A stretch of 64,000 nucleotides of DNA, taken from the NCBI GenBank assembly GCA_023436625.1, contig JAEZIP010000057.1, positions 8,313 through 72,312 on the forward strand, in the 5' to 3' direction. This document shows, piece after piece, positions 1 through 64,000 of the stretch (positions are counted from its first letter, which is position 1; each line of letters begins with the position of its first letter). Position numbers and translations under genes: made by a program. The notes beneath the pieces are model-generated. The model was not told the origin of the DNA. It did not search any database and saw only the letters and a list, made by a program, of their open reading frames with translations. The stretch comes from Methanobacteriota archaeon (GTDB taxonomy: Archaea > Halobacteriota > Methanomicrobia > Methanomicrobiales > Methanoculleaceae).

Positions 1-5
1 TAACG

Positions 6-284
6 GTGTTTGATGCCAATGCCACTCGCATTCGTGTTCCTGTCTGTTCGGAAGTATATCGACTTGAGGCGGATGGGGATGTAACATCGTCTATCAAGAA
101 TGACGGATCGTCCATCAAGAATGACGGGAGGGAGTACCACTTTGAAATTTCGGTCGACGGTGAAGATCCGGAGGTCTTTACGTTTTCCATCGCGCGTTGC
201 CACTCTCTTGCAATCTCCGTCCGGACGGAGTGCGATATCCAGGCTCTCATGATTACGAGCAACTATGCGGTGCCCGCCACGTAA
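6..284 (+). CDS. hypothetical protein, probably the C-terminal part of an ORF open to the window edge
   Basis: Frame is open to position 3. Contains a perfect-register 21-nt tandem duplication (87-107 and 108-128) encoding SSIKNDG twice. No recognisable family. Confidence 0.3.
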   Translation: MFDANATRIRVPVCSEVYRLEADGDVTSSIKNDGSSIKNDGREYHFEISVDGEDPEVFTFSIARCHSLAISVRTECDIQALMITSNYAVPAT

Positions 285-1003
285 AATGGTACCTCAATAT
301 CGGGTGAGGTCCCGGACAAATAGTGATTGCTTTGCTGAGGGTTGTCGGGTAACTATTGCTGAATACCGGTGAAGCTGGAGACTATGATTGTCACGCGGTT
401 GGGGGGGCGGTTGCGGGGTCCGGGACGCTTCACGTGACCGGGGAAAACTCCGGGTTCTGACCGACCCGTATCTGGCGATTCGGCTGTGTTCTGACATGTA
501 AATGCACCTCGTCTGTTCAAAACAGACCCATCCGATTGGCAGCATCCGATCCACGCCCCAGCTTCAGTTACCCGGCCTCCTGGGGGGCTAACTCTCAGCG
601 GTCCTTGCCGGGAACAACTGCGACGGTGCCCGACTCCGGGAGGGGGTTTGGCTATAGCAGGTTCATGGCTATCACTCTGGGCGTCCGATGACGGATCGGC
701 GGCGCGTCGTGCTGATCCCTCTCCGGGCGACAGGGACATACAGTCCGGGGTGATCCCCTGCAATAAGAAGATTTATGATGAGTTCGGAAAAAACCGAACG
801 ATGGCTGCCGATTTTATATGTTATAACGACTCAAAATCGCGTTGGGTGCCGCGTGCGGTACCCGTTTGTGTGCGGGGGCACCCATCCCCGGTTGACGCCC
901 TGGATGAAGAACCCCGCAAGCCCGGAGGCAATGAGGTGTACGCAGTCTCTCTACTTGAAGGTGTGCTCTGTCCGCCTCTGGGGAAAAACCGGAGGAAAAA
1001 CAT

Positions 1004-1951
1004 ATGAACGGAAAAATTGGACTGCGGGCATTCTCCACGCTCTTGGTGGTAATGCTGGTGAGTGTGGTGGTGCCTGCAGTGAGTGCCTGGACGGAAAACG
1101 ATCCGATCTGTATCGAAGATCAAGCCAAAATCCAGGGGTTATTCAAACCTATCGACGAAAACATCCGTGTGATTACCGCAGAGGATTTAATGGTGTCCGA
1201 TCGTGCGAGTTCAGTGAGATGTTCTGAATTGTTATCGGAAATCATGGAGAAATATGACCAAAACCTTGAGGGCATTATCTCCATTCTGGAGAAGACCACA
1301 GATGTTCAACCTGACGAGAAGGACCGAACCGTTCTGAAGGAAGTGATTGTCGGTGAGCATTTCAGACGAGTGTGTGACGAAATACTGATGGAACAGCGTG
1401 ATCTTCGGGAGGAGGACGCTCTGATCGTCCAGCCGCAGATCCTTGGTGTTGCGGATTGTCAGGAAGATATGGACAAGATGCTTGCAGAAACAGACAGGTG
1501 GGATACGTTCATCCTGGCCCAGTGCTCGCCGGATGTGTACGGCGGAACCGGACTTGACGGTGCAAATCTACCTTACTCAGTAAATGGAGGCAATAACCTC
1601 TATGAAGTGGGTGTCTGGCCTGGCAGCCCGACCACATATCAGCTGCGCTATTATGACGAAGACCACCCGAGCCCGGTGACGGATATCGAGTACGATGCAT
1701 TCAGGCTTTTATACTACGGAACTCTTGAAGATCGTGCCTTGTTTGATGTAACGGGCTCTCAGATCTACTTCAATTATTGTTGGAATGATGGTTACACGTA
1801 TGCTTGGCTCTACGGGATTCATGGGTATCAGTACAGGCCCAAGACCTCCGTGATCTACACCAGCAATATCTGGAACCATGATATCGACACTTACAACAGC
1901 AACCCGAATATCGGGCAGCTTGTCATGTCGGTACCCTACATTCAACAGTAA
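1004..1951 (+). CDS. secreted hypothetical protein (signal peptide, aromatic-rich C-terminal domain)
   Basis: ATG start. N-terminal hydrophobic segment LLVVMLVSVVVPAVSA followed by W. Y/W-rich C-terminal half. T-run after the stop. GC is lower than in the neighbouring genes. Confidence 0.6.
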   Translation: MNGKIGLRAFSTLLVVMLVSVVVPAVSAWTENDPICIEDQAKIQGLFKPIDENIRVITAEDLMVSDRASSVRCSELLSEIMEKYDQNLEGIISILEKTTDVQPDEKDRTVLKEVIVGEHFRRVCDEILMEQRDLREEDALIVQPQILGVADCQEDMDKMLAETDRWDTFILAQCSPDVYGGTGLDGANLPYSVNGGNNLYEVGVWPGSPTTYQLRYYDEDHPSPVTDIEYDAFRLLYYGTLEDRALFDVTGSQIYFNYCWNDGYTYAWLYGIHGYQYRPKTSVIYTSNIWNHDIDTYNSNPNIGQLVMSVPYIQQ

Positions 1952-1968
1952 TCTCTTTTTTAGTTTGA

Positions 1969-3144
1969 GTGAATGAGAAATTGGGAAAACAGGCTGTAAT
2001 TATGGAGACCACAACCTTTCACTATCCCCGAAGAAGTGCAATGTATGCAATACTCATTCTTCTTTTAGCGCTAACCATACCGTTCTTTGCCGGATGCATT
2101 GACAGGGGGCATAGAGACCTCACTCTGGACACATGGGTCCTCAAGACCGATTCGGACGGATCCCTCCAGTGGACTGCGATCATTGACGGCGACCCAAACG
2201 GCAGAGGGCAGGCGATGATTCAGACCCGCGACGGCGGGTACGCAATCACGGGCACGGGAACGAACGCCGATGGGAACGGCCCGGTCCCCCGCATCGTTAC
2301 TCTCGACGGAGACGGGAATGTCATATCAACCATGACCTTCGGTACGTCGCCGGATTACGGCAGCTCGCTGGTCGAGGCACCGGACGGCGGATACGTCGTT
2401 GCCATGTATTCTGGGTTTCTAACACGGGTGGATGAAAATGGGAACGCCCTCTGGAGCACGCCGCTCGGCGGGGGGAGCGACTGGTGGAAGGTCGTCTGGG
2501 CGCAGGACGGGGGGTATGCCGCAGCCGGGGATGCCAGGATCGTCAGGGTAGGCGAGGACGGGGAGATCGCATGGACTGCAGCGTTTGAAACCGACCGGAA
2601 CGTTGGTACGATCGCCGCGATACTCTCGGGAGGTTTCGTCGCAGGAGGGACTGCCGGAGCGGATGTATGGGTCGCGAGACTCGATGCCGAGGGAAATACC
2701 GTCTGGGACGAGACGCTCGGGAGCCGATCGCGCGATGACCTCTACGTTGTCCGCATCTCTCCTGCCGGAACCTACGATCTCGTCTATGGCATCGTCCTGG
2801 ATGCAGGGAATGAAACAGCTGACGGGCGGTTTACGGAGACGATCGAAGCCTCTCTTGCCGCGGTGGACGGCAGGTTGATCGGGGAAAGACCATTGAACGC
2901 CTCCCGGGTCATCGTCACGACGGAGGACGGCGGATATGCATATGCCGGTTTTATTGTTCCCGAGTTTATCGGACTCCAACCGCTGAGCTATCCGGGCTCT
3001 TCCCTTCACGTCATCAGACTCGATGGCGAGGGAATGATCGCGTGGGATGCATCGTACGACATCGGGGATGATAGATCGGTCGTCTCGATCATTCGGACGT
3101 CGGACGACGGATTTGCTGTCCTTGGGAGCGTATATGATTTCTGA
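1969..3144 (+). CDS. lipoprotein with DGGY beta-propeller-like repeats
   Basis: Lipobox-like FFAGC after a hydrophobic segment. Repeated motif [ST]xDGG[YF]xxxG ... LDxxGxxxW occurs at least 6 times. The exact start is uncertain (GTG 1969 or an internal ATG). Confidence 0.7.
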   Translation: MNEKLGKQAVIMETTTFHYPRRSAMYAILILLLALTIPFFAGCIDRGHRDLTLDTWVLKTDSDGSLQWTAIIDGDPNGRGQAMIQTRDGGYAITGTGTNADGNGPVPRIVTLDGDGNVISTMTFGTSPDYGSSLVEAPDGGYVVAMYSGFLTRVDENGNALWSTPLGGGSDWWKVVWAQDGGYAAAGDARIVRVGEDGEIAWTAAFETDRNVGTIAAILSGGFVAGGTAGADVWVARLDAEGNTVWDETLGSRSRDDLYVVRISPAGTYDLVYGIVLDAGNETADGRFTETIEASLAAVDGRLIGERPLNASRVIVTTEDGGYAYAGFIVPEFIGLQPLSYPGSSLHVIRLDGEGMIAWDASYDIGDDRSVVSIIRTSDDGFAVLGSVYDF

Positions 3145-3196
3145 GCGCTATACTCCGTATCAAACATTTTTACAACTCACCGGGGAGCACGAACCG

Positions 3197-4303
3197 ATGA
3201 TACCAACTAAAAGAAACCTCCAGACCCTCGCGGCGGTTGCCGCGTTCATCCTGCTAACCACCGCTACCGGATGCCTCGACCGGCCGCTGACGCCGGGCCA
3301 CCGCACGCTGGAGGGGGACGTCTGGGTGCTGAAACTGGACGATGCCGGGGACCGGGAATGGTTCACCGTCATCGACAGCGGGAGGTTCGACGAAGCGTTC
3401 TCCATCGTCGAGGTTCCCGGCGGTTACGCAATTGCCGGTTCGGTCTCGGATGCAGGCGAGTTCCACCCTGCGCCACGGGTAATCCTCCTGGATCGGGAAG
3501 GGTCGCTCATATGGGATACGACCTATCCGACGCTTGAAGACCGCCGCGGGACGGGGATCGCGTCTGCCGGTACAGGAGGGTTCGCCGTCGTGGCTTCCCG
3601 CGGCCTCCTCATCCTGACGGATGGGGACGGGAGCGAGCGGCACCGCACGGACCTTGCCGCGGAGGGGGAGTACTGGGCGATCGCACCCTCGGGTGCCGGG
3701 AGCTGGATCGCGGCTGGTGACGACCGGGTTTCGAGGATCGACGCTAACGGCAGCGTCACCTTGCAGGACCCGGCCGGGGGCGTGAGTCCGGATTCGATCC
3801 CGATTATCGTTTCGGACCCGGCGGGAGGGTTCCTCGTCGCCGGAGAGGCTGCAGGGATGCCTGGAGCCATCACAGCGGCGAAGTTCGACGACCGGGGCGC
3901 ACCGGTCTGGAATATAACGATCCGGGGCGGCCCCGGAGAGCGGTACCTCCTCTCGGCGGCGCGGCAGGACCCGGCCGGCGGTTACAGCCTGCTTGCCGGG
4001 GTCACGGGTGCGGAACCAGCGGGAGTTCTGGAGGTCTCGCTCGACGAGGACGGGAGCATCCTCCGGCGGAGCGCGATCAATGCCTCATCTCCGGTGACCT
4101 GGGCCCCTGACGGCGGATACCTCTCGGCGGCCCTTGCCGAAAACGACTACGGCGGTGCCCTGCTCCGGATGGAGAGGTTCGATGAGGACGGAGCCGCGTC
4201 CTGGACATCGACGCAGCGGCTCGACGAGTACAGCAGGGTCGAGGCCCTCATCCCGACGGCAGATGGCGGGTCGGCGGTGCTTGGGATGTACATGAAGTAC
4301 TGA
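3197..4303 (+). CDS. lipoprotein with DGGY-type repeats, tandem paralog of 1969..3144
   Basis: ATG at 3197 gives MIPTKRNLQTLAAVAAFILLTTATGC (signal plus lipobox Cys). It has the same DGG[YF]/LDxxGxxxW repeat architecture. The upstream part of the 418-aa ORF overlaps the previous gene and was discarded. Confidence 0.7.
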   Translation: MIPTKRNLQTLAAVAAFILLTTATGCLDRPLTPGHRTLEGDVWVLKLDDAGDREWFTVIDSGRFDEAFSIVEVPGGYAIAGSVSDAGEFHPAPRVILLDREGSLIWDTTYPTLEDRRGTGIASAGTGGFAVVASRGLLILTDGDGSERHRTDLAAEGEYWAIAPSGAGSWIAAGDDRVSRIDANGSVTLQDPAGGVSPDSIPIIVSDPAGGFLVAGEAAGMPGAITAAKFDDRGAPVWNITIRGGPGERYLLSAARQDPAGGYSLLAGVTGAEPAGVLEVSLDEDGSILRRSAINASSPVTWAPDGGYLSAALAENDYGGALLRMERFDEDGAASWTSTQRLDEYSRVEALIPTADGGSAVLGMYMKY

Positions 4304-4404
4304 TGCCGGGGAGAGGGACCGGTTCCACTGGATCCCGGGAGGAGTCTCCCCCACGCGCAGAACAACAACCCTTAAGAGCAACCTTACGAGAGATACTACC
4401 TAAG

Positions 4405-5310
4405 ATGCTCGATCAGTTCAAGGGCTGCCTCCTCGGGGCCGCCATCGGGGACGCGCTCGGCATGGCCCGGGAGAGCACGCCGCCCGACTTCCAGCGCCTC
4501 CACGAGGGCTACCGCCGGGCGTGGCGGGGGCACCCGAACGCCGGGCTGAAACCCGGGCAGTTCACCGACGACACCCAGATGATGCTCCTTGTCGCCGGGA
4601 TGCTCGCCGACGGCACATTCTCCGAGCAGGCATATGCGGCCGCCCTTGCCCGGATGTACATGAACGAGGAGCTCCGGTTCCCCGACGGGGCCGTGGACGC
4701 CGCGTGCCGGCACCTGCTCCTCGCCGGCGGCAAACCGGGCGGCGTCGCCTCCAATACCGCCGGCTGCACCGGCATCGCCGTCCCGTTCGGCCTCCTCTAC
4801 GGCGACCCCATCGACGTGACCGAACGGGTGGTCCAGGCCTGCAGCGTCACCCATACCCACCCGGCGGCGCATGCGGGAGCGGTCACCGTCGCGATGCTCG
4901 TCCACCACGCCGTCCGCGGCCGTCCGGACGCCCTCGCTCTTGCCGCGAAGCATGCCACCCTCGAGGACGTCGCCCTCGGCAACAAGATCCGCGACGCTGT
5001 CCGCCTGGCAAACGAGGGTATCAGTCTTGAGAGCGCGTTATCGGTGATAGGCAACGACGTGACCGTTTACCAGACCGTTCCGCTCGCGTTCTTCCTGATC
5101 AACCGCATCAAGGACGTCATGGCTCTCCTCACCACCGCCGCACATGTCGGGGGGAACACCGACACCATCGCGCTCATCTGCGGGGCCTACGCGGGCGCGA
5201 CCTACGGGAAAACTGCATTGCCGCAGGTTCTCCTCGAAGGGCTCGAAGGAAGAGACGAGATCGAGTCGACGGCTGCCCGGCTCTACGAGCGATACACCAC
5301 AAAGCCTTAA
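4405..5310 (+). CDS. ADP-ribosylglycohydrolase family protein
   Basis: Motifs [20 protein letters not shown] and [20 protein letters not shown] are typical of the ARH/DraG family. The start was chosen at ATG 4405 (MLDQFKG). Confidence 0.85.
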
Positions 5311-5336
5311 GATTCTATAAAAGACACCTCTTTCTT

Positions 5337-6323
5337 ATGGAAATTGCGATTATCGGTGCATCCGGATACACCGGCGGCGAGTTAATGCGGCTCCTGCTGC
5401 ACCACTCGTCCGCGGATGTCGTCGCTGCGACGTCCCGGAAGCTGGACGGCACCCCCGTCGCCTCGGTCCATCCCCACCTCCGGGGACTGACCGATCTCGT
5501 CTTCCGGAACACCGAAGCCGGCGATATCGATGCCGATTTCGCCTTCCTCGCCGTACCGCACACGGCAGCGATGAAGGTGGCCGGGACGCTGGTGGAACGG
5601 GGGATCAGGACCGTCGACCTCTCGGCCGACTACCGGCTCGCGAAGGATGTATACGAGAAGACCTACGGCGTGCCCCACGAGGCTTACTTCGAGGCGCCCT
5701 ACGGCCTGCCCGAACTCCACCGGGACGAGGTCAGGGGGGCCACCTTCGTCGCGAACCCGGGCTGCTTCCCGACCGGGGCGACGCTTGCGGCGGCACCGCT
5801 TGCGACGTTCGCCCACACCATCATCTACGACTCGAAGACCGGGGTCTCCGGGGCCGGGAACACCCCGTCCGCGACCACCCACTACGGAAACGTCGGCGAC
5901 AATTTCAGCGCCTACAAGTGGACGACCCACCGGCACCTCGCGGAGATGAAGCAGGAGGCCGCCCGGCTCGGCTCAGACGCCCGGTGCTACTTCACGCCGC
6001 ACCTCCTCCCGGTGAACCGGGGGATCCTCACGACGGCCCACATCCTCCTCCGCGAGCCGATGGAGCAGGAAGAGGCGGAGGCGCTCTACCGGAAGTTCTA
6101 CGCGAACGAGTTCTTCGTCCGCTACCAGAGACCGACTCTCGCATCCGTGCGAGGCACGAACTTCTGCGACGTGGCGGTCGAGAGCGAGGGCGACCGGGTC
6201 GTCGCGGTCTCCGCGATCGACAACCTGGTCAAGGGCGCAAGCGGCCAGGCGATCCAGAACATGAACCTGATGTGCGGGTTTGCGGAAGACGACGGTCTCC
6301 GCAACGCCGGGATGCTCCCCTGA
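5337..6323 (+). CDS. argC: N-acetyl-gamma-glutamyl-phosphate reductase
   Basis: N-terminal [12 protein letters not shown] Rossmann motif. Catalytic-Cys region NPGCFPTG. C-terminal [11 protein letters not shown]. Lies next to argJ and argB. Confidence 0.93.
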
Positions 6324-6333
6324 GGTGACGAAG

Positions 6334-6819
6334 ATGCTTGTCAGGGATATTATGACACCGGACCCCGTGACCGTCCGGGTCGACTCACCGGTGCGTGAGG
6401 CGGCAGGATTGCTCCGGAAATACCATATCGGCGGCCTTCCCGTGATGGACGGGGAGCGGGTGGCGGGAATCGTCACCGAGACCGATATCCTCTCGCTCCT
6501 CGACGTCGGCGACCTCTCCGACGACCTCTGGCTCCCGTCGCCGCTCGAGGTGATCGAGGTCCCGGTCAGGGAGTTCATCAACTGGGAGAAGACGAAGCGT
6601 GCACTCACCGATATCGGCGATATGGAGATTCGGCGGGTGATGAGCAGCCCGGTTATTGCCATCGACGAGGATTCGGATATCGCCGATGCCGCCGCCCAGA
6701 TGCTCCACGAAGGTATCGCACGCCTCCCGGTGCTCCGCGACGGAAAACTGGTCGGGATCGTCACCCGGGCAGACATCGTCCAGGGCCTCGGGGCGTCTTC
6801 CCGGGAGGAGGAGTCGTGA
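6334..6819 (+). CDS. CBS domain pair protein
   Basis: Two CBS repeats: VRDIMTPDPVTV...HIGGLPV and VMSSPVIAIDED...GIARLPVL...GIVTRADI. ATG at 6334. Its stop overlaps the argJ GTG start. Confidence 0.85.
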   Translation: MLVRDIMTPDPVTVRVDSPVREAAGLLRKYHIGGLPVMDGERVAGIVTETDILSLLDVGDLSDDLWLPSPLEVIEVPVREFINWEKTKRALTDIGDMEIRRVMSSPVIAIDEDSDIADAAAQMLHEGIARLPVLRDGKLVGIVTRADIVQGLGASSREEES

Positions 6820-7967
6820 AGAGCATCTGCGCGGTCAAGGGCGTAGCGGCCTCGGGGATCAAGGAGAGGAAGTTCGGGCTTGCCCTGATCCGGGCGAGCG
6901 GGACCGCGGCCGGCGTCTTCACCTCGAACAGGATGCGGGCGGCCCCGGTCGAAGTGATGGTGGACCGGATGCGCCGGGGCACCCTCGACGCCATCGTCGT
7001 GAACAGCGGGTGCGCGAACGCCTACACCGGCGAGCGGGGATACCGTGACGCCGTCGAGATGTGCGAGATTGCGGCCGGCGCCCTCGACCTCGACCCCGAG
7101 TCGGTCGGCGTCGCGAGCACCGGGGTGATCGGGCGCTACCTCGACCTCCCCCTCATCCGGGACCAGTGCGGCCGGGTCGCGCCGCTCCTCGCCCGGAGCG
7201 GCGACGCCGAGGACGCGGCGGCGAGGGCGATCATGACCACCGACACCTTCCCAAAACACGCCCTCGTCGAGACTGAATCGTTTGCCGTCGGCGGGATCAC
7301 CAAGGGGAGCGGGATGATCGCCCCGAACATGGGGACGATGCTCGCGTTCCTCTACACCGACGCGGAGGTCGAGGCCCCGGTCCTCCAGGAGATCCTCCGC
7401 CAGGCGGCCCGGCGGTCCTTCAACCGGGTCGTGGTCGACGGCGACACGAGCACGAACGACGTGGCCCTCTGCACCGCGACCGGCGCCGCCGGCCGGGTCG
7501 ACCGTGGCGAACTTGCGAGAGCGGTCGAGGCCGTCTGCCGCGACCTCGCGATCCAGATCGCCCGCGACGGCGAGGGGGCGACGAAACTCCTCGCGGTCAC
7601 GGTTCGCGGCGCCGCCGACGAGGACGCTGCCGCCGCCGTGGCGCGGACGATCGTCGCCTCACCGCTCGTCAAGACCGCCATCTACGGCGAGGACCCGAAC
7701 TGGGGCCGGGTGGTCGCGGCCGCCGGCCGGTCGGGCGCGGAGTTCGACCCCTACGCGGTCTCGCTCTCTGTCGGCGAGGGTGCCGGGCGGACGCCGCTCG
7801 TCCTCCGCGGAGAGATCGTCGCGGATCTTTCGAAGGCGAAGGCCGCGATGCACGGTGATACCGTCACGTTCGACCTCGACCTTGCCGCAGGCGAGGGGAA
7901 GGCGACGGCGTGGGGGTGCGACCTCACTGAGAAGTACGTAGAGATCAACGGGAAGTATACGACATGA
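6816..7967 (+). CDS. argJ: bifunctional ornithine acetyltransferase / N-acetylglutamate synthase
   Basis: Autoprocessing-site region [22 protein letters not shown]-terminal INGKYTT typical of ArgJ. Confidence 0.93.
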
Positions 7968-8833
7968 AACGAGAAGATGTGCTGATGGAGGCACTCCCCT
8001 ACATCCAGAAGTTCCACGGCAAAACGATCGTGATCAAGCTCGGCGGCCACGCGATGGTCGACCAGAACATCCTCGAGACGGTGATCCGGGACGCCGTCCT
8101 CCTCCGCTACGTGGGGATGAAGGTCGTCCTGGTCCACGGCGGCGGCCCCGAGATCACCACGAAGATGCAGGCGATGGGCAAGGAGCCCAGGTTCGTCGGC
8201 GGCCTGCGGATCACCGATCCCGAGACCCTCGAGATCGCCCAGATGGTCCTCGTGGGAAAGATCAACGATGGAATAGTCTCTCTCATCGCGAACTGCGGCA
8301 CCCGTGCGGTCGGGATCTCCGGCAACGACGGCAACCTCCTCATCGCCCGGAAGATGGACCCCCAGCGGGTGAAAGTGGGGGAGGTCATGCAGGAGGTGGA
8401 TCTCGGCCAGGTCGGCGAGATCGAGGAGGTCGATCCCGAAGTGCTCCACTGCCTCCTTGCCCAGAACTACATCCCGGTGGTGGCCCCGATCGCCATCGAC
8501 CGGCAGGGCCGGAGCCTGAACATCAACGCCGATACCGCGGCGGCCGAGATCGCGATCGCTCTTCGGGCCTTCAAACTGATCAACCTCACAGACGTGGACG
8601 GTGTGATGAACCCCGACCGGACGATGGTCTACCACCGGCTGACGCTCCCCGAGGCGGAGGCAATGATCGGTGAAGGGATCATCGCCGGCGGAATGATCCC
8701 GAAGCTCGAAGGGTGTATGAAAGCGGTCAGGAACGGCGTCGTAAGCGCCCACGTTGTGAACGGCAACCGGGAGCACAACCTGCTCCTCGAGCTCTTCACC
8801 GACGAGGGCGTCGGGACGATGCTTTCTCAATAA
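7964..8833 (+). CDS. argB: acetylglutamate kinase
   Basis: [32 protein letters not shown] and GMIPKL motifs of the amino-acid kinase family. There is a 4-nt ATGA overlap with argJ. Confidence 0.93.
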
Positions 8834-8834
8834 C

Positions 8835-8843
8835 TTTTTTTTT
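8835..8843 (+). terminator. oligo-T tract (T9) after argB, archaeal-type terminator candidate
   Basis: Nine consecutive T residues begin 2 nt after the argB stop codon. Archaeal RNA polymerase terminates on oligo-T tracts. Confidence 0.4.
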
Positions 8844-8901
8844 ATGTGGTCGTCGCAAACGCTCCGGCCGGTACGGTCCCCGGGGCGTTTTGGGATGACC
8901 T

Positions 8902-9186
8902 CTATGGCAGGTTGCCGTCGCCGCTGCATTCCCGCTGCCGCTCTTCGTTCATCTCGATCAGGATCTCAAAGACCCTCCGGACAGCGACCGGGTCGATCCG
9001 GCTCTCGACGGCGTAGGTGAAGACCCGGTCGAGGACCATCCTCCGCTGCTCCTCGTCGCGGATGGGAAGATCGTTCTCCTGCTTGAGGCGGGCGATCTGC
9101 GCCGCCAGTCTCTGCCGCTCTGCAACAAGGTCGATGATCCGTTCATCTATCTTCCGGACTTCGTTCCTGACGGCATCAAGGGACAT
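8902..9186 (-). CDS. chorismate mutase (AroQ-type, monofunctional)
   Basis: MSLDAVRNEVRKIDERIIDLVAERQRLAAQIARLKQENDLPIRDEEQRRMVL matches the AroQ helical-bundle signature. The start was set to ATG 9186; the longer 150-aa ORF has an implausible N-terminal extension. Confidence 0.8.
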   Translation of the reverse strand: MSLDAVRNEVRKIDERIIDLVAERQRLAAQIARLKQENDLPIRDEEQRRMVLDRVFTYAVESRIDPVAVRRVFEILIEMNEERQRECSGDGNLP

Positions 9187-9280
9187 ACTACATGATTGGC
9201 TCCGGCCGGGGAATAAATCTGATGGGTTGGCCCCCGGGGAAGCGAAGGATATTATCGTGCCGGCACAAACCAGGTACCGG

Positions 9281-9868
9281 ATGCTGGAACGAATACCGCC
9301 ACGCGAGCGCCGTGACCTCCTGATCGCGTGGCTTGCCATCTCGGTCGCCTTCACTCTGATCTACATCCGGGGCGGGATAGACCCCATCGGGTTCGTCTTC
9401 TTCTTCGCGATGTCTCTCGTCACGGTGGGGGTCGCCTTCGTCCTCCACGAACTGGCGCACAAGTTCTCCGCCATGCGCTACGGCTACTGGGCAGAGTTCA
9501 AGAAGGACAACCAGATGCTCCTCGTCGCCGTTGTGATGGCAGCGCTCGTCGGAGTCGTCTTTGCGGCACCGGGGGCGACCTACGTCTACGGGAACGCGAA
9601 CCGGACCGAGAACGGGCGGATATCGGCGGCAGGTCCGATCACGAACCTTCTCCTCTGCATACCGTTCGCGGCCCTCATGCTCTTTGGGGGAGGCGGGCTC
9701 CTCGCTGTCGTGGGCCTCGTCGGGCTCCGGATCAACGCGATGATCGCCGCCTTCAACATGCTCCCGATCAGCGTTCTCGACGGGCGCAAGGTTCTCGCCT
9801 GGAACCCGGCCGTCTTTGCCGTGCTCATGGCTGCCTCCGCCGGGCTCCTCATCTGGTCGCTCCTCTGA
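9281..9868 (+). CDS. M50 (site-2 protease-like) membrane metalloprotease
   Basis: HELAHK zinc motif inside a TM helix, and FNMLPISVLDG (NxxPxxxLDG) in a later TM helix. Multiple TM segments. Start at ATG 9281. Confidence 0.8.
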   Translation: MLERIPPRERRDLLIAWLAISVAFTLIYIRGGIDPIGFVFFFAMSLVTVGVAFVLHELAHKFSAMRYGYWAEFKKDNQMLLVAVVMAALVGVVFAAPGATYVYGNANRTENGRISAAGPITNLLLCIPFAALMLFGGGGLLAVVGLVGLRINAMIAAFNMLPISVLDGRKVLAWNPAVFAVLMAASAGLLIWSLL

Positions 9869-9882
9869 GGCCCTTTCTTTTT

Positions 9883-12800
9883 TCAGGCCCGCTTCAGGGT
9901 GAACCGGAACGCGGCGCCGCATTCAGGACAGCCCGGCACCCGATCGTCGACCCGGACCCTGCCGCCGTAACGTTCGACGAGCATACGGGTGATGTAGAGG
10001 CCGAGGCCCTGGCCGCTCTTGTGGTGCCTGTTCTGCCCGAACCGCATGAACACGATCTCTTTCTTTTCGTCGGGAACCCCCGGCCCGGTGTCCTCGACCG
10101 AGACCAGAACTTCATCACCGTGCTCCTCGACCCGGATGGCCACCTCGACCGCCGGCCCCCCGAACTTGATGGCGTTCCCGATCAGGTTCGTGAAGACCTC
10201 GGGGAGAAGCGCGTCGGCTGTGACCGCAAGATCCGTGCCGCCGTAGTGGATCCGGCTCCCGGAGAAGGTCCTGATCTCGTCCCGGATCACCATATCAAGG
10301 TCGACCGGCACGAGCGCTGCCGATTCCTGGTGAATCCGGCGGATCGTCGAGACGTTCCTTAAAATCTCGATGCTCTTTCGGATGCTGGCCTGGAGTTTCT
10401 GTGCGTAGCCCTTCGTCTCCCCATCGAGCATATCGATGAGGAGGTCGGTGTAGAGGCCCGAGACGTTCTCGGCGTTCCTGATGTCGTGGCTGAGGATATC
10501 GAGGTAGAGGTTTGCCACCTGCTCGGCCATCCCGAGCTTTCGGATCAGCATGGTGCGCTCGACGGAGGTGCCGACCTCCCTCCCGATGGCCGTAAGGAGG
10601 GAGCGGTCGGCGTCGGTGAACGGGCTGCCTCTCCCGGACACCACGTTCAGGGCCCCGATGACCCTCCCGTGCGCCATAATCGGAATGCTGGCGCACGGGT
10701 GCGGTGTTCCTCCGCTCTCCCCCGGGTAGCGGAGATCGGGGTAGTCGTCGAAGAAGCGGGGCTCCCCTGCCACCAGCACCCCTGCGTAGGGCTGCCCGGT
10801 GATGTCCGGGATGCATGGCTGCGCAGGAAAGCCTCTGGGGAGGCCCTGCGTGCAGACGAGCCGTGCTCTCTGCTTTTTCGGCTCGATCAGGTAGATGCCG
10901 CCGCCCAAAAGATCGAGAAGGTCGAGGGTTACCGCGAGCACCCTCTCCAGGGCTTCATCGATGTCCGTTGCGGATGCCGATGCGCCGATGATCCGGTTTA
11001 ACACCGAGAGCTCGCGATTATGGGCCTGGATTTCTGCCTCGGCCTGTTTCTGGCTGGTGATGTCGGTGAACGAAGCCGCGATACAGATGGGCGTTCCGTC
11101 GCCGTCAGTGACCAGATTCCCGGAAAACATGACGTAAAATGCCGTCCCATCCTGTCTCCTGCCGATCCGCTCACCGGTACACCTGCCGCTGCTGATGAGC
11201 TCCCGGAACGTTTCCACTGCCTCCTCCTCGTCCTGCCAGAGTTCCTTGACCGGCTTCCCGATCACCTCGGCGGAGGATCCGTAGCCCCACATGGAGAGGA
11301 GCGCCTGGTTGACGTAGGTCAGGCGGCCGTCGAGATTGGCGATGGTGAACGCACTTGACGACGATGCTATCGCCATCTCCCGGATCCGGAGTTCCTGCTC
11401 GGCCTGCTTGCGTTCGGTGATGTCGACCCCCGAGCCCATCGTGCAGATCCGCCTGCCCGCTTCGTCGGTGACGACGGAGAGGGCAAGCTGCATGGGGAAG
11501 GTCGATCCGTCTTTTCGCCGCGCTTTCACCTCACCGGACCAGGCGCCGTTCCGGAGGAAATCCTTTCTGACCCGGTTCATCTCCTCCCGGTCGGCCCAGA
11601 GCACCGAGATCGGCTGCCCGACGATCTCCTCCTGCTCCCACCCGTGCATGGCGAGGAAGGCGCGGTTGACGTAGATGACCTTCATGTCGAGATCGGAGAG
11701 AGAGATGCCTTCGCGTGCCGAGGCTATCGCCATATCCTTGATCCGGAGTTCGAGCTCGGCACGTTTCTGCTCGGTGATGTCGCGGATGGAGCAGAGTGTC
11801 CCGGTGACGTTCCCGTGCTCGTCGTTCAAGGTGCTGACGGTCATATCGACGAACATGGTCTCTCCATCCCTCTTCCTGTGGACGGTGACGCCGCGCCAGG
11901 ACCCGGAAGCCCGGAGGGCATCCCGTGCCTCTCGTTTTTCTTCCGGGCCGATCCACTGGTTGGTGAAGAGTTCCGCCTCAGGCCGGCCGAGGCCCTCACC
12001 TGAAGGAACGCCGTAGAGTTTTTCTGCGGCCCGGTTCATGTAGGTGATCCGCCCCTCCGTGTCGGCCGCGATAACGGCATCCTCCACCTGCGAGAGCACC
12101 CGGGCCTGAAACCGGAGCCGTTCTTCCGTCCGCTTCCGCCCGGTGACGTCGCGGCTGATTCCGAGCAGGCGCCTGACGGTGCCGTCGGCTTCAGCCATCG
12201 GGATGAGACGCGCCTCAAGCCAGACGCCCCCATCGTCCCCGGGTATCAGGGTCTCCTCGGTGAGGATCTCCCCGGGTGACTTCGCTGCGGTCCGGATCAT
12301 CATGAGCCATCGATCCGCAACGACAGGCGGAAACAGTTTCCTGATGTTCTTTCCCCGGAGACCCTTCAGTTCCGTGCCGAGCAGGTGGGTGCCGGCACTG
12401 TTCACGTAGAGGACATCCCCTTCTACATTGATGAGGAAGATGACATCCGGCGCCAGCTCCGCAAGCATCCGGTAGCGCTCCTCGCTCTCCCGGAGCGCCT
12501 GCGCCATGCGTCTCTCCTCGGTGATATCGACGGCGGTAGCGAGGATGCAGACCGGGTTTCCGGATTCGTCGGTGACAGCGTTCGCGGTCACGTGGGCGAT
12601 AAACTCCGTTCCATCGGCCCTGCGGCCGACCAGTTCTCCGGTAGACCTGCCCCGCTCCGCAAACGTTGCAAGAACTCTCGCGACCTTACCCTGGTCTACC
12701 CAGAACTCCGTGAGATGCCGCCCGATGACCCTGTCGGGTTCGGTAACCCCGCCCATCGCGAGCAGCGCCCGGTTGGCGTACGTGATGTATCCGTCGAGGT

Positions 12801-13944
12801 CGGCGATGGCGATAGCGGCAAACGACGACTCGATCGCCATCCCCTGGATCAGGAGCTCCTTCTCCGCCTGTTTACGCTCCGTAATATCGGAATGTGTCCC
12901 CGCGATCCGGAGTGGTTTCCCGTCGCCGTCGCGGCGGACCACCCGGAGCCGGTCGAGGATGTAGACCCACTCCCCCGATGCCGACCTCATCCGGAACTCC
13001 ATCTCGCAGTGATCGCGTTTTCCGGCGGCCATATCGGTGAAAACTGCCCCCACGCGGCCGCGGTCCTCCGGGTGGACGAGTGAGAGGATCGCAGGAAGCG
13101 TGGGCACGAATGCTTTCGGCTCGTAGCCGAGCATTGTGAAGGTCCGCTGACTGTAAAAGATCGTGCCGGTTCTGACGTCCCAGTCGACCAGCCCGTCGTT
13201 TGCCGCCGAAAGCGCGAGGTTCAGCCGTTCTTCGCTCTCCTGCAGCGCCTGCTCCGCACGCCTCTGCTCGGTCACGTCGAGGAGCGACATCACCGAGCGG
13301 GCCGTCCCCGGGATCAGGCCGATGGTGACCTCGACGGCGTGAAGGGTGCCGGAGCAATCGATAAACGTGAAGGAATAGTTCTTCGGCGCAGCCCCGGGAG
13401 TCCTCCGCCGGAGGGCGTGGTACCCCATGAGCCGCCGCTGGTCATCTGCATCGGCAATGAAATCAATCAGCTGCTTTTTTCCGACAATCTCGGCGCGCGA
13501 GCACCCGGAGAGCCGCTCGAACTCCGTGTTCGCCACCGAGATGGTGCCGTCGCCCTCGATGAGGATCGTCGCCGTCCCGGTATACTCGACGATCGCCTCG
13601 TAATCCCCGGCGTCAGGGGCTTCCCGGAGCCGGAGCATCCACCCCTTCCCGGACGGCGTCCTTCTGCCCGAGCAACGATACCGCCGCTCTCCGCCCGGTC
13701 CCGGGAGCCGGCACTCGAACTCCGGGATCCTGTCCCCGTCCGCAAGATTGCTCATCGCCCCGAGCGCTTCGGCAATCCGTCCGGGCTCGTTCCCGGGCAC
13801 TCCGAGCATCCGGCGGCAGGCTGCGTTTGCCCAGATTATGCCGGCGCCCTCGTCGACCACGAGAACCGCATCTTCCAAACCCTCAAGTATCCGGTAGTCC
13901 GGCTGCGCGGCGTAAATGTGGTCCGGAGGCTCGGCGGGGGTCAC
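9883..13944 (-). CDS. multi-PAS/GAF sensor histidine kinase
   Basis: At least seven PAS/PAC-like modules with recurring ...DITE(R/Q)K(Q/R)AE... linkers. These are followed by a GAF-like region, the H-box SHDIRNAE and an HATPase_c domain (NLIGNAIKF, DTGPGVP, GLGLYI). Confidence 0.9.
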   Translation of the reverse strand: MTPAEPPDHIYAAQPDYRILEGLEDAVLVVDEGAGIIWANAACRRMLGVPGNEPGRIAEALGAMSNLADGDRIPEFECRLPGPGGERRYRCSGRRTPSGKGWMLRLREAPDAGDYEAIVEYTGTATILIEGDGTISVANTEFERLSGCSRAEIVGKKQLIDFIADADDQRRLMGYHALRRRTPGAAPKNYSFTFIDCSGTLHAVEVTIGLIPGTARSVMSLLDVTEQRRAEQALQESEERLNLALSAANDGLVDWDVRTGTIFYSQRTFTMLGYEPKAFVPTLPAILSLVHPEDRGRVGAVFTDMAAGKRDHCEMEFRMRSASGEWVYILDRLRVVRRDGDGKPLRIAGTHSDITERKQAEKELLIQGMAIESSFAAIAIADLDGYITYANRALLAMGGVTEPDRVIGRHLTEFWVDQGKVARVLATFAERGRSTGELVGRRADGTEFIAHVTANAVTDESGNPVCILATAVDITEERRMAQALRESEERYRMLAELAPDVIFLINVEGDVLYVNSAGTHLLGTELKGLRGKNIRKLFPPVVADRWLMMIRTAAKSPGEILTEETLIPGDDGGVWLEARLIPMAEADGTVRRLLGISRDVTGRKRTEERLRFQARVLSQVEDAVIAADTEGRITYMNRAAEKLYGVPSGEGLGRPEAELFTNQWIGPEEKREARDALRASGSWRGVTVHRKRDGETMFVDMTVSTLNDEHGNVTGTLCSIRDITEQKRAELELRIKDMAIASAREGISLSDLDMKVIYVNRAFLAMHGWEQEEIVGQPISVLWADREEMNRVRKDFLRNGAWSGEVKARRKDGSTFPMQLALSVVTDEAGRRICTMGSGVDITERKQAEQELRIREMAIASSSSAFTIANLDGRLTYVNQALLSMWGYGSSAEVIGKPVKELWQDEEEAVETFRELISSGRCTGERIGRRQDGTAFYVMFSGNLVTDGDGTPICIAASFTDITSQKQAEAEIQAHNRELSVLNRIIGASASATDIDEALERVLAVTLDLLDLLGGGIYLIEPKKQRARLVCTQGLPRGFPAQPCIPDITGQPYAGVLVAGEPRFFDDYPDLRYPGESGGTPHPCASIPIMAHGRVIGALNVVSGRGSPFTDADRSLLTAIGREVGTSVERTMLIRKLGMAEQVANLYLDILSHDIRNAENVSGLYTDLLIDMLDGETKGYAQKLQASIRKSIEILRNVSTIRRIHQESAALVPVDLDMVIRDEIRTFSGSRIHYGGTDLAVTADALLPEVFTNLIGNAIKFGGPAVEVAIRVEEHGDEVLVSVEDTGPGVPDEKKEIVFMRFGQNRHHKSGQGLGLYITRMLVERYGGRVRVDDRVPGCPECGAAFRFTLKRA

Positions 13945-14143
13945 GTATAAGTCCTTCCGTGGTCCTGGAAAGCACCCCTGAAGTGCTTACAGAAGATGGA
14001 GGTTACCAAAACATATTAATTTGTTCCGGTTTGTGAGCCGACGGGAAAAATTATTGTTCCGGGCAGCCGGCCCCGGGTGACGATATTCCCGCCAGAAACG
14101 GCGACTCCGGAAATATTTTTCACTCCTGTATTCCGGGGAAAAA

Positions 14144-14758
14144 TCAGGTCTTCGCCTGCATTTTCCGGAGGAGGCCGACCACGTCCTGCCCTTTCTCCCG
14201 CCCTTCCGCGAGTGCGGTGGGATGCCCCGCAATCCCGCCGTAGCGGTCGAGATCGTTTGCTATGACATTGTCCCAGTACTCGAACCCGGTGGTGTTGAAG
14301 AAGGCGGTGATCGCCGGAAACGCCGCGTCGAAGACGTTCTCCCATCCGAGCCCCGCGGTCGATACGAAGATCCCCTTGTGACGCCGGGTGTGCTCGGCGG
14401 TGAAGTAGAGGTTCTTCAGGATAAACTTACGCGCCCAGAGGAACTGGGCTCGATCGATCAGCCCCTTCGCCTCCGCCGTGATCCCCATCGAGTAGATGGG
14501 GGATGCGAGGACGAGGACGTCGGCGGCGGCGATCTTCTCAAACACCCCTGTGAGATCGTCTTTGATGACGCAGACCCCTGTTTTGTGGCAGGCGTTGCAT
14601 CCACGGCACGAGGCGTAATCGAGCGGCCGGAGGACGACCTTCTCCACATCGCCCCCCGCCTCCCGGGTGCCCTCGAGCACGGCGTCGAGCAGGGTCTCGG
14701 TGTTCCCGTGCCGCCGGGGGCTGCCGGAGATGCCGAGGACTCTTACCGGTTCGGTCAT
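14144..14758 (-). CDS. iron-sulfur flavoprotein (Isf-like, NADPH-dependent FMN reductase fold)
   Basis: GSPRRHGNTE FMN-binding loop. Compact cluster motif CRGCNACHKTGVC (Cx2Cx2Cx5C). ATG at 14758 overlaps the upstream stop (ATGA). Confidence 0.85.
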   Translation of the reverse strand: MTEPVRVLGISGSPRRHGNTETLLDAVLEGTREAGGDVEKVVLRPLDYASCRGCNACHKTGVCVIKDDLTGVFEKIAAADVLVLASPIYSMGITAEAKGLIDRAQFLWARKFILKNLYFTAEHTRRHKGIFVSTAGLGWENVFDAAFPAITAFFNTTGFEYWDNVIANDLDRYGGIAGHPTALAEGREKGQDVVGLLRKMQAKT

Positions 14759-15366
14759 GCCGCCCGGAGCTCCTGCAGTCGTGCGACGGTTTCTTTTGCC
14801 AGGACCTCTGCGTCGGCTCTCGCGGTGGGGTGGCGCTCGATCGCGCCCTTCTCGTCGCCGCCGTTCACCATCAGGTACCTGAGATCCTTGTTTCCGATGT
14901 CGACGACGTGGAAGAAGCATTTCACCGACGGGATTGCCGCGTCGAAGACGTAATCCCAGTTCTGCCCGGCTGTCGAGAGGAAGATGCCCATCCGTTTTCC
15001 CTTCCGCTCGGGCGGGACGACCGGGAGGCGGAGGACGTACTTCCGGGAGCGGAAGACCTGGGCCCGGTCGACCAGCGCCTTCGCCTGCGCGGCGAGCCCC
15101 ATGCAGTAGATGGGAGACGCGAGAATGATGCAGTCGGCCGCGACGATCCGGTCGTGGACGTAGTCCATGTAGTCCCGCTGGACGCACCGGTTGAGCGTCT
15201 CACAGAGGTTGCACCCGCGGCAGGGCCTGATATCCACCTCGGGGACGACGATCTTCTCGACCGCGGCCCCTTCCTCCTCCATCGCCGCGAGCACCCAGTC
15301 GAGGAGGGTCTCGGAGTTGCCGTGGCGGCGGGGAGAGGTTGAAAACGCGAGGACGTCAAGGGTCAT
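14755..15366 (-). CDS. iron-sulfur flavoprotein (Isf-like), tandem paralog
   Basis: TSPRRHGNSE loop and CRGCNLCETLNRC (Cx2Cx2Cx5C). Same fold as the downstream gene. Confidence 0.85.
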   Translation of the reverse strand: MTLDVLAFSTSPRRHGNSETLLDWVLAAMEEEGAAVEKIVVPEVDIRPCRGCNLCETLNRCVQRDYMDYVHDRIVAADCIILASPIYCMGLAAQAKALVDRAQVFRSRKYVLRLPVVPPERKGKRMGIFLSTAGQNWDYVFDAAIPSVKCFFHVVDIGNKDLRYLMVNGGDEKGAIERHPTARADAEVLAKETVARLQELRAA

Positions 15367-15408
15367 ACAAGGAGTATTGTCCGGCCGGAGGCAAAAAAAG
15401 TGCCGGGT

Positions 15409-16053
15409 TTAGATTTTCTTGAAGCAGAGGTACCAGTCTTTGCACTCGTAGCCTTCCTTCATCCGCTTCTCGATCTCTTCGGGGGTCTTCGGCGCCGGGA
15501 CGATGACCTTCTCACCCGGCTCCCAGTTCGCCGGCGTCGCGATGCCGTGCTTATCGGAGGTCTGGAGGGCTTTCGTCAGCCTGAGGATCTCGGGCATGGA
15601 CCGGCCGTTGGACATCGGGTAGTAGAGCATGGCACGCATGATGCCCTTATCATCGATGAAGAAGACCGTCCTGATGGTCGAGGTGCTGCTCTGCCCGGGG
15701 TGGAGCATCCCGTAGCGCCGGGCGACCTTCATGTCGAGGTCGGCGATGATGGGGAACGGGATCTCGACGCCCATCTTCTCCTTGATGTTTCGAACCCACG
15801 CAAGGTGCGAGTGGACGCTGTCGATCGAGAGGCCGATGAGCTGGACGTTCAGCTCCTTGAGTTCGTCGGCGATCGCGGCGAACGCCATGAACTCCGTGGT
15901 ACAGACCGGCGTGAAGTCGGCCGGGTGAGAGAAGAGGATGACCCACTTTCCTTTCAGGTCGGAGAGTTTCAGGGGGCCATGGGTGGTCAGCGCATCGAAC
16001 TCGGGCGCTCTCTCACCGATGACCGGCATCTGGAGCGGTTCTACAGATTCCAT
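15409..16053 (-). CDS. peroxiredoxin (archaeal Prx6-like thiol peroxidase)
   Basis: Peroxidatic Cys motif FTPVCTTE. C-terminal Cys pair in EGYECKDWYLCFKKI, as seen in archaeal Prx. Confidence 0.93.
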   Translation of the reverse strand: MESVEPLQMPVIGERAPEFDALTTHGPLKLSDLKGKWVILFSHPADFTPVCTTEFMAFAAIADELKELNVQLIGLSIDSVHSHLAWVRNIKEKMGVEIPFPIIADLDMKVARRYGMLHPGQSSTSTIRTVFFIDDKGIMRAMLYYPMSNGRSMPEILRLTKALQTSDKHGIATPANWEPGEKVIVPAPKTPEEIEKRMKEGYECKDWYLCFKKI

Positions 16054-16056
16054 GCT

Positions 16057-16407
16057 TCACTTCCGCGGGCGGTTGCCCAGGTACTCCTCGAGGGCGGTCT
16101 TGCCGTGGACGTAGGCCGGCATCCCCGCGAGCAGGAACGCGACCCGGAGCCCCTCCTCGATCTCCTCCTTCGATACGCCGAGGTTCCCGGCGCCGGCCAT
16201 CTGCGCCCGGACGGCGTGTCCGTCCCGGAGGGCGGCGGCAATCGCGATCGCAATGATCTTCTTCGTCTGCTTCGAGAGGGCGCCGTCGGCCCAGATCATC
16301 TGGTCGAGCCCCATGACACTGGCGTAGAGGTCGGGGTCCGTCTCCTTGAGTTCCTTGAAGATCACGGGAACCTTCCCGATCTTCTCTTCCAGGTGCTTCT
16401 CTTCCAT
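16057..16407 (-). CDS. carboxymuconolactone decarboxylase / AhpD-like family protein, Cys-less variant
   Basis: ALSKQTKKIIAIAIAAALRDGHAVRAQ aligns with the CMD/AhpD core. The CxxC position reads DGHA, and the protein contains no Cys at all. Confidence 0.8.
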   Translation of the reverse strand: MEEKHLEEKIGKVPVIFKELKETDPDLYASVMGLDQMIWADGALSKQTKKIIAIAIAAALRDGHAVRAQMAGAGNLGVSKEEIEEGLRVAFLLAGMPAYVHGKTALEEYLGNRPRK

Positions 16408-16413
16408 TGCAGT

Positions 16414-16539
16414 TCACTCCTCGAGCACCATGGGTTCGCCGCAGCAGACCAGTTCGCCGCCGCCGGCTTCCAGCACCTGGACCACGTTTCCGCAGATCTC
16501 GCAGTGGTAGACCTGCCCTTTTGCCGATACGTTCACCAT
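16414..16539 (-). CDS. desulforedoxin (stand-alone Dx domain, 41 aa)
   Basis: [37 protein letters not shown] carries the CxxC...CC Fe(Cys)4 signature of desulforedoxin and the desulfoferrodoxin N-domain. ATG at 16539. Confidence 0.7.
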
Positions 16540-16549
16540 TCCTCTCACC

Positions 16550-16795
16550 TCAGTGGTTCTCCGGTTTCTTCTTCCTCTCGGGAGGATGCAGGACATCCTC
16601 CGGTGTTTTGATATCGGGTCTGATGTGGGTCATCGGGAGGCAGTTGTACATCTCACAGGCGCAGGTCGGACATTTGACGAGGTCCGCATCGGTGCTGTCG
16701 ATCCGGACTTCCCGGCCGCAGTCGATACAGATGAACCGGCCGGGACCCGGCTTCTCACCGGCTTTCGCTGTTTTCTTTGTTCCAGATTCAACCAC
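16550..16795 (-). CDS. zinc-ribbon protein (CxxC...CxxC), function unknown
   Basis: [30 protein letters not shown] start. First gene of the apparent Zn-ribbon/Dx/AhpD-like/Prx co-directional string. Lys-rich termini. Confidence 0.5.
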
Positions 16796-16875
16796 AGAAA
16801 TTCACCAGGGCGGTAATATCCTTTCAAGGTATTTAGCAGTTGTCCTTCCGGTGGGAACCGGTCCGGCCGGGGTAT

Positions 16876-16911
16876 CCGGTTAACCGGGGAAGCCCGTATC
16901 CTATTAATAGG
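16876..16911. promoter_or_regulatory. two perfect 12-bp palindromes in a divergent promoter region
   Basis: CCGGTTAACCGG (16876-16887) and CCTATTAATAGG (16900-16911) lie 12 nt apart. The second ends 20 nt upstream of the ATG at 16932 and contains a TATA-like core. Confidence 0.35.
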
Positions 16912-16931
16912 GTTGTGTACTATCCAGCACC

Positions 16932-17522
16932 ATGCAGAAGAAGATTGTCGCGCTGCTCGGGAGCCCCGTTCTCGACGGGAACACCGCCCGCCTCCTCGAC
17001 GAGGCCATACGGGGCGCAAAGGATGCCGGGTGCGAGGTCGAGAAGCTTGAGGTCGCGCACATGGACGTTCTGCCCTGCATGGAGTTTTTCCAGTGCATGG
17101 GGAGTGAAACCTGCCTGATCCAGGACGAGATGGAGGGGATCTTTCGGAAGTTCCGGGAGCTGGACGGCCTGATCGTCGCGACCCCGGTGATGACGATGGG
17201 CGTCCCCGGGAGGCTCAAATCCTTCATCGACCGGTTCCAGGTCTTTTACATGGCAAAATACCACCGGGGCCGGTCTCTTATCTCTCCTGAACACCGGAAA
17301 AAACGCAAGATGCTCTTTATATCGATCGCGGGTATGAATATACCGAACGTCTTTGACGGGATCAGGATGACCATGCAGGCGTTCGGGGAGATTATCGACT
17401 GCCCCCTCTGGGACGAGGTGCTCCAGAACGACATGGACACAATCCGGGACATCCGGACGCGGCCGGAGATGATGGAGGCGGCATACCGGAAGGGCTACGA
17501 ACTCGGAAAACTGTCAGGGTGA
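16932..17522 (+). CDS. Isf-related flavoprotein (NADPH-dependent FMN reductase fold) with non-canonical Cys motif
   Basis: GSPVLDGNTA loop. Cys pattern is CMEFFQCMGSETC (Cx5Cx5C, three Cys) rather than Cx2Cx2Cx5C. Confidence 0.8.
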   Translation: MQKKIVALLGSPVLDGNTARLLDEAIRGAKDAGCEVEKLEVAHMDVLPCMEFFQCMGSETCLIQDEMEGIFRKFRELDGLIVATPVMTMGVPGRLKSFIDRFQVFYMAKYHRGRSLISPEHRKKRKMLFISIAGMNIPNVFDGIRMTMQAFGEIIDCPLWDEVLQNDMDTIRDIRTRPEMMEAAYRKGYELGKLSG

Positions 17523-18455
17523 TTCTTCGGGCTCGATGTGGACGACGACCTCGGCGAGTCCCGGCACCGTCTCTTTGAGTCGCCGCTCGACCTCGTCGGA
17601 GATCTCGTGAGCCCGGGAGACCGGGAGGGCAGGGTCGACGGTGATGTGGATGTCGGCAAGGATCTCGTCCGGTTTTCCCCGGCACCGGAAGTTGTGGTAC
17701 CCGGTCACCCCCGGGGTATCCATCACCACCGCCCGGATGAGTTCAATGTCGCAGGGGAGGTTCATCGTGTCGGTGAGAACCCGGGCGGCGTCGTAGAGAA
17801 CCCTGATCCCCATCCTCGCGATGAGGAGGCCGATGGCAAATGCGATGATAGGGTCGGCCTCGGGGTAGCCGAGCCTGACGGCGAGAAACCCCCCGAGGAC
17901 GGCCAGGGAGACGAAGACGTCACTTCTGGTGTGCTGGGAATCGGCAACCAGGATCTGGCTCCGGTACTCCTCGCCCTTCCTCCGCTCGTAGGTGGAGACG
18001 GCGAGGTTAACGACGAGCGTCCCGACCATGACGCCGACGGTGACCGCGGTGATATCGGGGACGACGGGTTCGACGAGCCGCCGGTAGCCTTCGTAGAGGA
18101 TCCCGGCGGCGGTCAGGAGGAGCATCGCCCCGATGACCAGGGTGCCGAGCGTCTCGATCTTGCCGTGGCCGTAGGGATGCTCCGGGTCGGGGGGCTTCCC
18201 TGCGAAGTAGAGGGCGACTATGCCGACGACGTTCGAGAAGGAGTCGAACCCCGAGTGGAAAGCGTCCGCTACCATGCTCACCGACCCGGCAAGGAGGCCG
18301 AAGATCGCTTTTGCGAGTGCGACGGAGAGGTTTAAGGCGAGGACAAAGATGAAGATCCGCTGCACCCGGACTCGCACCTTCGGTGCTCGCGCTCCGGCCG
18401 TTCCGGCAGTCGCGATTCGCGCCTCCGGTGCTCGAGATCCGGCTCTACGAACCAT
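17514..18455 (-). CDS. cation diffusion facilitator (CDF) family metal efflux transporter
   Basis: ADAFHSGFDSFSN, HPYGHGKIETL and ADSQHTRSDV motifs, six TM segments and a C-terminal cytoplasmic domain. The start is uncertain: ATG 18455, GTG 18512, or a GTG near 18363-18375. Everything upstream of about 18375 is repeat-derived sequence. Confidence 0.85.
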   Translation of the reverse strand: MVRRAGSRAPEARIATAGTAGARAPKVRVRVQRIFIFVLALNLSVALAKAIFGLLAGSVSMVADAFHSGFDSFSNVVGIVALYFAGKPPDPEHPYGHGKIETLGTLVIGAMLLLTAAGILYEGYRRLVEPVVPDITAVTVGVMVGTLVVNLAVSTYERRKGEEYRSQILVADSQHTRSDVFVSLAVLGGFLAVRLGYPEADPIIAFAIGLLIARMGIRVLYDAARVLTDTMNLPCDIELIRAVVMDTPGVTGYHNFRCRGKPDEILADIHITVDPALPVSRAHEISDEVERRLKETVPGLAEVVVHIEPEESP

Positions 18456-18720
18456 CGCGACTCGCACCTCCGGTGCTCCAGCTCCGGCCGTTCCGGCAGT
18501 CGCGACCCGCACCTCCGGTGCTCGCGCTCCGGCTCGAAGCCTGGTGGCTTCTCAAGCTCCGGACGCTGTCCGTCGCACCCCGCACCTTCGGTGCTCGCGC
18601 TCCGTTCCTACGGAACGTCTCACCCTTCGGCCCGTTGCACCCTTCGGCCCGTCGCACTCGAAGACCTTCGGTCTTCTCAAGCTCCGGGCGTTCGCACCTG
18701 ATGGTGCTCACGCCCGTCGC
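18369..18720. repeat. GC-rich tandem repeat array (45-nt unit) built from short hairpins
   Basis: The core GC(A/G)CCT(T/C)CGGTGCTC occurs at 18374, 18419, 18464 and 18509 (exact 45-nt register). It recurs out of register at 18582 and, as GCACCTGATGGTGCTC, at 18694. CTTCTCAAGCTCCGG occurs at 18548 and 18673. Several 4-6 bp stems have 3-nt loops. Confidence 0.75.
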
Positions 18721-18819
18721 ATCCTCCTCCATGCGGCAGGTGGTGGTGCTCCGGCGGGATAGCGTTTCCGGGGGGAGAAGGTGAAAGATTTAATAAGGGC
18801 GTCCCGCAATGATTCATCC

Positions 18820-19320
18820 ATGCCGACTGATGAGAACGCTCAGAATGCGTACGCCGGGGAGTCCCAGGCGAACAGGAAGTACTCGGTCTTTGCAGAGAAG
18901 GCAGCCGCCGAAGGTTATCCAACCGTGGCAAAACTCTTCCGGGCGGCAAGCGAAGCGGAAGCCGTTCATGCGAAACGCCTTCTCTTCATCATGAACGCCG
19001 TCGGGAGCACCGAAGAGAACCTCAAAGGTGCAATGGAGGGGGAGAATTACGAGTTCATGGAGATGTATCCCGCGTTCGTCGCCGAGGCGAAGGAGGAGCG
19101 GAAGAACGAGGCATCGATCGTCTTTACCCACGCGATGAAGGCGGAAGAGGTGCACGCGAACCTCTACCTCCAGGCACTCGAGGCCGTCCGGGAGGGAAAA
19201 GATCTCGATACGGAGAAGGTCTACCTCTGTCCGGTCTGCGGCAACGTCGAACTCGGGACGGCGCCGGAGAAGTGTCCGATCTGCGGGGTTCCTGCGCGGA
19301 TGTTCCGCGAAATTCAATAA
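18820..19320 (+). CDS. rbr: rubrerythrin
   Basis: Diiron four-helix-bundle motifs (AGESQANRKY, EAEAVHAKR, EGENYEF, AEEVHANLY) plus a C-terminal rubredoxin-like CPVCG...CPICG. ATG at 18820. Confidence 0.9.
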   Translation: MPTDENAQNAYAGESQANRKYSVFAEKAAAEGYPTVAKLFRAASEAEAVHAKRLLFIMNAVGSTEENLKGAMEGENYEFMEMYPAFVAEAKEERKNEASIVFTHAMKAEEVHANLYLQALEAVREGKDLDTEKVYLCPVCGNVELGTAPEKCPICGVPARMFREIQ

Positions 19321-19410
19321 TCTCACTTTTTGGTCCGGCACAGCCGTGCCCGGGTTTGGCGAACCGCCTACCCTCACAAGTTAAATAGGGCTCCTGAGAT
19401 ATTCCACCCC

Positions 19411-20595
19411 ATGGCAGGTGTGAAGGTCTACACGACGGAGAACTGCCCCTACTGCCGGATGGTCCAGGCGTTCCTCAAGAAGAACGGCGTCGAATACGAG
19501 ATCGTCGACGTCGGGAAGGATCGCGAGGCGGCCCGGGAGATGATCCGGGTCTCGGGGCAGCGGGGGGTGCCGGTCACGGTCTCCGGCGACGAGATGATCA
19601 TCGGGTTCGATGCAAAGAGGCTCCGGGAACTCTTCGGGACGCCGGTGACGGATGAGATAGACGATGTGGTCGTCGTGGGCGCCGGGCCGGCCGGGATGAC
19701 GGCTGCGGTCTACTGTGGCAGGAAACTCATGAAGACCGTCGTCGTCTCGGAGAACATCGGCGGCCAGGCGGCCTGGAGCTGGGCGATCGAGAACTACATG
19801 GGCTTTCGGGTGATCACGGGAGAGGACCTCGTCGGAAAGTTCGAGGAGCAGGTCCGGGGGCTTAACGTCAGTCTCGAACTTGACAGCGTCGAGAGCATCA
19901 AAAAAGAGGGGGACGTCTTCCTCGTCAGGACGGCCTCCGGGAACACTTACCACTGCCGGACGGTCATCCTTGCCTCCGGAAAGCAGCCCCGCACCCTGGA
20001 TCTCCCGGGTGAGGACCGGCTGATGGGGAGGGGGGTCTCCGTCTGCTCGACCTGCGACGCCCCGTTCTTCCACGGCAGACCGGTCGCCGTCGTCGGCGGA
20101 GGAAACGCGGCGATCCAGACCGCCATCGAGTTGACCAGGATCGCGAGTTCCGTGGCCCTGATCGTCCGGAGCACCCTCCGGTGCGATGAGATCTACGTCC
20201 CCCGGGCAGAGGAGGTGGGCGTGCGGATCTTCCTCCACCACGAGGTGACGCAACTCCACGGCGACCAGACCCTGACCGGGATCACGATCCGCGACCGCCA
20301 GACCGGGAAGGAGACGGTCCTCGACGTGGAGGGACTCTTCCTCGCGATCGGGCTCGTGCCGAATACGGGGTTCCTCGGGGACCTGGTGAAGCTGAACGAG
20401 CGGGGCGAGATCGATATCGACGAGAACGGCCACACGAGCGTTCCCGGGATCTTCGCGGCCGGGGACGCGACCTGCGTCAAGGCCAAGCAGATCATCGTCG
20501 CCGCCGGTGATGGGGCGAAGGCGGCGCTCGAGGCGCACGAGTATTTCGAGCGTCTCATGAGCAAGCAGGCGAAAGAGCGGGTCGTCGCCACGTGA
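19411..20595 (+). CDS. glutaredoxin-like domain fused to a thioredoxin-reductase-like flavoprotein
   Basis: N-terminal VYTTENCPYCRMV (CPYC Grx fold). Then VVVVGAGPAGMTAA (FAD), redox CSTCDAPFF, VAVVGGGNAAIQTA and GIFAAGD. Start at ATG 19411. Confidence 0.85.
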   Translation: MAGVKVYTTENCPYCRMVQAFLKKNGVEYEIVDVGKDREAAREMIRVSGQRGVPVTVSGDEMIIGFDAKRLRELFGTPVTDEIDDVVVVGAGPAGMTAAVYCGRKLMKTVVVSENIGGQAAWSWAIENYMGFRVITGEDLVGKFEEQVRGLNVSLELDSVESIKKEGDVFLVRTASGNTYHCRTVILASGKQPRTLDLPGEDRLMGRGVSVCSTCDAPFFHGRPVAVVGGGNAAIQTAIELTRIASSVALIVRSTLRCDEIYVPRAEEVGVRIFLHHEVTQLHGDQTLTGITIRDRQTGKETVLDVEGLFLAIGLVPNTGFLGDLVKLNERGEIDIDENGHTSVPGIFAAGDATCVKAKQIIVAAGDGAKAALEAHEYFERLMSKQAKERVVAT

Positions 20596-20860
20596 GGCCG
20601 GCCTATATCCGGACGCCTTCGGCCGGAGTCCAGGGGGGTGAACAGGCTCTCCCTCCGGACCGTTTCGGCGGACGTTTCGTAACGGCTCAACCGGGCAATC
20701 GGTCGGGCTGAGGATGGCCGCTGCCCGGCTTTATGGTGCCGCTCGCGGAGACCGCCGGCCACTACCCGGTTGAGATCACTCCCCCATGGAAATCCCCCCG
20801 GGAGGGGACCCGGGCCGGTTCGCTCCCTGGCCAGCGCCCTCCGGCAAATTAACATTTTTC

Positions 20861-20887
20861 AGAATATTCAGAATATTCGGAATATTT
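20861..20887. promoter_or_regulatory. three tandem 9-bp repeats each containing the palindrome GAATATT(C), putative operator/TATA region
   Basis: AGAATATTC AGAATATTC GGAATATTT at 20861-20887, 29 nt upstream of the abrB-like start (20916). It is the only AT-rich patch in this intergenic region. Confidence 0.4.
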
Positions 20888-20915
20888 ATGTGCTTCTGCA
20901 GACCACTCTGATCCG

Positions 20916-21224
20916 GTGAGTCATATGGAAGATGCCCCGAAAGACGAGCGGAGTTCCTCCTGTTCCGGTGCCTGCACGATCGAGGCGGTCGTGAGCGTTG
21001 ACGCACGGGGGCAGGTGGTGCTTCCGAAAGATATCCGCGAACGGGCAGGGATCGCTCCCGGCGACCGGCTTGCGGTCGTCTTCCGGGGGAAGGAAGGAGA
21101 CGTCTGCTGCATCACGCTGATCAAGGCGAGCTGTTTCAACGGTATGGTGACGGCGCTGCTCTCTCCCATGACGGAGGAGATCGCAGGCAGAGGAGAACAA
21201 ACTGACCAGGAGTTATCGCGATGA
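20916..21224 (+). CDS. AbrB/SpoVT-family DNA-binding protein
   Basis: [28 protein letters not shown] is the swapped-hairpin SpoVT/AbrB signature. There is a 4-nt overlap with the arsM start. Confidence 0.75.
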
Positions 21225-22078
21225 AGAAAGAAGATATTCACAAGCAGGTACGGAATGCATACGGGCAGGTGGCCGCCCGGCAGGGCGGATGCGGGTGCGG
21301 CACCGGGTGCTGCGGCACGGGGCGATCGGTCGAATCGGTGAGCCTCGGCATCGGCTACTCGGAGGAAGACCTCGAACAGGCGCCGGAGGGTGCGAACCTG
21401 GGGCTCGGGTGCGGCAACCCCGTGGCCCTCGCTTCGCTCCGGGAAGGCGAAATCGTCCTTGACCTGGGGTCGGGGGCGGGGTTCGACACCTTCCTTGCGG
21501 CGGAGCGTGTCGGCCCGACGGGCCGCGTCATCGGCGTCGACATGACGCCCGAGATGCTTGATAAAGCGCGGGAAAACGCAAAGAAGAGCGGGCGGACGAA
21601 CGTGGAGTTCCGTCTCGGCGAGATCGAGCACCTGCCGGTGGCGGACAGTTCGGTCGACGTGATCCTCTCAAACTGCGTCATCAACCTCTCCACCGATAAA
21701 CCGCAGGTGTTTAAAGAGGCGTTCCGGGTTCTCCGCCCCGGCGGCAGGCTCATGGTCTCCGACATCGTGCTGACGGCGCCCCTCCCGGCACCGCTCGCCG
21801 AATCGGCGCTTCTCTACAGCAGCTGCGTCGCGGGAGCGCTGGTGAAGGAGGAGTACCTCGGCAGTATCGCCGGTGCGGGCTTTACGGAGATCACGGTCCA
21901 GGGAGAGACGGTCTTCCCACTCGATCTCATCGTGAGCGAGCCGGAACTTGCCGCGCTCCTCGGGGAGTTCTCTCTCAGCGAGGCCGAGAGGGCGTCGATC
22001 GAAAAGAGCATCGTGAGCGTCAGGGTCGGCGCCAGAAAACCGGCCGGCTGTGGCTGCGGTTGCGGCGGGACGTGCTAG
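21221..22078 (+). CDS. arsM: arsenite S-adenosylmethionine methyltransferase
   Basis: SAM motif [11 protein letters not shown]. Conserved Cys contexts [15 protein letters not shown] and YSSCVAGA. Cys/Gly-rich N and C termini. Confidence 0.85.
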
Positions 22079-22094
22079 GGTCTTCTCATTTTTA

Positions 22095-22823
22095 ATGTCC
22101 AGGTACCCGGTTGGCCCTGCTCCCCACCGGGAGAGACACCCTTATCTCCCGGGAGCGACGATCCCCTGCCATGGTACGGTCGGAGGCGGTCGCGGATCAA
22201 CTCTCCGGGGTGACGGGCCGGTGATCGAGGAGCGGCTCCGGGCACGGACGAACGGGGCGCTCACGGGGATCGCGGTCCTCGTCGCCCGGACGGGGGCGAC
22301 CCCGAACACCCTCACCCTGCTCGGGTTCCTCGGGATGGCGGCCGCGGGGATCCTCTGCGCCGGAGGATCGTTCTTCTTCGCCGGGCTCGTGGTCGCCGCA
22401 TCCTGCGCCTTCGACGCACTCGACGGGGCGCTCGCCCGGGTGACCGGTGCCGCTTCGCTCTTTGGCGCGTTCTTCGACTCGTTCCTGGACCGCTACGCGG
22501 AGGCGGCGGTCTACGCCGGGCTGCTCGTTTATTACGCGGGGGCGGGGACGCCCTGGGGCGTCGAGGCCGCGTTTGCCGCCGCAGTCGGGTCGCTGATGGT
22601 CAGTTACGCCCGGGCCCGGGCCGAAGGGCTCGGGGTCGAGTGCCGGGCCGGGCTCTTCGCCCGGCCGGAGCGGATCGCGGTCATCATCGCCGGGCTGGTG
22701 ACGGGTTTCATCCTTCCTGCGCTCGTCATCCTCGCGGTCGCGACGAACGCCACCGCAATCAGGCGGCTCCTCTGCGTCCGGGGGGCTACGCTCTCCCCGT
22801 CACGGCCTCCTCGGTCGCCGTGA
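22095..22823 (+). CDS. CDP-alcohol phosphatidyltransferase family protein
   Basis: DALDGALAR...GAFFDSFLD matches D(x2)DG(x2)AR...G(x3)D(x3)D. Multiple TM helices. The start is uncertain (ATG 22095 or GTG 22221). Confidence 0.8.
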   Translation: MSRYPVGPAPHRERHPYLPGATIPCHGTVGGGRGSTLRGDGPVIEERLRARTNGALTGIAVLVARTGATPNTLTLLGFLGMAAAGILCAGGSFFFAGLVVAASCAFDALDGALARVTGAASLFGAFFDSFLDRYAEAAVYAGLLVYYAGAGTPWGVEAAFAAAVGSLMVSYARARAEGLGVECRAGLFARPERIAVIIAGLVTGFILPALVILAVATNATAIRRLLCVRGATLSPSRPPRSP

Positions 22824-25242
22824 ACTCTTCCATGCTGCCGACGATCCGGTAGTTCCCGGCGGTCTTCACGTCGTAGGGGTTGCCGGTCGTGGAGTAGGGG
22901 ACGATGAAGGTCCCGTTCTCGCTTACCTGCCGGTAGACGAACTCCCGCCCGGTGTTGGTGACGACCGTGGCCTCGATGACGCCCTCGCCCGCGATCACGG
23001 CGCCCTCGACGTGCTCGAAGATCTTTACGCTTGTTGCAGGGTCCGGCGAGGACTCGTAGACGAGCCGGTAGTGCTTGAGCGCCGGGAGGGTCGCGGGCGG
23101 ACTCGCGGCGTCGCTCCCGAAGACCGCGGCCTTACCCGGTCCCGTATAGGCCTCGACCGCGGCCTGCGCCTCGGCCGGTCTCATCTCCCGGCTCTCGGTA
23201 AGGAGCGGATACCCGGTCTCCGGGATCGACCTGGTGTCGTACTCGACGTAGAGTGCGTTCTCCGGCTCTACGAGCGTCCCATCAAGGGCCTGCAGCCGCA
23301 CCGCCATCGTCTCATAGTAGGCCTCCTTGTAGAACGATTCGATGCTGTAGGCGTTCTCTCTTCCCGGCACCGGCACGAGGAGTGCCGTCGCGTAGGGTGC
23401 GGTCCTCGCCGTCGCATTGTGCCAGTAGGCGATGGACGGGAACCCCTCGGCGGCCATCCTGCCGTCGGTGACGATGTAGCGGGAACCCGCCGCTGCGAGG
23501 GTTGTCCCGGCCCTTTCCTCCGTGGTGGCGAGGAAGAACCCGGTGGCCCGGGGAACGTGGTCCTGGAATGGGTTGGTGTTCGGTATCCGCTGCGCGATGA
23601 AGGTGATCCAGTGGCCGTAGTCCCACCAGGACATGACACCGTAGGACTCTTCTGGATAGGTGAAGCCATTCTTCTCGAAGATCGCGTAGTAGTCCACGCC
23701 GGGGTCGGGGGTATGAGCGTTCATCCACTCAAGCGCGCCGCGCCAGTCGTCGGCGAGGATGGTGCGGGGGACGCCGTTTGTGGCGTAGCCGATATTTTCG
23801 GAGGCCGATGCCCCGACGAGAAGGACGGCGAGGAGGACGGCGAGCACGACGGACGCGACTTCTGCGGTGGGGAGCGTTTTCTTCTTTTTCCTGCCTTCCG
23901 GTTCCCGGAGGAACGCGACCGTCTTGGGGAGCCCGTAACCGAGTGCCCACGCGATGACGACCGCCGCAAGGAGCGCGAGGTTCACGGCGAGGTAGTACTC
24001 GAACCGCAGGTGCTGGATGGTCGCAATCAGGATGACGACCGACCAGACGATAGTAAAGAGGAGTTCGGGCCGGTTCTCGCGCCGGACCCGGAGGGCGAGC
24101 ACGGCGAGCCCGGCGGGTATGAGAAGGAGGCCGACGTTGAAGCTCTGCCACGCGAGGGAGGCATCCCACGGTGCCATCTCCCGGATGGCGGTGGCCGACA
24201 TGTCCCGGCCGAAGAACGTTATAAGACCGTCGGTCATCGTCCTCCCGATATCGGTGAGCCCGAGGAAGGCGACGGCGGCGATCCCGAGCGCGGCAAGTGC
24301 GCCGAGGTATTCGTTCCGTCTTCCTTTGAGCGCCAGCGAGATGCCGGAGAGGAGGGCGGTCGCGGCGATCAGGAGGAGGTAGGCGTAGACGTGGCCGACG
24401 GAGTAGAGCGAGAGCGACATCCCGTCGACCATGAACCCGGATATGGGCAGGACGACCGCGGGAACAGCGAAGGCGACGGCGTTGACGATGAGGAGCCCCT
24501 CCGGCCCGGTGCCGTCGAGGTGGTTCCGGACGGCCTGGAGGATCGTGAAGACTCCGGCGATGAGCGCGAAGAGGATCATCGTCGGCATGACAAGGAGGCC
24601 GAGGAGGTAGGCAACCCCGGCGCCGAGGGCGAGGAGGGCGACGGGGAGGATGGTTTTCGTCTCCGCGAGCGTTACCGGGTGCCGGGCGGCGTACGCGAGC
24701 GCGGCGATGTAGGCGAGGGAGAAGAGGGTGGAGAAGAGAGTCTCGGCGACGTGATGGTCGACGAACCCGAAGATCGACCGCGCGAAGAACGATGCCGAGA
24801 CGATCGTGATGAGCCCGGCGGCGACGAGCCCGGTTGTTCTGTCGGCGAGGGTCTTTCCGGTGAGGTAGACCGCCGGGACGACGGCGGCCGCGAGGAGCGG
24901 GGGGACCCACGCGGCGACGTAAACAATCTCGGGCCGGGCGGCCGCCCCGGCGGCGATGCAGAGGGTGGCGGTGATGAGCGGGAAGAGCGGTCCCCAGGCG
25001 ATCTCTTTGCCTGTCGGGTAGGCGGTCATGGGGTCGAACCAGGCGTAGCCGGGGTAGTTCGCCGCGATCACCTCGACCTGGCGGAGGTTGTACCAGGCGT
25101 CGGTGCCGATGAGGCTGGTGAATGAGCCGTCGACGAGCGCGGCGTGGGGGATTGCCCGGAGGAGGACCGCCACGATCATGAAGAGGAGCAGCACGGCGGC
25201 GGTGAGGACGGTTTTATGTTCTTTTAGTGCAGCGGGAGCCAT
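22786..25242 (-). CDS. aglB: archaeal oligosaccharyltransferase AglB (STT3 family)
   Basis: About 13 N-terminal TM segments and a WWDYGHW catalytic motif in the C-terminal soluble domain. 818 aa. Confidence 0.93.
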   Translation of the reverse strand: MAPAALKEHKTVLTAAVLLLFMIVAVLLRAIPHAALVDGSFTSLIGTDAWYNLRQVEVIAANYPGYAWFDPMTAYPTGKEIAWGPLFPLITATLCIAAGAAARPEIVYVAAWVPPLLAAAVVPAVYLTGKTLADRTTGLVAAGLITIVSASFFARSIFGFVDHHVAETLFSTLFSLAYIAALAYAARHPVTLAETKTILPVALLALGAGVAYLLGLLVMPTMILFALIAGVFTILQAVRNHLDGTGPEGLLIVNAVAFAVPAVVLPISGFMVDGMSLSLYSVGHVYAYLLLIAATALLSGISLALKGRRNEYLGALAALGIAAVAFLGLTDIGRTMTDGLITFFGRDMSATAIREMAPWDASLAWQSFNVGLLLIPAGLAVLALRVRRENRPELLFTIVWSVVILIATIQHLRFEYYLAVNLALLAAVVIAWALGYGLPKTVAFLREPEGRKKKKTLPTAEVASVVLAVLLAVLLVGASASENIGYATNGVPRTILADDWRGALEWMNAHTPDPGVDYYAIFEKNGFTYPEESYGVMSWWDYGHWITFIAQRIPNTNPFQDHVPRATGFFLATTEERAGTTLAAAGSRYIVTDGRMAAEGFPSIAYWHNATARTAPYATALLVPVPGRENAYSIESFYKEAYYETMAVRLQALDGTLVEPENALYVEYDTRSIPETGYPLLTESREMRPAEAQAAVEAYTGPGKAAVFGSDAASPPATLPALKHYRLVYESSPDPATSVKIFEHVEGAVIAGEGVIEATVVTNTGREFVYRQVSENGTFIVPYSTTGNPYDVKTAGNYRIVGSMEEFTATEEAVTGRA

Positions 25243-25371
25243 AGGTCGTACGTTGATCTTGGGGGCGGCCGGTAATTAAGGGGTACTGCTGGGGACGGCA
25301 TCCCCGAACGAATACTTATTTCCCCCTCCTCCGGCAACCTATCCACAGGAGGGCACCCCCCGCCTGCAGCC

Positions 25372-26499
25372 ATGAAGATCGCCTATGTCTACGATGCCGT
25401 CTACCCCTGGGTGAAGGGCGGGGTCGAGAAGCGCATCCGCGAGGTCTCGGTCCGGCTTGCCGACCGGGGACATGAGGTCCACGTCTACGGGATGCGTTCC
25501 TGGGACGGTCCGACGACGATCGAGCGCGACGGGGTGGTGCTCCACGGTGTATGTCCGGTGGAGCCCCTCTATTCGGACGGTAGGCGGACGGTCCCGCAGG
25601 CGCTCCGGTTCGGCTCTTCGGTGCTCCGGCCGCTTCTCTCCTCCGGCGCCGACGTCGTCGACTGCCAGAACTTCCCCTACTTCTCCTGCTTTGCGGCGAA
25701 GGCAGCGTCGGTGCGGCGGGGATTCCCGCTCGTCGTCACCTGGCACGAGGTCTGGGGCGACTACTGGTACGACTATCTCGGACGGCGGGGAGCGTTCGGG
25801 AAGGCCGTCGAGCGGCTGACCGCCGGGCTCACCCCCCATCACATCGCGGTCTCGCCCTCGACGGCCCGGGCCCTCGAGGGCCTCGCGGTGCGAGGACCGG
25901 TCCCGGTCGTCCCGAACGGGATCGATCTTGCGGAGATCGCGACCGTCGCCCCGGCGGCGGAGGGATCCGACGTCATCTTCACCGGCCGGCTGATCCGGGA
26001 GAAGAACGTCGACCTCCTCCTCCGGGCGCTCGTGCCGCTCCGGGAGGAGGTTCCCGATCTCGGGGCCCTGATCGTCGGCGACGGCCCGGAGCGGCCGGCG
26101 CTCGAAGCCCTCGCGCGCGACCTCGGGCTTGACGGGGCGGTGACCTTCACCGGCTTTCTCCCCGACCATGACTCGGTCATCGCCGCGATGAAGGCTTCAA
26201 GGGTCTTCGTCCTCCCCTCGACCCGCGAGGGTTTCGGGATCGCGGCGCTGGAGGCGATGGCCTGCGGGTTGCCGGTGGTGACGACGGACCATCCCGGGAA
26301 CGCGGCGGGGGATCTCGTCGTGCCGGGGGTGAACGGGTTCTGTTGTGACCTCTCGGCGGGGGAGATGGGGGAGAAGATCCTGAAGGCGATCGGTTCTCCG
26401 GGTATCGACGGCAGCATGTGTGTGACGCTGGCAGAGTCTTACGACTGGAACCGCATCGTTGAAGCGCTCGAACAGCGGTACTTGTCTATCGTTCGGTAA
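25372..26499 (+). CDS. glycosyltransferase family 4 (GT-B)
   Basis: MKIAYVYD...GGVE N-terminus. C-terminal EGFGIAALEAMACGLPVV (E-x7-E region). Confidence 0.88.
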   Translation: MKIAYVYDAVYPWVKGGVEKRIREVSVRLADRGHEVHVYGMRSWDGPTTIERDGVVLHGVCPVEPLYSDGRRTVPQALRFGSSVLRPLLSSGADVVDCQNFPYFSCFAAKAASVRRGFPLVVTWHEVWGDYWYDYLGRRGAFGKAVERLTAGLTPHHIAVSPSTARALEGLAVRGPVPVVPNGIDLAEIATVAPAAEGSDVIFTGRLIREKNVDLLLRALVPLREEVPDLGALIVGDGPERPALEALARDLGLDGAVTFTGFLPDHDSVIAAMKASRVFVLPSTREGFGIAALEAMACGLPVVTTDHPGNAAGDLVVPGVNGFCCDLSAGEMGEKILKAIGSPGIDGSMCVTLAESYDWNRIVEALEQRYLSIVR

Positions 26500-26613
26500 G
26501 CTTCCGGGAAAACCGTACGGGGACGTTGAGATGGTAACAATTGTTGTAGGCTCCCAAATATCTTGGAAGACTTCAGCAGGGTAGATCCCCGACGTTCGCG
26601 ACGGAGTGTCACT

Positions 26614-27753
26614 ATGAGAATACTTCATGCCACTAAAAAATACCTGAACGCGATCGGTGGGGACGCCCGGGTTGTCTCCCATCTGGAGCAGGAACAGCAG
26701 CGCAGGGGTCATGAGGTATTCATTCTGACAGCCAACTGCCCGGAGATTGTGCGGAAAGAGAATGTTTTCCGGTTCGGGTTCAACGACAGGGCAGCCAGTC
26801 TGGATATGATTACGTTCAGAAGAATCCTCTCGCTCCTGATGCTGTCCGTCACCGGTTTCTTCCTCCTGCACCGCCTGAAACCGGATATTATCCATACCCA
26901 TTCCCCGGAGATCGGATATATCGTCTCTCTCCAGGCAGCGATCTTTCGTATCCCGGTGGTGAATACGTGCCACGGCGTCACCTTCTCCTATGAACAGTTC
27001 TCACCGATGAAACGCCGTGTTGAAACATTCTTTTTGAAATACGGGAAGTTCAAGGAGATTGTGACCGTTGACAGAAGCAGCCTCCCGTTCTTTGCCGGGC
27101 GTGCTATCAAAGGCGTCAGATATATCCCTAACGGGGTCAGCATCGAAGATTTTGCGAGGAGAGAACCGAGGGACTCACAGACTTCAGGCATTCGCTGCCT
27201 CTTCGTAGGCAGACTGGAGGAGCAGAAGGGCCTGAAGCATCTCATCCAGGCGTCAAAGCAGCTTTCGCAGGATATTCCGGATTACAGCCTCACCATCGTC
27301 GGAGAAGGCTCCCGGCGCGACGAACTGACCCGGATGATCACGGAGGCGGGTTTAAGCAATCGGATCCGGATCCTCGACCGGGTTGGTCTGGAGGAGTTGA
27401 AGGGATGGTATCACTCGTGCGATGTCTTTATCCTGCCGTCCATCTGGGAGGGCATGCCGCTGACCCTTCTGGAAGCGTGGGCGGCAGGTCTTCCTGCAAT
27501 TGTGACCTCTGTTGGGGATATTCCTTACCTCTGTAACGACAGGGAGAATGCCCTGATCGTTCGCCCCGGTGATCCCGGGGGTCTCTCAGACGCGGTGCAT
27601 CTCCTCGCCCGGGATGCGCAACTGCGGGATAACCTGGGCAAATGCGGTGAAAGAACCGTGAAAGGCGGCTACTCCTGGTCGAGCGTGGCGGACAGGTACC
27701 TGGATCTATACGACTCCGCCCGAGATCACGCCTCTCCACCCTCCCGGGGGTGA
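26614..27753 (+). CDS. glycosyltransferase family 4 (GT-B)
   Basis: MRILHATKKY...GGD N-terminus. EGMPLTLLEAWAAGLPAI. Start at ATG 26614. Confidence 0.88.
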   Translation: MRILHATKKYLNAIGGDARVVSHLEQEQQRRGHEVFILTANCPEIVRKENVFRFGFNDRAASLDMITFRRILSLLMLSVTGFFLLHRLKPDIIHTHSPEIGYIVSLQAAIFRIPVVNTCHGVTFSYEQFSPMKRRVETFFLKYGKFKEIVTVDRSSLPFFAGRAIKGVRYIPNGVSIEDFARREPRDSQTSGIRCLFVGRLEEQKGLKHLIQASKQLSQDIPDYSLTIVGEGSRRDELTRMITEAGLSNRIRILDRVGLEELKGWYHSCDVFILPSIWEGMPLTLLEAWAAGLPAIVTSVGDIPYLCNDRENALIVRPGDPGGLSDAVHLLARDAQLRDNLGKCGERTVKGGYSWSSVADRYLDLYDSARDHASPPSRG

Positions 27754-28030
27754 GAAACCGCTGGGGGAACGGCAGATGCCTGAGCATCATCTGGCCTGAT
27801 AGACTGGTCCCGGGTTGACATTCTGTAGTGACCCTTCGACCCTTACGGTGCTGTTCGACTGCCATTTTGCAGCTGGGGTTTGGTCGGGGAGTGATTGAAT
27901 CTGCTGCCGGTTCTCCCTCTCCGCAATATCAGGAGGCCCTCGACCTTCTTCTCCAGGGGGCACTAACCCATAATGGAAACCGAATAGGAGTTTTCATGTC
28001 CGATGCAGACAGAATATGTGCAGCTGCAGC

Positions 28031-29107
28031 ATGAAGATAGCAATATTTCACGACTATTTCGGGGCCATCGGGGGCGGAGAAAAGGTTGTTATAGCCCTTG
28101 CACAGGCGTTAGATGCGGACATCATCACGACGGACGTCGATGCAGTGGCAAGGATTGATTCCGCAGTACAGGTGACCAGCCTCGGACCTACAATTAAAAC
28201 ACCACCTTTCAAACAACTCTCGGCAACGCTGAAATTTTCTTCATGTGATTATTCTGACGAGTATGATTTTTTCGTTTTCAGTGGTAACTGGGCCCATTAT
28301 GCGGCTAAAAAGCACCATCCCAATCTGTGGTACTGCCATACGCCCGTGAGGGCGTTTTATGATCTCTATGGTACGTTTCTACAGAGACAGAGCCTCATCC
28401 AGAGGCAATTTTACAGGATATGGGTGACTGCCCACCGCAAATTCGACCAGAACGCGGTAAAGGATCTGGATCGGATCGTCACAAATTCTCAAAACACGCA
28501 GAGGAGAATTCAGAAATACTACGGTCGAGATTCGACCATAACCTATCCCCCTGTCGATACTTCAAGATATTTCTGCAAAGAGTACGGGGACTTCTGGCTC
28601 TCGGTGAACCGCCTCTACCCGGAGAAACGGATTGAACTGCAGATCGAAGCCTTCCGGTCGATGCCGGACGAGCACCTGGTCATCGTCGGCGGATACGCCG
28701 CCGGAGACCACTCGGGCCGTTACGTGGCCCGGCTCATGGAAGACCTCCCGGAGAACGTCGAGGTCCGGGGGGAGGTCACTGAAGAGGAGCTGATCGACCT
28801 CTACGCCCGGTGCAGGGGGCATGTCTGCACGGCACTGGACGAGGACTTCGGCCTGACACCGGTGGAGGCGATGGCCGCCGGGAAGCCGGTGGTTGCGGTG
28901 AACGAGGGTGGGTTTTGCGAGACGATGACGGCGGATACGGGGATGCTTGTTAAAGCCGATCCATCAGACCTCGCAGCGGCGATCGACGTGATCTCCGGGG
29001 ATCCGGAGAGATACAGAGATGCATGCATCAAACGATCAAAGTTCTTTGACATATCGGTTTTCGAGGAGAGATTACGAGCTCTTGTCCAGCCAGTGCAGGA
29101 GTTGTAG
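28031..29107 (+). CDS. glycosyltransferase family 4 (GT-B)
   Basis: MKIAIFHDYFGAIGGGEKV N-terminus. EDFGLTPVEAMAAGKPVV. Start at ATG 28031. Confidence 0.85.
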   Translation: MKIAIFHDYFGAIGGGEKVVIALAQALDADIITTDVDAVARIDSAVQVTSLGPTIKTPPFKQLSATLKFSSCDYSDEYDFFVFSGNWAHYAAKKHHPNLWYCHTPVRAFYDLYGTFLQRQSLIQRQFYRIWVTAHRKFDQNAVKDLDRIVTNSQNTQRRIQKYYGRDSTITYPPVDTSRYFCKEYGDFWLSVNRLYPEKRIELQIEAFRSMPDEHLVIVGGYAAGDHSGRYVARLMEDLPENVEVRGEVTEEELIDLYARCRGHVCTALDEDFGLTPVEAMAAGKPVVAVNEGGFCETMTADTGMLVKADPSDLAAAIDVISGDPERYRDACIKRSKFFDISVFEERLRALVQPVQEL

Positions 29108-29434
29108 GACATCACCCGGTCCGATTGGATAGTTCTGCGGGGAGGCCATCTCAAAACCTCTTTGCCTGGAGAGAGCTCCTCTCAGAGCCTCCTGTGGGGT
29201 AATCTGAATCTCCAGATTGGAGGAGAAGTCAATATTTGGGGACACGTCGAAGAACCGGACCACGGCTCAAACTCGAACGGATCCCTGTATTGCAAACTAT
29301 TTTGGGGTGACCATGTGGTCACGGGAAACCCATCTTACACGGGGAAACCTGGCGGGGTGATTCGACTGTATAAATATATCCGGATTAATATCAATCCAGA
29401 AACATTATACGGGCTAAATAACCATTACTCTGTC

Positions 29435-29911
29435 ATGAAAACGACCATCGACGGGGTGGCTGTTAAAAACTTACGTCTCATTCCGGACGAGCGGGGATGG
29501 CTCATGGAGATCCTCCGGTGTGACGACGCTATTTTCGAGAAATTCGGGCAGGTCTACTGCACGACGGCCTACCCCGGGGTTGTGAAAGCCTGGCATTATC
29601 ATAAGAAACAGACCGACAACTTCACCTGCATCCACGGGATGATGAAGGTCGCGCTCTACGATGCACGTGAGAATTCGCCCACCCGGGGAAACCTCATGGA
29701 GTTCTTCGTCGGGGAGAAGAACTCGATCCTCATCAGCGTCCCGCCCGGCGTCTATCACGGGTTCAAGGGGATCGGCACCGAGACCGCGTTCTTCGTGAGC
29801 ATCCCGACCCTGCCGTACAACTACGACGATCCGGACGAGTTCCGGCTTCCGCCCGACACGGGCGAGATCCCCTACGACTGGGGCCTTGCGCCCGGGCTGA
29901 AACACGGGTGA
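29435..29911 (+). CDS. rmlC: dTDP-4-dehydrorhamnose 3,5-epimerase family (cupin)
   Basis: IPDERGWLMEI, KAWHYHKKQTD and PPGVYHGF cupin motifs. Start at ATG 29435. The upstream 91 codons of the ORF are low-complexity and were discarded. Confidence 0.8.
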   Translation: MKTTIDGVAVKNLRLIPDERGWLMEILRCDDAIFEKFGQVYCTTAYPGVVKAWHYHKKQTDNFTCIHGMMKVALYDARENSPTRGNLMEFFVGEKNSILISVPPGVYHGFKGIGTETAFFVSIPTLPYNYDDPDEFRLPPDTGEIPYDWGLAPGLKHG

Positions 29912-29915
29912 CTCT

Positions 29916-30878
29916 ATGCGGATTCTCGTAACCGGCGGGCTCGGGTTCATCGGGAGCAACTTTATTCGGCAGATGCTTGAGGAGCACCCCGACGACACCG
30001 TCGTAAACCTGGATAAGATCACCTACGCCGGAAACCCGGAAAACCTGAAGAATATCGCCGGGAATCCACGGTATACGTTTATCCGGGGCGATATCTGCGA
30101 CCCGGAGATCGTCGGCTCCGTCTTCCGGGAACACCCGGTCGATGCCGTCGTCCATTTCGCGGCGGAGAGTCATGTCGACCGGTCGATAGAGGACGCCTCC
30201 GTCTTTGTCAGAACGAACGTCCTCGGCGCCCACGTGCTGCTCGAAGGGGCGCTGAGCCACGGTGTTAAGCGGTTTATCCACGTCTCGACCGACGAGGTCT
30301 ACGGGAGCATCCGGTCAGGATCCTTCCGGGAGACGGACAACCTGAACCCCTCGAGCCCCTACTCGGCGAGCAAGGCAGCCTCCGACCTTCTTGCGCGGTC
30401 GTACTATATCACCCACGATCTCGGCGTCATCGTCACCCGCTGCACGAACAACTTCGGACCCTACCAGTACCCGGAGAAACTCATTCCGCTCTTTGTCACC
30501 AACCTCCTTGAGGGAAAGAAGGTCCCCGTTTACGGCACCGGTCAGAACGTCCGCGACTGGATCTATGTGGCCGATCACTGCCGGGCGGTCGATTTCATCC
30601 TCCGCCACGGGGAGCCGGGGGAGATCTACAACATCGGGGGCGGCAACGAGAAGAGCAACCTCGAGATCACCGAAGGGATCCTAAAGACCCTCGGAAAGGA
30701 CGAGTCGATGATCGAGTACGTTCCCGACCGGCCGGGGCACGACTGGCGGTACTCGCTCGACTCCTCGAAGCTCCGGGCGATGGGTTGGAAGCCCGGATTC
30801 GCTTTCGAAACCGCCTTACGGGCGACTATCCAATGGTATACTGAGAATGAGTGGTGGTGGCGGCGGTTAAAACGGTAA
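29916..30878 (+). CDS. rmlB: dTDP-glucose 4,6-dehydratase
   Basis: ILVTGGLGFIGSNF, STDEVYG, YSASKAASD and RCTNNFGPYQYPEKLIP are classic RmlB motifs. Confidence 0.93.
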   Translation: MRILVTGGLGFIGSNFIRQMLEEHPDDTVVNLDKITYAGNPENLKNIAGNPRYTFIRGDICDPEIVGSVFREHPVDAVVHFAAESHVDRSIEDASVFVRTNVLGAHVLLEGALSHGVKRFIHVSTDEVYGSIRSGSFRETDNLNPSSPYSASKAASDLLARSYYITHDLGVIVTRCTNNFGPYQYPEKLIPLFVTNLLEGKKVPVYGTGQNVRDWIYVADHCRAVDFILRHGEPGEIYNIGGGNEKSNLEITEGILKTLGKDESMIEYVPDRPGHDWRYSLDSSKLRAMGWKPGFAFETALRATIQWYTENEWWWRRLKR

Positions 30879-31663
30879 TCTTCGGTGCATACGGGATGCT
30901 CGGCCACGACCTCGCAGCAGTTTTTCCTGGAGCGGTCCTCCACGGTCGTGAACTGGATATCACCGACGGGAAGGCGGTTTCTGCGTGCATCCGCGGCCTC
31001 TCTCCCGATCTGGTCGTCAATGCTGCTGCCTATACCGACGTCGATGGGTGCGAGGATAACCGGGATCTGGCGTTCGCCGTCAACGGGGAGGCGCTCGCAT
31101 ACATCGCCTCCGCCTGCTCGGACGTGGGGGCCACGCTCGTCCACTACAGCACGGATTACGTCTTTGACGGCTCGAAGACGGAATATACCGAGTCCGACGT
31201 GCCGAACCCCATCAACGTCTACGGGGCCTCCAAATTCCTCGGCGAGCAGAATATCGCAAAGAACATGGACGACTACCGGATCATCCGCACGTCCTGGCTT
31301 TTTGGGCGACACGGGAGGAACTTCGTCGAGACCATGCTTCACCTCTCGGGGCAGATGGACCCGGTCCGGGTGGTGGACGACCAGGTCGGGAAGCCGACGT
31401 ACACGGTCGACCTTGCCCGGAAGACGCCGGAGATCGTCGGATGTCCTCCCGGGATCTACCACGTCACGAACGACGGCGTCTGCTCGTGGTACGAGTTTGC
31501 GCGTGCGATTATCAAGAACGTGGTGCCCTGCTCGAGCGCAGAGTTCCCCCGGAAGGCGAAACGTCCGGCATATTCGGTGCTGATGAACACAAAGACGGCC
31601 CCGCTCCGGCACTGGAGCGGTGCGCTTGCCGATTATTTGAACTTAAAAGGTGAATCTCATTGA
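30851..31663 (+). CDS. rmlD: dTDP-4-dehydrorhamnose reductase
   Basis: IFGAYGMLG Rossmann motif, AAYTDVDGCE, STDYVFDG and YGASKFLGE. GTG start overlaps the rmlB 3-prime end. Confidence 0.88.
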   Translation: MVVAAVKTVIFGAYGMLGHDLAAVFPGAVLHGRELDITDGKAVSACIRGLSPDLVVNAAAYTDVDGCEDNRDLAFAVNGEALAYIASACSDVGATLVHYSTDYVFDGSKTEYTESDVPNPINVYGASKFLGEQNIAKNMDDYRIIRTSWLFGRHGRNFVETMLHLSGQMDPVRVVDDQVGKPTYTVDLARKTPEIVGCPPGIYHVTNDGVCSWYEFARAIIKNVVPCSSAEFPRKAKRPAYSVLMNTKTAPLRHWSGALADYLNLKGESH

Positions 31664-32445
31664 AAGGCGTAATTCTTGCCGGGGGTACCGGATCCCGCCT
31701 GTATCCCCTGACGAAGGTGACGAACAAGCACCTGCTGCCCGTGTACGATAAACCGATGATCTGTTACCCTCTGGAGAAGTTGATCGGTGCCGGCGTCGAG
31801 GAGATCATGATCGTCTCCGGCCGGGGGCACGTGGGGCATTTCCTTGAACTGCTCGGCTCAGGCTCGGAGTTCGGCGTCAGCATCACCTACGAGATCCAGG
31901 AAAATACCGGGGGGATTGCCCAGGCGCTCGGTCTTGCCCGGAAGTGGGCCGGGACCGGCAACATCGCGGTCATCCTCGGCGACAACATCTTCGAGGACGA
32001 CTTCCGGGACGAGATCGACTCGTTCGATAGGGGAGCGAAGGTCTTCTTAAAGGAGGTCTCCGACCCGCAGCGGTTCGGGGTGGCCGAGGTCGACGGCAGC
32101 CGGATCCTCTCGATCGAGGAGAAGCCGCAGGCGCCCAGGTCGAACCTTGCCGTCACGGGCCTGTATCTCTATGACGCACGGGTCTTTGAGATCATCCAGA
32201 CGCTCAAGCCTTCCGGTAGGGGCGAGCTCGAGATCACCGACGTGAATAACGCCTACGTCCGGGATGGCGAGCTGAAGTACAGCATTCTCCCGGGCTTCTG
32301 GAGCGATGCCGGAACGTTCGACAGCCTGATGCGGGCAAGCGTGATGGTCCAACGGCACCGGAAGAGGCAGGCGGAGTCGGCCTGCCCGGCGGTAACGGGG
32401 CGAGGAGAGCAACCGGATGATCAGCGTCGTCGTCACGAACTATAA
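31660..32445 (+). CDS. rmlA: glucose-1-phosphate thymidylyltransferase (short form)
   Basis: KGVILAGGTGSRLYPLT, GIAQAL, GDNIF and EKP motifs. TTG start overlaps the rmlD stop. Confidence 0.88.
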   Translation: MKGVILAGGTGSRLYPLTKVTNKHLLPVYDKPMICYPLEKLIGAGVEEIMIVSGRGHVGHFLELLGSGSEFGVSITYEIQENTGGIAQALGLARKWAGTGNIAVILGDNIFEDDFRDEIDSFDRGAKVFLKEVSDPQRFGVAEVDGSRILSIEEKPQAPRSNLAVTGLYLYDARVFEIIQTLKPSGRGELEITDVNNAYVRDGELKYSILPGFWSDAGTFDSLMRASVMVQRHRKRQAESACPAVTGRGEQPDDQRRRHEL

Positions 32446-33373
32446 CGGCCGGAAGTACCTGGCGGACTGCCTTTCTTCTCTTGCAGCACAGACTTACCGG
32501 GATTTCGAGACGATCGTGGTCGATAACGCTTCAACCGACGGCAGCGTGGAGTTTGTCGAGGAGAACTACCTGGAGGTCAGGATCGTCCGGAACCGGGAGA
32601 ACCTGGGATTCGCCGGGGGAACGAACGCCGGTATCCGTGCCGCCCGGGGGGAGTACGTCCTCACCCTGAACAACGATACGCGGGCCGACCCCGGTTTTCT
32701 GGAGCACCTCAGGGACGCCATGGACGTCGACACCGCTACGGGGATGTGCGCTGCAAAGATGCTCTTTCCGAATGGTTCGATAAACTCAACCGGGATCTGC
32801 ATCTCGCGGAGCGGCGCTGCCTGGGACCGGGGAATGTATGAGCCGGATCACGGACAGTATGACTGTTCCGAAGAGGTCTTCGGCCCCTGCGCCGGCGCCG
32901 CACTCTATCGGCGGGAGATGCTCGAGGAGATCGGGCTCTTCGACGAGGACTTCTTCCTCTACATGGATGATGTCGATCTGGCTTTTCGGGCCCGCCTTGC
33001 GGGCTGGGCGTGCCGCTATGTCCCGGAGGCGAAGGTCTACCACCACCACGGCGGCACCGCGGGCGTCGGGACCGACCTCGCCGTCTACTACGGGAACCGG
33101 AACTGCGTCTGGTACGTTGTAAAGAACTTCCCTTCGCGACTGCTCGTCACCTCGATCCCCTGGATTCTGGTGAGGAACCTCATTGTCGTGCCCTACTACG
33201 CGACGAAGGGGCGGGGGCGTGCAGTCGTCCGGTCCAAGGTCGATGCCGTGTGCGGTATTCCCCGGATGCTTCGCAAGCGCTCGAAGATCAGGCGGAAGGT
33301 GCCGGAGAGTGAGATCAGGCGATTCATACACACCTGGTGCAGTATCGGGAGACCTTCACATGTGGCTTGTTGA
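32417..33373 (+). CDS. glycosyltransferase family 2 (rhamnosyltransferase-like)
   Basis: ISVVVTNYNGRKYL...VVDNASTDGS, LNNDT and FFLYMDDVDLAFR motifs. Confidence 0.88.
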   Translation: MISVVVTNYNGRKYLADCLSSLAAQTYRDFETIVVDNASTDGSVEFVEENYLEVRIVRNRENLGFAGGTNAGIRAARGEYVLTLNNDTRADPGFLEHLRDAMDVDTATGMCAAKMLFPNGSINSTGICISRSGAAWDRGMYEPDHGQYDCSEEVFGPCAGAALYRREMLEEIGLFDEDFFLYMDDVDLAFRARLAGWACRYVPEAKVYHHHGGTAGVGTDLAVYYGNRNCVWYVVKNFPSRLLVTSIPWILVRNLIVVPYYATKGRGRAVVRSKVDAVCGIPRMLRKRSKIRRKVPESEIRRFIHTWCSIGRPSHVAC

Positions 33374-34121
33374 TTACAGAGATCTCATCTGGAACCTTAC
33401 GATCAGCGACCTGAAGGTCAGGTACCAGAGTTCGGTGCTCGGATTTGCCTGGTCGCTCTTGAACCCGCTCCTGATGATGCTGGTCCTCTACGCTGTCTTT
33501 ATGAACATCTTTCGGTTCGAGCAGGAGAACTTTGCGCTCTACCTCCTCATCGGGATCATTGTCTGGCGGTTCCTTGCCAACGGGACCATGACGGCGATGG
33601 GCTCGATCGTCGGCAGACCGGGCCTCGTGACCAAACTCTACATCCCCCGCCAGATCCTGGTGATGAGCTCCGTACTCTCGAGTTTCATCAGTTCCATCCT
33701 CGAGTTCGCGGTGCTGATCCCGCTGCTCTTTATCCTGGGTGCGAAGGTGACGCCGAACATCCTCTTCTTCCCGGTCGTGCACGGGATCTACTTCCTGATC
33801 GTCTACGGCGTATCCCTGGTCCTCGCCTCGCTCTTTGTCTACTTCCGGGACTTAAACCAGGTCTGGGACGTGGTTCTCCAGGCGGGGTTCTTCTTATCGC
33901 CGATCGTCTACCCCGTCAGCGTCATCCCGGCGGCGTTCCTCGGCTACTACATGCTCAACCCGATGACCGCACTCATTGAGACCTACCGGGAGTTCCTGCT
34001 CTACGGGGTGACGCCTTCCCCGGCAACCCTCCTCGCTCTCCTCATGGTTGGGACCGTGCTGGTCGCCGCGGGGATCCTGGTCTTCAGTCGGCTCGAGCGC
34101 CGGTTTGCGGAGGAGATCTGA
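33360..34121 (+). CDS. wzm: ABC-2 type polysaccharide export permease (Wzm/TagG-like)
   Basis: N-terminal LTISDLKVRYQSSVLGFAWSLLNP signature and six TM segments. ATG at 33360. Immediately followed by the ATPase gene. Confidence 0.85.
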   Translation: MWLVDYRDLIWNLTISDLKVRYQSSVLGFAWSLLNPLLMMLVLYAVFMNIFRFEQENFALYLLIGIIVWRFLANGTMTAMGSIVGRPGLVTKLYIPRQILVMSSVLSSFISSILEFAVLIPLLFILGAKVTPNILFFPVVHGIYFLIVYGVSLVLASLFVYFRDLNQVWDVVLQAGFFLSPIVYPVSVIPAAFLGYYMLNPMTALIETYREFLLYGVTPSPATLLALLMVGTVLVAAGILVFSRLERRFAEEI

Positions 34122-34874
34122 ATGAACAGCGACGAAGCGATCGTGGTCGAGCACCTCAGTAAGGAGTTCCGGATCCCCCACGACCGCAAGGTCACCGTGT
34201 ACGAGCATATCGTCGGGCTCCTCAAGGGTAGAAAGTACTCCTACGACCGGTTCTCGGCTCTGGACGACGTCTCCTTCACGGTCCGACGCGGAGAGACCTT
34301 CGGGGTCATCGGGCCGAACGGAAGCGGGAAGAGCACGCTTTTAAAGATCCTTGCCGGGGTGCTCTACCCCGACTCCGGGAATGTCCGGGTGAACGGCAAG
34401 ATTGCTCCCTTCCTCGAACTCGGGGTCGGGTTCCAGCCGGACCTCACGGCCAGGGAGAACATCTACCTCTACGGCTCGATCATGGGCCTGACCCGGAAGG
34501 AGATCGGGAAACGTTACGACGAGATCCTCGACTTCTCCGAGCTGCGGCGTTTCGAGAACATGAAGCTCAAGAACTTCTCGTCGGGGATGGCGGTCCGGCT
34601 TGCGTTTGCGACGGCGATCCAGACGGACCCCGATATCCTGCTGGTGGACGAGGTGCTTGCCGTCGGCGACGAGGCTTTCCAGCGCAAGTGCAACGCGAAG
34701 ATCGAGGAGATCCGACGCGAGGGGAAGACGATCATCGTGGTCTCGCATGCCCTCGGGACGGTGCAGGAGCTGTGCGAGCGGTGTATGCTGCTGAAGGGCG
34801 GCAGGGTTATCTCGTCGGGGGAGACCGGCAGGGTGGTCGAGGAGTATCTGCGGGTTTCGGCGGCGGGGTCGTAG
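34122..34874 (+). CDS. wzt: polysaccharide export ABC transporter ATP-binding protein (Wzt/TagH-like), NBD only
   Basis: Walker A GPNGSGKST, signature FSSGMAVRLAF, Walker B ILLVDE. At 250 aa there is no room for a C-terminal carbohydrate-binding domain. Confidence 0.9.
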   Translation: MNSDEAIVVEHLSKEFRIPHDRKVTVYEHIVGLLKGRKYSYDRFSALDDVSFTVRRGETFGVIGPNGSGKSTLLKILAGVLYPDSGNVRVNGKIAPFLELGVGFQPDLTARENIYLYGSIMGLTRKEIGKRYDEILDFSELRRFENMKLKNFSSGMAVRLAFATAIQTDPDILLVDEVLAVGDEAFQRKCNAKIEEIRREGKTIIVVSHALGTVQELCERCMLLKGGRVISSGETGRVVEEYLRVSAAGS

Positions 34875-34919
34875 GCGTGATGGTTTTTTGGTGTAGGTAT
34901 TTACAGAGAAGGTAGGCAA

Positions 34920-37900
34920 ATGAGTCCGATTTACGAAGATCATCGTTCAACGAGGTATGAACCCCCGGTCATCGACCTGGAGAACAAAAACAATAGCCAG
35001 GTCCTCTTGATCGAACTAATAGGGGCGGGGAAAAACATCCTTGAGGTCGGCACGTCCACCGGCTACGTCAGCCGAATCCTCAAAGAACGGGGGAATACCG
35101 TCACCGGCATCGAGATCGACCCGGGAGCAGGCGAGATTGCCGGACAGCACTGCGACTCGATGTTCATCGGGGATATCGAGAAACTGGACCTTGATGCCTA
35201 CCTTGCTCCTTCCTCCTTCGACGTGATCATATTCGGGGATGTTCTGGAGCACTTGGTCTCCCCGGAGGATGTACTCAGGAAGGTGAAGAAGTACCTCCGG
35301 CCGGACGGATTCCTGGCCATTTCTCTACCGAACGTCTGCCATGGGGATGTAATCTTAAACCTATTCATGGGTGACTTCAAGTATACCTCGATGGGGCTTT
35401 TAGATGCCACCCATCTGCGTTTCTTCGGGCTCAGGAATATCATCGATCTCTTTAGCCGTTGTGGATATTCAATAACCGATATTCGTACGACGGTGCTGCC
35501 TGTCGGGGGCACCGAGCAGAGAGTCGATCCTGGACTTGTTCCGGAGGATCTCGCCAACTTCGTGAAGTCTCTTCCAAATTCGAGTGTTTATCAGTATGTC
35601 TTTACAGCGAGTCCTTCTCCGGGCCCAGGGGCGGTGGAGGCGGCTCCTGCACCTGATCTCGAGGGTCTGTTTCGCGGGGCCATTGAGGGGAGTATTCAGG
35701 CTGAGACCAAACCGTTGTTAGAGGAACTTAGTGCATACGAAGTACGCATAGCCTCATTCGATGAGCAGATCAAGCAGTTGATAGGGAAATCCGAGTCACT
35801 GCAGAAGGCTATCGCAGAGCGTGATGCGCAGGTTGCTTCGCTCAATGAGCAGATTACTCTGTCAGATGAGATACTTCGGTCTCTGAAAAAGGTTCTTGCT
35901 GATCGCGATGCACAGATTGCTTCGCTCGATGAGCAGACTCAGCAGCAGGCAGTCCAGTTAGTGCACTTATCCAATGAGCTTGCCAGTATGAAGCAAAGCG
36001 TTGTGTGGCAGTTGTTGATGAAATTTCATAGTGGATTTGTTGAGAGGATTCTTCCACAAAATACCCGCAGAAGGAAGTTATACACTCTTGGGTTAGTGGG
36101 ATTAAGGGTCCTCATACACGAAGGGCCAGGAAGTCTCTGGATGCATGGGAAAAGGAGGTTGGGGAATAAATTTCGATTAAGGTTGTTAAATCTCAAAGAA
36201 CCAGTATTAAGGATCTCTTTAGAGGCGTATGATGGGAATGTCCCGCTACCACTAGACAATCCGTTAATGGGGCGCTTTATTTCACCAACAAATGAGTTAC
36301 ATGCCATTGAAGTCCTGACCGAGACATATGAAAGGCGTAATGCAGACCTGCGGTTATCTATCAGGGAAGGTTCGCCTGAGGGGCGGGTCGTCCGCGAGGC
36401 GCTGCTCAAAGGCAGCAGGATTATAAACAATGGATACAGTTGGTGGGGGTTTAAACCCATTCCCGATAGTAAGGAGAAAGTGTACTATTTCCAGATTGAA
36501 TCTACAGGGTCTCCATCAGCTGCGGTCTGGTATAATTCGACTCCTCTCAATGAGAAACTGCAACTTTTCAGAGATGGAAACGAGATCAATGGTCAAATAG
36601 GGTTTCAGTGTTTCACAAAGGAAGCAATCCGGGATCCATACAGACTCTGGATCCTGCAAAACGATCCTTCGGAGGCCCAGCTTGAGCAGATGCGGAAAGA
36701 GTGTGTAACCTTTTCTTACCGGCCGAAGATCAGTATCGTAACGCCGGTATGGAATACGGATGAGAGATGGTTACGGCGTGCTATTGAGTCGGTCCTTGAG
36801 CAGACATACGACAACTGGGAACTCTGTATTGCTGACGGAGGTTCCACAAGGGAATCTGTAGAGAGGGTACTTAAAGAGTACGCCGAAAAAGACTCACGAA
36901 TTAAGGTGAAATCTCTGGATGAGAACAAGGGGATTTCTGGGAACTCCAACGAAGCTCTTTCGCTAGCAGCGGGGGATTTCATCGGGCTTCTTGACCATGA
37001 CGATGAACTGGCTCCCTTCGCACTGTGCGAGGTTGTAAAACTTCTGAATAAAAAGAGACATGTGAGTTTTATCTATTCGGATGAGGATAAAATCGATGAA
37101 AAGAGGAGGCGGAATAATCCATTCTTTAAGCCGGATTGGTCCCCGGACACATTCTTTTCGCACAACTATATCTGTCACTTCTCAGTTATCAAACGAGAAC
37201 TCGTTCAGAGGGTTGGAGGCTTTCGGGAAGGATATGATGGGTCCCAGGATTACGACCTCTTCTTGCGGGTCACCGAAACACTCGATGAAAGGGAAATTGC
37301 GCATATCCCAAAGATCCTCTATCATTGGAGAACAATTCAGGGTTCTGCTGCAGATAACGTAGAGGCTAAACCTTATGCAATTGTAGCCGCGAAAAAAGCT
37401 CTGGCCAATGCACTTTATCGGCGTGGCATAAAGGCTTCTGTGTTGGATGGACCATACCTCAGTTCATATAGGGTTCGGTATGAGATTACAGGCAACCCCA
37501 AGGTTTCAATAATCATCCCTACAAAAGACAAGGTGGGCGTACTGCAGACCTGTGTCAACTCTATTCTCGAGATGACTGATTATGAGAATTATGAGGTTGT
37601 CATTGTTGATAACCAGAGCCGCGAACCGGAAACCCACGATTACTATCAGCGGATCAAGAATAATCCGCACGTAAAGGTTCTTGAATATGATAGCCCCTTT
37701 AATTTCTCTGCCATCAATAATTTCGCAGTAGCGCACGCTGATGGGGAGTATCTCGTTCTTCTAAATAACGATACGGAAATTGTCGCTGAAGAGTGGCTGA
37801 CTGCGATGCTCGAACACGCACAGCGAGAGGAGGTGGGTGCGGTCGGGGCAAAACTCCTGTATTATAATAATACCATTCAGCATGCGGGCGTTGTTCTCGG

Positions 37901-38339
37901 AATAACGGGTAGTCCCGGCGAAAAAGGTGTTGCTGGTCACTCTCATAAGCATCTTTCAGATCGTGCGCTTGGGTATTTCTTACGACCCCATATTATTGGA
38001 AATGTGAGCGCGGTTACTGCAGCGTGCATGATGGTAAGGAGGGATGTCTATGAGCAAGTTGGAGGACTTGAGGAAGATCTGGTTGTTGCCTTCAATGATG
38101 TTGACTTTTGTCTAAAAATTCGTGATAGAGGGTACCTTATTGTTTATACGCCCTATGCCAAACTTTACCACTATGAGTCGTTGAGCAGAGGATACGAAGA
38201 TAATCCCGAGAAACAGGCACGGTTTTTGAAGGAAGTTCGGTATGTCCGAGAAAAATGGGGGGGCGTCATTGACACTGGAGATCCTTATTATAATCCTAAT
38301 TTGACTTTGGAAAGAGAAGATTTTTCTGCGAATATTTAA
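34920..38339 (+). CDS. multidomain protein: class I SAM methyltransferase, coiled coil, unknown middle domain, two GT2 glycosyltransferase domains
   Basis: aa 30-230 are the methyltransferase (ILEVGTSTG, FGDVLEHL). aa about 262-350 are heptad-rich with three 28-aa repeats. aa about 600-850 are GT2 domain 1 (ISIVTPVWN, DHDDEL). aa about 870-1130 are GT2 domain 2 (VSIIIPTKD, LNNDTE). Confidence 0.85.
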   Translation: MSPIYEDHRSTRYEPPVIDLENKNNSQVLLIELIGAGKNILEVGTSTGYVSRILKERGNTVTGIEIDPGAGEIAGQHCDSMFIGDIEKLDLDAYLAPSSFDVIIFGDVLEHLVSPEDVLRKVKKYLRPDGFLAISLPNVCHGDVILNLFMGDFKYTSMGLLDATHLRFFGLRNIIDLFSRCGYSITDIRTTVLPVGGTEQRVDPGLVPEDLANFVKSLPNSSVYQYVFTASPSPGPGAVEAAPAPDLEGLFRGAIEGSIQAETKPLLEELSAYEVRIASFDEQIKQLIGKSESLQKAIAERDAQVASLNEQITLSDEILRSLKKVLADRDAQIASLDEQTQQQAVQLVHLSNELASMKQSVVWQLLMKFHSGFVERILPQNTRRRKLYTLGLVGLRVLIHEGPGSLWMHGKRRLGNKFRLRLLNLKEPVLRISLEAYDGNVPLPLDNPLMGRFISPTNELHAIEVLTETYERRNADLRLSIREGSPEGRVVREALLKGSRIINNGYSWWGFKPIPDSKEKVYYFQIESTGSPSAAVWYNSTPLNEKLQLFRDGNEINGQIGFQCFTKEAIRDPYRLWILQNDPSEAQLEQMRKECVTFSYRPKISIVTPVWNTDERWLRRAIESVLEQTYDNWELCIADGGSTRESVERVLKEYAEKDSRIKVKSLDENKGISGNSNEALSLAAGDFIGLLDHDDELAPFALCEVVKLLNKKRHVSFIYSDEDKIDEKRRRNNPFFKPDWSPDTFFSHNYICHFSVIKRELVQRVGGFREGYDGSQDYDLFLRVTETLDEREIAHIPKILYHWRTIQGSAADNVEAKPYAIVAAKKALANALYRRGIKASVLDGPYLSSYRVRYEITGNPKVSIIIPTKDKVGVLQTCVNSILEMTDYENYEVVIVDNQSREPETHDYYQRIKNNPHVKVLEYDSPFNFSAINNFAVAHADGEYLVLLNNDTEIVAEEWLTAMLEHAQREEVGAVGAKLLYYNNTIQHAGVVLGITGSPGEKGVAGHSHKHLSDRALGYFLRPHIIGNVSAVTAACMMVRRDVYEQVGGLEEDLVVAFNDVDFCLKIRDRGYLIVYTPYAKLYHYESLSRGYEDNPEKQARFLKEVRYVREKWGGVIDTGDPYYNPNLTLEREDFSANI

Positions 38340-38364
38340 GTTTGATCTCATCTCCAACTATAGT

Positions 38365-39279
38365 GTGATCTTTATACAGCGGCCAGATTTTCGGCATCGG
38401 CATATATGTTCTTATATCCTAGTTGGTGAAGGTCTGGAAATTGGCGCATTGCATCAGCCATTTACGGTTCCAGCCACCTGTAAGGTAAGTTATTTGGATA
38501 TCATGCAGAAAGATGATCTTGTAACGTTATTCCCCGAGATCAATGGCTCAGACATTATCAAACCAGATTACATCGGTAACATCGCGCATAATTCAGTAGT
38601 TGAACTGACAAAGAGAAAATTCAATTTTATCATAGCGAATCATGTGCTCGAACACGTTCCGAATCCGATAAAAGCCGTTATGAACATATGGGCTGGCTTG
38701 GAAGATAACGGATATTTGGTTCTTTCAATTCCCGATAAGAATTATACTTTTGATAAAGATCGCCTCCTGACTCCATATGAACATTTACTAGCGGAATACT
38801 ACTTAGATGTGCATGAGGTTAGCGATGAGCATTATATTGAAGCTTTGCAGCATATCCACCCTCACGTTTTCGATAGTAAGGACGCATTAATTAATGCGTT
38901 GTACGCCTTCAGATTACGATCTGAGCACGCACATGTTTGGGATTCACATAGTTTCAGAGGACACTTAAGCCGAATCATTCAAGAAAATCGATTAAATGCA
39001 CTTATTCTCGTTGAATCTCCGGGAGAGTTGAATAAACTTGAATATTTCGCAGTGATCAAGAAGACAGTATCAAAAGACGATATTGATGGGGGGATGAGAA
39101 TATTATCCGCATTATATGATGATAGAAAAGATTTGAGGAAGGCTTTCCCTGATTTTAGCATGGGTAATTCAAGTTCCCTTATCAAATGGGCTTTGAATGC
39201 CGAACGGTTTGGCGATTCTGATGCATACCTGCTCAAAGGATTTAAAGAATCGTTTCTGAGTTATCTGGATGTATTATAA
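38365..39279 (+). CDS. class I SAM-dependent methyltransferase
   Basis: GLEIGALHQP and FNFIIANHVLEHVPNP motifs. GTG start. Low GC. Confidence 0.7.
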   Translation: MIFIQRPDFRHRHICSYILVGEGLEIGALHQPFTVPATCKVSYLDIMQKDDLVTLFPEINGSDIIKPDYIGNIAHNSVVELTKRKFNFIIANHVLEHVPNPIKAVMNIWAGLEDNGYLVLSIPDKNYTFDKDRLLTPYEHLLAEYYLDVHEVSDEHYIEALQHIHPHVFDSKDALINALYAFRLRSEHAHVWDSHSFRGHLSRIIQENRLNALILVESPGELNKLEYFAVIKKTVSKDDIDGGMRILSALYDDRKDLRKAFPDFSMGNSSSLIKWALNAERFGDSDAYLLKGFKESFLSYLDVL

Positions 39280-39301
39280 GTGTGTGTTCGTTCCAAAGGA
39301 G

Positions 39302-39900
39302 TCACTCCTGTATCATTAAGTTTGTCCCGAATTTCTGCGCCGGGAGAGAGCATCTCTCCTGGTGCCTCTCTCTGGAACTCCCCCGGAGTTCCTCTGGCCC
39401 GCGGAAGCGGAAAACACCCCTTTTTGGGGTTAATTTTTGCGTCTGCCTCTTGAGCTGGCCGGTTGCCATTTTGTCGGCTTCCTGCAGGCCCCGGCGGGGT
39501 CGGAACTCGTTTATCGCATAGAGGAAGAGACAGAGCACCATGATCATCGCCAGCGTCTGGATCTGGGAGGGTTTCTTGAGATAGATCCCCGCCACTCGGA
39601 ACAAGGGATCCGTGAGGAACCGGAATCCCCGTTCACTATACCCCACTCTAATATAGTTCGCCGGAAGTTCATCAGGTGAGAGTTGCAGGTCGCTTGTCAC
39701 CAGGACAAATCACCCCGGTTTCTGCCGTATTTCGGCAACGGTCTGGGGGTTGTACTCAATTATGCGAAGAGGTATGTGTGTGCTTCCGCAGGCATCACCT
39801 GATTGAGGAACTAGGTGATGGGATTCTTCATACCGCTCTCTGGTTCGGAAAGAAAAGCTATGATAAACACCTGGGAATATCCGTGGCTCTGATTCTCCTT
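39302..39900 (-). mobile_element. degraded IS1634/IS4-superfamily transposase remnant (C-terminal part)
   Basis: FVLVTSDLQLSPDEL...ERGFRFLTDPLF...YLKKPSQIQTLAMIMVLCLFLY resembles the conserved C-terminal block of IS1634-type transposases. An in-frame TGA lies at 39710-39712. The N-terminal two thirds are missing. Confidence 0.6.
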
Positions 39901-40190
39901 TCTAAAAATGGGGTTTTATCAGGGGCCTTTTTACATTCACAGACGTTTTGTTACGCTATTTGATAGGCACGTCGTTCTGTATCTTAGCAGTTGATAACTG
40001 AGGCGACATTCCCATATCGACATCGACAATGCCATAGTTATGTTTCCAGTCTGAATTAAAGAAGGAGCCCATACCCCGCAAAGGTGTTTTGGAACCACTT
40101 CTTAATTATTAACCTACGAAATAGTGAGTATGATGCTTGGGCTAGATGCGAGTGCTGTTTCAATCCTTTTCTTCAGTTAAAGATCCGTTT

Positions 40191-41120
40191 TCATCGTCGG
40201 GTTGCTGATAATGCGAATGCTGGCCCGTTGGGGTGTTGCGGCTGATCAAAACCAACTTGAATATCGGTGAATCCGAAATATTCAACGCAGGCTAAAATTT
40301 CCTCGCGAGTCATCCAATTGCTGAATACATTATTGCCGCCGCAAAAGCCAGTCCAATCGAGAGCCGTGTCATATTCGTATCTATGCAATTCATGTTTGAA
40401 ACCGCCGTACTCGGATATCGTGCAATTTCCGAATTTATTCGCAGGGATCAATGAATTCTGAGATATGATCTTCTGATCGTAGTAATGTGTCCAAATGAAC
40501 ATCTCATCTGAAACCTTAGATAACATAGCGATTAATTCGACAGGATTCCTCATATGATAGAGCACCCCAGAGGCGATTGCAACGTTAAACTTGGTATTGG
40601 TATTTCTCAAGTATTCGATAAAATCGCCACACATAAAATGCGCTCGTTTTAGCCCCAAAATCTCTTTGACAATCAAGCACCTCAGATATGCACGGGTGTT
40701 TCCTTCAATCGAAAGAATTGGCCCTGCACCTAAATGTTCGAGCATATATGTGTGTCCACCTTCCAGTGGGCCAAGCTCCAATATCGTTTTATCTTTTACC
40801 CCCCCGAATTGCTCCACGGCCCATAAGATGCGAGGATCTTCAAAAAGCTGAATAGATCCCACCTCTAGGTCTTCATATGGTGTAGGAAGTTTCGAAGTCC
40901 ATTCCCCTTTGAAAATGTCAATTGCGTTCTGAGGACGTGGGGCAGATTTTACATATTGGTTGAGGACGCAGCTACGAATTTGAGAAACATTTTGATCGAT
41001 CATATGCACAGGTTTTGCAGAGGGATTCGATTCATTTGCATAGTCGTCCGTACTGGACCCTACTGGTGAACTCGAAGTCGACCTCAACTTCGTTTTTACG
41101 GAATTCAGGAACTTTCGCAT
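40191..41120 (-). CDS. class I SAM-dependent methyltransferase
   Basis: ILELGPLEGGHT (motif I) and IASGVLYHMRNP. Low GC. Flanked by two IS remnants. Confidence 0.75.
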   Translation of the reverse strand: MRKFLNSVKTKLRSTSSSPVGSSTDDYANESNPSAKPVHMIDQNVSQIRSCVLNQYVKSAPRPQNAIDIFKGEWTSKLPTPYEDLEVGSIQLFEDPRILWAVEQFGGVKDKTILELGPLEGGHTYMLEHLGAGPILSIEGNTRAYLRCLIVKEILGLKRAHFMCGDFIEYLRNTNTKFNVAIASGVLYHMRNPVELIAMLSKVSDEMFIWTHYYDQKIISQNSLIPANKFGNCTISEYGGFKHELHRYEYDTALDWTGFCGGNNVFSNWMTREEILACVEYFGFTDIQVGFDQPQHPNGPAFALSATRR

Positions 41121-41318
41121 AAATACCCCCTAGGCAGTGTGACGAACCTTTTGTATGCATTTACCATTTTGCATCAGCTTGGATTTTCAGCAAAGGAGAA
41201 ATGAGACGTTATATCATTTCGAGTTTATCAGGGATTATTTTTTCGATTATGAGAACTGCACGGAGAACCCCATCGTCTGGTTAAAGGCCCGTGTGGTGTT
41301 GAAGAAAAGCCCAAACGA

Positions 41319-41712
41319 GTGGTGGTCAATCCGTACGAACGAGTCAATATGCGGAAGGCGCATCAGAACGGCTACAAGGATCAATCCCTCATGGAGGGTG
41401 ATATCGCTCTTCAGAAACCACAATTTCGGGAGTTCCTGTTCGAGACGCAGGTTTTCGGACGGTATACAGGTGGAGACGGGCGTTGTGAACGCGATTGCGG
41501 AGCCATACCTTCAGGGTGTCTAGGATATCGTTGCTCATCTGGGCATCGACCCACTCTCTCCGGTTCCCGGTCTCCCGGATGATCAAGGACCTCGACAATC
41601 AGGTTCAGGCATTCCTCCTGCGGCCGATTGAACATACTATCCCATACCTCTTTGTGGATGCGTCGTATTACAAGGTGCGCGATGGCGCTCGATATGTCAC
41701 ATTGGTTGCTAA
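41319..41712 (+). mobile_element. degraded IS256-family (Mutator-like) transposase remnant
   Basis: Homology is spread over three frames: NPYERVNMRKAHQNGYK, then VVNAIAEPYLQGV, then DIVAHLGIDPLS, then VSRMIKDLDNQVQAFLLRPIEHTIPYLFVDASYYKVRDG. There are at least two frameshifts and one internal deletion. The DDE core is cut off at about 41712. Confidence 0.7.
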
Positions 41713-41713
41713 G

Positions 41714-42265
41714 TTATCTTCGTTCCATTTCAATGTTTTTCCCTCTTTTTAGAACATAGGTATTAGTGAGGATGTAGGATGTGTTATCAGCATCATTCTG
41801 GGAGATCATTATCCCAATCTGATGTATTCCATCTGGTACACGTTCAAGAGGAATGTTTGAATGAAATCCCGATTCATCCAGGTCTAACTGCAGATTTGCA
41901 AAATGCTGAGTAACGTCAGGTCTCGTTTCCATCCTGGTATCAAATGTATATTCCTCAGTTTCTGTTTTTATCACGACGTAAGTACTACAATTACAGGCAT
42001 CTTTCCCCTCGATAAAACTCCACCCTCTAATCGTTATTATCTCTTTCCAATCAATTTGGTGCTTCTCAACGGTATCGAAGGCGTATATCATATTACCAGT
42101 TTCTTCTGGAATATTGATACTGCAGATCTGTGCTTCTCCATCAACTTTGAGCAAGCAACAAAAGATGTAATTGGCTGAAATTAAGTACATTAATAAGATA
42201 AACACTATCAAAACGTGTACTGAATATCGTAGATACTGCCGTTTCCGTAAATCCATGTCATTCAC
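41714..42265 (-). CDS. membrane-anchored hypothetical protein (N-terminal TM, beta-rich ectodomain)
   Basis: One TM segment (VHVLIVFILLMYLISANYIFCCLL). The C-terminal part has an IRGWSFIEG ... RPDVTQHF ... SGFHSNIPL pattern. It abuts the stop of the LtaS-like gene with no gap. Confidence 0.55.
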   Translation of the reverse strand: MNDMDLRKRQYLRYSVHVLIVFILLMYLISANYIFCCLLKVDGEAQICSINIPEETGNMIYAFDTVEKHQIDWKEIITIRGWSFIEGKDACNCSTYVVIKTETEEYTFDTRMETRPDVTQHFANLQLDLDESGFHSNIPLERVPDGIHQIGIMISQNDADNTSYILTNTYVLKRGKNIEMERR

Positions 42266-43759
42266 CTAATTAAGTCTCGCGTGATTAATATAACAATCAA
42301 TGACTAGTGGTAACACATCAGTGGGCGGTATATTATTTTCCAAGATCGTATAGTCATAGTCTGGGAGTAAAAATGCATTTAAAACCTTATATGGTTCATC
42401 TTTAGGCATATACTCCGATACACCATCATGGTGAGTCCTTAACCCGTGATCAGATTGAATAATTATTATTGGTGGCTCTGATTCCGGATATTGCTTAAGT
42501 AAAGAATCTATCGTCTCCTCTAATTTTCTCGTTGTAAATATTAATTGCTCTAAATATATTTTCTTGTTTTTATAATTCGCCCTATCATTATGGTCTATTT
42601 CATTTCCGTTCCTGTCAAAAAAAAATGGTTGATGGGGTAGCATAATATGTGCATATATTAATTTCGGTGAAGAGATATCGGACAGGTGGGTTATTTTATT
42701 AAAATCGTAAAGTCTAGAGTATCGTTCCAGATCCAGATTATCAATGATTGTAGGTTCGAAGATGAAGGAAAATGGTCTAAACATTGTCATATCAAGCAAT
42801 AGCCAATGAAACTCATCAATGGCAATACTTTCTCGAGCATCCTGCAACTTGAATGCATAGTCCGACTGTATATTAATATCAGAACTGATGGTATGGACTC
42901 CGATTGCAACTGTTGTATAACCCTTTGTTGGAAAAAATCTCATCGCTTGATTGTCGTTTATACGTGCGATCAATTCTAAACGATCATCATTATAATCCAA
43001 ATCGGTGATGGCTCTCAAATTTAAGATGCTGGGCACAACAACTATCGTACTTATGCTGTGCGTTCTGCTCTGTTCAGCGACAAAAAACCCTCTAGATTCC
43101 AAGAAGTCTTTAAACCCGCTGTTGTTATATCCCCATACCGTTTCTTGAGTCTCGAAACTGGCGTATTCATCCAGTACAATATAGTAAATATCGGGGTAAT
43201 CCGCTACTGAACCTATCGTCCCGGGAGTTGATCCGGAAGCGTTACTGCTCTGATGTATACACATCTGGCTTTTCTGTAATTCTACAGGGATGATTGGCGC
43301 AATGTTCACGACTAACAAAAACGCAACCGCTACGCATGATATCTTGAAGACGTTCTTGAAGAGTTCGGGCTTCTTTGCTATTGCAATGAAATAGCCGATG
43401 TATCCGGCGATAAAGAGGATGATCGGGAGAAAATGTCTGTGTCGTAGTTCAAGAGCACTGACGGCTGTCACCCAATCGAACATGTGTCCATATGCAAAGA
43501 AAACTACCACGAATACAGCGGAGATAATCCCCCCTTTTTGGGTATCTTTTGTGATCAGGCTGAATACTGCCCAGAGTATAAGGCTGCCCGCCCAGGCGAT
43601 GCTCAACGGAAAGATGAGTTGCGAACTGGATACGATCTGAACGTTCTGCGAATAGAGATAGATTATGGGGTAACTGGCGACCAAGATGGGGAGTATCCAG
43701 CCAATGGGAATCCTTCTCAGTGACTGTCCGAAGGCGTGAAATCTCTCTTTTATTGTCAT
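42266..43759 (-). CDS. LtaS/EptA-like membrane phosphotransferase (alkaline-phosphatase/sulfatase superfamily)
   Basis: About five N-terminal TM helices. Ectodomain carries YYIVLDEY (metal ligand), HSISTIVVVPSILN (nucleophile region) and IIIIQSDHG (D-H metal pair). Confidence 0.75.
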   Translation of the reverse strand: MTIKERFHAFGQSLRRIPIGWILPILVASYPIIYLYSQNVQIVSSSQLIFPLSIAWAGSLILWAVFSLITKDTQKGGIISAVFVVVFFAYGHMFDWVTAVSALELRHRHFLPIILFIAGYIGYFIAIAKKPELFKNVFKISCVAVAFLLVVNIAPIIPVELQKSQMCIHQSSNASGSTPGTIGSVADYPDIYYIVLDEYASFETQETVWGYNNSGFKDFLESRGFFVAEQSRTHSISTIVVVPSILNLRAITDLDYNDDRLELIARINDNQAMRFFPTKGYTTVAIGVHTISSDINIQSDYAFKLQDARESIAIDEFHWLLLDMTMFRPFSFIFEPTIIDNLDLERYSRLYDFNKITHLSDISSPKLIYAHIMLPHQPFFFDRNGNEIDHNDRANYKNKKIYLEQLIFTTRKLEETIDSLLKQYPESEPPIIIIQSDHGLRTHHDGVSEYMPKDEPYKVLNAFLLPDYDYTILENNIPPTDVLPLVIDCYINHARLN

Positions 43760-43813
43760 TGAACATGCCTCGTAAGGGAAATAGGGAGTTTTGGCTCTCT
43801 GAATCTCCTGGGA

Positions 43814-45193
43814 TTATTTAATCTTCATATGGTAGAGGACCCGCGACGAGTCCTCGATAGTTTCTTTCCTGATGATAGTGAACAGTTCCCCGAACCTCTC
43901 CTCGAACACATCTTGCGAGTAATCCACAAACACATCTTCGCGGTTCGCGAGCAACTTCCGGACCTGCGAATCCTCTTTCGGCACGAACTCGACCACAAGA
44001 TGGTCCGCGATCTCTGCGAAGAACCCGGCAATCCTTTCGAACGGGACGTTGTTGGAGATGGCGAGGTGGTGGATCAGGGCAAGCGCAAAGACCATGTCCA
44101 CGGGCCCCCGTCCGATCAACGAATCCCGTTCTGCATTCTGCCAGCCAATCCCCGGGCTCGGGTTCGTGAGATCGAGTATGAGGGGGAGAAGGTTCTGCTC
44201 ATTGTCCTTCCGGATATCGAGGGCGTTTAACTCCACACAGGCGGGGTCGATGTCGAACGCCACTGTGGGGATGCCGCGTTCGCTTGCAAGGCGGGAGAAG
44301 ACCCCGACGTTTGCTCCGAGATCCCAGACCGTTCGAGGTTGGGCCGTGTCCAGGAACTCGCCGACAAGCCTCTTCTTGTGCTCTAACCCGGCCGCTGAGT
44401 AGTTTGTCTCGGTGTAGTAGTCGACCCACTCGGTCCCGGCGGGCCGCCAGTCCAGACCCTTGACGGCGTTGGACAGACTGTCGAGCAGACCCAGCAGTGC
44501 GTTTCTGGCCAGGTTCGGGCGCTCGATGGTCTCATGGATATCCGCATACTTTGCCTGGCTCTTCGCGTGCATGTGGATGTGCATGGCGAGGCCCGGTTTG
44601 AGCCTGGTGCGCCCCGGGAGGAGAGAACTCGCGAGATCCAGGGGGGTGCCGTCGATGTAGACCCTCAGCAACTGGCCGAGCCGGATATCCCGGTGGGCCA
44701 TGAGCGCCAGCGGTGCAAGGAAGTGCTGGCAGAACTGCCGGTATGCCACCCAGGGGTCCCCTTCCCGGTAGCGTTCGAATGAGAGGGTATCGATGAAGAG
44801 CGCTCTCCCCCTGTGGAACTGGATGTTGTAAGCACTGGCGTCTTTGAGGGTCATTCCATGCTCCAGCGCTATCCGCTCGACAGTCAGGGTGACCAGTGCA
44901 GCTTCTTTGAGCTGGCCAAACGACCATTCGTAGGGATACGAGATGAAGGGAATCTCTTCGGGCTGGATGACAATGTACGCGTTTTCGGGTTGTTCTGGAG
45001 GGATATCTACCTCTGTGTGAGGAATCAGAGCCTGTCTGGAGACAAGTTTATCGTACAGGCCGGACTGCATGAGGCAGTCATAGTTCTCACGGCAGGAGTC
45101 GTTGATCTGCCGGTACAATACGCCGTCGTGCCGAAAGAGAAAGCCGCCGGGGTCTCTGAAGGAACTGGGAAGAACCCTGGGTTTAGTCTTCAT
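43814..45193 (-). CDS. SAM-dependent methyltransferase with NoeA-like N-terminal domain
   Basis: N-terminal FRDPGGFLFRHDGVLYRQI. C-terminal motif I VWDLGANVGVFS and DMVFALALIHHL. Confidence 0.75.
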   Translation of the reverse strand: MKTKPRVLPSSFRDPGGFLFRHDGVLYRQINDSCRENYDCLMQSGLYDKLVSRQALIPHTEVDIPPEQPENAYIVIQPEEIPFISYPYEWSFGQLKEAALVTLTVERIALEHGMTLKDASAYNIQFHRGRALFIDTLSFERYREGDPWVAYRQFCQHFLAPLALMAHRDIRLGQLLRVYIDGTPLDLASSLLPGRTRLKPGLAMHIHMHAKSQAKYADIHETIERPNLARNALLGLLDSLSNAVKGLDWRPAGTEWVDYYTETNYSAAGLEHKKRLVGEFLDTAQPRTVWDLGANVGVFSRLASERGIPTVAFDIDPACVELNALDIRKDNEQNLLPLILDLTNPSPGIGWQNAERDSLIGRGPVDMVFALALIHHLAISNNVPFERIAGFFAEIADHLVVEFVPKEDSQVRKLLANREDVFVDYSQDVFEERFGELFTIIRKETIEDSSRVLYHMKIK

Positions 45194-45395
45194 GGTTAGC
45201 GGATTTAGGGCTGAATCGATCCTTGAGTTTCTGCCAGTACATCTTTAATGTAAACAATGCGCCCAACCCGACTGCGACCAGTAGCTGCCAGATCATGCTT
45301 CCCACACCTGGATCCAGATATGCGGAAACCGATTGGGGAATGACGATCAGCGCAATGAGAACTAGTAAAAGGAGCTTTAACTGCAACATGATCAC
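45183..45395 (-). CDS. small two-TM membrane protein
   Basis: 70 aa with two hydrophobic helices separated by YLDPGVGS. Overlaps the downstream methyltransferase start by 11 nt, suggesting a co-transcribed pair. Confidence 0.5.
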   Translation of the reverse strand: MIMLQLKLLLLVLIALIVIPQSVSAYLDPGVGSMIWQLLVAVGLGALFTLKMYWQKLKDRFSPKSANHED

Positions 45396-45534
45396 CTGAC
45401 GACTAATTAATTAAATTGTTGACGATCCATAATATTTACCGCTTGCGAATCGGCTACTTTATGGGATGTAGTTACACAGTTAGTTCCTCTAGGATATACC
45501 CTCACTCTGGACTTTGAGCAGTCCCAAATAACAG

Positions 45535-45669
45535 TTAGTTGGACTTTACTTCGCCGATAGATATCGACCCGATCCGGCTGTACCCTCCCCTCCTTCGTTT
45601 CTGGTGGAGCTGGGATACATTTTCTGCCTCGTTATAGACTGGGATGGCTATGGAGATATCGGGCGTCAT
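45535..45669 (-). pseudogene. 5-prime fragment of a GT2 (Dol-P-hexose synthase-like) gene
   Basis: Minus-strand ATG at 45669 gives MTPDISIAIPVYNEAENVSQL. That is the GT2 N-terminal signature (compare MGVELSVVIPAYNEEESVGPL at 62375). It then degenerates and stops after 44 codons. Confidence 0.45.
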
Positions 45670-45731
45670 TATTTCAGTTCCTTTGCAGAGCCTGAGACGT
45701 ATGATGTTGACTGGTGATGTTCGGCCTCCGT

Positions 45732-45832
45732 GTGCCCGTTCCCCTCAGATACTACTCGCTCGCCCGCATCAAATCCCGGGGCGTCTCGACGTCGAGGTGG
45801 ATGCCGTCAATGACGAAGTAGCGAACGGCCCG
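45732..45832 (-). pseudogene. 3-prime remnant of a sugar nucleotidyltransferase paralog
   Basis: About 100 nt align at roughly 85 percent identity (by eye) with 63328-63429. It encodes RAVRYFVIDGIHLDVETPRDLMRASE*YLRG versus RDVRYRVIDGIHIDVGTPRDLMRANEWYLRE in the intact gene. Confidence 0.65.
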
Positions 45833-46159
45833 TGGCGGGGACTGGCCCCCGTCTCACCGGGAGGAAGATGGCCCGGCTGGCGGACGGGGGCGCGATCATG
45901 GCTACTTTCTAAAGACTTGACATCCGGCAATATTAACGATCCTCTTTCGGCCACCCGGTTTTCCCCCGCGAGCCGGAACCCCGCGATCCCCGTCGGGGCG
46001 GTTCGCCAGCAGAAAGGCTTGCTGGCAGTCTAGCGGCGGCACCTGCCTTACGATTCCGGCACGATCAGGGTCGGTTTTATGGGTTTGAAAGGGCAACCTT
46101 CCTGTATCGCCCGAAAAGAGATTGCCGCTGCAACCGCCGACCAACCGTTTGTGAGAAGC

Positions 46160-47269
46160 ATGAAGATCCTCGCAGTCGAAGAAAACCTCCTCCGCCCGCG
46201 GGGGGGCGGAGAACTCTCTTTTCGGACACTCCTGGGGAAACTTTCGGAGAGGCACGACGTTTTTTCGTTCGGAAAGCAAGTCCCGGAGCCCGTCCATACC
46301 GGTTTTCCGGCTTCAGGCCTACCCGTATTCGAGATGCCGCGAACCTATATGCTGAGCAAATACCTGGTGTTCAAACAGGTTGAACGGCAGATCGGGAGAT
46401 ACATCGAGCAGATCTCCCCGGATATCGTCTTAACGCAACAGGGCTTCGCCGCACCCACCCTCAAAGCAGCATCCCGTGCAGGGGTGCCGTCCGTCGCGTT
46501 CATCAGGAACTACGAGCATTTCTGCCTGTGCAGCAATCCGGAACGGAAGTGCGACCGACGGTGCTCTGAGTGTTATGGGTACGGGCGTTGCAATCCGTAC
46601 CGGCACTGTGTGGATACGGTATTTGCATACGAGAAGCACTGGCTCGCGGAGGCGTCACTGCTGGTTTCCAACAGCACTTACATGAGGGGCGTCGTGAAGG
46701 ACTGGCTGGATCTCGATTCCACCGTTGTTTATCCGTTCGTCCAGCCGTTCCGGACATTATCTTACGATCCCATGTATATCACCTTCATTAACCCCTCGAA
46801 ACACAAAGGGATTGAGACCGTTCTCAAGCTTGCGAGGCTGCTTCCGGAAAGAAAGTTCCTGGTCGTCGGTTCCTCCGCTGGTGCCAATCTCCCCGTAACC
46901 GATAATGTTACCTGCATCCCCTGGGCGAATGACATCTCCAGCGTCTACTCCCTGACCCGGATCTTGCTGGTCCCCTCGGTCTGGCCCGAACCGTTCGGAA
47001 GGGTCTGTGCCGAGGCTGCATCCCTCGGGGTCCCCTGTGTTGCAAGCAGGATCGGAGGTATCCCCGAGGTTGTGGGGGACGGGGGGATCCTGGTTGAGGA
47101 TATTGAGAATGTGGACGAGTGGGTGAAGGGGATCGAGACACTCGACTCGGAAACAGCATACGCGGAGTATTCCCGGAATGCCCGTCGCCATGCGAACACG
47201 TTCTCCCTGGATGAGACGATGCGGACCTTTACATCACAGGTCGAAGCGGGACTCGGTCTACAACTCTAG
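46160..47269 (+). CDS. glycosyltransferase family 4 (GT-B)
   Basis: MKILAVEENL...GGGE N-terminus. C-terminal EPFGRVCAEAASLGVPCVASRIGGIPE. Start at ATG 46160. Confidence 0.85.
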   Translation: MKILAVEENLLRPRGGGELSFRTLLGKLSERHDVFSFGKQVPEPVHTGFPASGLPVFEMPRTYMLSKYLVFKQVERQIGRYIEQISPDIVLTQQGFAAPTLKAASRAGVPSVAFIRNYEHFCLCSNPERKCDRRCSECYGYGRCNPYRHCVDTVFAYEKHWLAEASLLVSNSTYMRGVVKDWLDLDSTVVYPFVQPFRTLSYDPMYITFINPSKHKGIETVLKLARLLPERKFLVVGSSAGANLPVTDNVTCIPWANDISSVYSLTRILLVPSVWPEPFGRVCAEAASLGVPCVASRIGGIPEVVGDGGILVEDIENVDEWVKGIETLDSETAYAEYSRNARRHANTFSLDETMRTFTSQVEAGLGLQL

Positions 47270-48751
47270 CCCGCTCCTCCCTCTGGCAAACTCCGCCATC
47301 TCCCGAAGAGAGAGTGTGCCGGATGCATGAAGCAGGGTGGAGTAGATCGATATACCCAGGAGAATGGTCAGGAACAGGCCGGGTATCCCATCGGGGCCGA
47401 TGAGCAGAACCCCGTAACAAACAAGGCCCATTGAGAGTGCACAAAGGCATATCTTTGCGGTTCTGGCGAGCGACCCCCGTTCAACCTGAATATCGAACCG
47501 TCTCACCACATAAGCAAGCATGACGACGGTCAGGAGTGCCTGAGATGCTATCTTTGCAAGGATTGCCCCGAATGTCCCGAGTACCGGGATGAGTGTGAAC
47601 AGCAGTGAGATATCGACTATGACCGCCCCGAACATGTACCACATGAATCGTCTGGCCTCCCCCGCTGCGACCAGGTACGTCCCGTTCAGCACCCCGAGGG
47701 TCTTCGTGAGAATATAGGGGGTCAGTCCCATCAGGATAAGCGCGGTGTCCTCGAATGCCATGCCGTAGACCGTCGTCACGAAGGCCCGGGCAACCACTAT
47801 CACGCCCGCGATCACCGGCATCATGAAGAGGAAACCCATCGTAAGTGCCTGGTTGAATATGCGGCTTAAGTCCGCCTTTTCTGAAGTTCTTCCATGCACG
47901 GATGCCACGATGGGCATGATCGCGGTCTCGATCGCCACCAGGGGAATGATCAGATTATCGATGAGCCCGACTGCAAGAGTGTAATGTCCGACGTCGGATG
48001 CAATCCCGAGATAGCCCAGTGCCAGGATATCGAATTTCGTATAGATGATAAAGAAAAGAGCGGACAGAAGGATCGGTGGGCTGTAACGCAGGATATCCGC
48101 CACCTGATCCCCCGTGTCCGCTCGCTCTGCAGACCGTGACCTGACGATCTTCAGGGCGAGAAATGTCAGGAGAACCGTAACAGCCATGGCTGCCGATGCA
48201 TACCCGGTCATGACCCCGACCGCCCCGAGGCCGAGCATGATGATCGTTATCACCACGATGAGCCGGAATCCCGTGTCGAGAATCGTGGTCACGGACAGCA
48301 ACCTGAAGGACTCGTACCCCTGAACGACTGCGATCTGGTACTCAAAGACGATGAGTGCGGCCAGGAGGACGGCTCCTGCTTTCATCAGGGGCTCGAGTGA
48401 GGGTATGCCGTACGCCTGCCCGACCCATGGCGCTGCAAAGTATGCAAGCAGGAATGCAGTACAGGCAACAAGGACTTTTATGGCGAGGACTCGCCTGTAA
48501 GTGGTTCTGACAGCGCCGGGGTCGTCACGCAGGTGGCGGGAGATGTGCACCTGTGCAGACCGGTTCAGGCCGCCGTCTGCAATTACTGCAAGGAACGCAA
48601 CAATCGTCATGACCAGCGAGAGTTCGCCGAAGGATTCGGGTCCCAGGTAAGGGGCCACAAGGATCGAGAGGAGGAAGAGAAGAGCGGCAGAGATTCCTCT
48701 GCCGATGAGTGCGTAACGCGTGGCACGGGTATTCCGCTCAGAAATCTCCAT
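47258..48751 (-). CDS. Wzx-like polysaccharide/oligosaccharide flippase (MOP superfamily)
   Basis: 497 aa with about 12-14 TM segments and the typical polysaccharide biosynthesis protein N-terminus (RGISAALLFLLSILVAPYLGPESFG). Confidence 0.85.
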   Translation of the reverse strand: MEISERNTRATRYALIGRGISAALLFLLSILVAPYLGPESFGELSLVMTIVAFLAVIADGGLNRSAQVHISRHLRDDPGAVRTTYRRVLAIKVLVACTAFLLAYFAAPWVGQAYGIPSLEPLMKAGAVLLAALIVFEYQIAVVQGYESFRLLSVTTILDTGFRLIVVITIIMLGLGAVGVMTGYASAAMAVTVLLTFLALKIVRSRSAERADTGDQVADILRYSPPILLSALFFIIYTKFDILALGYLGIASDVGHYTLAVGLIDNLIIPLVAIETAIMPIVASVHGRTSEKADLSRIFNQALTMGFLFMMPVIAGVIVVARAFVTTVYGMAFEDTALILMGLTPYILTKTLGVLNGTYLVAAGEARRFMWYMFGAVIVDISLLFTLIPVLGTFGAILAKIASQALLTVVMLAYVVRRFDIQVERGSLARTAKICLCALSMGLVCYGVLLIGPDGIPGLFLTILLGISIYSTLLHASGTLSLREMAEFARGRSGLEL

Positions 48752-50255
48752 AGAATCCCTTTTCGAACCTGTAGACGCGAATGGTATGATCGGATCCGTC
48801 GGGCTGGAGTACCATGTGCTCCTTTACGTACGCGAGAACGTCTGAGTCGGTGAAATACGAATCCAGTTTTCTGTCGGCGATGAGCCAGCCTTCTTTGCCT
48901 TTCAATTCGGCTACAACCGTCTCGTAATCTTTGAGAATGACCGCCCCGGTGTAGCGATCTCTGAGAACGCCCTGTGCATCGGTGTAGGCGTAGTACTCGT
49001 TCTGCCGCATCCAGTAATCCGTTGTCCCGAGGTAGTGGAGCGTGCATATCGGCATGGTGCTCAGTATGACGTCGCCGTCCCGGAGGTGGGCCTGTACATA
49101 TGCCGCTGCATCTTTCCAGTGGGGGTGGGGGTCTTCGTAAGGGAGGGGCTGATAGGGGTCTGTAACCGCACCGATGAGGCCGATGCCCGTCAGGAGCAGG
49201 AGGAGCCCGATGCAGGCCGGGACGGTTCGTGACCAAAGGGAGGCTATATTTTCCCGGTACCAGTCCCAGGCGATGCAGATGCCGCGTGAGGCGATCATGA
49301 CGAGCAGCGGGAATGTAAAGAAGATATACCGCGAGTTTTTCTGATCCAGGAACAGCGAGAGCAAGAGAAACGGGATAAAGAATCCCAGGAGCAGGATCGA
49401 CTCTCTTTCCGACCGCCGCCAGAGCATCGGTAGAAGCCCCACGACTGCAAAGAGTCCGAATATCGGGAAGTACCTCCCGAAGAACAACAGGTAGAACCAT
49501 TCCCCGAGCCTCATCCCGATCGGAATGAATTTCGCCGTGAATATTCCAAAAGGATTGATCAGATACGCCAGAATTGCGACACCCGTCACGAAGACGATGA
49601 AGAGGATTACAGGATTGACCCCTTTAAAAAACGGACGGTTTTCTACAATTCGTTCCCAGAACAGGGAAGCAAAGAACGCAACCCCGACTGTGGCAAACAG
49701 GATGCCGAACCGGTCCACCAGAAAAGCGAGGCCTGTCATCACGAGCGACGCCCCGGCGAGGAGACAGAGCCGGACACGATTGCCGTCACCTCTCCATTCG
49801 CTCCAGGCGCGGCACACGACGTAGAGAAAGATCACATACACCAGTTGAAGCAGGATGTACATCCGTGCAGTTGTCGACCAGTAGACCTGCCAGGGGGCGA
49901 TGGCGAGCAGCAGGGCGGTGACAAGCGCGACACGTCGGTCGAAGATCTCCTTTGCGAGGAAGTAACTGGCAAAGATTACACCCGCTCCAATAAAAATGAA
50001 CGGCAGCCGTGCGGCAAACTCCGATATCCCGAAAACCTGGAAGGATCCCACAACGAGAAGCGTCGTGATCAGGGAGCGATCGTAGAGAAGACCTGATGGA
50101 AGTGTGGGCAGTCCTGTCGTGAGGATGCCCTGTGCTGCAAAGACATGGAATGTTTCATCGACCCAGAAGTTGAGGGGGGAAATGATGAGGGTAAGAAGAC
50201 ATAGAAGAATAAAGGCAGATAACGGAAAGATTACGTACCTCTGCCGAAAATCCAT
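48738..50255 (-). CDS. GT-C fold glycosyltransferase (ArnT/PMT, GT39/83-like)
   Basis: Polytopic membrane protein. First-loop acidic motif WVDETFHVFAA, followed by an ARLPFIFIGAG..YFLAKE pattern typical of ArnT/PMT-type enzymes. Confidence 0.75.
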   Translation of the reverse strand: MDFRQRYVIFPLSAFILLCLLTLIISPLNFWVDETFHVFAAQGILTTGLPTLPSGLLYDRSLITTLLVVGSFQVFGISEFAARLPFIFIGAGVIFASYFLAKEIFDRRVALVTALLLAIAPWQVYWSTTARMYILLQLVYVIFLYVVCRAWSEWRGDGNRVRLCLLAGASLVMTGLAFLVDRFGILFATVGVAFFASLFWERIVENRPFFKGVNPVILFIVFVTGVAILAYLINPFGIFTAKFIPIGMRLGEWFYLLFFGRYFPIFGLFAVVGLLPMLWRRSERESILLLGFFIPFLLLSLFLDQKNSRYIFFTFPLLVMIASRGICIAWDWYRENIASLWSRTVPACIGLLLLLTGIGLIGAVTDPYQPLPYEDPHPHWKDAAAYVQAHLRDGDVILSTMPICTLHYLGTTDYWMRQNEYYAYTDAQGVLRDRYTGAVILKDYETVVAELKGKEGWLIADRKLDSYFTDSDVLAYVKEHMVLQPDGSDHTIRVYRFEKGFYGDF

Positions 50256-50440
50256 GTATTGACTCTTGTTTCAGATTATTTAACGCTGACGAGTTGCTCG
50301 GAAACCTTTTCCCCATGTGGAGCAACGTCCGTCAGGCAGGTGCCGGAAATACCGCGTTTCTGGAGTTCTCCCTCGCTCAATGTTGTCGGCGGCGCCGTTA
50401 ATCGAGAATCAAAGTCTTCTTACGGTATTCCGCCACTATA

Positions 50441-52153
50441 ATGTACGGAATGCGACTCTCCTGCGGGAAAGTTAGAATACTGGGTATTGCCGCATATGGG
50501 ACACTCATTGCATCCGGGCTGGCAGCGTCCTTTTCAAGCTCCATAGCTTTCGCCCCGCCCGTGCTCCTCTTCGTCTTCTCGTGGTACCTTCTTGCCGGTT
50601 CGTTCCCGGAGGAATCTCCCGAAGAGGGCCGGTACTCACGGTACGTGGCCCTGCTCTCCCGGGACAGGTACTTCTATCCCTGCATCGTTGCTTTAACGGT
50701 AGTACTTGCAGTAGCGTTGCGGTTATACAATCTGACACAACTGGACCCCTACACCGACGAGTATTATCACCTTGTCGGGGCGCTGGAGCTCGGTCTTCTT
50801 GGGTGTACCGATTACACACGGGCATATCCGCTCACCTATGTCGTGCACCTCCTCTTCGATCTCTTCGACCGGAGTTTGTATGTTGCGAGACTGCCCGGAG
50901 CGATAGCCGGTGGGCTAACCGTGATCCCACTGTATCTCCTTGCCAGAAAGGTGTCGGAGCCGGTCGGGATCATCGCCGTGCTGCTCTGGGCGACATCACC
51001 GTGGGCTATTGGGGTGAGCAGGACTGTAAGGGAGTATGCAATCTTCCCTCTGCTGTTCCTTGTGTTTGTGCTGTTCGTGCTGTACGCGATCGACCGGTTC
51101 GTCGATATCGTAAATGGAAAATCGCGAATAAAAGTTGTAGATATCGCGATTCTCTCGCTGATCCCGTCTTTCTTTGTCTACGCGGCGGTATTCGATCCCC
51201 TCTCCTCGTTCAAGTTCATCTTCCTCGTCACGGTTCCGCTCTTCCTGTACTCCCTCTACAGGTTTCAGGAGGTTACGGATGCCGGCAGGAGAAGAAGACT
51301 CTATTGCGCGATTCTATTCGCAGCAGGAGTGGGGGGGACACTCGTTGCCCTCCTCCTCTGGACGTCGCATGCCGCTGTTTTTCCACATTTCAATGCGTAT
51401 TGGGTGAATCTGCTCCTCAGCCCGAACGCCAATCTCATGCAGTGGTATTACGGAAGCGGCCTCCACGTAGTTGCTCTCCCGCTGATCCTGGGTGCGGGGC
51501 TACTGTATGCATATCGGACGGGAAACAGCGCATACCTCTGTATACTGCTGATTTTTGCCTTCATACTGTATTTCTATTCGTTCCACTTCGACAGATACGT
51601 CCGGCCGAGATACCTCTTCTACATCCTGCCGTTCTATGCTATCCTGTTGAGTGCGGGGGCATACTCGATCTATGTTCGTCTCTCGCGGGTATTTCCGACA
51701 ACGGTGTGGAGGTGGGCGACCGTCCTCTTCTGCGTGGCGTTCGGGCTTGCCATATTCAATCCTGCGAATGCAATCTATGCTGTCCGCTACGAAGGCCATG
51801 GATACGTTCCGATGACGGATGAGTATCACGACAGGATGTCGGGGCTCGTCCAGCAGTACGGCGACCGGATAGATAACTCCTCAACCGTTATTACGAGCAT
51901 GCAACGGGCGGTCACCTGGAACTTCGGTCTTGATGTTGCTGCACGGAATCTCTTCAGATACAACTACGTCGATGAGGGCAGATTTGCCTACGTCGAAGAG
52001 GTTATCGGGCAGAGGAATGAAGGATGGATGATCATTGATGCCCGGAGGAACGGGTACTGGACAGAGGGGTTCCCCGCGCGTGATCTGGAGATCGGCGGAA
52101 AGAAGGTTACGTTCCTTGGGCGAACCGATGGGTGGTACGTCTACCGGTGGTAG
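50441..52153 (+). CDS. GT-C fold glycosyltransferase (ArnT/PMT-like)
   Basis: Polytopic membrane protein. First-loop PYTDEYYHLVGA, then ARLPGAIAGGLTVIPLYLLARK, plus a C-terminal soluble domain. Confidence 0.7.
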   Translation: MYGMRLSCGKVRILGIAAYGTLIASGLAASFSSSIAFAPPVLLFVFSWYLLAGSFPEESPEEGRYSRYVALLSRDRYFYPCIVALTVVLAVALRLYNLTQLDPYTDEYYHLVGALELGLLGCTDYTRAYPLTYVVHLLFDLFDRSLYVARLPGAIAGGLTVIPLYLLARKVSEPVGIIAVLLWATSPWAIGVSRTVREYAIFPLLFLVFVLFVLYAIDRFVDIVNGKSRIKVVDIAILSLIPSFFVYAAVFDPLSSFKFIFLVTVPLFLYSLYRFQEVTDAGRRRRLYCAILFAAGVGGTLVALLLWTSHAAVFPHFNAYWVNLLLSPNANLMQWYYGSGLHVVALPLILGAGLLYAYRTGNSAYLCILLIFAFILYFYSFHFDRYVRPRYLFYILPFYAILLSAGAYSIYVRLSRVFPTTVWRWATVLFCVAFGLAIFNPANAIYAVRYEGHGYVPMTDEYHDRMSGLVQQYGDRIDNSSTVITSMQRAVTWNFGLDVAARNLFRYNYVDEGRFAYVEEVIGQRNEGWMIIDARRNGYWTEGFPARDLEIGGKKVTFLGRTDGWYVYRW

Positions 52154-52187
52154 GTATGGAGATGGTTTCGAGAGGCGGGTCTGTCGA

Positions 52188-53459
52188 TCAGCGGAAAACC
52201 TTCCTCACTTCGAGCCAGTTTAAGAAGACATAGGGCAGGTAGGAGACCGATGTCGCGATCGCAGCTCCGACAGCCCCATAGACGGGTATTAATACCGCAT
52301 TCAGCACGATGTTGAAGACGATTGTGGCTACAATATTTATGCCCCTTTTCGTCGCCAATCCCTGGAAATCCAGAAACGAGCCGAACAGTATTGCCATCGA
52401 GTTACCGACGACATAAATCGTCAATATCTGCAGAGGCAGCACAGAAGCACTGTATTCGCTGCCGAAAACGAGTGGGACGAGGTAGCCGGAAAGCAGGAGT
52501 ACGCCTGCAACGATGACGAGTAATAACAACAGATTAAAACGGAGCATTTTGCTGAACAGATTTTTTAATTCCGTTTTATTGGATTCATTCAACTTTGCAA
52601 AGACGGGCATGGCCCCCATTGCGATTGCAAGGCTGATATGGGGGAATTTTACTACCACCTGCTTTGCTACCGAATAAAACCCAACCTCCGACTCTGTAGA
52701 AAGCAGGCCAAGCATGATCGTATCGACCTCCGTTGCGATGAGAAACCCGATGCTGATGACGATGAGCGGAATACTATATCTGAAGATGTCGCTCGTAAAG
52801 TCCCGATGAGGCTCTGCCGGACGGCAATAGTATCTGGTATACAGTATGTAGAATCCGACTATCGACGTAAGAAGCAGGGCTAACGTGAAAGAGTTGACTA
52901 TCGACGTCAGACTATGCCAGCAACTCAGAAATCCGATCGCAAGAACAAGTTTCAACCCGTATTCCAGACTGGTAATAATGAAGTTGTATTTCAGTCTGTG
53001 GAGACCCTGGAATACATCCTTAAAGTACTCGACAAACCCGGAGAAGAAAACAAGGGGGATCGCATAGAAGAATATCGTTTCGAACCCGGACCATCCCATG
53101 AAAGCGGCTAAAGGTTTATACAGGGCGAGCAGTATCAGAGAGAAAAGAAGGCTGAAAACAATCCTCAACCTAAAAGATGAGATCAGCACCGAACCGAGCA
53201 GATCCGTCTTGTTGTATTGCGCCACATACTTCCTCGTCGATCTGTTGATGCCGAGATACGATAGCAGGAACGTAACGGTGATGATCGATAGAATAAACGA
53301 CCACTGTCCAAACCTCTCAACACCGAGCGATCGTGCTAAAAAAACGTTGAGGGCGATGAACAGAAAAAATCCGGATCCTTTTGTTGCAAAACTCCAGAAT
53401 GTCTCTTTTAGTAGTTTATTCTGAAGAATCCGGAGATAATTGGACCTGACATCAAGCAT
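52188..53459 (-). CDS. Wzx-like flippase (MOP superfamily)
   Basis: 423 aa with about 12 TM segments and a polysaccharide biosynthesis protein pattern. Low GC. Confidence 0.85.
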   Translation of the reverse strand: MLDVRSNYLRILQNKLLKETFWSFATKGSGFFLFIALNVFLARSLGVERFGQWSFILSIITVTFLLSYLGINRSTRKYVAQYNKTDLLGSVLISSFRLRIVFSLLFSLILLALYKPLAAFMGWSGFETIFFYAIPLVFFSGFVEYFKDVFQGLHRLKYNFIITSLEYGLKLVLAIGFLSCWHSLTSIVNSFTLALLLTSIVGFYILYTRYYCRPAEPHRDFTSDIFRYSIPLIVISIGFLIATEVDTIMLGLLSTESEVGFYSVAKQVVVKFPHISLAIAMGAMPVFAKLNESNKTELKNLFSKMLRFNLLLLLVIVAGVLLLSGYLVPLVFGSEYSASVLPLQILTIYVVGNSMAILFGSFLDFQGLATKRGINIVATIVFNIVLNAVLIPVYGAVGAAIATSVSYLPYVFLNWLEVRKVFR

Positions 53460-54122
53460 ATGTCGCTTACCTGTTCTTCTGCATGTGGGCCGGTTTCTTT
53501 GTGATTCCGGAGCTCTATTCTCTCAACAATGAGCTCCAATCCATATAATTGCATATACTTTATACGAACAAGTTGCAAAAGTATGGGAGTGAGTGTCAGG
53601 CCATTGTGATGAACTGGAATTGACGAATAAACACATTTGGCCTGCGGATAAGAACTCTTCTAACCTCCAATAGCGAAGATCGCGGTTTCAGCTTTCCATA
53701 CTGCTTTAGATGGACCCCGGACAATGCCGAACCGCATCTCCCTCCGCAGAAACCGCATATCAGGCGACCTCGAACAGATCATCGTGCCAAAGCCAACGGG
53801 ATTCTCTTTGTCCTGATTACCGGATGTACCTGGAGCGGCGTTCCTCCAGTAAACAAAAAAAAGATTTGTCTGCTTTAGAGTTGTTAATACTTTTAATGGC
53901 TGTTTTTTGGGGCATAGGCGTTAAGGTGATATGTCACCGACTCTATCAGGGTTTGATGTAAATACCGTCAGATCGGCCTTACAATAGTTATTCAAGGGGT
54001 CAAGTACCCCACAGTGTTGTCACCTACGTTACTACTGCTTAACCAGGTGCCTGCCATACATATTTTCAAAGTTTCAGATCTGCTTTTTTCTTCTCATATG
54101 CTGATCAACTCAACCTGGGTCT

Positions 54123-55259
54123 TCACGAGCTAATTTGTCCATAATATAGCCTGTTATACACTTCCATATGGATTCGTGCTGCGTCATCTTCCTTATATGT
54201 TGAAGATACATACTCGAAAGCCGCCTTCCCCCTCACTTTCCAGAGATCATTGTGTAACAACGTTTGCATCCCCTCTGATAACATCTCAACCGAAGGGACA
54301 AAATAGCCAAAATGCGAGGCAAAATTATCCGGGTTAACTGTGCTTAAGATTGCGCAGCCCTGGCCGGCAGCCTCGATAAAAGTCATCGGCAATCCCTCCC
54401 TGGCCGAGGTATTCACGAGGATCCACGATCGGGCGTATATTTCTTCGAGCTGATTCGATTGGAACTTATCAACGTACCCTAGCATCTCCACGTTCGGTAA
54501 GCTCCGTGCACATCTCTCCATCTCCGCCTGTCGACCTGGATCTTCAGCTTTACCGACAATTAAAAATCTCACGTTCGAAAATTTTTCGGCCAGGTGAAAT
54601 ACCAGTTCCGGTCTCTTGCGGCGATCCAATCTTCCTACATAGCAGACTGTCGGCTCTGCTGCCTTTTTGGGTATGGCGTCCGGGATCTTCTCCAGGTTTG
54701 GTAGGAGGATTGCATCTTTCCTGCCGTACATACGAGCAATTTTCGCTTTTAGAAAATGCGCCGGACAACCGACGACATCGGCTCTTTTTACCGCGTATGA
54801 GATTAACGGGCCGTTCTCGAATAAATACACGAAAGGAGTTTTAATTCTTCTTTTCCAGGTTGCGTGGATAGTTTCAATAACCCAGTCACGGGTCTCTCTG
54901 GGATCGCGGCAGGTAATGACATGCTTTTTCTGCGGCTGAGCCCGAAGCGCTAAAAATGTTAAAAAATTTGGGTTCTGGCTGTGATATATGTCGGCATCGA
55001 TTTCCGAGAAAAAGGATCCCGATTGCAATAAATCACGGAGATCTACCCCATAAATCGTCACACCGTTAACGGTCTGTTTACTCCGCTGTCCCTCTTTCTT
55101 TGGTACGACAATCGAGACGTCGTGGCCCTGCGAGGCCAGCGTATCTGCAAGACATTTTGTCATACTCCCGAACCCACCTATCTTATCGATGTTCAGGATC
55201 TGACTGGAAATTATGCAAATTTTTATTCTCGCATCCATAACGCATCGTTTAATGCTCAT
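54123..55259 (-). CDS. glycosyltransferase family 4 (GT-B)
   Basis: IKICIISSQ...IGGFGS N-terminus. C-terminal REGLPMTFIEAAGQGCAIL. The start may instead be ATG 55238. Confidence 0.85.
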   Translation of the reverse strand: MSIKRCVMDARIKICIISSQILNIDKIGGFGSMTKCLADTLASQGHDVSIVVPKKEGQRSKQTVNGVTIYGVDLRDLLQSGSFFSEIDADIYHSQNPNFLTFLALRAQPQKKHVITCRDPRETRDWVIETIHATWKRRIKTPFVYLFENGPLISYAVKRADVVGCPAHFLKAKIARMYGRKDAILLPNLEKIPDAIPKKAAEPTVCYVGRLDRRKRPELVFHLAEKFSNVRFLIVGKAEDPGRQAEMERCARSLPNVEMLGYVDKFQSNQLEEIYARSWILVNTSAREGLPMTFIEAAGQGCAILSTVNPDNFASHFGYFVPSVEMLSEGMQTLLHNDLWKVRGKAAFEYVSSTYKEDDAARIHMEVYNRLYYGQISS

Positions 55260-55367
55260 GAGTCGTGCATCGTGCCCAAACTGGATTGTCCTCTACAATG
55301 GGTCCGCTCAGTTCGATTCTCAACAGAGAACCTTTAACTTCGGGTCTCGTTCATATAATTGCTGGGA

Positions 55368-56486
55368 TCAAAGTGAACAGTTCTCCCTCAGTACCTTCTC
55401 GTAGAGACTGAGATATTTCTTTGCAACTGTACTCCAGGCAAATTCGCGTTCAACCCGTGCTCTTCCCTGTGCTCCGAGACCTCGATACAGGTTCTCATTA
55501 TTGATCAGGGTAAGTAACCGCTCTTTAATTGCCTCCGGGTCTTTCGGCGGCACGAGTAACGCAGCATCGCCGACGGCCTCCGCACAGCCGGTGGTGTTGG
55601 ACGTAATGATCGCGCATCCCGCAGACATGGCCTCCAATAGAACGACAGGAAAATTTTCAGAGACTGAGGGCAGTATAAAAATTGCCGCTGATTCGTACTC
55701 CGTTTTCACCTGTTCCGGTTCGAGATATCCCCGCAACTTCACCTTATGCTCGAGGTGTAACTGTTCGACCAGAGTTTCTAATTGCGGCCGGTAGGGGCCG
55801 GCCCCGCAGACGACGTATTCATACCCTTCAACATCCTTCATCGCTTCGATGATGTACTGAATGCCTTTCCTTTCGAAAAGTCTGCTCACGGTAAGGATCT
55901 TTTTCTCCTTACTTTGTGGGCAGTATGCATCAACAGCGATGCCGTTTGGGATGACGGTTATCTTCCGATCTCCGAAAATTCTGATAATTTCGCCCTTCAG
56001 GTAACCCGAGGGAGATGTTATACAACTTGCTTTGTTCAATATTCGGATTGAGAATGGTCTGAACAGAGCGTGCTGGAACTGGAACCGATCCGGGTTATAT
56101 CCGGGAACATCACTGCCGTGTGTTGTCACGAGAAAAGGGACTTTTTTGTGATAAAGGCTTGAAACGGCACCCGTAGGAATAATGAAATGTGTATGATTTA
56201 TATCATAATCGTTCTCTCTCAGTAATTTCGGTAAAAAGCGGCCTGCGGAGATACAATATGAAAGCATTTCGTGGAATGTGCACATCTCGAGTCTTTTCCG
56301 GATGCTCGGAACCCGGTATACCTGTACCCCATTAACGTTTTCCTCCTCAGGTAGCCCATCATACCCCATCGTGACAATGTCTACCTCGTGCCCCCGACGT
56401 ACGAGTTCTTCAGACAGCGATTTCGTTACCGGCGCTGCTCCCCCACCCAACGGTGGGTACTCGTAGTTCAGCATCAGGATTCTCAC
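55368..56486 (-). CDS. glycosyltransferase family 4 (GT-B)
   Basis: MRILMLNYEYPPLGGGAAPV N-terminus (GTG start). C-terminal ENFPVVLLEAMSAGCAII. Confidence 0.88.
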   Translation of the reverse strand: MRILMLNYEYPPLGGGAAPVTKSLSEELVRRGHEVDIVTMGYDGLPEEENVNGVQVYRVPSIRKRLEMCTFHEMLSYCISAGRFLPKLLRENDYDINHTHFIIPTGAVSSLYHKKVPFLVTTHGSDVPGYNPDRFQFQHALFRPFSIRILNKASCITSPSGYLKGEIIRIFGDRKITVIPNGIAVDAYCPQSKEKKILTVSRLFERKGIQYIIEAMKDVEGYEYVVCGAGPYRPQLETLVEQLHLEHKVKLRGYLEPEQVKTEYESAAIFILPSVSENFPVVLLEAMSAGCAIITSNTTGCAEAVGDAALLVPPKDPEAIKERLLTLINNENLYRGLGAQGRARVEREFAWSTVAKKYLSLYEKVLRENCSL

Positions 56487-56712
56487 TCGATCACGCGTTC
56501 CTGGAGGTGGGATGCCCTCGCGGGCAATAGCATGTGCCGGGCACAGTTGCCGAAAAAAGGCAAAGCATGATATGGAATTCTCCTATAACAATATCTTTTA
56601 GTGCAAATATTTAAAAACTCTAACCATGGCCCCGGCCGGTCGATTACACATGTCTATAGGCTGTCTCAGTCGAGTGTACCGCTGCAGATCGTTTTGAGAA
56701 CGCACAGGTCAT

Positions 56713-57861
56713 TCATCGACTTTCCCGGATATTTTCAAGCAGCGCTTCTGTGAAAGAGCCGAACAATGGTCCGTGAACTATCTGATAAATTGTGGTATCG
56801 CCGGCAAGATTAAGTTCAACCAATATTGGCTCGGCATGCGGTCCGACGGCGATATCCCACGACACGAGGTCAAAGTACGGGAGCTGGCGATGTAATGCGA
56901 TGGCCTGGTCGGAAAAAGCATCAAAATGTGGGATAATGCCGTCCTTAAATACATATCCGGTAAACGGGTGTTTCTCATATTTACGTGCGTATTTATCGAA
57001 AGCAAACTCGTTCAGGCGGCCATCTTTAGCGATCCCGCATGCCACCCCTCCGGCTGCGAGGTTGTCGACGATACTGGAGTTATCCCCAAATCTGGCGAAT
57101 GCCAACAGCAAATGAATTTTCCCTCTAAAGCGAAATGTAACCATCCGAAGCGTGTTTACCGAACCGGGATAAATCTCCTGCATAAGAGGGTGCTGCTCGA
57201 TCCTGGCCTGGATGATATAGTCACGACCGTATTTTGCATCGAGTTCCCTAAAAGCAACCGGTCTGTTCTGCATATGGATTGTATTTTCCCGGATGACGAG
57301 CGATCTGACGTCTCTTCCACAACACGTGAAGCTGGGTTTGATGAACACAGTTCCTTCATGTGCCAGGAGGTGATCGGAGGCGGCCTCGCGGGAGGTCGGG
57401 TGTCGTTTATCGAGATAGAAATTTCCGTTAATCTTTCTCAGGATCGTCGTGGGCGCGACAACTCCCTCTAAAAATACATCGGAGCTGTTTTTATCGATAT
57501 ATGCATCAGCCAGATCCTGGCGGTTCAGCCAGGGGTAAATTTCCGAGAAACAGAGGTCCTTAGGTATATAACGCTCATCTTCCAGCCCGTTCGCACCGGC
57601 ACAGACGGCATGCCATGCCGTATTCACTCTCTTTCCGTAGTGTGCCTTCCAGAAAGAGTCGATACGATTGGCATAGGCGGAGTTCGGACGGAGAGGCAGA
57701 TCTGTATTTTTCCGGGAGAGGAGCCTGATCTCGTTGCGGTATTTTGCCCGCACAAAATACTTCCAGACTCGCGGAAAAACCCAGAATGCATGTTTTTTTG
57801 CCCCGGGAAACCGCTGGCCGACAGATTTGGAGAGCATAATTAACGTTTTATTACGGGACAC
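56713..57861 (-). CDS. ATP-grasp family protein (sugar-transfer-associated ATP-grasp-like)
   Basis: VFIKPSFTCCGRDV strand, AAGGVACGIAKDGRL and a C-terminal DLVSWDIAV...EPILVELNLAGD (E-x-N Mg site) fit an ATP-grasp fold. The family assignment is from memory only. Confidence 0.6.
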   Translation of the reverse strand: MSRNKTLIMLSKSVGQRFPGAKKHAFWVFPRVWKYFVRAKYRNEIRLLSRKNTDLPLRPNSAYANRIDSFWKAHYGKRVNTAWHAVCAGANGLEDERYIPKDLCFSEIYPWLNRQDLADAYIDKNSSDVFLEGVVAPTTILRKINGNFYLDKRHPTSREAASDHLLAHEGTVFIKPSFTCCGRDVRSLVIRENTIHMQNRPVAFRELDAKYGRDYIIQARIEQHPLMQEIYPGSVNTLRMVTFRFRGKIHLLLAFARFGDNSSIVDNLAAGGVACGIAKDGRLNEFAFDKYARKYEKHPFTGYVFKDGIIPHFDAFSDQAIALHRQLPYFDLVSWDIAVGPHAEPILVELNLAGDTTIYQIVHGPLFGSFTEALLENIRESR

Positions 57862-57961
57862 TTAAAGCAACTCGTTTTGAAGGTGCAGTATCTTCAGACC
57901 CCGCCTGCTGCCGTACCCGTTATGCCCTCACAAGTGGAACCCGTCTCAAGAATGCCAATCT

Positions 57962-59368
57962 CTATTCCGTTTCCGGGACCTCGCATATGACATACCTGAA
58001 CTTGCCGCTCTCTGAGGGCTCGATCTCTTCCACGAAATCGAAGCGAACCCTGCAAGAATCACCCATCAAGAGTTGCATTTTTGCCTCGATATCCTTGATC
58101 TCGCGGTGGTTGATCTCTCCATCAACAACGATCTTGCACTGTATGAGACTGTAGCCCTTCTGGAGGATCTGAAATTTTTTAACCCATTTTTTAAAAACCA
58201 ACAGGTGAGAAAAGTAACCTCCACTGATCTTCGTCCCGTCCTCCAGGACAAAATGATCGGTTGTCCTTCCGGTAATGCTTTCAAGCATGTGGGACTCTCT
58301 TCCACAGGAGCAGGGTGCCGGTCTTAATCGGGCGGTGTCTCCGATCCGGTACCGTATGAGCGGCATCGAGAAGTTGCGTAAATTTGTAACGACCACTTCA
58401 CCCGCTCCCGTACTGTCGGTTTCAGGTACTTCGATATACTGGAGAAAGTCGAAGATGTGCAGCCCTTCTTGTCTTCGGCATTCGCATGCAATGGGACCCA
58501 CCTCTCTTGATCCGTACTGGTTGTACACGCGTGTCCCCAACGTCTCTTCGAGATATGTTCTGACGGGCTCTGAAAGCATGCCCGCCGTGACAATGAAGGC
58601 ATCAGGCGGATGCAGGAGGGTTCTGCCGTTCCGGTTCAGGTATCTTGCCAGTTCAAATGAAGAGGTAACATAACTCCATACGACCGAAGGCCTGTAAGTA
58701 TCCAGGTGATAAACGATACTCTCCAGTTGCTGGGAACTCAGCTTAAAACTATTGATGAATTTTCTATTATAGATGAAATTGCGGATTTTGTTCTTAATCC
58801 CGATTGTACCTTCGATTATGTCTCTGTCCGACCCCCAGAGTTTGACCTCTCTCTCCCCGATCTGTTTTCCGAAGACCTGGTTGAAATAAATTTTCGTTGC
58901 AATATTCCATTCTTCATACTCCCGGTCCTGAATGAACCAGACCGGCTCTCCGGTTGAGCCGCCCGATGTATTTTCGTATGGCTCTCGGTTGGCGTAATCC
59001 GTTGAATAAAGGTTCTTTCCCTCTCTCCGGATGATGTCTTTCGTTAGAATGGGAATATTGCCGAAATGTTCAAGGTATACCTTTCCCCCGGAGATTACGC
59101 CTGCTTCGGGCAGAATTCTATGATAATACGGCACATTTTCATAGGCGTGCATCAACAGGCGCTCAAGCGTTGCCTGCTGGTATTCGACAATCTCTGCCCG
59201 TGAGAACTGCGATACCCGTTCGATCTCTTTCAGGTACCGGGGTATTTTACTCCCGCTCAAATGGAGTGCAACAAGGATAGCCGGTTTTCTCCAGTTAATC
59301 GATATCACTCCCGTTCTCCGATTGTTGACTCGTATAATTGAACATACGAACGGGCGCAACTTCTCCAC
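57962..59368 (-). CDS. phenylacetate-CoA ligase / CapK / F390-synthetase-like adenylate-forming enzyme
   Basis: P-loop-like TSGGSTGEPV, YNQYGSREVG and RYRIGD motifs of the PaaK/CapK clade. A GTG at 59308 forms a GTGA overlap with the upstream stop and is a plausible alternative start. Confidence 0.8.
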   Translation of the reverse strand: MEKLRPFVCSIIRVNNRRTGVISINWRKPAILVALHLSGSKIPRYLKEIERVSQFSRAEIVEYQQATLERLLMHAYENVPYYHRILPEAGVISGGKVYLEHFGNIPILTKDIIRREGKNLYSTDYANREPYENTSGGSTGEPVWFIQDREYEEWNIATKIYFNQVFGKQIGEREVKLWGSDRDIIEGTIGIKNKIRNFIYNRKFINSFKLSSQQLESIVYHLDTYRPSVVWSYVTSSFELARYLNRNGRTLLHPPDAFIVTAGMLSEPVRTYLEETLGTRVYNQYGSREVGPIACECRRQEGLHIFDFLQYIEVPETDSTGAGEVVVTNLRNFSMPLIRYRIGDTARLRPAPCSCGRESHMLESITGRTTDHFVLEDGTKISGGYFSHLLVFKKWVKKFQILQKGYSLIQCKIVVDGEINHREIKDIEAKMQLLMGDSCRVRFDFVEEIEPSESGKFRYVICEVPETE

Positions 59369-60441
59369 GACATACCCCGGGCGATCTCCGATGATCGTCG
59401 CTTACAGCGCGTTAAAATGTCCGGATTCTGGAGAAAAACGGATATCTTTTCACTAATGTCCGCATGGTCCCCTTTCTCAATGAGGAAGCCGTTATCGTCC
59501 AGCAATTCCGCAGCACCGGTCTCTGTTGTGAGCAAAGCGAGGCCTGATGCAATTGCTTCCTGGGTCGCGTTGCCAAGAGCTTCATTAACCGATGGTAAAA
59601 TGAAAATGTCGTGCTCACGGTATATGTCCGGAATTTTTTCGTGTTCTATTGCGCCAAGAAACGAAACCTGAGCCGTGAGGTGCAGCTGCCGGGCTAAGGC
59701 CCTTAATTCTTGCTCCCGGTTGCCGCTTCCGACGATCGTTGCCCGAATTGCGTCTTCCGGGTATTTTCCCCGGAGATCTGCGACAGCCTGAATGATATGC
59801 TCGATACCTTTCCTTTCAATCAACCTTCCGACGAAAAGAATCTTTAATTCGCGCGTGTTGCGGTCAGCAGGATAAAATGCACCAGTGTCGACTCCATTGT
59901 ATATTACATCATAGTCACGGTCGAGGGTGTGTTTGGCCATCTTGCGGGAATCCTTGCTTAATACAGTGACCCTGCGTGCATGTTTCCATACTATCTTTGA
60001 GATATGCGTAAAGAGGAGTGGATCCAGTATCCGTAGCCGTGGATTGTACCCGGGAATATCGCTTCCCCGCAATGCTACGATATAAGGTATTCTCTTCCTG
60101 AAGACGTACCCGAGTATACCGGATGGCCAGCCGAACCAGCAATGACAGAGATCGTAGTGGTTTTCCCGCACAAGTCGATTCATCAACAGGAATGCTGCTG
60201 TGCTCCAGACAAGGATCTCGGACATTTTCCAGTGATGGAGATTCTTTTTGTTGACCCGAACTTTATAGATTCGAATGTTGCCTGAAAATTGTTCTATCTC
60301 CAACCGGTTGTTTGCGGATGAAGTTATGAGATCGATCGAGATGCCGGGTACCAGTGCATATTCTTTGAGCATGTGGTAACAGGCGTTCCCCGCCCCGCCC
60401 CCCAGCGGTGGGTACTCATAGTTCAGCATCAGAATTCTCAT
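59305..60441 (-). CDS. glycosyltransferase family 4 (GT-B), paralog of 55368..56486
   Basis: MRILMLNYEYPPLGGGAGNA N-terminus. C-terminal EALGNATQEAIASGLALL. Confidence 0.88.
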   Translation of the reverse strand: MRILMLNYEYPPLGGGAGNACYHMLKEYALVPGISIDLITSSANNRLEIEQFSGNIRIYKVRVNKKNLHHWKMSEILVWSTAAFLLMNRLVRENHYDLCHCWFGWPSGILGYVFRKRIPYIVALRGSDIPGYNPRLRILDPLLFTHISKIVWKHARRVTVLSKDSRKMAKHTLDRDYDVIYNGVDTGAFYPADRNTRELKILFVGRLIERKGIEHIIQAVADLRGKYPEDAIRATIVGSGNREQELRALARQLHLTAQVSFLGAIEHEKIPDIYREHDIFILPSVNEALGNATQEAIASGLALLTTETGAAELLDDNGFLIEKGDHADISEKISVFLQNPDILTRCKRRSSEIARGMSWRSCARSYVQLYESTIGERE

Positions 60442-60553
60442 CCAACCACATGCCTCACAAGATACGGTTTTCCCCAGTTCTGCCCGCAGTTGATATTCAG
60501 CAGGATCTCTGCGATGCTCCCGCGGGCAGCAGGCTGGACGGCACCGAGCACGG

Positions 60554-61408
60554 TTAACTGCTGCATGGTTTCCTCAGCAACACTCTCAACGTGCATACCT
60601 CAAGATCGCCTTTTCGTTTATGCGCAAAATGCGGGCTTAACCTGACTGAACCAAGATCCTGAGAGACGATATCCTCTGAAACGACCTCAAAGGAGTGTTT
60701 CTTAAATAGATCCATATACTCGTCGTATCGAAGTCTGTTTGTGTAGGAAACGCCTTCTTTTGTCAAATATTTGTTCCATATGTCTTCTTCATATTTATAA
60801 AAGAGAAACGGGGACTCAAAGTTATAGTGGTCGCGCAAGTCAATATTGTGGTACATATACCCTCCCCTCCCCAGAATCTTTGACATACACTCGATTGTTG
60901 CCTCAATGTCCTTTACGTGCTCTAAAACGCTTTTGGAAATGATAATATCAACGTTGACCAGATCAGAGTCACATAAATCGCACGGCAAAAACCGTATATT
61001 CCCTGAACGTAATAGCCCATTAGAGAAATTCTGCTTGGAGAGGTTATATTTCCTCGAGATGAATTCTAATTCATCGTCTTGAAACTTTCTCTGTCTTTTG
61101 GAATTTTGAAATCTTGGAAACTTGTCCAGCAAAACTACTTCTTTAGCACCGTGATTGATGAGATTATATCCAGTTATTTTAGAGTTTCCCGGACCAATTT
61201 CTAGAATTGTCTTGCCCTTAATACTGATGCCGTGCCGCTCGAAAACGCTTCTCATTATTTCGAAAGATCTGTCCAATTGTTCGAAATCACTTGAGTATAC
61301 GTTCCAGAACACCAGTTTCTTCAGGAATGTCAATCTACAGTAGAGAAAGCGGATGAAAAAGTCCAATTCATTTACAATATGGGATGTAATGCGGTTCCTC
61401 ACTCTCAT
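60554..61408 (-). CDS. class I SAM-dependent methyltransferase
   Basis: Motif I ILEIGPGNS and post-I VVLLDKF. SKSVLEHV. Low GC. Confidence 0.75.
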   Translation of the reverse strand: MRVRNRITSHIVNELDFFIRFLYCRLTFLKKLVFWNVYSSDFEQLDRSFEIMRSVFERHGISIKGKTILEIGPGNSKITGYNLINHGAKEVVLLDKFPRFQNSKRQRKFQDDELEFISRKYNLSKQNFSNGLLRSGNIRFLPCDLCDSDLVNVDIIISKSVLEHVKDIEATIECMSKILGRGGYMYHNIDLRDHYNFESPFLFYKYEEDIWNKYLTKEGVSYTNRLRYDEYMDLFKKHSFEVVSEDIVSQDLGSVRLSPHFAHKRKGDLEVCTLRVLLRKPCSS

Positions 61409-61427
61409 GGTTACACGGACCCCCCGT

Positions 61428-62375
61428 TTAGCGTTTCAGCACAGTCTCACTAAGGTAAGGTTTCCTTCCGTTCTGCCCGTGGTAAACTTTCAGCAGAATG
61501 TCTGCGAGGATCCCGAGGGCCACGAACTGGACGCCGACGACCAGGAGAACCAGCGCGACCAGGAACAGAGGGCGATCTGTGAGCCCGGTACCAAGGAAGA
61601 GCCGGGAAAAACCCAGGTACAGAGCGAGGGCAAGCCCGACTCCTGACATCACCAGCCCCGCTCCCCCGAACACATGCATCGGTCTGACCGAGTACCGCTG
61701 CCAGAAGGTGATTACGAGGAGGTCGAGGAATCCCTTGGCCAGGCGGGCCCATCTGTATTTACTCTCCCCAAAGGAGCGGTCCCGGTGATTGGTCTGCAGT
61801 TCCCCTACGTGGTAGCCCTTCCAGAGGAGCATCGCCGGGATGTAGCGGTGCAGTTCGCCGTAGAGTTCCAGGTCTTTGACGCACTCTCTCCGGTAGGCCC
61901 GGAGCGTGCATCCGGAGTCGTGGATCGTCTCATGGGTGAGGGTTTTTCGCAAAGCGTTTGCAACCTTCGAGAAGACCTTCTTGGAGAACGGGTCCTGGCG
62001 GTTGTAGCGCCAGCCGCAGACAACGTCGAGATCATCGGTCTCCATTGTTTCAAGGAGTTTCGGAATATCGTGCGGGTCGTTCTGGAGATCCGCGTCCATC
62101 GTGACGACGACCTCCCCCCCGGCATGGTCGAACCCTGCCTTCATCGCGGCGCTCTGGCCGAAGTTGCTCCGGAACTTGACGACCCTGACGACAGGGTCCT
62201 GGTCGTGAAGGGCGCTGAGCCGCTCGAACGTCGCATCGGTCGAACCGTCGTCCACGAAGATGATCTCGTAACTCCTACCCGACGCGGAGAACACCTCGTG
62301 TAACTCCTCATAGAGCGGGCCGACGCTCTCTTCCTCGTTGTATGCTGGAATCACTACTGATAACTCGACACCCAT
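61428..62375 (-). CDS. GT2 polyprenyl/dolichyl-phosphate hexose synthase (GtrB/AglD/DPM1-like)
   Basis: LSVVIPAYNEEES, IIFVDDGSTD and VTMDADLQNDP motifs plus two C-terminal TM helices, which is the GtrB-type architecture. Confidence 0.85.
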   Translation of the reverse strand: MGVELSVVIPAYNEEESVGPLYEELHEVFSASGRSYEIIFVDDGSTDATFERLSALHDQDPVVRVVKFRSNFGQSAAMKAGFDHAGGEVVVTMDADLQNDPHDIPKLLETMETDDLDVVCGWRYNRQDPFSKKVFSKVANALRKTLTHETIHDSGCTLRAYRRECVKDLELYGELHRYIPAMLLWKGYHVGELQTNHRDRSFGESKYRWARLAKGFLDLLVITFWQRYSVRPMHVFGGAGLVMSGVGLALALYLGFSRLFLGTGLTDRPLFLVALVLLVVGVQFVALGILADILLKVYHGQNGRKPYLSETVLKR

Positions 62376-63286
62376 GCCGCATACCCCCGTAACCCTTCTT
62401 CAAGCGACACCTGCGGGCGCCACCCGAGATCCCGCTCTGCCGCCTTCGTATCGGCAAAGGTGTGCTCTGCATCGCCCTTCACCGCATCCGCATACCTGAT
62501 CTCGGAAGCACTCCCGGTGATCTCGATGATCGTCCTGGCGAGCGTCCGGATGGAGACCCGGTGCCCCCCGCCGATGTTGTAGGCCCCTTCACCTTTTCGC
62601 ATGGCGATGAGGTTTGCCCGGACGACGTCCTCGATGTTGGTGAAGTCCCGGGTCTTCGTCCCGTCGCCGAAGATCGTGATCGGCTCGTCTGCGAGGGCTT
62701 TCCGGGTGAAGATGCTGATCGCAAGATCCGGCCGCATCCGCGGCCCGTAGACGGTGAAGTAGCGGAGAGACACTGTCCTCAATCCGTAAATCTCCGAAAA
62801 TACGCGGCAGTACTCCTCGGCCGCGAGTTTCGAGACGCCGTAGGGGGAGACCGGCCGCCGGGGGTGATCCTCGTCGAAGGGCAGGTATTCCACGTTTCCG
62901 TAGACTGACGAGGAGGATGCGTTGATGATCTTCTCTACATCGGAGTCCCGAGCCGCTTCGAGGAGATTGAGGGTCCCGGTCGCGTTCACCTCGTGAGGTT
63001 TTACGGGGTCGTCGACCGAGATGCGGACGCCTGCCTGAGCCGCCTCGTGAAAGACATAGTCCGTGCCCTTGAGGAGTCTGGTGAGGGTCACCCTGTCCCG
63101 GATGTCGCCGACTTCGAGGTTGAAGTTCTTGTACGCTAAAAACGGCTGGATATTGCTCCTTTTTATCTCCGGGTCGTAGTAGGGGTCGAAGTTGTCCAGA
63201 CAGACGACCTCGTGTCCGTCACCGAGCAGCCGCTCGATGATATGGGAGCCGATGAACCCGGCCCCGCCGGTGACTAGTACCCGAAT
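62354..63286 (-). CDS. NAD-dependent sugar epimerase/dehydratase (SDR), with no canonical start codon
   Basis: VLVTGGAGFIGSH Rossmann motif at 63245-63280 and a YGVSKLAAE catalytic motif. The frame is open from the TAA at 63311-63313, but the first ATG/GTG/TTG is GTG 63091, which lies downstream of the Rossmann motif. The annotated start is the near-cognate ATT at 63284-63286. Confidence 0.75.
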   Translation of the reverse strand: MRVLVTGGAGFIGSHIIERLLGDGHEVVCLDNFDPYYDPEIKRSNIQPFLAYKNFNLEVGDIRDRVTLTRLLKGTDYVFHEAAQAGVRISVDDPVKPHEVNATGTLNLLEAARDSDVEKIINASSSSVYGNVEYLPFDEDHPRRPVSPYGVSKLAAEEYCRVFSEIYGLRTVSLRYFTVYGPRMRPDLAISIFTRKALADEPITIFGDGTKTRDFTNIEDVVRANLIAMRKGEGAYNIGGGHRVSIRTLARTIIEITGSASEIRYADAVKGDAEHTFADTKAAERDLGWRPQVSLEEGLRGYAAWVSSYQ

Positions 63287-64000
63287 GTTCCGTCCCTCCC
63301 GGTGGCGGTGTTATGATCCGGTTCGGCGTGCCCATTCTCCCTCAGATACCACTCATTCGCCCGCATCAGATCCCGCGGTGTCCCGACGTCGATGTGGATG
63401 CCGTCGATGACGCGGTAGCGGACGTCCCGGCCCTCGCCGATCTCGAGCCGGAACGCGTCGGGGAGCTGGTACTCGCCCTTGTGGCCGGGCGGGGTCCGGG
63501 CGATGGCGTCGAAGATGCTCGTCTCGAAGACGTAGGCCCCGAGGGCGCCGAGGTCGCTCGGGGCGGCCGTCGGCTGCGGCTTCTCGACCATGTCGACGAC
63601 CCGGTCGCCGTCGGGGAGGATGATCCCGTGGCGGGTGACGTCCTCCACCCGGGCGACGCCGACGGTGGTCTCGGGGCGTTGGGCGGCGTGGTAGTCGATG
63701 AGGTCGGAGAGAAACGTCTTCGGCGAGAAGAAGTTGTCGCCGAGGACGACGGCGAAGGTGCCGTCGATGACGTGCTCGCCGGCGGCGACGGCGTTCGCGA
63801 GGCCGAGCCGCTCGTCCTGGACCACGTAGGTGAAGTCGACGCCGAAACGCTTCCCCGAGCCCAGGTAGTCGGAGAGGCCGTGCTTGTGCGGGGAGACGAC
63901 GATGACGATGTCGGTGATCCCGGCAAGGTGCATCGCCTCGACGACGTGCTCGATCACCGCTTTCTCGCCCACGGGGAGGAGTTCTTTGGGGATCGCGTTC
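63274..64000 (-). CDS. sugar-1-phosphate nucleotidyltransferase, N-terminus beyond the window edge
   Basis: PKELLPVGEKAVIEHV (continues past 63972 to the window end), GLANAV, VVLGDNFF and VEKP motifs. Partial at the window end. Confidence 0.85.
   Translation of the reverse strand, partial: NAIPKELLPVGEKAVIEHVVEAMHLAGITDIVIVVSPHKHGLSDYLGSGKRFGVDFTYVVQDERLGLANAVAAGEHVIDGTFAVVLGDNFFSPKTFLSDLIDYHAAQRPETTVGVARVEDVTRHGIILPDGDRVVDMVEKPQPTAAPSDLGALGAYVFETSIFDAIARTPPGHKGEYQLPDAFRLEIGEGRDVRYRVIDGIHIDVGTPRDLMRANEWYLRENGHAEPDHNTATGRDGTFGY

What the first reader, a model, noticed from the sequence alone, without database searches (positions are those of the whole stretch)
29435..34874. Complete dTDP-rhamnose pathway plus Wzm/Wzt ABC exporter inside an AglB locus; Wzt lacks a glycan-recognition domain
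rmlC, rmlB, rmlD, rmlA, a GT2, wzm and wzt are packed co-directionally with overlapping or abutting stops and starts (29435-34874). This is a bacterial-type ABC-transporter-dependent export route placed about 4 kb from aglB. The lipid-linked-glycan flippase of archaeal N-glycosylation is still poorly defined, so a Wzm/Wzt pair here is a candidate translocator for a dolichol-linked polymer. Wzt is only 250 aa, so it is an NBD alone. It therefore cannot read a methylated chain end the way E. coli O9a Wzt does through its C-terminal carbohydrate-binding module. That makes its coupling to the neighbouring methyltransferase fusion mechanistically unclear.
Basis: partly seen in the sequence, partly recalled or inferred. 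Interest (0 to 1): 0.65.

Follow-up and report, generated by a model that had tools for sequence, protein, structure and literature searches.

The report
Archaeal polysaccharide ABC-exporter locus near AglB
Next to its protein-glycosylating enzyme AglB, a Methanoculleus-type methanogen carries a conserved operon that makes activated rhamnose and should pump a lipid-linked sugar polymer outwards through a Wzm/Wzt transporter lacking the usual cap-reading domain; it matches a locus in M. marisnigri, which makes a rhamnose polysaccharide, so it is an informative variant of a known pathway, not a new kind.

Summary
rmlC, rmlB, rmlD, rmlA, a GT2, wzm and wzt lie head-to-tail at 29435-34874 with junctions from -29 to +4 nt, 4.2 kb from a canonical aglB. 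Wzt is 250 aa and is a nucleotide-binding domain (NBD) only.

This block is the conserved core of an ABC-transporter-dependent polysaccharide pathway. It recurs in five orders of methanogens and is followed by a low-GC variable region encoding a methyltransferase/coiled-coil/GT2-GT2 enzyme. M. marisnigri JR1 has the same locus (86-95% identical core proteins, same 250-aa Wzt). There the literature reports a rhamnose/ribofuranose surface polysaccharide of unknown attachment, and short rhamnose-free S-layer N-glycans.

So Wzm/Wzt most likely exports a polymer, not the ordinary N-glycan. The window also holds two Wzx-type flippases.

aglB linkage is nevertheless real. It occurs in 16 of 59 archaeal loci, and in three families aglB is same-strand and directly adjacent. 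An N-linked polymer therefore stays open.

Methanosarcina and Methanoperedens orthologues keep a Pfam Wzt_C carbohydrate-binding module (CBM) beside the same kind of terminator enzyme. Methanomicrobiales and Methanothrix lack it. No replacement CBM was found in the window. The best reading is ungated export, as in Klebsiella O2a.

Verdict: a new variant of a known kind.

The parts
22786..25242 (-). aglB, long-type archaeal oligosaccharyltransferase (818 aa, WWDYG at residue 539)
   Evidence: Pfam STT3, AglB_core-like and AglB_L1. Motif found. 79-90% identical in Methanoculleus loci L001, L002 and L049.
25372..29107 (+). Three GT4 glycosyltransferase genes (25372-26499, 26563-27753, 28016-29107), divergent from aglB. 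They are candidates for N-glycan or primer/adaptor steps.
   Evidence: Pfam Glycos_transf_1 and Glyco_transf_4. GT4a is conserved beside aglB in many loci, at 44-83% identity.
29108..29434 (+). 327-nt intergenic region with an AT-rich TATA-like element (ATAAATATAT, 29370-29379). Probable promoter of the rmlC-to-wzt unit.
   Evidence: Read directly from the sequence. Inference only; no transcription start site data.
29435..29911 (+). rmlC-like cupin (158 aa), probable dTDP-4-dehydrorhamnose 3,5-epimerase
   Evidence: Pfam dTDP_sugar_isom 53.7 bits. PDB 3EJK E 2e-24, archaeal RmlC 2B9U/1EP0 E 1e-7 to 1e-10. 95% identical in M. marisnigri JR1. Below the NCBIfam equivalog cutoff.
29916..30878 (+). 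rmlB, dTDP-glucose 4,6-dehydratase
   Evidence: TIGR01181, 486 bits against a cutoff of 365.
30851..31663 (+). rmlD, dTDP-4-dehydrorhamnose reductase
   Evidence: TIGR01214, 294 bits against a cutoff of 224. Frame and start checked.
31660..32445 (+). rmlA, short glucose-1-phosphate thymidylyltransferase (261 aa)
   Evidence: Pfam NTP_transferase 196.6 bits. TIGR01207 scores 262, below its cutoff of 361. The N-terminus reads LKGVILAGGTGSRL.
32417..33373 (+). Conserved GT2 that overlaps wzm. Probable adaptor (WbbL/ORF3-O7-like) glycosyltransferase.
   Evidence: Pfam Glycos_transf_2 112.7 bits. 57-86% identical and directly upstream of wzm in most loci. The role is inferred by analogy with PMC11231755.
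33360..34121 (+). wzm, ABC-2 permease (253 aa)
   Evidence: Pfam ABC2_membrane. Full-length match to Aquifex Wzm 6M96_B. 2317 homologues found; the listed ones are 64-91% identical and almost all exactly 253 aa.
34122..34874 (+). wzt, NBD-only ATPase (250 aa) with no Wzt_C module
   Evidence: Best PDB matches are the Aquifex Wzt NBD (E 5e-58) and TagH/TarH. Motifs read. The same 250-252 aa length is found in four other Methanoculleus genomes.
34920..38339 (+). 1139-aa enzyme: methyltransferase, coiled coil, beta-jelly-roll and two GT2 domains. Putative terminator-ruler-polymerase. This is the first gene of the low-GC variable region.
   Evidence: Pfam. GC 0.48 against 0.58-0.62 for the core. 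Residues 430-592 fold as a jelly-roll, pLDDT 88. The first 423 aa are 80% identical to the JR1 ORF6-O7 homologue, but the GT2 part is only 41% identical.
38365..39279 (+). Stand-alone methyltransferase (304 aa, GC 0.39)
   Evidence: Pfam Methyltransf_23, 45 bits. GC.
47258..53459 (.). Two Wzx-type (Polysacc_synt) flippase genes, each beside a GT-C/PMT_2 gene. They are alternative candidate flippases for short glycans.
   Evidence: Pfam.

Best explanation
The block 29435-34874 is the conserved core of an ABC-transporter-dependent surface-polysaccharide pathway in a Methanoculleus-type methanogen.

Proposed mechanism:
1. RmlA, RmlB, RmlC and RmlD supply dTDP-L-rhamnose. This is shown at the level of family assignment.
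2. A lipid-linked primer is made, presumably on dolichol phosphate or pyrophosphate. The conserved GT2 and/or the upstream GT4s extend it as an adaptor (inferred).
3. The downstream methyltransferase/coiled-coil/GT2-GT2 enzyme polymerises a rhamnose-containing chain at the cytoplasmic face. It stops growth by methylating the non-reducing end, and the coiled coil sets chain length (inferred by homology to K. pneumoniae ORF6-O7 and Geobacillus WsaE).
4. Wzm2Wzt2 then moves the lipid-linked polymer across the membrane.
5. Wzt is NBD-only, so the transporter does not check for the cap. Export is ungated, as with the CBM-less K. pneumoniae O2a transporter and TagGH. The cap serves chain-length control only.

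The final acceptor is not established. It could be protein Asn via AglB, a lipid anchor or another ligase.

The locus splits like bacterial O-antigen and S-layer-glycan clusters: a conserved supply-and-export core, then a low-GC, strain-variable polymerase region.
For: - Family assignments and PDB matches of all seven genes.
- Operon-like junctions and the GC break right after wzt.
- rml genes plus GT2-wzm-wzt recur in Methanoculleus, Methanocorpusculaceae, Methanocalculus, Methanoregulaceae, Methanotrichaceae, Methanosarcina, Methanoperedens and Methanocellaceae.
- M. marisnigri JR1 has the orthologous locus: aglB, GT4, GT4, rmlCBDA, GT2, wzm, a 250-aa wzt, a 996-aa MT-CC-GT2-GT2 gene and a 608-aa HAD-like gene.
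- PMC11231755 states that JR1 makes a surface polysaccharide with the K. pneumoniae O7 (Rha/Ribf) backbone and encodes ORF6-O7 and ORF7-O7 homologues.
- Metatranscriptome contigs of ~89%-identical relatives run across rmlC-rmlB, rmlB-rmlD-rmlA, and rmlA-GT2-wzm-wzt plus 1.9 kb beyond.
- Ungated export has an experimental precedent. The CBM-less O2a transporter couples export to synthesis and can export the capped O3a glycan (PMC11231755).
- No Wzt_C-like sequence occurs anywhere in the 64-kb window.
- A profile search for stand-alone CBMs found none attributed to Methanomicrobiales.
Against: - No glycan chemistry, genetics or transcript data exist for this strain.
- The JR1 polysaccharide has not been tied genetically to the locus, and I could not read the primary paper (Kelly et al. 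2022, not held).
- RmlC and RmlA fall below NCBIfam equivalog cutoffs.
- PMC11231755 says that in all characterised terminated systems Wzt carries a CBM. A terminator paired with an NBD-only Wzt therefore has no characterised natural precedent, and the methyltransferase might not be a terminator here.
- A cap reader could be encoded elsewhere in the genome.
- Metatranscriptome contigs can contain DNA carry-over and come from relatives, not from this strain.
Confidence: 0.7

Rival explanations
1. The exported polymer is handed to AglB, or to a dedicated AglB paralogue, and becomes an N-linked polysaccharide on a surface protein. On this reading Wzm/Wzt is the flippase of a polymer branch of archaeal N-glycosylation. 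This extends the best explanation at the acceptor step.
For: - An AglB homologue lies within 10 kb in 16 of 59 archaeal loci, and in 8 of the 24 that have at least 9 kb on both sides. Roughly 1-2% would be expected for a random gene (my estimate).
- Pfam-verified AglB sits on the same strand ~120 nt upstream of rmlC in Methanocorpusculaceae and Methanocalculus, and 130 nt upstream of wzm in a Methanoregulaceae MAG.
- Halobacterium salinarum carries an N-linked repeating-unit glycan built on dolichol pyrophosphate.
- The Methanosaeta sheath glycan was reported to be Asn-linked through rhamnose (both in PMC2952790).
- M. harundinacea has AglB copies associated with a rhamnose sub-cluster (PMC9128505).
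Against: - In M. marisnigri the known S-layer N-glycans are short and rhamnose-free (PMC11407970).
- The rhamnose polymer there is called an 'unknown surface polysaccharide' (PMC11231755).
- Glycosylation genes cluster around aglB in general, so proximity alone is weak evidence.
- Two thirds of the fully flanked loci have no aglB within 10 kb.
Confidence: 0.3
2. Wzm/Wzt is the flippase for the ordinary short N-glycan that AglB transfers. This is the strong form of the first reader's idea.
For: - aglB linkage.
- The N-glycan flippase of methanogens has not been identified (PMC2952790).
Against: - The transporter is always tied to rml genes and usually to large coiled-coil polymerases. M. marisnigri N-glycans contain no rhamnose (PMC11407970).
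- The window has two Wzx-type flippases.
- Characterised members of the Wzm/Wzt and TagGH family move polymers.
Confidence: 0.08
3. Cap-gated export is retained. A carbohydrate-binding module supplied in trans reads the methylated end. The reader could be the beta-jelly-roll domain of the 1139-aa enzyme or a separate protein encoded elsewhere.
For: - Residues ~440-575 of the 1139-aa enzyme form a confident beta-jelly-roll (pLDDT 88). It shows weak structural similarity to CBM6 modules (E 4e-3 to 3e-2).
- ORF6-O7 also has an unexplained CBM-like domain (PMC11231755).
Against: - The same jelly-roll domain is present in enzymes that sit beside CBM-bearing Wzt (L015, L023, L031, L044). It therefore does not replace the Wzt CBM.
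- No Wzt_C structure was among the 50 best fold matches listed.
- No Wzt_C-like sequence occurs in the window.
- The stand-alone Wzt_C hits are mostly gene fragments, and none is named Methanomicrobiales.
Confidence: 0.12
4. The pair is a TagGH-like exporter for a non-rhamnose polymer, such as a polyol-phosphate or teichuronic-type polymer. On this reading the rml genes serve a different glycan.
For: Wzt scores almost as well against TagH/TarH (176-185 bits) as against O-antigen Wzt.
Against: - rml genes directly abut GT2-wzm-wzt, with overlapping junctions, in most lineages.
- The scores are far below the TagH equivalog cutoffs of 320-538.
- No CDP-glycerol or CDP-ribitol genes were seen among the ORFs examined in the cluster.
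Confidence: 0.04

Closest known systems
Methanoculleus marisnigri JR1 locus (CP000562.1, about 153-182 kb) and its Rha/Ribf surface polysaccharide
   Same: Same gene order: aglB, GT4s, rmlCBDA, GT2, wzm, a 250-aa wzt, then an MT-coiled-coil-GT2-GT2 gene. Core proteins are 86-95% identical and the methyltransferase domain is 90% identical. PMC11231755 reports a polysaccharide with the O7 backbone in this strain.
   Different: - The window's GT2 polymerase modules are only 38-45% identical to JR1's.
- The JR1 608-aa ORF7-like putative ribofuranosyltransferase has no homologue in the window, so a different polymer is expected.
- JR1 has a 4.6-kb insertion between aglB and the first GT4.
- The window has an extra GT4.
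Klebsiella pneumoniae O7 rfb cluster (rmlD, rmlC, wzm, wzt, ORF3 GT2, ORF6, ORF7; PMC11231755)
   Same: It has the same module set: rml genes, a GT2 adaptor rhamnosyltransferase, Wzm/Wzt, and one protein combining an N-terminal methyltransferase, a coiled coil and two C-terminal GT2 modules.
   Different: - There, as in the other terminated systems, export of only capped chains is attributed to a CBM on Wzt (PMC11231755). Here Wzt is NBD-only.
- ORF6-O7 also has a kinase domain and makes a methylphosphate cap. No room for a kinase is evident here.
- The carrier there is undecaprenyl-PP and the acceptor is lipid A-core via WaaL. Here the carrier is presumably dolichol-based and the acceptor is unknown.
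Geobacillus stearothermophilus NRS 2004/3a S-layer glycan (slg) cluster (PMC2943079)
   Same: - wzm, wzt and wsaE have overlapping junctions.
- WsaE combines an N-terminal O-methyltransferase with two rhamnosyltransferase domains.
- The cluster contains rmlACBD and has low GC.
- The polymer ends up on a surface protein through an oligosaccharyltransferase encoded in the cluster.
   Different: - That is O-linkage through WsaB (O-antigen-ligase type), not an STT3/AglB enzyme.
- Wzt there is predicted to bind the 2-O-methyl cap.
- The organism is a bacterium and the carrier is undecaprenol.
K. pneumoniae O2a/O1 Wzm-Wzt, and TagGH/TarGH
   Same: Wzt is NBD-only with no CBM. Export is not dependent on a terminal cap. 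The O2a transporter can export a capped heterologous glycan (PMC11231755).
   Different: Those systems have no coiled-coil terminator. Chain length is set by the ratio of transporter to synthesis complex. Here a terminator-type enzyme is encoded next door.
Aquifex aeolicus WzmWzt (PDB 6AN5, 6M96, 7K2T, 8DKU; PMC9445017)
   Same: It is the best structural homologue of both subunits: Wzt NBD E 5e-58, Wzm E 2e-16 over the full length.
   Different: Aquifex Wzt is 404 aa with a C-terminal carbohydrate-binding domain. The window's Wzt ends where that NBD ends.
Halobacterium salinarum repeating-unit N-glycan on dolichol pyrophosphate (PMC2952790)
   Same: It is an archaeal precedent for a polymeric glycan made on a lipid carrier and N-linked outside the cell, alongside short N-glycans on the same protein.
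   Different: No transporter is known for it, it contains no rhamnose, and it belongs to a different lineage. The relation is by analogy only.

Membership tests
Wzm/Wzt-TagGH class of ABC-2 glycan exporters | Permease with the ABC-2 membrane domain, homologous over its full length to a structurally solved Wzm | tested here: met
   Pfam ABC2_membrane 62.8 bits against a cutoff of 26.9. Aquifex Wzm 6M96_B matches at E 2.3e-16, covering chain residues 5-251 of 256.
Wzm/Wzt-TagGH class of ABC-2 glycan exporters | Separate NBD subunit with intact ATPase motifs, encoded next to the permease | tested here: met
   wzt starts on the base after the wzm stop. GPNGSGKST, SSGM, LLVDE and VSH motifs are present. 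Best PDB matches are Wzt and TagH/TarH.
Wzm/Wzt-TagGH class of ABC-2 glycan exporters | Equivalog-level identity to TagH, TagG/KpsM or the mycobacterial galactan Wzm/Wzt | tested here: not met
   All NCBIfam scores are far below cutoffs: TagH 176 against 320, galactan Wzt 170 against 400, galactan Wzm 59 against 380. The pair belongs to the class but is not an orthologue of any named exporter.
Wzm/Wzt-TagGH class of ABC-2 glycan exporters | Transport of a polyprenyl-(pyro)phosphate-linked polymer | not testable with these tools
   Needs genetics or biochemistry.
Cap-gated (CBM-bearing) Wzt, E. coli O9a/O8 and K. pneumoniae O12/O4/O7 type | C-terminal Wzt_C carbohydrate-binding module (PF14524) on the NBD | tested here: not met
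   No Wzt_C hit, and the protein ends at NBD residue 250. Orthologues in Methanosarcina and Methanoperedens do have it, at 71-101 bits against a cutoff of 30.4.
Cap-gated (CBM-bearing) Wzt, E. coli O9a/O8 and K. pneumoniae O12/O4/O7 type | A coiled-coil terminator enzyme encoded in the same locus | tested here: met
   The 1139-aa protein has an N-terminal methyltransferase, a heptad-rich segment at about residues 270-370 and two GT2 domains. It is homologous to the JR1 ORF6-O7 homologue. Terminator activity itself was not tested.
dTDP-L-rhamnose pathway (RmlABCD) | RmlB and RmlD at equivalog level | tested here: met
   TIGR01181 scores 486 against 365. TIGR01214 scores 294 against 224.
dTDP-L-rhamnose pathway (RmlABCD) | RmlA and RmlC at equivalog level | tested here: inconclusive
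   RmlA: TIGR01207 scores 262, below 361. RmlC: TIGR01221 scores 42, below 156. Both pass the Pfam family cutoffs. RmlC matches archaeal RmlC structures at E 1e-7 to 1e-10. The four genes travel together in many lineages.
AglB-dependent N-glycosylation (agl) cluster | Canonical AglB (STT3 fold, WWDYG) in the locus | tested here: met
   Pfam STT3, AglB_core and AglB_L1. WWDYG at residue 539.
AglB-dependent N-glycosylation (agl) cluster | The glycan moved by Wzm/Wzt is the one AglB transfers | not testable with these tools
   Only linkage could be tested, and it is enriched but not universal. Published M. marisnigri N-glycans lack rhamnose (PMC11407970).

The most novel reading that the evidence does not exclude
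In class-II methanogens the aglB-linked Wzm/Wzt pump is the ATP-driven flippase of a polymer branch of N-glycosylation. It would deliver a methyl-capped, dolichol-linked rhamnan to AglB. In some lineages the recipient would be a dedicated AglB paralogue whose WWDYG sequon-reading motif is changed to LWYWG. The result would be N-linked polysaccharides, an archaeal counterpart of bacterial S-layer glycans and O antigens. The loss of the Wzt CBM in Methanomicrobiales and Methanotrichales, while Methanosarcina and Methanoperedens keep it, would mark a natural switch from cap-gated to ungated export within one orthologous family.
Probability: 0.25. Interest if true: 0.8.

Novelty: new variant of a known kind. 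Interest (0 to 1): 0.5.

Why it matters
Archaeal lipid-linked-glycan translocation is poorly defined. This family gives a concrete, widely conserved ATP-driven candidate for at least one glycan class.

It sits next to aglB in several orders, and a chemically detected product exists in a cultured relative (M. marisnigri JR1).

The family also offers a natural comparison that bacterial work lacks. Orthologous transporters with and without the cap-reading CBM occur beside the same kind of coiled-coil terminator-polymerase. This allows a direct test of whether cap recognition is needed when a terminator is present.

The CBM-bearing form occurs in Methanosarcina, a genus with genetic tools.

Tried and rejected
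- **Whole-genome tools.** I could not search the window's own genome for a detached Wzt_C, further aglB copies or an initiating phosphoglycosyltransferase.
- **RmlD query in the wrong frame.** My first RmlD query (30885-31663) was in the wrong frame and gave misleadingly weak synteny. Redone with 30851-31663.
- **RNA data.** No run holds this strain; shares of sampled words were 0.04-0.12. Only contigs of ~89%-identical relatives could be laid on the window. Co-transcription is therefore supported in relatives only, with the usual DNA carry-over caveat.
- **Bacterial promoter/terminator scan.** Not informative for an archaeon.
- **CBM in trans.** tblastn of ten Wzt_C segments against the window gave a best E of 0.07. 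A profile search for stand-alone CBMs gave 49 hits, mostly fragments. The jelly-roll domain of the 1139-aa enzyme has only generic CBM6-like fold matches, and it is also present beside CBM-bearing Wzt. This idea was rejected as the main explanation.
- **Direction of CBM gain or loss.** The NBD tree needs at least three changes. One short form (L014) is nested in the Methanosarcina CBM clade with support 99. The large short-form clade has only 81% SH-aLRT support, and the root is arbitrary. The direction stays open.
- **Papers not held.** Kelly et al. 2022 (Glycobiology cwac019) and Mann et al. 2019 (Glycobiology cwz066). They are cited only through PMC11231755 and PMC11407970.
- **Initiating transferase.** No initiating polyprenyl-phosphate sugar-phosphate transferase was seen among the window ORFs I scanned.

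Full report
**Observation**

The + strand between 29435 and 34874 carries seven tightly packed genes:

| Gene | Coordinates | Key evidence |
|---|---|---|
| rmlC-like cupin | 29435-29911 | Pfam dTDP_sugar_isom 53.7 bits |
| rmlB | 29916-30878 | TIGR01181, 486 bits |
| rmlD | 30851-31663 | TIGR01214, 294 bits |
| rmlA | 31660-32445 | Pfam NTP_transferase 197 bits |
| GT2 | 32417-33373 | Pfam Glycos_transf_2 |
| wzm | 33360-34121 | 253 aa, ABC2_membrane |
| wzt | 34122-34874 | 250 aa |

The junctions are +4, about -28, -4 (TTGA), -29, -14 and 0 nt.

A 327-nt AT-rich spacer with a TATA-like element precedes rmlC.

aglB lies at 22786-25242 on the - strand. It has STT3, AglB_core and AglB_L1 domains and a WWDYG motif. 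It is 4.2 kb away and divergent from three GT4 genes.

Both transporter subunits match the Aquifex aeolicus WzmWzt structures best. Wzt aligns only to residues 28-238 of the 404-aa chain, so the carbohydrate-binding domain is absent. All ATPase motifs are intact.

The only caveat is that RmlC and RmlA pass Pfam cutoffs but not NCBIfam equivalog cutoffs. RmlC matches archaeal RmlC structures at E 1e-7 to 1e-10.

**Wider context in the window**

Everything from aglB to the window's end is a glycosylation island. It includes two Wzx-type flippases, each beside a GT-C gene.

GC is 0.58-0.62 from rmlC to wzt. Immediately after wzt it falls to 0.48 in the 1139-aa methyltransferase/coiled-coil/GT2-GT2 gene and to 0.39-0.44 beyond it.

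This is the split seen in bacterial O-antigen and S-layer-glycan clusters: a conserved supply-and-export core followed by a low-GC variable region (PMC2943079).

**Comparative evidence**

Wzm has 2317 homologues at E <= 1e-10. The listed ones are 64-91% identical and almost all exactly 253 aa.

A scan of one genome per species returned 80 loci, 59 of them archaeal. rml genes plus GT2-wzm-wzt recur in these lineages:
- Methanoculleus
- Methanocorpusculaceae
- Methanocalculus
- Methanoregulaceae
- Methanotrichaceae
- Methanosarcina
- Methanoperedens
- Methanocellaceae

In function this is a bacterial-type route. As a lineage it is a long-resident archaeal family, and a Dehalococcoidia clade nests inside it.

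**aglB linkage**

An AglB homologue lies within the fetched flanks in 16 of 59 archaeal loci. Among the 24 loci with at least 9 kb on both sides, 8 have one.

Pfam-verified AglB sits on the same strand about 120 nt upstream of rmlC in a Methanocorpusculaceae MAG and a Methanocalculus MAG. In a Methanoregulaceae MAG it sits 130 nt upstream of wzm.

**The Methanoculleus marisnigri JR1 counterpart**

The window's Wzm falls in the same 90% cluster as the JR1 protein.

The JR1 locus reads, in order:
- aglB
- a 4.6-kb insertion of toxin-antitoxin/SLFN-type genes
- GT4, GT4
- rmlC, rmlB, rmlD, rmlA
- GT2
- wzm
- wzt (250 aa)
- a 996-aa MT-coiled-coil-GT2-GT2 gene
- a 608-aa HAD-like gene

Identity to the window is 86-95% for the core and 90% for the methyltransferase domain. 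It is only 38-45% for the two GT2 modules. The 608-aa gene is absent from the window.

PMC11231755 reports that JR1 makes 'an unknown surface polysaccharide' with the backbone of the K. pneumoniae O7 antigen. It also reports that JR1 encodes homologues of ORF6-O7 (terminator-polymerase) and ORF7-O7 (ribofuranosyltransferase).

The gene content I found downstream of wzt in JR1 fits that description. The O7 cluster has the same parts list: rml genes, wzm, wzt, a GT2 adaptor rhamnosyltransferase, ORF6 and ORF7.

PMC11407970 describes an M. marisnigri S-layer N-linked trisaccharide, plus a related second N-glycan, without rhamnose. From memory of the primary paper's abstract, the second glycan is a disaccharide, both are glucose-linked and both are rhamnose-free.

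The simplest reading is that this module makes and exports a separate rhamnose-containing polymer, not the ordinary N-glycan. The window strain should make a different polymer from JR1.

**Expression**

No public run holds this strain.

Metatranscriptome contigs from biogas and digester samples, about 89% identical to the window, run continuously across three stretches:
- rmlC-rmlB
- rmlB-rmlD-rmlA
- the 3' end of rmlA through GT2, wzm and wzt; one contig continues 1.9 kb further

This supports expression and polycistronic transcription in close relatives, with the usual DNA carry-over caveat.

**The missing CBM**

PMC11231755 says that in all characterised terminated systems a CBM on Wzt reads the cap. 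It also says that the CBM-less O2a transporter couples export to synthesis and can export the capped O3a glycan in an engineered strain.

Both Wzt forms occur within this one archaeal family:
- About 40 archaeal Wzt are 240-290 aa.
- Eight are 416-444 aa: Methanosarcina L015, L017 and L023; Methanoperedens and relatives L031, L032, L039, L040 and L044.
- The four long forms I scanned (L015, L031, L040, L044) have Pfam Wzt_C at 71-101 bits.

MT-coiled-coil-GT enzymes follow both forms:
- Long Wzt: L015, L023, L031, L044.
- Short Wzt: the window, JR1, L049, L002, L010, L012, L020.

Both methyltransferase sub-types occur with both Wzt forms.

An NBD tree needs at least three CBM changes. One short form is nested in the Methanosarcina CBM clade with support 99. 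The large short-form clade has only 81% support, so the direction of change is open.

I looked for a replacement cap reader and found none:
- No Wzt_C-like sequence occurs in the window; the best E was 0.07.
- The stand-alone Wzt_C proteins in the big database are mostly fragments, and none is attributed to Methanomicrobiales.
- The confident beta-jelly-roll at residues 440-575 of the 1139-aa enzyme has only generic CBM6-like fold matches. It is equally present next to CBM-bearing Wzt.

The best-supported reading is ungated export, with the methyl cap and coiled coil acting only on chain length.

**Mechanism, with status of each step**

- dTDP-Rha supply: shown by family assignment.
- Lipid primer and adaptor made by the conserved GT2 and/or the GT4s: inferred by analogy to WbbL and ORF3-O7.
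- Polymerisation and capping by the 1139-aa enzyme: inferred by homology.
- Export by Wzm2Wzt2 without cap check: inferred from the architecture and the O2a precedent.
- Final acceptor: unknown.

AglB-mediated N-linkage of the polymer is a live possibility, which I put at about 0.3. The supporting points are:
- the linkage data above;
- the Halobacterium repeating-unit N-glycan;
- the reported Asn-rhamnose linkage in the Methanosaeta sheath (PMC2952790);
- the association of AglB copies with a rhamnose sub-cluster in M. harundinacea (PMC9128505).

**Novelty**

The pathway type is well known in bacteria. The JR1 homologues of ORF6 and ORF7 have been noted in print.

As far as my searches show, three things are new:
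- the breadth and conservation of this Wzm/Wzt family in methanogens;
- its recurrent and sometimes operonic linkage to aglB;
- the natural pairing of a terminator-type enzyme with an NBD-only Wzt, while sister lineages keep the CBM.

I file it as a new variant of a known kind, with interest 0.5.

**Limits**

Two key papers were not held. No chemistry or genetics exists for this strain.

Noticed in passing
L003:3905-5947 and L004:729-2717: The AglB paralogues directly upstream of rmlC in a Methanocorpusculaceae MAG and a Methanocalculus MAG pass Pfam STT3 and AglB_core. They carry LWYWG where canonical AglB has WWDYG, the motif that reads the +2 Ser/Thr of the sequon. L024 has LWDYG. These could be transferases with an altered acceptor rule, dedicated to the polymer.
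   Followed up: partly
L051-L069 (Dehalococcoidia/Chloroflexota loci); L069:2-1813: A 12-member Dehalococcoidia Wzt clade nests inside the archaeal short-Wzt group (support 99). One of these bacterial contigs also carries an STT3/AglB-like gene with WWDYG, 8 kb from wzm. This suggests transfer of the module between methanogens and their syntrophic neighbours.
   Followed up: partly
L084:296-3296 and L084:958-1044 (M. marisnigri JR1): JR1 has a 4.6-kb insertion between aglB and the first GT4. It holds VapB-like, DUF1016 and SLFN/AlbA_2 ATPase genes. A 29-aa duplicate of the GT4 N-terminus (96% identical) is left as a scar.
   Followed up: partly
window 36207-36695 (residues 430-592 of the 1139-aa protein): A conserved beta-jelly-roll domain (pLDDT 88) lies between the coiled coil and the first GT2 module. 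It is shared by homologues in Methanothrix, Methanosarcina and Methanoperedens. It has weak CBM6-like fold matches and its function is unknown.
   Followed up: partly
L059:10001-11602 and L059:16263-18253: One Methanocellaceae genome carries two Wzm/Wzt pairs 6 kb apart. The first has a short Wzt. The second has a Wzt_C-like C-terminal extension.
   Followed up: no
L031, L039 versus L015, L017, L023, L044: The Wzt CBM sequence type seems to track the neighbouring methyltransferase type. The divergent CBMs of L031 and L039 sit with the Methyltransf_23-type domain. The mutually similar CBMs of L015, L023 and L044 sit with the 'LPFDLYTRN' type. This fits cap-specific recognition, but the sample is very small.
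   Followed up: no
L002:11644-16080: In M. sediminis the gene after wzt encodes a 1479-aa protein with methyltransferase, coiled-coil, WbsX, GT4 and GT2 parts. Strains thus keep the capping head and swap the polymerase modules.
   Followed up: partly
window 30885-31583: A 232-aa alternative-frame ORF inside rmlD stays open, and looks 'conserved' (about 70%) in relatives, simply because of high GC and DNA conservation. It misled my first synteny table.
   Followed up: yes
window 42266-43759 and 57962-59368 (- strand): Two large proteins in the island have no Pfam hit: a 497-aa protein with five N-terminal TM segments, and a 468-aa protein. They are candidates for unknown ligase or polymerase functions.
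   Followed up: no

What the first reader, a model, noticed from the sequence alone, without database searches (positions are those of the whole stretch)
34920..38339. One 1139-aa polypeptide combining a methyltransferase, a coiled coil and two GT2 domains: a candidate terminator/ruler/polymerase in an archaeon
The domain order is N-terminal class I SAM methyltransferase, a roughly 90-residue heptad-rich segment, a middle domain with no recognisable motif (about aa 350-600), then two complete GT2 catalytic domains (DHDDEL and NNDTE). This mirrors the logic of bacterial ABC-transporter-dependent O-antigen systems. There, a chain-terminating enzyme is held at a fixed distance from the polymerising glycosyltransferases by a coiled-coil molecular ruler (WbdD/WbdA of E. 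coli O9a; WbbB of Raoultella/Klebsiella O12). Here all parts are fused, sit directly downstream of wzm-wzt and rmlABCD, and lie in an aglB locus. To my knowledge a ruler-type polymerase has not been characterised in Archaea. The unknown middle domain is a further open question.
Basis: partly seen in the sequence, partly recalled or inferred. Interest (0 to 1): 0.8.

Follow-up and report, generated by a model that had tools for sequence, protein, structure and literature searches.

The report
Archaeal methyl-capping, coiled-coil glycan polymerase
This gene from a Methanoculleus-type methanogen encodes a known bacterial kind of enzyme that builds a surface sugar polymer, probably caps it with a methyl group, and holds the capping and building parts apart on a coiled-coil rod; related strains differ in rod length by whole 28-residue units and carry different sugar-building halves.

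Summary
ORF 34920-38339 (+) encodes 1139 aa. In order it has a class I SAM methyltransferase, an unbroken heptad coil of about 95-110 residues, a conserved basic helical module, a confident all-beta domain, and two GT-A/GT2 domains (DHDDE at 692, NNDTE at 949). It lies directly after rmlCBDA, a GT2, wzm and wzt.

A 2024 paper had already noted the Methanoculleus marisnigri JR1 homologue. The window is 88% identical in DNA to that JR1 locus up to codon 402.

New here:
- The coil is built from an 84-nt/28-aa repeat. Close relatives carry 0, 1, 2, 3 or 6 copies.
- Across the family, spacer lengths favour one class modulo 7.
- A cassette swap starts exactly after the post-coil module. It brings in low-GC DNA for the beta domain, both GT2s and an extra methyltransferase, and ends at an IS1634 remnant.
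- The "unknown" domain is a jelly-roll accessory module found on other glycan enzymes.
- Wzt (250 aa) has no carbohydrate-binding module, unlike all characterised terminated systems.

Ruler function is plausible but untested. I rate this a new variant of a known kind.

The parts
22786..25242 (-). aglB (archaeal oligosaccharyltransferase), divergent from the cluster
   Evidence: Pfam AglB_core-like 3.9e-34, STT3, AglB_L1. It is not adjacent in the syntenic M. marisnigri locus.
25372..29107 (+). Three GT4 glycosyltransferase genes (25372-26499, 26563-27753, 28016-29107), candidate adaptor or primer enzymes
   Evidence: Pfam Glycos_transf_1 / Glyco_transf_4. The first is 87% nt-identical to the JR1 gene.
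29162..32445 (+). dTDP-L-rhamnose genes rmlC (last ~158 codons of ORF 29162-29911), rmlB 29916-30878, rmlD 30851-31663, rmlA 31660-32445
   Evidence: Pfam dTDP_sugar_isom, GDP_Man_Dehyd/Epimerase, RmlD_sub_bind 1e-86, NTP_transferase 6.7e-58
32417..33373 (+). Single-domain GT2 (318 aa)
   Evidence: Pfam Glycos_transf_2 2.3e-32. Conserved in JR1.
33360..34121 (+). wzm, ABC-2 permease (253 aa as called)
   Evidence: Pfam ABC2_membrane 4.4e-17; gene call
34122..34874 (+). wzt, ABC ATPase of 250 aa with no C-terminal carbohydrate-binding module
   Evidence: Pfam ABC_tran only. C-terminal extension is 0 aa here, against at least 100 aa in 41 Wzt of related loci.
34920..35615 (+). Fusion protein aa 1-232: class I SAM methyltransferase (putative chain-capping terminator)
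   Evidence: Pfam Methyltransf_23 4.8e-17; PDB 3cc8 4.5e-35 and TMt 0.77; invariant E42, G44, G48, D67, D85, D107, E110, H111
35658..35999 (+). Fusion aa 247-360: coiled-coil spacer, containing three 84-nt (28-aa) repeats starting at 35738, 35822 and 35906
   Evidence: Unbroken heptad register; AF2 helix 247-334; direct repeats at 84-nt spacing; copy-number variation in relatives
36000..36164 (+). Fusion aa 361-415: conserved basic helical post-coil module (putative membrane or complex anchor). The recombination breakpoint lies at 36127/36128 (codon 403).
   Evidence: S360 invariant; W363, P379, R384, R385, G402 nearly invariant; net charge +7 over aa 383-415; end of nt homology with JR1
36192..36629 (+). 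Fusion aa 425-570: all-beta jelly-roll accessory domain (putative glycan-binding module; no Pfam family)
   Evidence: AF2 pLDDT 87.5; Foldseek hits to phage baseplate and capsid jelly-rolls and to CBM6; present in only about 14 of 52 aligned homologues; fused to other glycan enzymes elsewhere
36717..37424 (+). Fusion aa 600-835: first GT-A/GT2 module (DHDDE at 692)
   Evidence: Pfam Glycos_transf_2; aligns to the K4CP DSD motif; D694 invariant
37497..38279 (+). Fusion aa 860-1120: second GT-A/GT2 module (NNDTE at 949, NDVDF at 1059)
   Evidence: Pfam Glyco_tranf_2_3 5e-21; D951 and D1060 invariant; the tandem GT-A region aligns over ~570 columns to heparosan synthase 2 and chondroitin polymerase, E 2e-21
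36128..39836 (+). Swapped low-GC cassette (beta domain, GT2a, GT2b, extra methyltransferase gene, IS remnant). It replaces the JR1 segment that encodes different GT2 modules and a ribofuranosyltransferase.
   Evidence: blastn collinearity of 87.7% from 29391 to 36127, lost until 39837; GC falls from 0.54-0.62 to 0.38-0.49; the JR1 608-aa gene matches PDB 7shg ribofuranosyl transferase at 1.6e-17
38365..39279 (+). Extra stand-alone methyltransferase inside the cassette (called as 276 aa, from 38449)
   Evidence: Pfam Methyltransf_23 1.2e-11; gene call
39302..39700 (-). IS1634-family transposase fragment at the right edge of the cassette
   Evidence: NCBIfam NF033559 4.9e-13, covering profile positions 365-450 of 483 only

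Best explanation
The gene encodes a WsaE / K. pneumoniae O7-ORF6-type trifunctional enzyme of an ABC-transporter-dependent surface-glycan pathway in a Methanoculleus-like methanogen.

Proposed mechanism. Only the architecture is shown; the steps are inferred.
1. The basic post-coil module holds the protein at the membrane.
2. The two GT-A modules, helped by an adjacent beta-sandwich that probably binds the glycan, alternately extend a rhamnose-containing polymer on a lipid carrier. The donor is made by the adjacent rmlABCD genes.
3. The coil, probably two-stranded and about 13-14 nm long, holds the SAM methyltransferase away from the membrane. Only chains long enough to reach it are O-methylated at the non-reducing end, which stops growth.
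4. Wzm/Wzt then export the polymer.

The protein is a mosaic. Its first 402 residues form the methyltransferase-coil-anchor head shared by Methanoculleus strains. Everything after that is a horizontally exchanged, serotype-like polymerase cassette.
For: - Architecture and catalytic motifs.
- The tandem GT-A region resembles dual-site polymerases (8vh8, 2z87; E 2e-21 over ~570 columns).
- Context: rmlCBDA, GT2, wzm, wzt immediately upstream. Wzm/Wzt lie nearby in about 50 of 80 related loci from archaea and bacteria.
- Coil: unbroken heptads with a = I/L/V and d = L, and an 88-residue AF2 helix.
- Spacer length: between flanking domains of constant length the spacer ranges from 38 to 256 aa. 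Lengths are strongly biased modulo 7 (49 unique lengths, chi-square p = 1.4e-4; moduli 5, 6, 8, 9 and 11 not significant).
- Among the 12 relatives with at least 84% methyltransferase identity, 10 have spacers of exactly 124 + 28k residues (68, 96, 124, 152, 236). These correspond to 0, 1, 2, 3 or 6 copies of one 28-aa unit. The unit is encoded by 84-nt direct repeats.
- The same head is joined to GT2+GT2, GT2+GT4, GT2+WsaF-type and RgpF cassettes.
- Synteny with M. marisnigri JR1. PMC11231755 says JR1 makes a polysaccharide with the K. pneumoniae O7 backbone and carries ORF6-O7 and ORF7-O7 homologues. The JR1 608-aa neighbour matches ribofuranosyl transferase 7shg.
- Experimental precedents: WsaE (PMC2943079, PMC3898925); ORF6-O7, WbdD and WbbB rulers (PMC11231755).
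Against: - No activity, oligomeric state or glycan was measured here.
- Wzt has no carbohydrate-binding module. PMC11231755 states that all terminated examples have one, so the cap-recognition checkpoint is absent or works differently.
- A modulo-7 bias shows that coiled-coil register is conserved. It does not show that coil length sets chain length.
- A second methyltransferase in the cassette could be the real modifier.
- Sugar specificity of the two GT2 modules cannot be read from sequence.
- No initiating phosphoglycosyltransferase was found in the ORFs scanned.
Confidence: 0.65

Rival explanations
1. Same enzyme family, but no ruler. The methyltransferase decorates the glycan (internal residues, or a cap with no length sensing). 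The coil only oligomerises or scaffolds the complex. Chain length is set by coupling to a transporter without a binding module, as in K. pneumoniae O2a.
For: Wzt is 250 aa with no binding module, here and in JR1. In the O2a model a transporter without such a module couples export to extension, and stoichiometry sets length (PMC11231755). [quoted passage not shown]
Against: Quantised 28-aa copy-number variation occurs with conserved caps on both ends of the coil, including among proteins with the same cassette type: P0052/P0053 at 152 vs 96 and P0037/P0038 at 152 vs 124. This is easier to explain if length matters. The methyltransferase always sits at the end of the coil far from the GT modules, as in proven rulers (PMC11231755).
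Confidence: 0.22
2. Not a polymerase. The two GT2 domains and the methyltransferase each act once to finish a short, defined oligosaccharide that AglB transfers to proteins.
For: aglB is adjacent. Characterised archaeal N-glycans are mostly short, and the M. marisnigri S-layer N-glycan is a trisaccharide (PMC11407970).
Against: aglB adjacency is absent in the syntenic JR1 locus. Wzm/Wzt and a long coil are hallmarks of polymer systems. JR1, with the orthologous head, makes a repeat polysaccharide (PMC11231755). The tandem GT-A fold matches bifunctional polymerases.
Confidence: 0.08
3. The mosaic gene is an assembly chimera or a decaying pseudogene.
For: GC drops sharply inside the gene and an IS fragment lies nearby.
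Against: The reading frame is intact and all catalytic motifs are conserved. The identical protein was read on 3 contigs. An 86%-identical full-length homologue has the same architecture (P0002). The same junction from head to beta domain to GT2a is present in the complete genome of the isolate M. palmolei DSM 4273 (L002). The breakpoint falls exactly at a domain boundary.
Confidence: 0.03

Closest known systems
K. pneumoniae O7 ORF6 (PMC11231755, 2024)
   Same: It has an N-terminal methyltransferase, a central coiled coil and two C-terminal GT2 modules (rhamnosyltransferases). It sits in a cluster with rml genes and wzm-wzt. That paper reports its homologue in M. marisnigri JR1, and the JR1 locus is syntenic and 88% nt-identical to the window up to codon 402.
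   Different: ORF6-O7 has an added kinase and an Ig-like module on the terminator side of the coil, and it caps with methyl-phosphate. Its Wzt-type transporter belongs to the class with a binding module. The window protein has no kinase, carries its beta-sandwich on the polymerase side, has a short Wzt, and lacks the partner ribofuranosyltransferase. Direct sequence comparison was not possible because the sequence is not held.
WsaE of Geobacillus stearothermophilus NRS 2004/3a (PMC2943079, PMC3898925)
   Same: It is a trifunctional single polypeptide with an N-terminal 2-O-methyltransferase that caps the chain and two rhamnosyltransferase domains. The gene order is wzm-wzt-wsaE with rmlACBD, and the product is an S-layer glycoprotein glycan. 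Family members here even fuse a WsaF-type domain (P0040).
   Different: It is bacterial, and its glycan is O-linked through WsaB. Its Wzt is predicted to bind the methylated end. No ruler role has been shown. Sequence homology to the window protein was not tested.
WbbB (K. pneumoniae O12 / Raoultella) and WbdD/WbdA (E. coli O9a)
   Same: The logic is the same: terminator, coiled-coil ruler, polymerase. WbbB follows the same order in a single polypeptide.
   Different: WbbB terminates with a GT99 Kdo transferase. WbdD is a methyltransferase-kinase whose polymerase is a separate protein. Both need a binding module on Wzt. Neither appears among PDB sequence matches at E <= 0.01.
Dual GT-A polymerases K4CP (2z86/2z87) and PmHS2 (8vh7/8vh8)
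   Same: The tandem GT-A region aligns over about 570 columns at E ~2e-21. GT2a aligns to the K4CP domain that carries the DSD motif.
   Different: They are capsule polymerases with other sugars and have no terminator or coil. Sequence identity is 13-16%.

Membership tests
Coiled-coil terminator-polymerase of ABC-transporter-dependent glycan assembly (WbbB / ORF6-O7 / WsaE type) | Terminator catalytic domain at the end of the coil far from the GT modules | tested here: met
   Class I SAM methyltransferase at aa 26-232 with invariant SAM-motif residues. Its activity and target were not tested.
Coiled-coil terminator-polymerase of ABC-transporter-dependent glycan assembly (WbbB / ORF6-O7 / WsaE type) | Extended coiled coil between terminator and polymerase | tested here: met
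   Unbroken heptad register at aa ~253-360; AF2 helix 247-334; 28-aa repeats. Oligomeric state was not tested.
Coiled-coil terminator-polymerase of ABC-transporter-dependent glycan assembly (WbbB / ORF6-O7 / WsaE type) | Polymerising GT modules on the same polypeptide or recruited to it | tested here: met
   Two GT-A/GT2 modules with conserved acidic motifs. The tandem fold resembles K4CP and PmHS2. Processivity was not tested.
Coiled-coil terminator-polymerase of ABC-transporter-dependent glycan assembly (WbbB / ORF6-O7 / WsaE type) | Adjacent wzm-wzt ABC transporter | tested here: met
   wzm 33360-34121 and wzt 34122-34874 lie directly upstream.
Coiled-coil terminator-polymerase of ABC-transporter-dependent glycan assembly (WbbB / ORF6-O7 / WsaE type) | Wzt carries a C-terminal carbohydrate-binding module that recognises the cap | tested here: not met
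   Wzt is 250 aa, ABC_tran only. No Wzt-C-like ORF occurs anywhere in the window. 41 Wzt of related loci do have extensions of at least 100 aa.
Coiled-coil terminator-polymerase of ABC-transporter-dependent glycan assembly (WbbB / ORF6-O7 / WsaE type) | Coil length sets glycan chain length | not testable with these tools
   Only indirect support: modulo-7 bias and 0, 1, 2, 3 or 6 copies of the 28-aa unit in close relatives.
K. pneumoniae ORF6-O7 homologues | Sequence homology to ORF6-O7 | tested here: inconclusive
   No direct comparison was possible. Indirect evidence: the JR1 protein P0019 lies next to a 7shg-like ribofuranosyltransferase, fitting the ORF6/ORF7 homologue pair reported in PMC11231755. 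The window head is 89% identical to P0019, but the GT2 modules are only ~40% identical.
WsaE | Methyltransferase plus two dTDP-Rha-dependent rhamnosyltransferase domains, with sequence homology | not tested
   Architecture and gene order match (PMC2943079).
WbdD | Methyltransferase plus kinase bifunctional terminator, with a separate polymerase | tested here: not met
   There is no kinase domain. The GT modules are fused. No WbdD hit appears in the PDB sequence search at E <= 0.01.
CBM6 / galactose-binding-like beta-sandwich (middle domain) | Jelly-roll fold with a sugar-binding site | tested here: inconclusive
   Foldseek gives 1gmm at E 1.6e-3 with TM 0.44-0.52; the better hits are phage baseplate and capsid jelly-rolls at TMq 0.63-0.64. 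No Pfam hit. Binding residues were not examined.

The most novel reading that the evidence does not exclude
Methanoculleus runs a terminator-ruler system without the transporter's cap-reading module. Chain length is tuned in nature by copy number of a 28-aa coil unit, about 4 nm per unit. A previously undescribed beta-sandwich module, which travels with the polymerase cassette, tethers the growing chain. The finished polymer may be handed to AglB as a polymeric N-glycan.
Probability: 0.15. Interest if true: 0.75.

Novelty: new variant of a known kind. Interest (0 to 1): 0.45.

Why it matters
The terminator-ruler-polymerase logic for controlling glycan chain length is well established in bacteria, and almost nothing is known about how archaea control the length of surface polysaccharides.

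This locus offers a natural test. Closely related Methanoculleus strains keep the same methyltransferase head and transporter but differ in coil copy number (0, 1, 2, 3 or 6 units of 28 aa) and in the polymerase cassette. Comparing their glycans could test the ruler idea without genetics.

It also shows serotype-like cassette exchange at a domain boundary inside a single archaeal gene. And it gives a case where a putative terminator coexists with a transporter that has no binding module, a combination the bacterial paradigm does not cover.

Tried and rejected
I repeated it with 15 sequences.
- The search for homologous proteins with the middle domain alone returned nothing, not even the parent protein. 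An HMMER scan of cluster representatives found 98 clusters instead.
- Idea tested: the middle beta domain is a Wzt binding module that moved to the polymerase. No sequence or profile similarity to the C-terminal extensions of 41 related Wzt was found (phmmer and hmmsearch found nothing; hhalign probability 0.4%). Presence of the domain does not track cleanly with short Wzt: 3 of 4 loci with the domain have short Wzt, against 4-5 of 8 without it. I rejected the idea as stated. The domain travels with the GT cassette.
- Tandem Repeats Finder found no array in the coil. The 84-nt repeats are too diverged for it (60-80% identity) and appear only with the repeat finder and at protein level (offset 28).
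- Mann et al. 2019 (Glycobiology) and Kelly et al. 2022 (Glycobiology) are not held. I therefore could not check whether the JR1 polysaccharide carries a terminal methyl group.
- No transmembrane segment is present (maximum Kyte-Doolittle 19-residue mean 1.37).
- A search for an initiating phosphoglycosyltransferase among the ORFs scanned found none.


Full report
**1. Observation**

ORF 34920-38339 (+) encodes 1139 aa. An identical protein is in public collections on a metagenome scaffold with the same neighbours.

Pfam finds a class I methyltransferase (aa 34-186) and two GT2 domains (605-765 and about 860-1086). The best PDB sequence matches are a Bacillus cereus methyltransferase (3cc8, 4.5e-35) and the second GT-A domain of chondroitin polymerase K4CP. 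The query DHDDE aligns with the K4CP DSD metal-binding motif.

The SAM-motif residues E42, G44, G48, D67, D85 and D107 are invariant across 15 diverse homologues. So are the acidic residues of both GT2 modules (D694, D951, D1060).

Upstream on the same strand lie three GT4 genes, rmlC, rmlB, rmlD, rmlA, a 318-aa GT2, wzm and wzt. aglB is divergent at 22786-25242. A further methyltransferase follows the fusion gene.

**2. Anatomy from structure prediction**

AlphaFold2, using a 53-sequence alignment, gave mean pLDDT 84.6. The model shows:

| Residues | Feature |
|---|---|
| 26-232 | Methyltransferase fold |
| 233-246 | Pro/Ala-rich linker |
| 247-334 | One continuous 88-residue helix |
| 343-415 | Four shorter helices |
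| 430-566 | All-beta domain, pLDDT above 90 |
| 604-835, 862-1119 | Two GT-A domains |

Foldseek aligns the tandem GT-A region over about 570 columns to the dual-site polymerases heparosan synthase 2 and chondroitin polymerase (E ~2e-21). It aligns the methyltransferase to 3cc8 (TMt 0.77). There is no transmembrane segment.

**3. The coil**

- A simple a/d scoring finds a single heptad register from about aa 253 to 360. Windows scoring above 0.6 occur only at 276-334, and the best score elsewhere in the protein is 0.44.
- Core positions are a = L/I/V-rich and d = L-rich, with recurrent Arg at d in an ERDAQ motif. By the classical rules for core packing this pattern suggests a parallel dimer. 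That is inference only.
- Self-comparison peaks at offset 28. The DNA carries three diverged copies at 84-nt spacing, starting at 35738, 35822 and 35906.

**4. The family, and the coil as a variable-length spacer**

The full-length search returned 125 proteins at E <= 1e-10. A scan of one genome per species found 324 relatives. The best 80 include 14 archaeal loci (Methanoculleus, Methanoregulaceae, Methanotrichaceae, Methanosarcina, Methanoperedens, Archaeoglobi) and many cyanobacterial, actinobacterial and Chloroflexi loci. Wzm/Wzt homologues lie within 10 kb in about 50 of the 80 loci, and rml genes are common.

Flanking modules have constant length across the family: methyltransferase ~222-226 aa, post-coil ~42-43, GT2a ~275, GT2b ~285. 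The spacer between the methyltransferase and the conserved S360-x-x-W363 motif ranges from 38 to 256 aa.

Spacer lengths are strongly biased modulo 7. For 78 proteins the counts are 37 in class 4 and 18 in class 5. For the 49 unique lengths, chi-square gives p = 1.4e-4. Moduli 5, 6, 8, 9 and 11 are not significant.

Among the 12 relatives with at least 84% methyltransferase identity, 10 have spacers of exactly 124 + 28k residues (68, 96, 124, 152, 236). Their sequences show 0, 1, 2, 3 or 6 copies of one 28-aa unit, flanked by conserved N- and C-terminal coil caps. Proteins with the same C-terminal cassette type differ in copy number: P0052/P0053 (both RgpF type by the precomputed domains) at 152 vs 96, and P0037/P0038 (both GT2+GT4) at 152 vs 124.

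It shows that length is evolvable in register-preserving quanta. It does not prove that length sets chain length.

**5. The gene is a mosaic**

GC falls from about 0.60 (wzt) to about 0.54 (methyltransferase and coil), and then to 0.42-0.49 from about 35900 onward. It reaches 0.38-0.40 in the next gene.

| Compared with | Collinear stretch (window coordinates) | Identity | Where similarity ends |
|---|---|---|---|
| M. marisnigri JR1 (CP000562) | 29391-36127 | 87.7% | Lost from 36128 to 39836; resumes at 39837 |
| M. palmolei DSM 4273 | Continues through the beta domain and GT2a to 37141 | ~75% over 35893-37141 | The second GT2 differs |

The left breakpoint is codon 403, exactly at the end of the conserved post-coil module (G402). 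The right edge carries an IS1634 transposase fragment.

Per-domain identities show the same pattern:
- P0019, P0027, P0049 and P0058 share 84-89% of the methyltransferase but only 17-41% of the GT2 modules.
- P0004, P0005 and P0009 share 71-92% of the beta domain and GT2 modules but only about 25% of the methyltransferase.

Elsewhere the same head is joined to GT2+GT4, GT2+GT2+GT4, GT2+WsaF-type and RgpF cassettes. This is serotype-like module exchange.

In JR1 the replaced segment encodes different GT2 modules and a 608-aa protein that matches ribofuranosyl transferase 7shg (1.6e-17). The window lacks that gene. Its polymer should therefore differ from the JR1 polymer and probably lacks ribofuranose.

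**6. The 'unknown middle domain'**

It has two parts.

*Post-coil module (aa ~357-415).* Outside the catalytic motifs this is one of the most conserved non-catalytic stretches of the family (S360 invariant; W363, P379, R384, R385 and G402 nearly so). It is basic (net +7 over aa 383-415). By analogy with the membrane-proximal region of WbdD (PMC11231755) I infer a membrane or complex anchor. This is not shown.

*Beta domain (aa ~425-570).*
- It is present in only about 14 of 52 aligned homologues. The others have a linker of about 22 residues.
- Modelled alone it gives pLDDT 87.5.
- Foldseek's best hits are jelly-roll domains of a phage baseplate protein (9euj_G, TMq 0.64, E 7.5e-6) and a PBCV-1 capsid protein. 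CBM6 modules follow (1gmm, E 1.6e-3, TM 0.44-0.52).
- An exhaustive HMMER scan finds it in 98 representative clusters. Seven of the ten checked had Pfam hits, all to glycan-related or membrane proteins: tandem GT2 without the head, methyltransferases, a membrane acyltransferase (Acyl_transf_3), a GT2, and a DUF6541 membrane protein. Three had none.

I read it as an accessory, probably glycan-binding, module that belongs to the polymerase cassette. It has no Pfam family.

**7. A missing piece**

Wzt is 250 aa with only the ABC ATPase domain, as in JR1. In related loci 41 Wzt proteins have C-terminal extensions of at least 100 aa. PMC11231755 states that in all terminated examples a binding module on Wzt reads the cap. 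So the export checkpoint is absent or different here. The beta domain shows no detectable similarity to those Wzt extensions.

**8. Comparison with the literature**

- WsaE of G. stearothermophilus is a trifunctional enzyme. It has an N-terminal 2-O-methyltransferase that caps the S-layer rhamnan and two rhamnosyltransferase domains, is encoded as wzm-wzt-wsaE with rml genes, and its in-vitro methylation did not depend on chain length (PMC2943079, PMC3898925, PMC9415975).
- K. pneumoniae O7 ORF6 has a methyltransferase (plus kinase and an Ig-like module), a coiled coil and two GT2 rhamnosyltransferase modules. The same paper summarises the ruler evidence for WbdD and WbbB. It also notes that M. 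marisnigri JR1 has an unknown surface polysaccharide with the O7 backbone and homologues of ORF6-O7 and ORF7-O7 (PMC11231755, citing Kelly et al. 2022).
- I found no paper in the held library that characterises such an enzyme in an archaeon.

**9. Verdict**

The protein is a member of a known, widespread kind. The novelty claim needs trimming, because the archaeal homologue had been noticed and closer bacterial precedents exist.

What is new and useful:
- the quantised coil polymorphism;
- the cassette swap at a domain boundary;
- the identification of the accessory beta module;
- the coexistence of a terminator-like head with a transporter that has no binding module.

My confidence that this is a polymerase-terminator of this family is about 0.65 for the whole mechanism. 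It is higher for family and architecture and about 0.5 for the ruler step. Rivals, in order: a scaffold-only coil with decorative methylation and export-coupled length control (0.22), a non-processive oligosaccharide builder for AglB (0.08), and an artefact (0.03).

Noticed in passing
window 36000-44000 and 52000-62000: Two low-GC stretches (0.41-0.49) lie inside an otherwise 0.60-0.68 GC region. Both are full of glycosyltransferase and methyltransferase genes, suggesting horizontally exchanged glycan cassettes.
   Followed up: partly
window 39302-39700 (-): A 132-aa ORF matches only positions 365-450 of the 483-position IS1634 transposase model. It is a transposase remnant at the right edge of the swapped cassette.
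   Followed up: yes
window 47258-53459: Two Wzx-type flippase genes (47258-48751 -, 52188-53459 -) and two PMT_2 (GT-C-like) genes (48738-50255 -, 50441-52153 +) are present. This looks like a second, flippase-dependent glycan pathway beside the ABC-transporter one.
   Followed up: no
window 41714-45193 (-): Three ORFs (183, 497 and 459 aa) lie in the low-GC stretch. They have no Pfam or NCBIfam family apart from a weak methyltransferase hit in the last. Function unknown.
   Followed up: no
window 54123-63972 (-): A further glycan cluster: three GT4, a sugar-transfer-associated ATP-grasp protein (56713-57861), an unassigned 468-aa ORF, a methyltransferase, a GT2, an epimerase/dehydratase and a nucleotidyltransferase.
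   Followed up: no
window 9883-13944 (-): A 1353-aa sensor histidine kinase with at least five PAS domains and a GAF domain.
   Followed up: no
window 4303-8833 (+): An ADP-ribosylglycohydrolase followed by arginine-biosynthesis genes (a semialdehyde dehydrogenase resembling argC, argJ, and an amino-acid kinase resembling argB). Three ORFs at 1004-4303 have no family, and the first 2 kb has lower GC (0.52).
   Followed up: no
L054 6891-8738 (+): In a Methanotrichaceae locus, a second protein of about 616 aa carries the same beta-sandwich module at its C-terminus (aa 487-604, E 9.7e-20), next to the fusion gene.
   Followed up: no
L003 and L005: Two short contigs (3.5-3.7 kb) binned as Bacteroidales and Spirochaetota encode proteins 51-58% identical to the window protein, with the archaeal-type post-coil motif. 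L003 also has the beta domain. They may be misbinned archaeal contigs.
   Followed up: no
L004, L042, L056, L046, L041: Other archaeal relatives (Methanoregulaceae, Methanoperedens, Methanosarcina) do have long Wzt proteins with 160-350 aa C-terminal extensions. Archaea therefore have both transporter types, with and without a putative binding module.
   Followed up: partly
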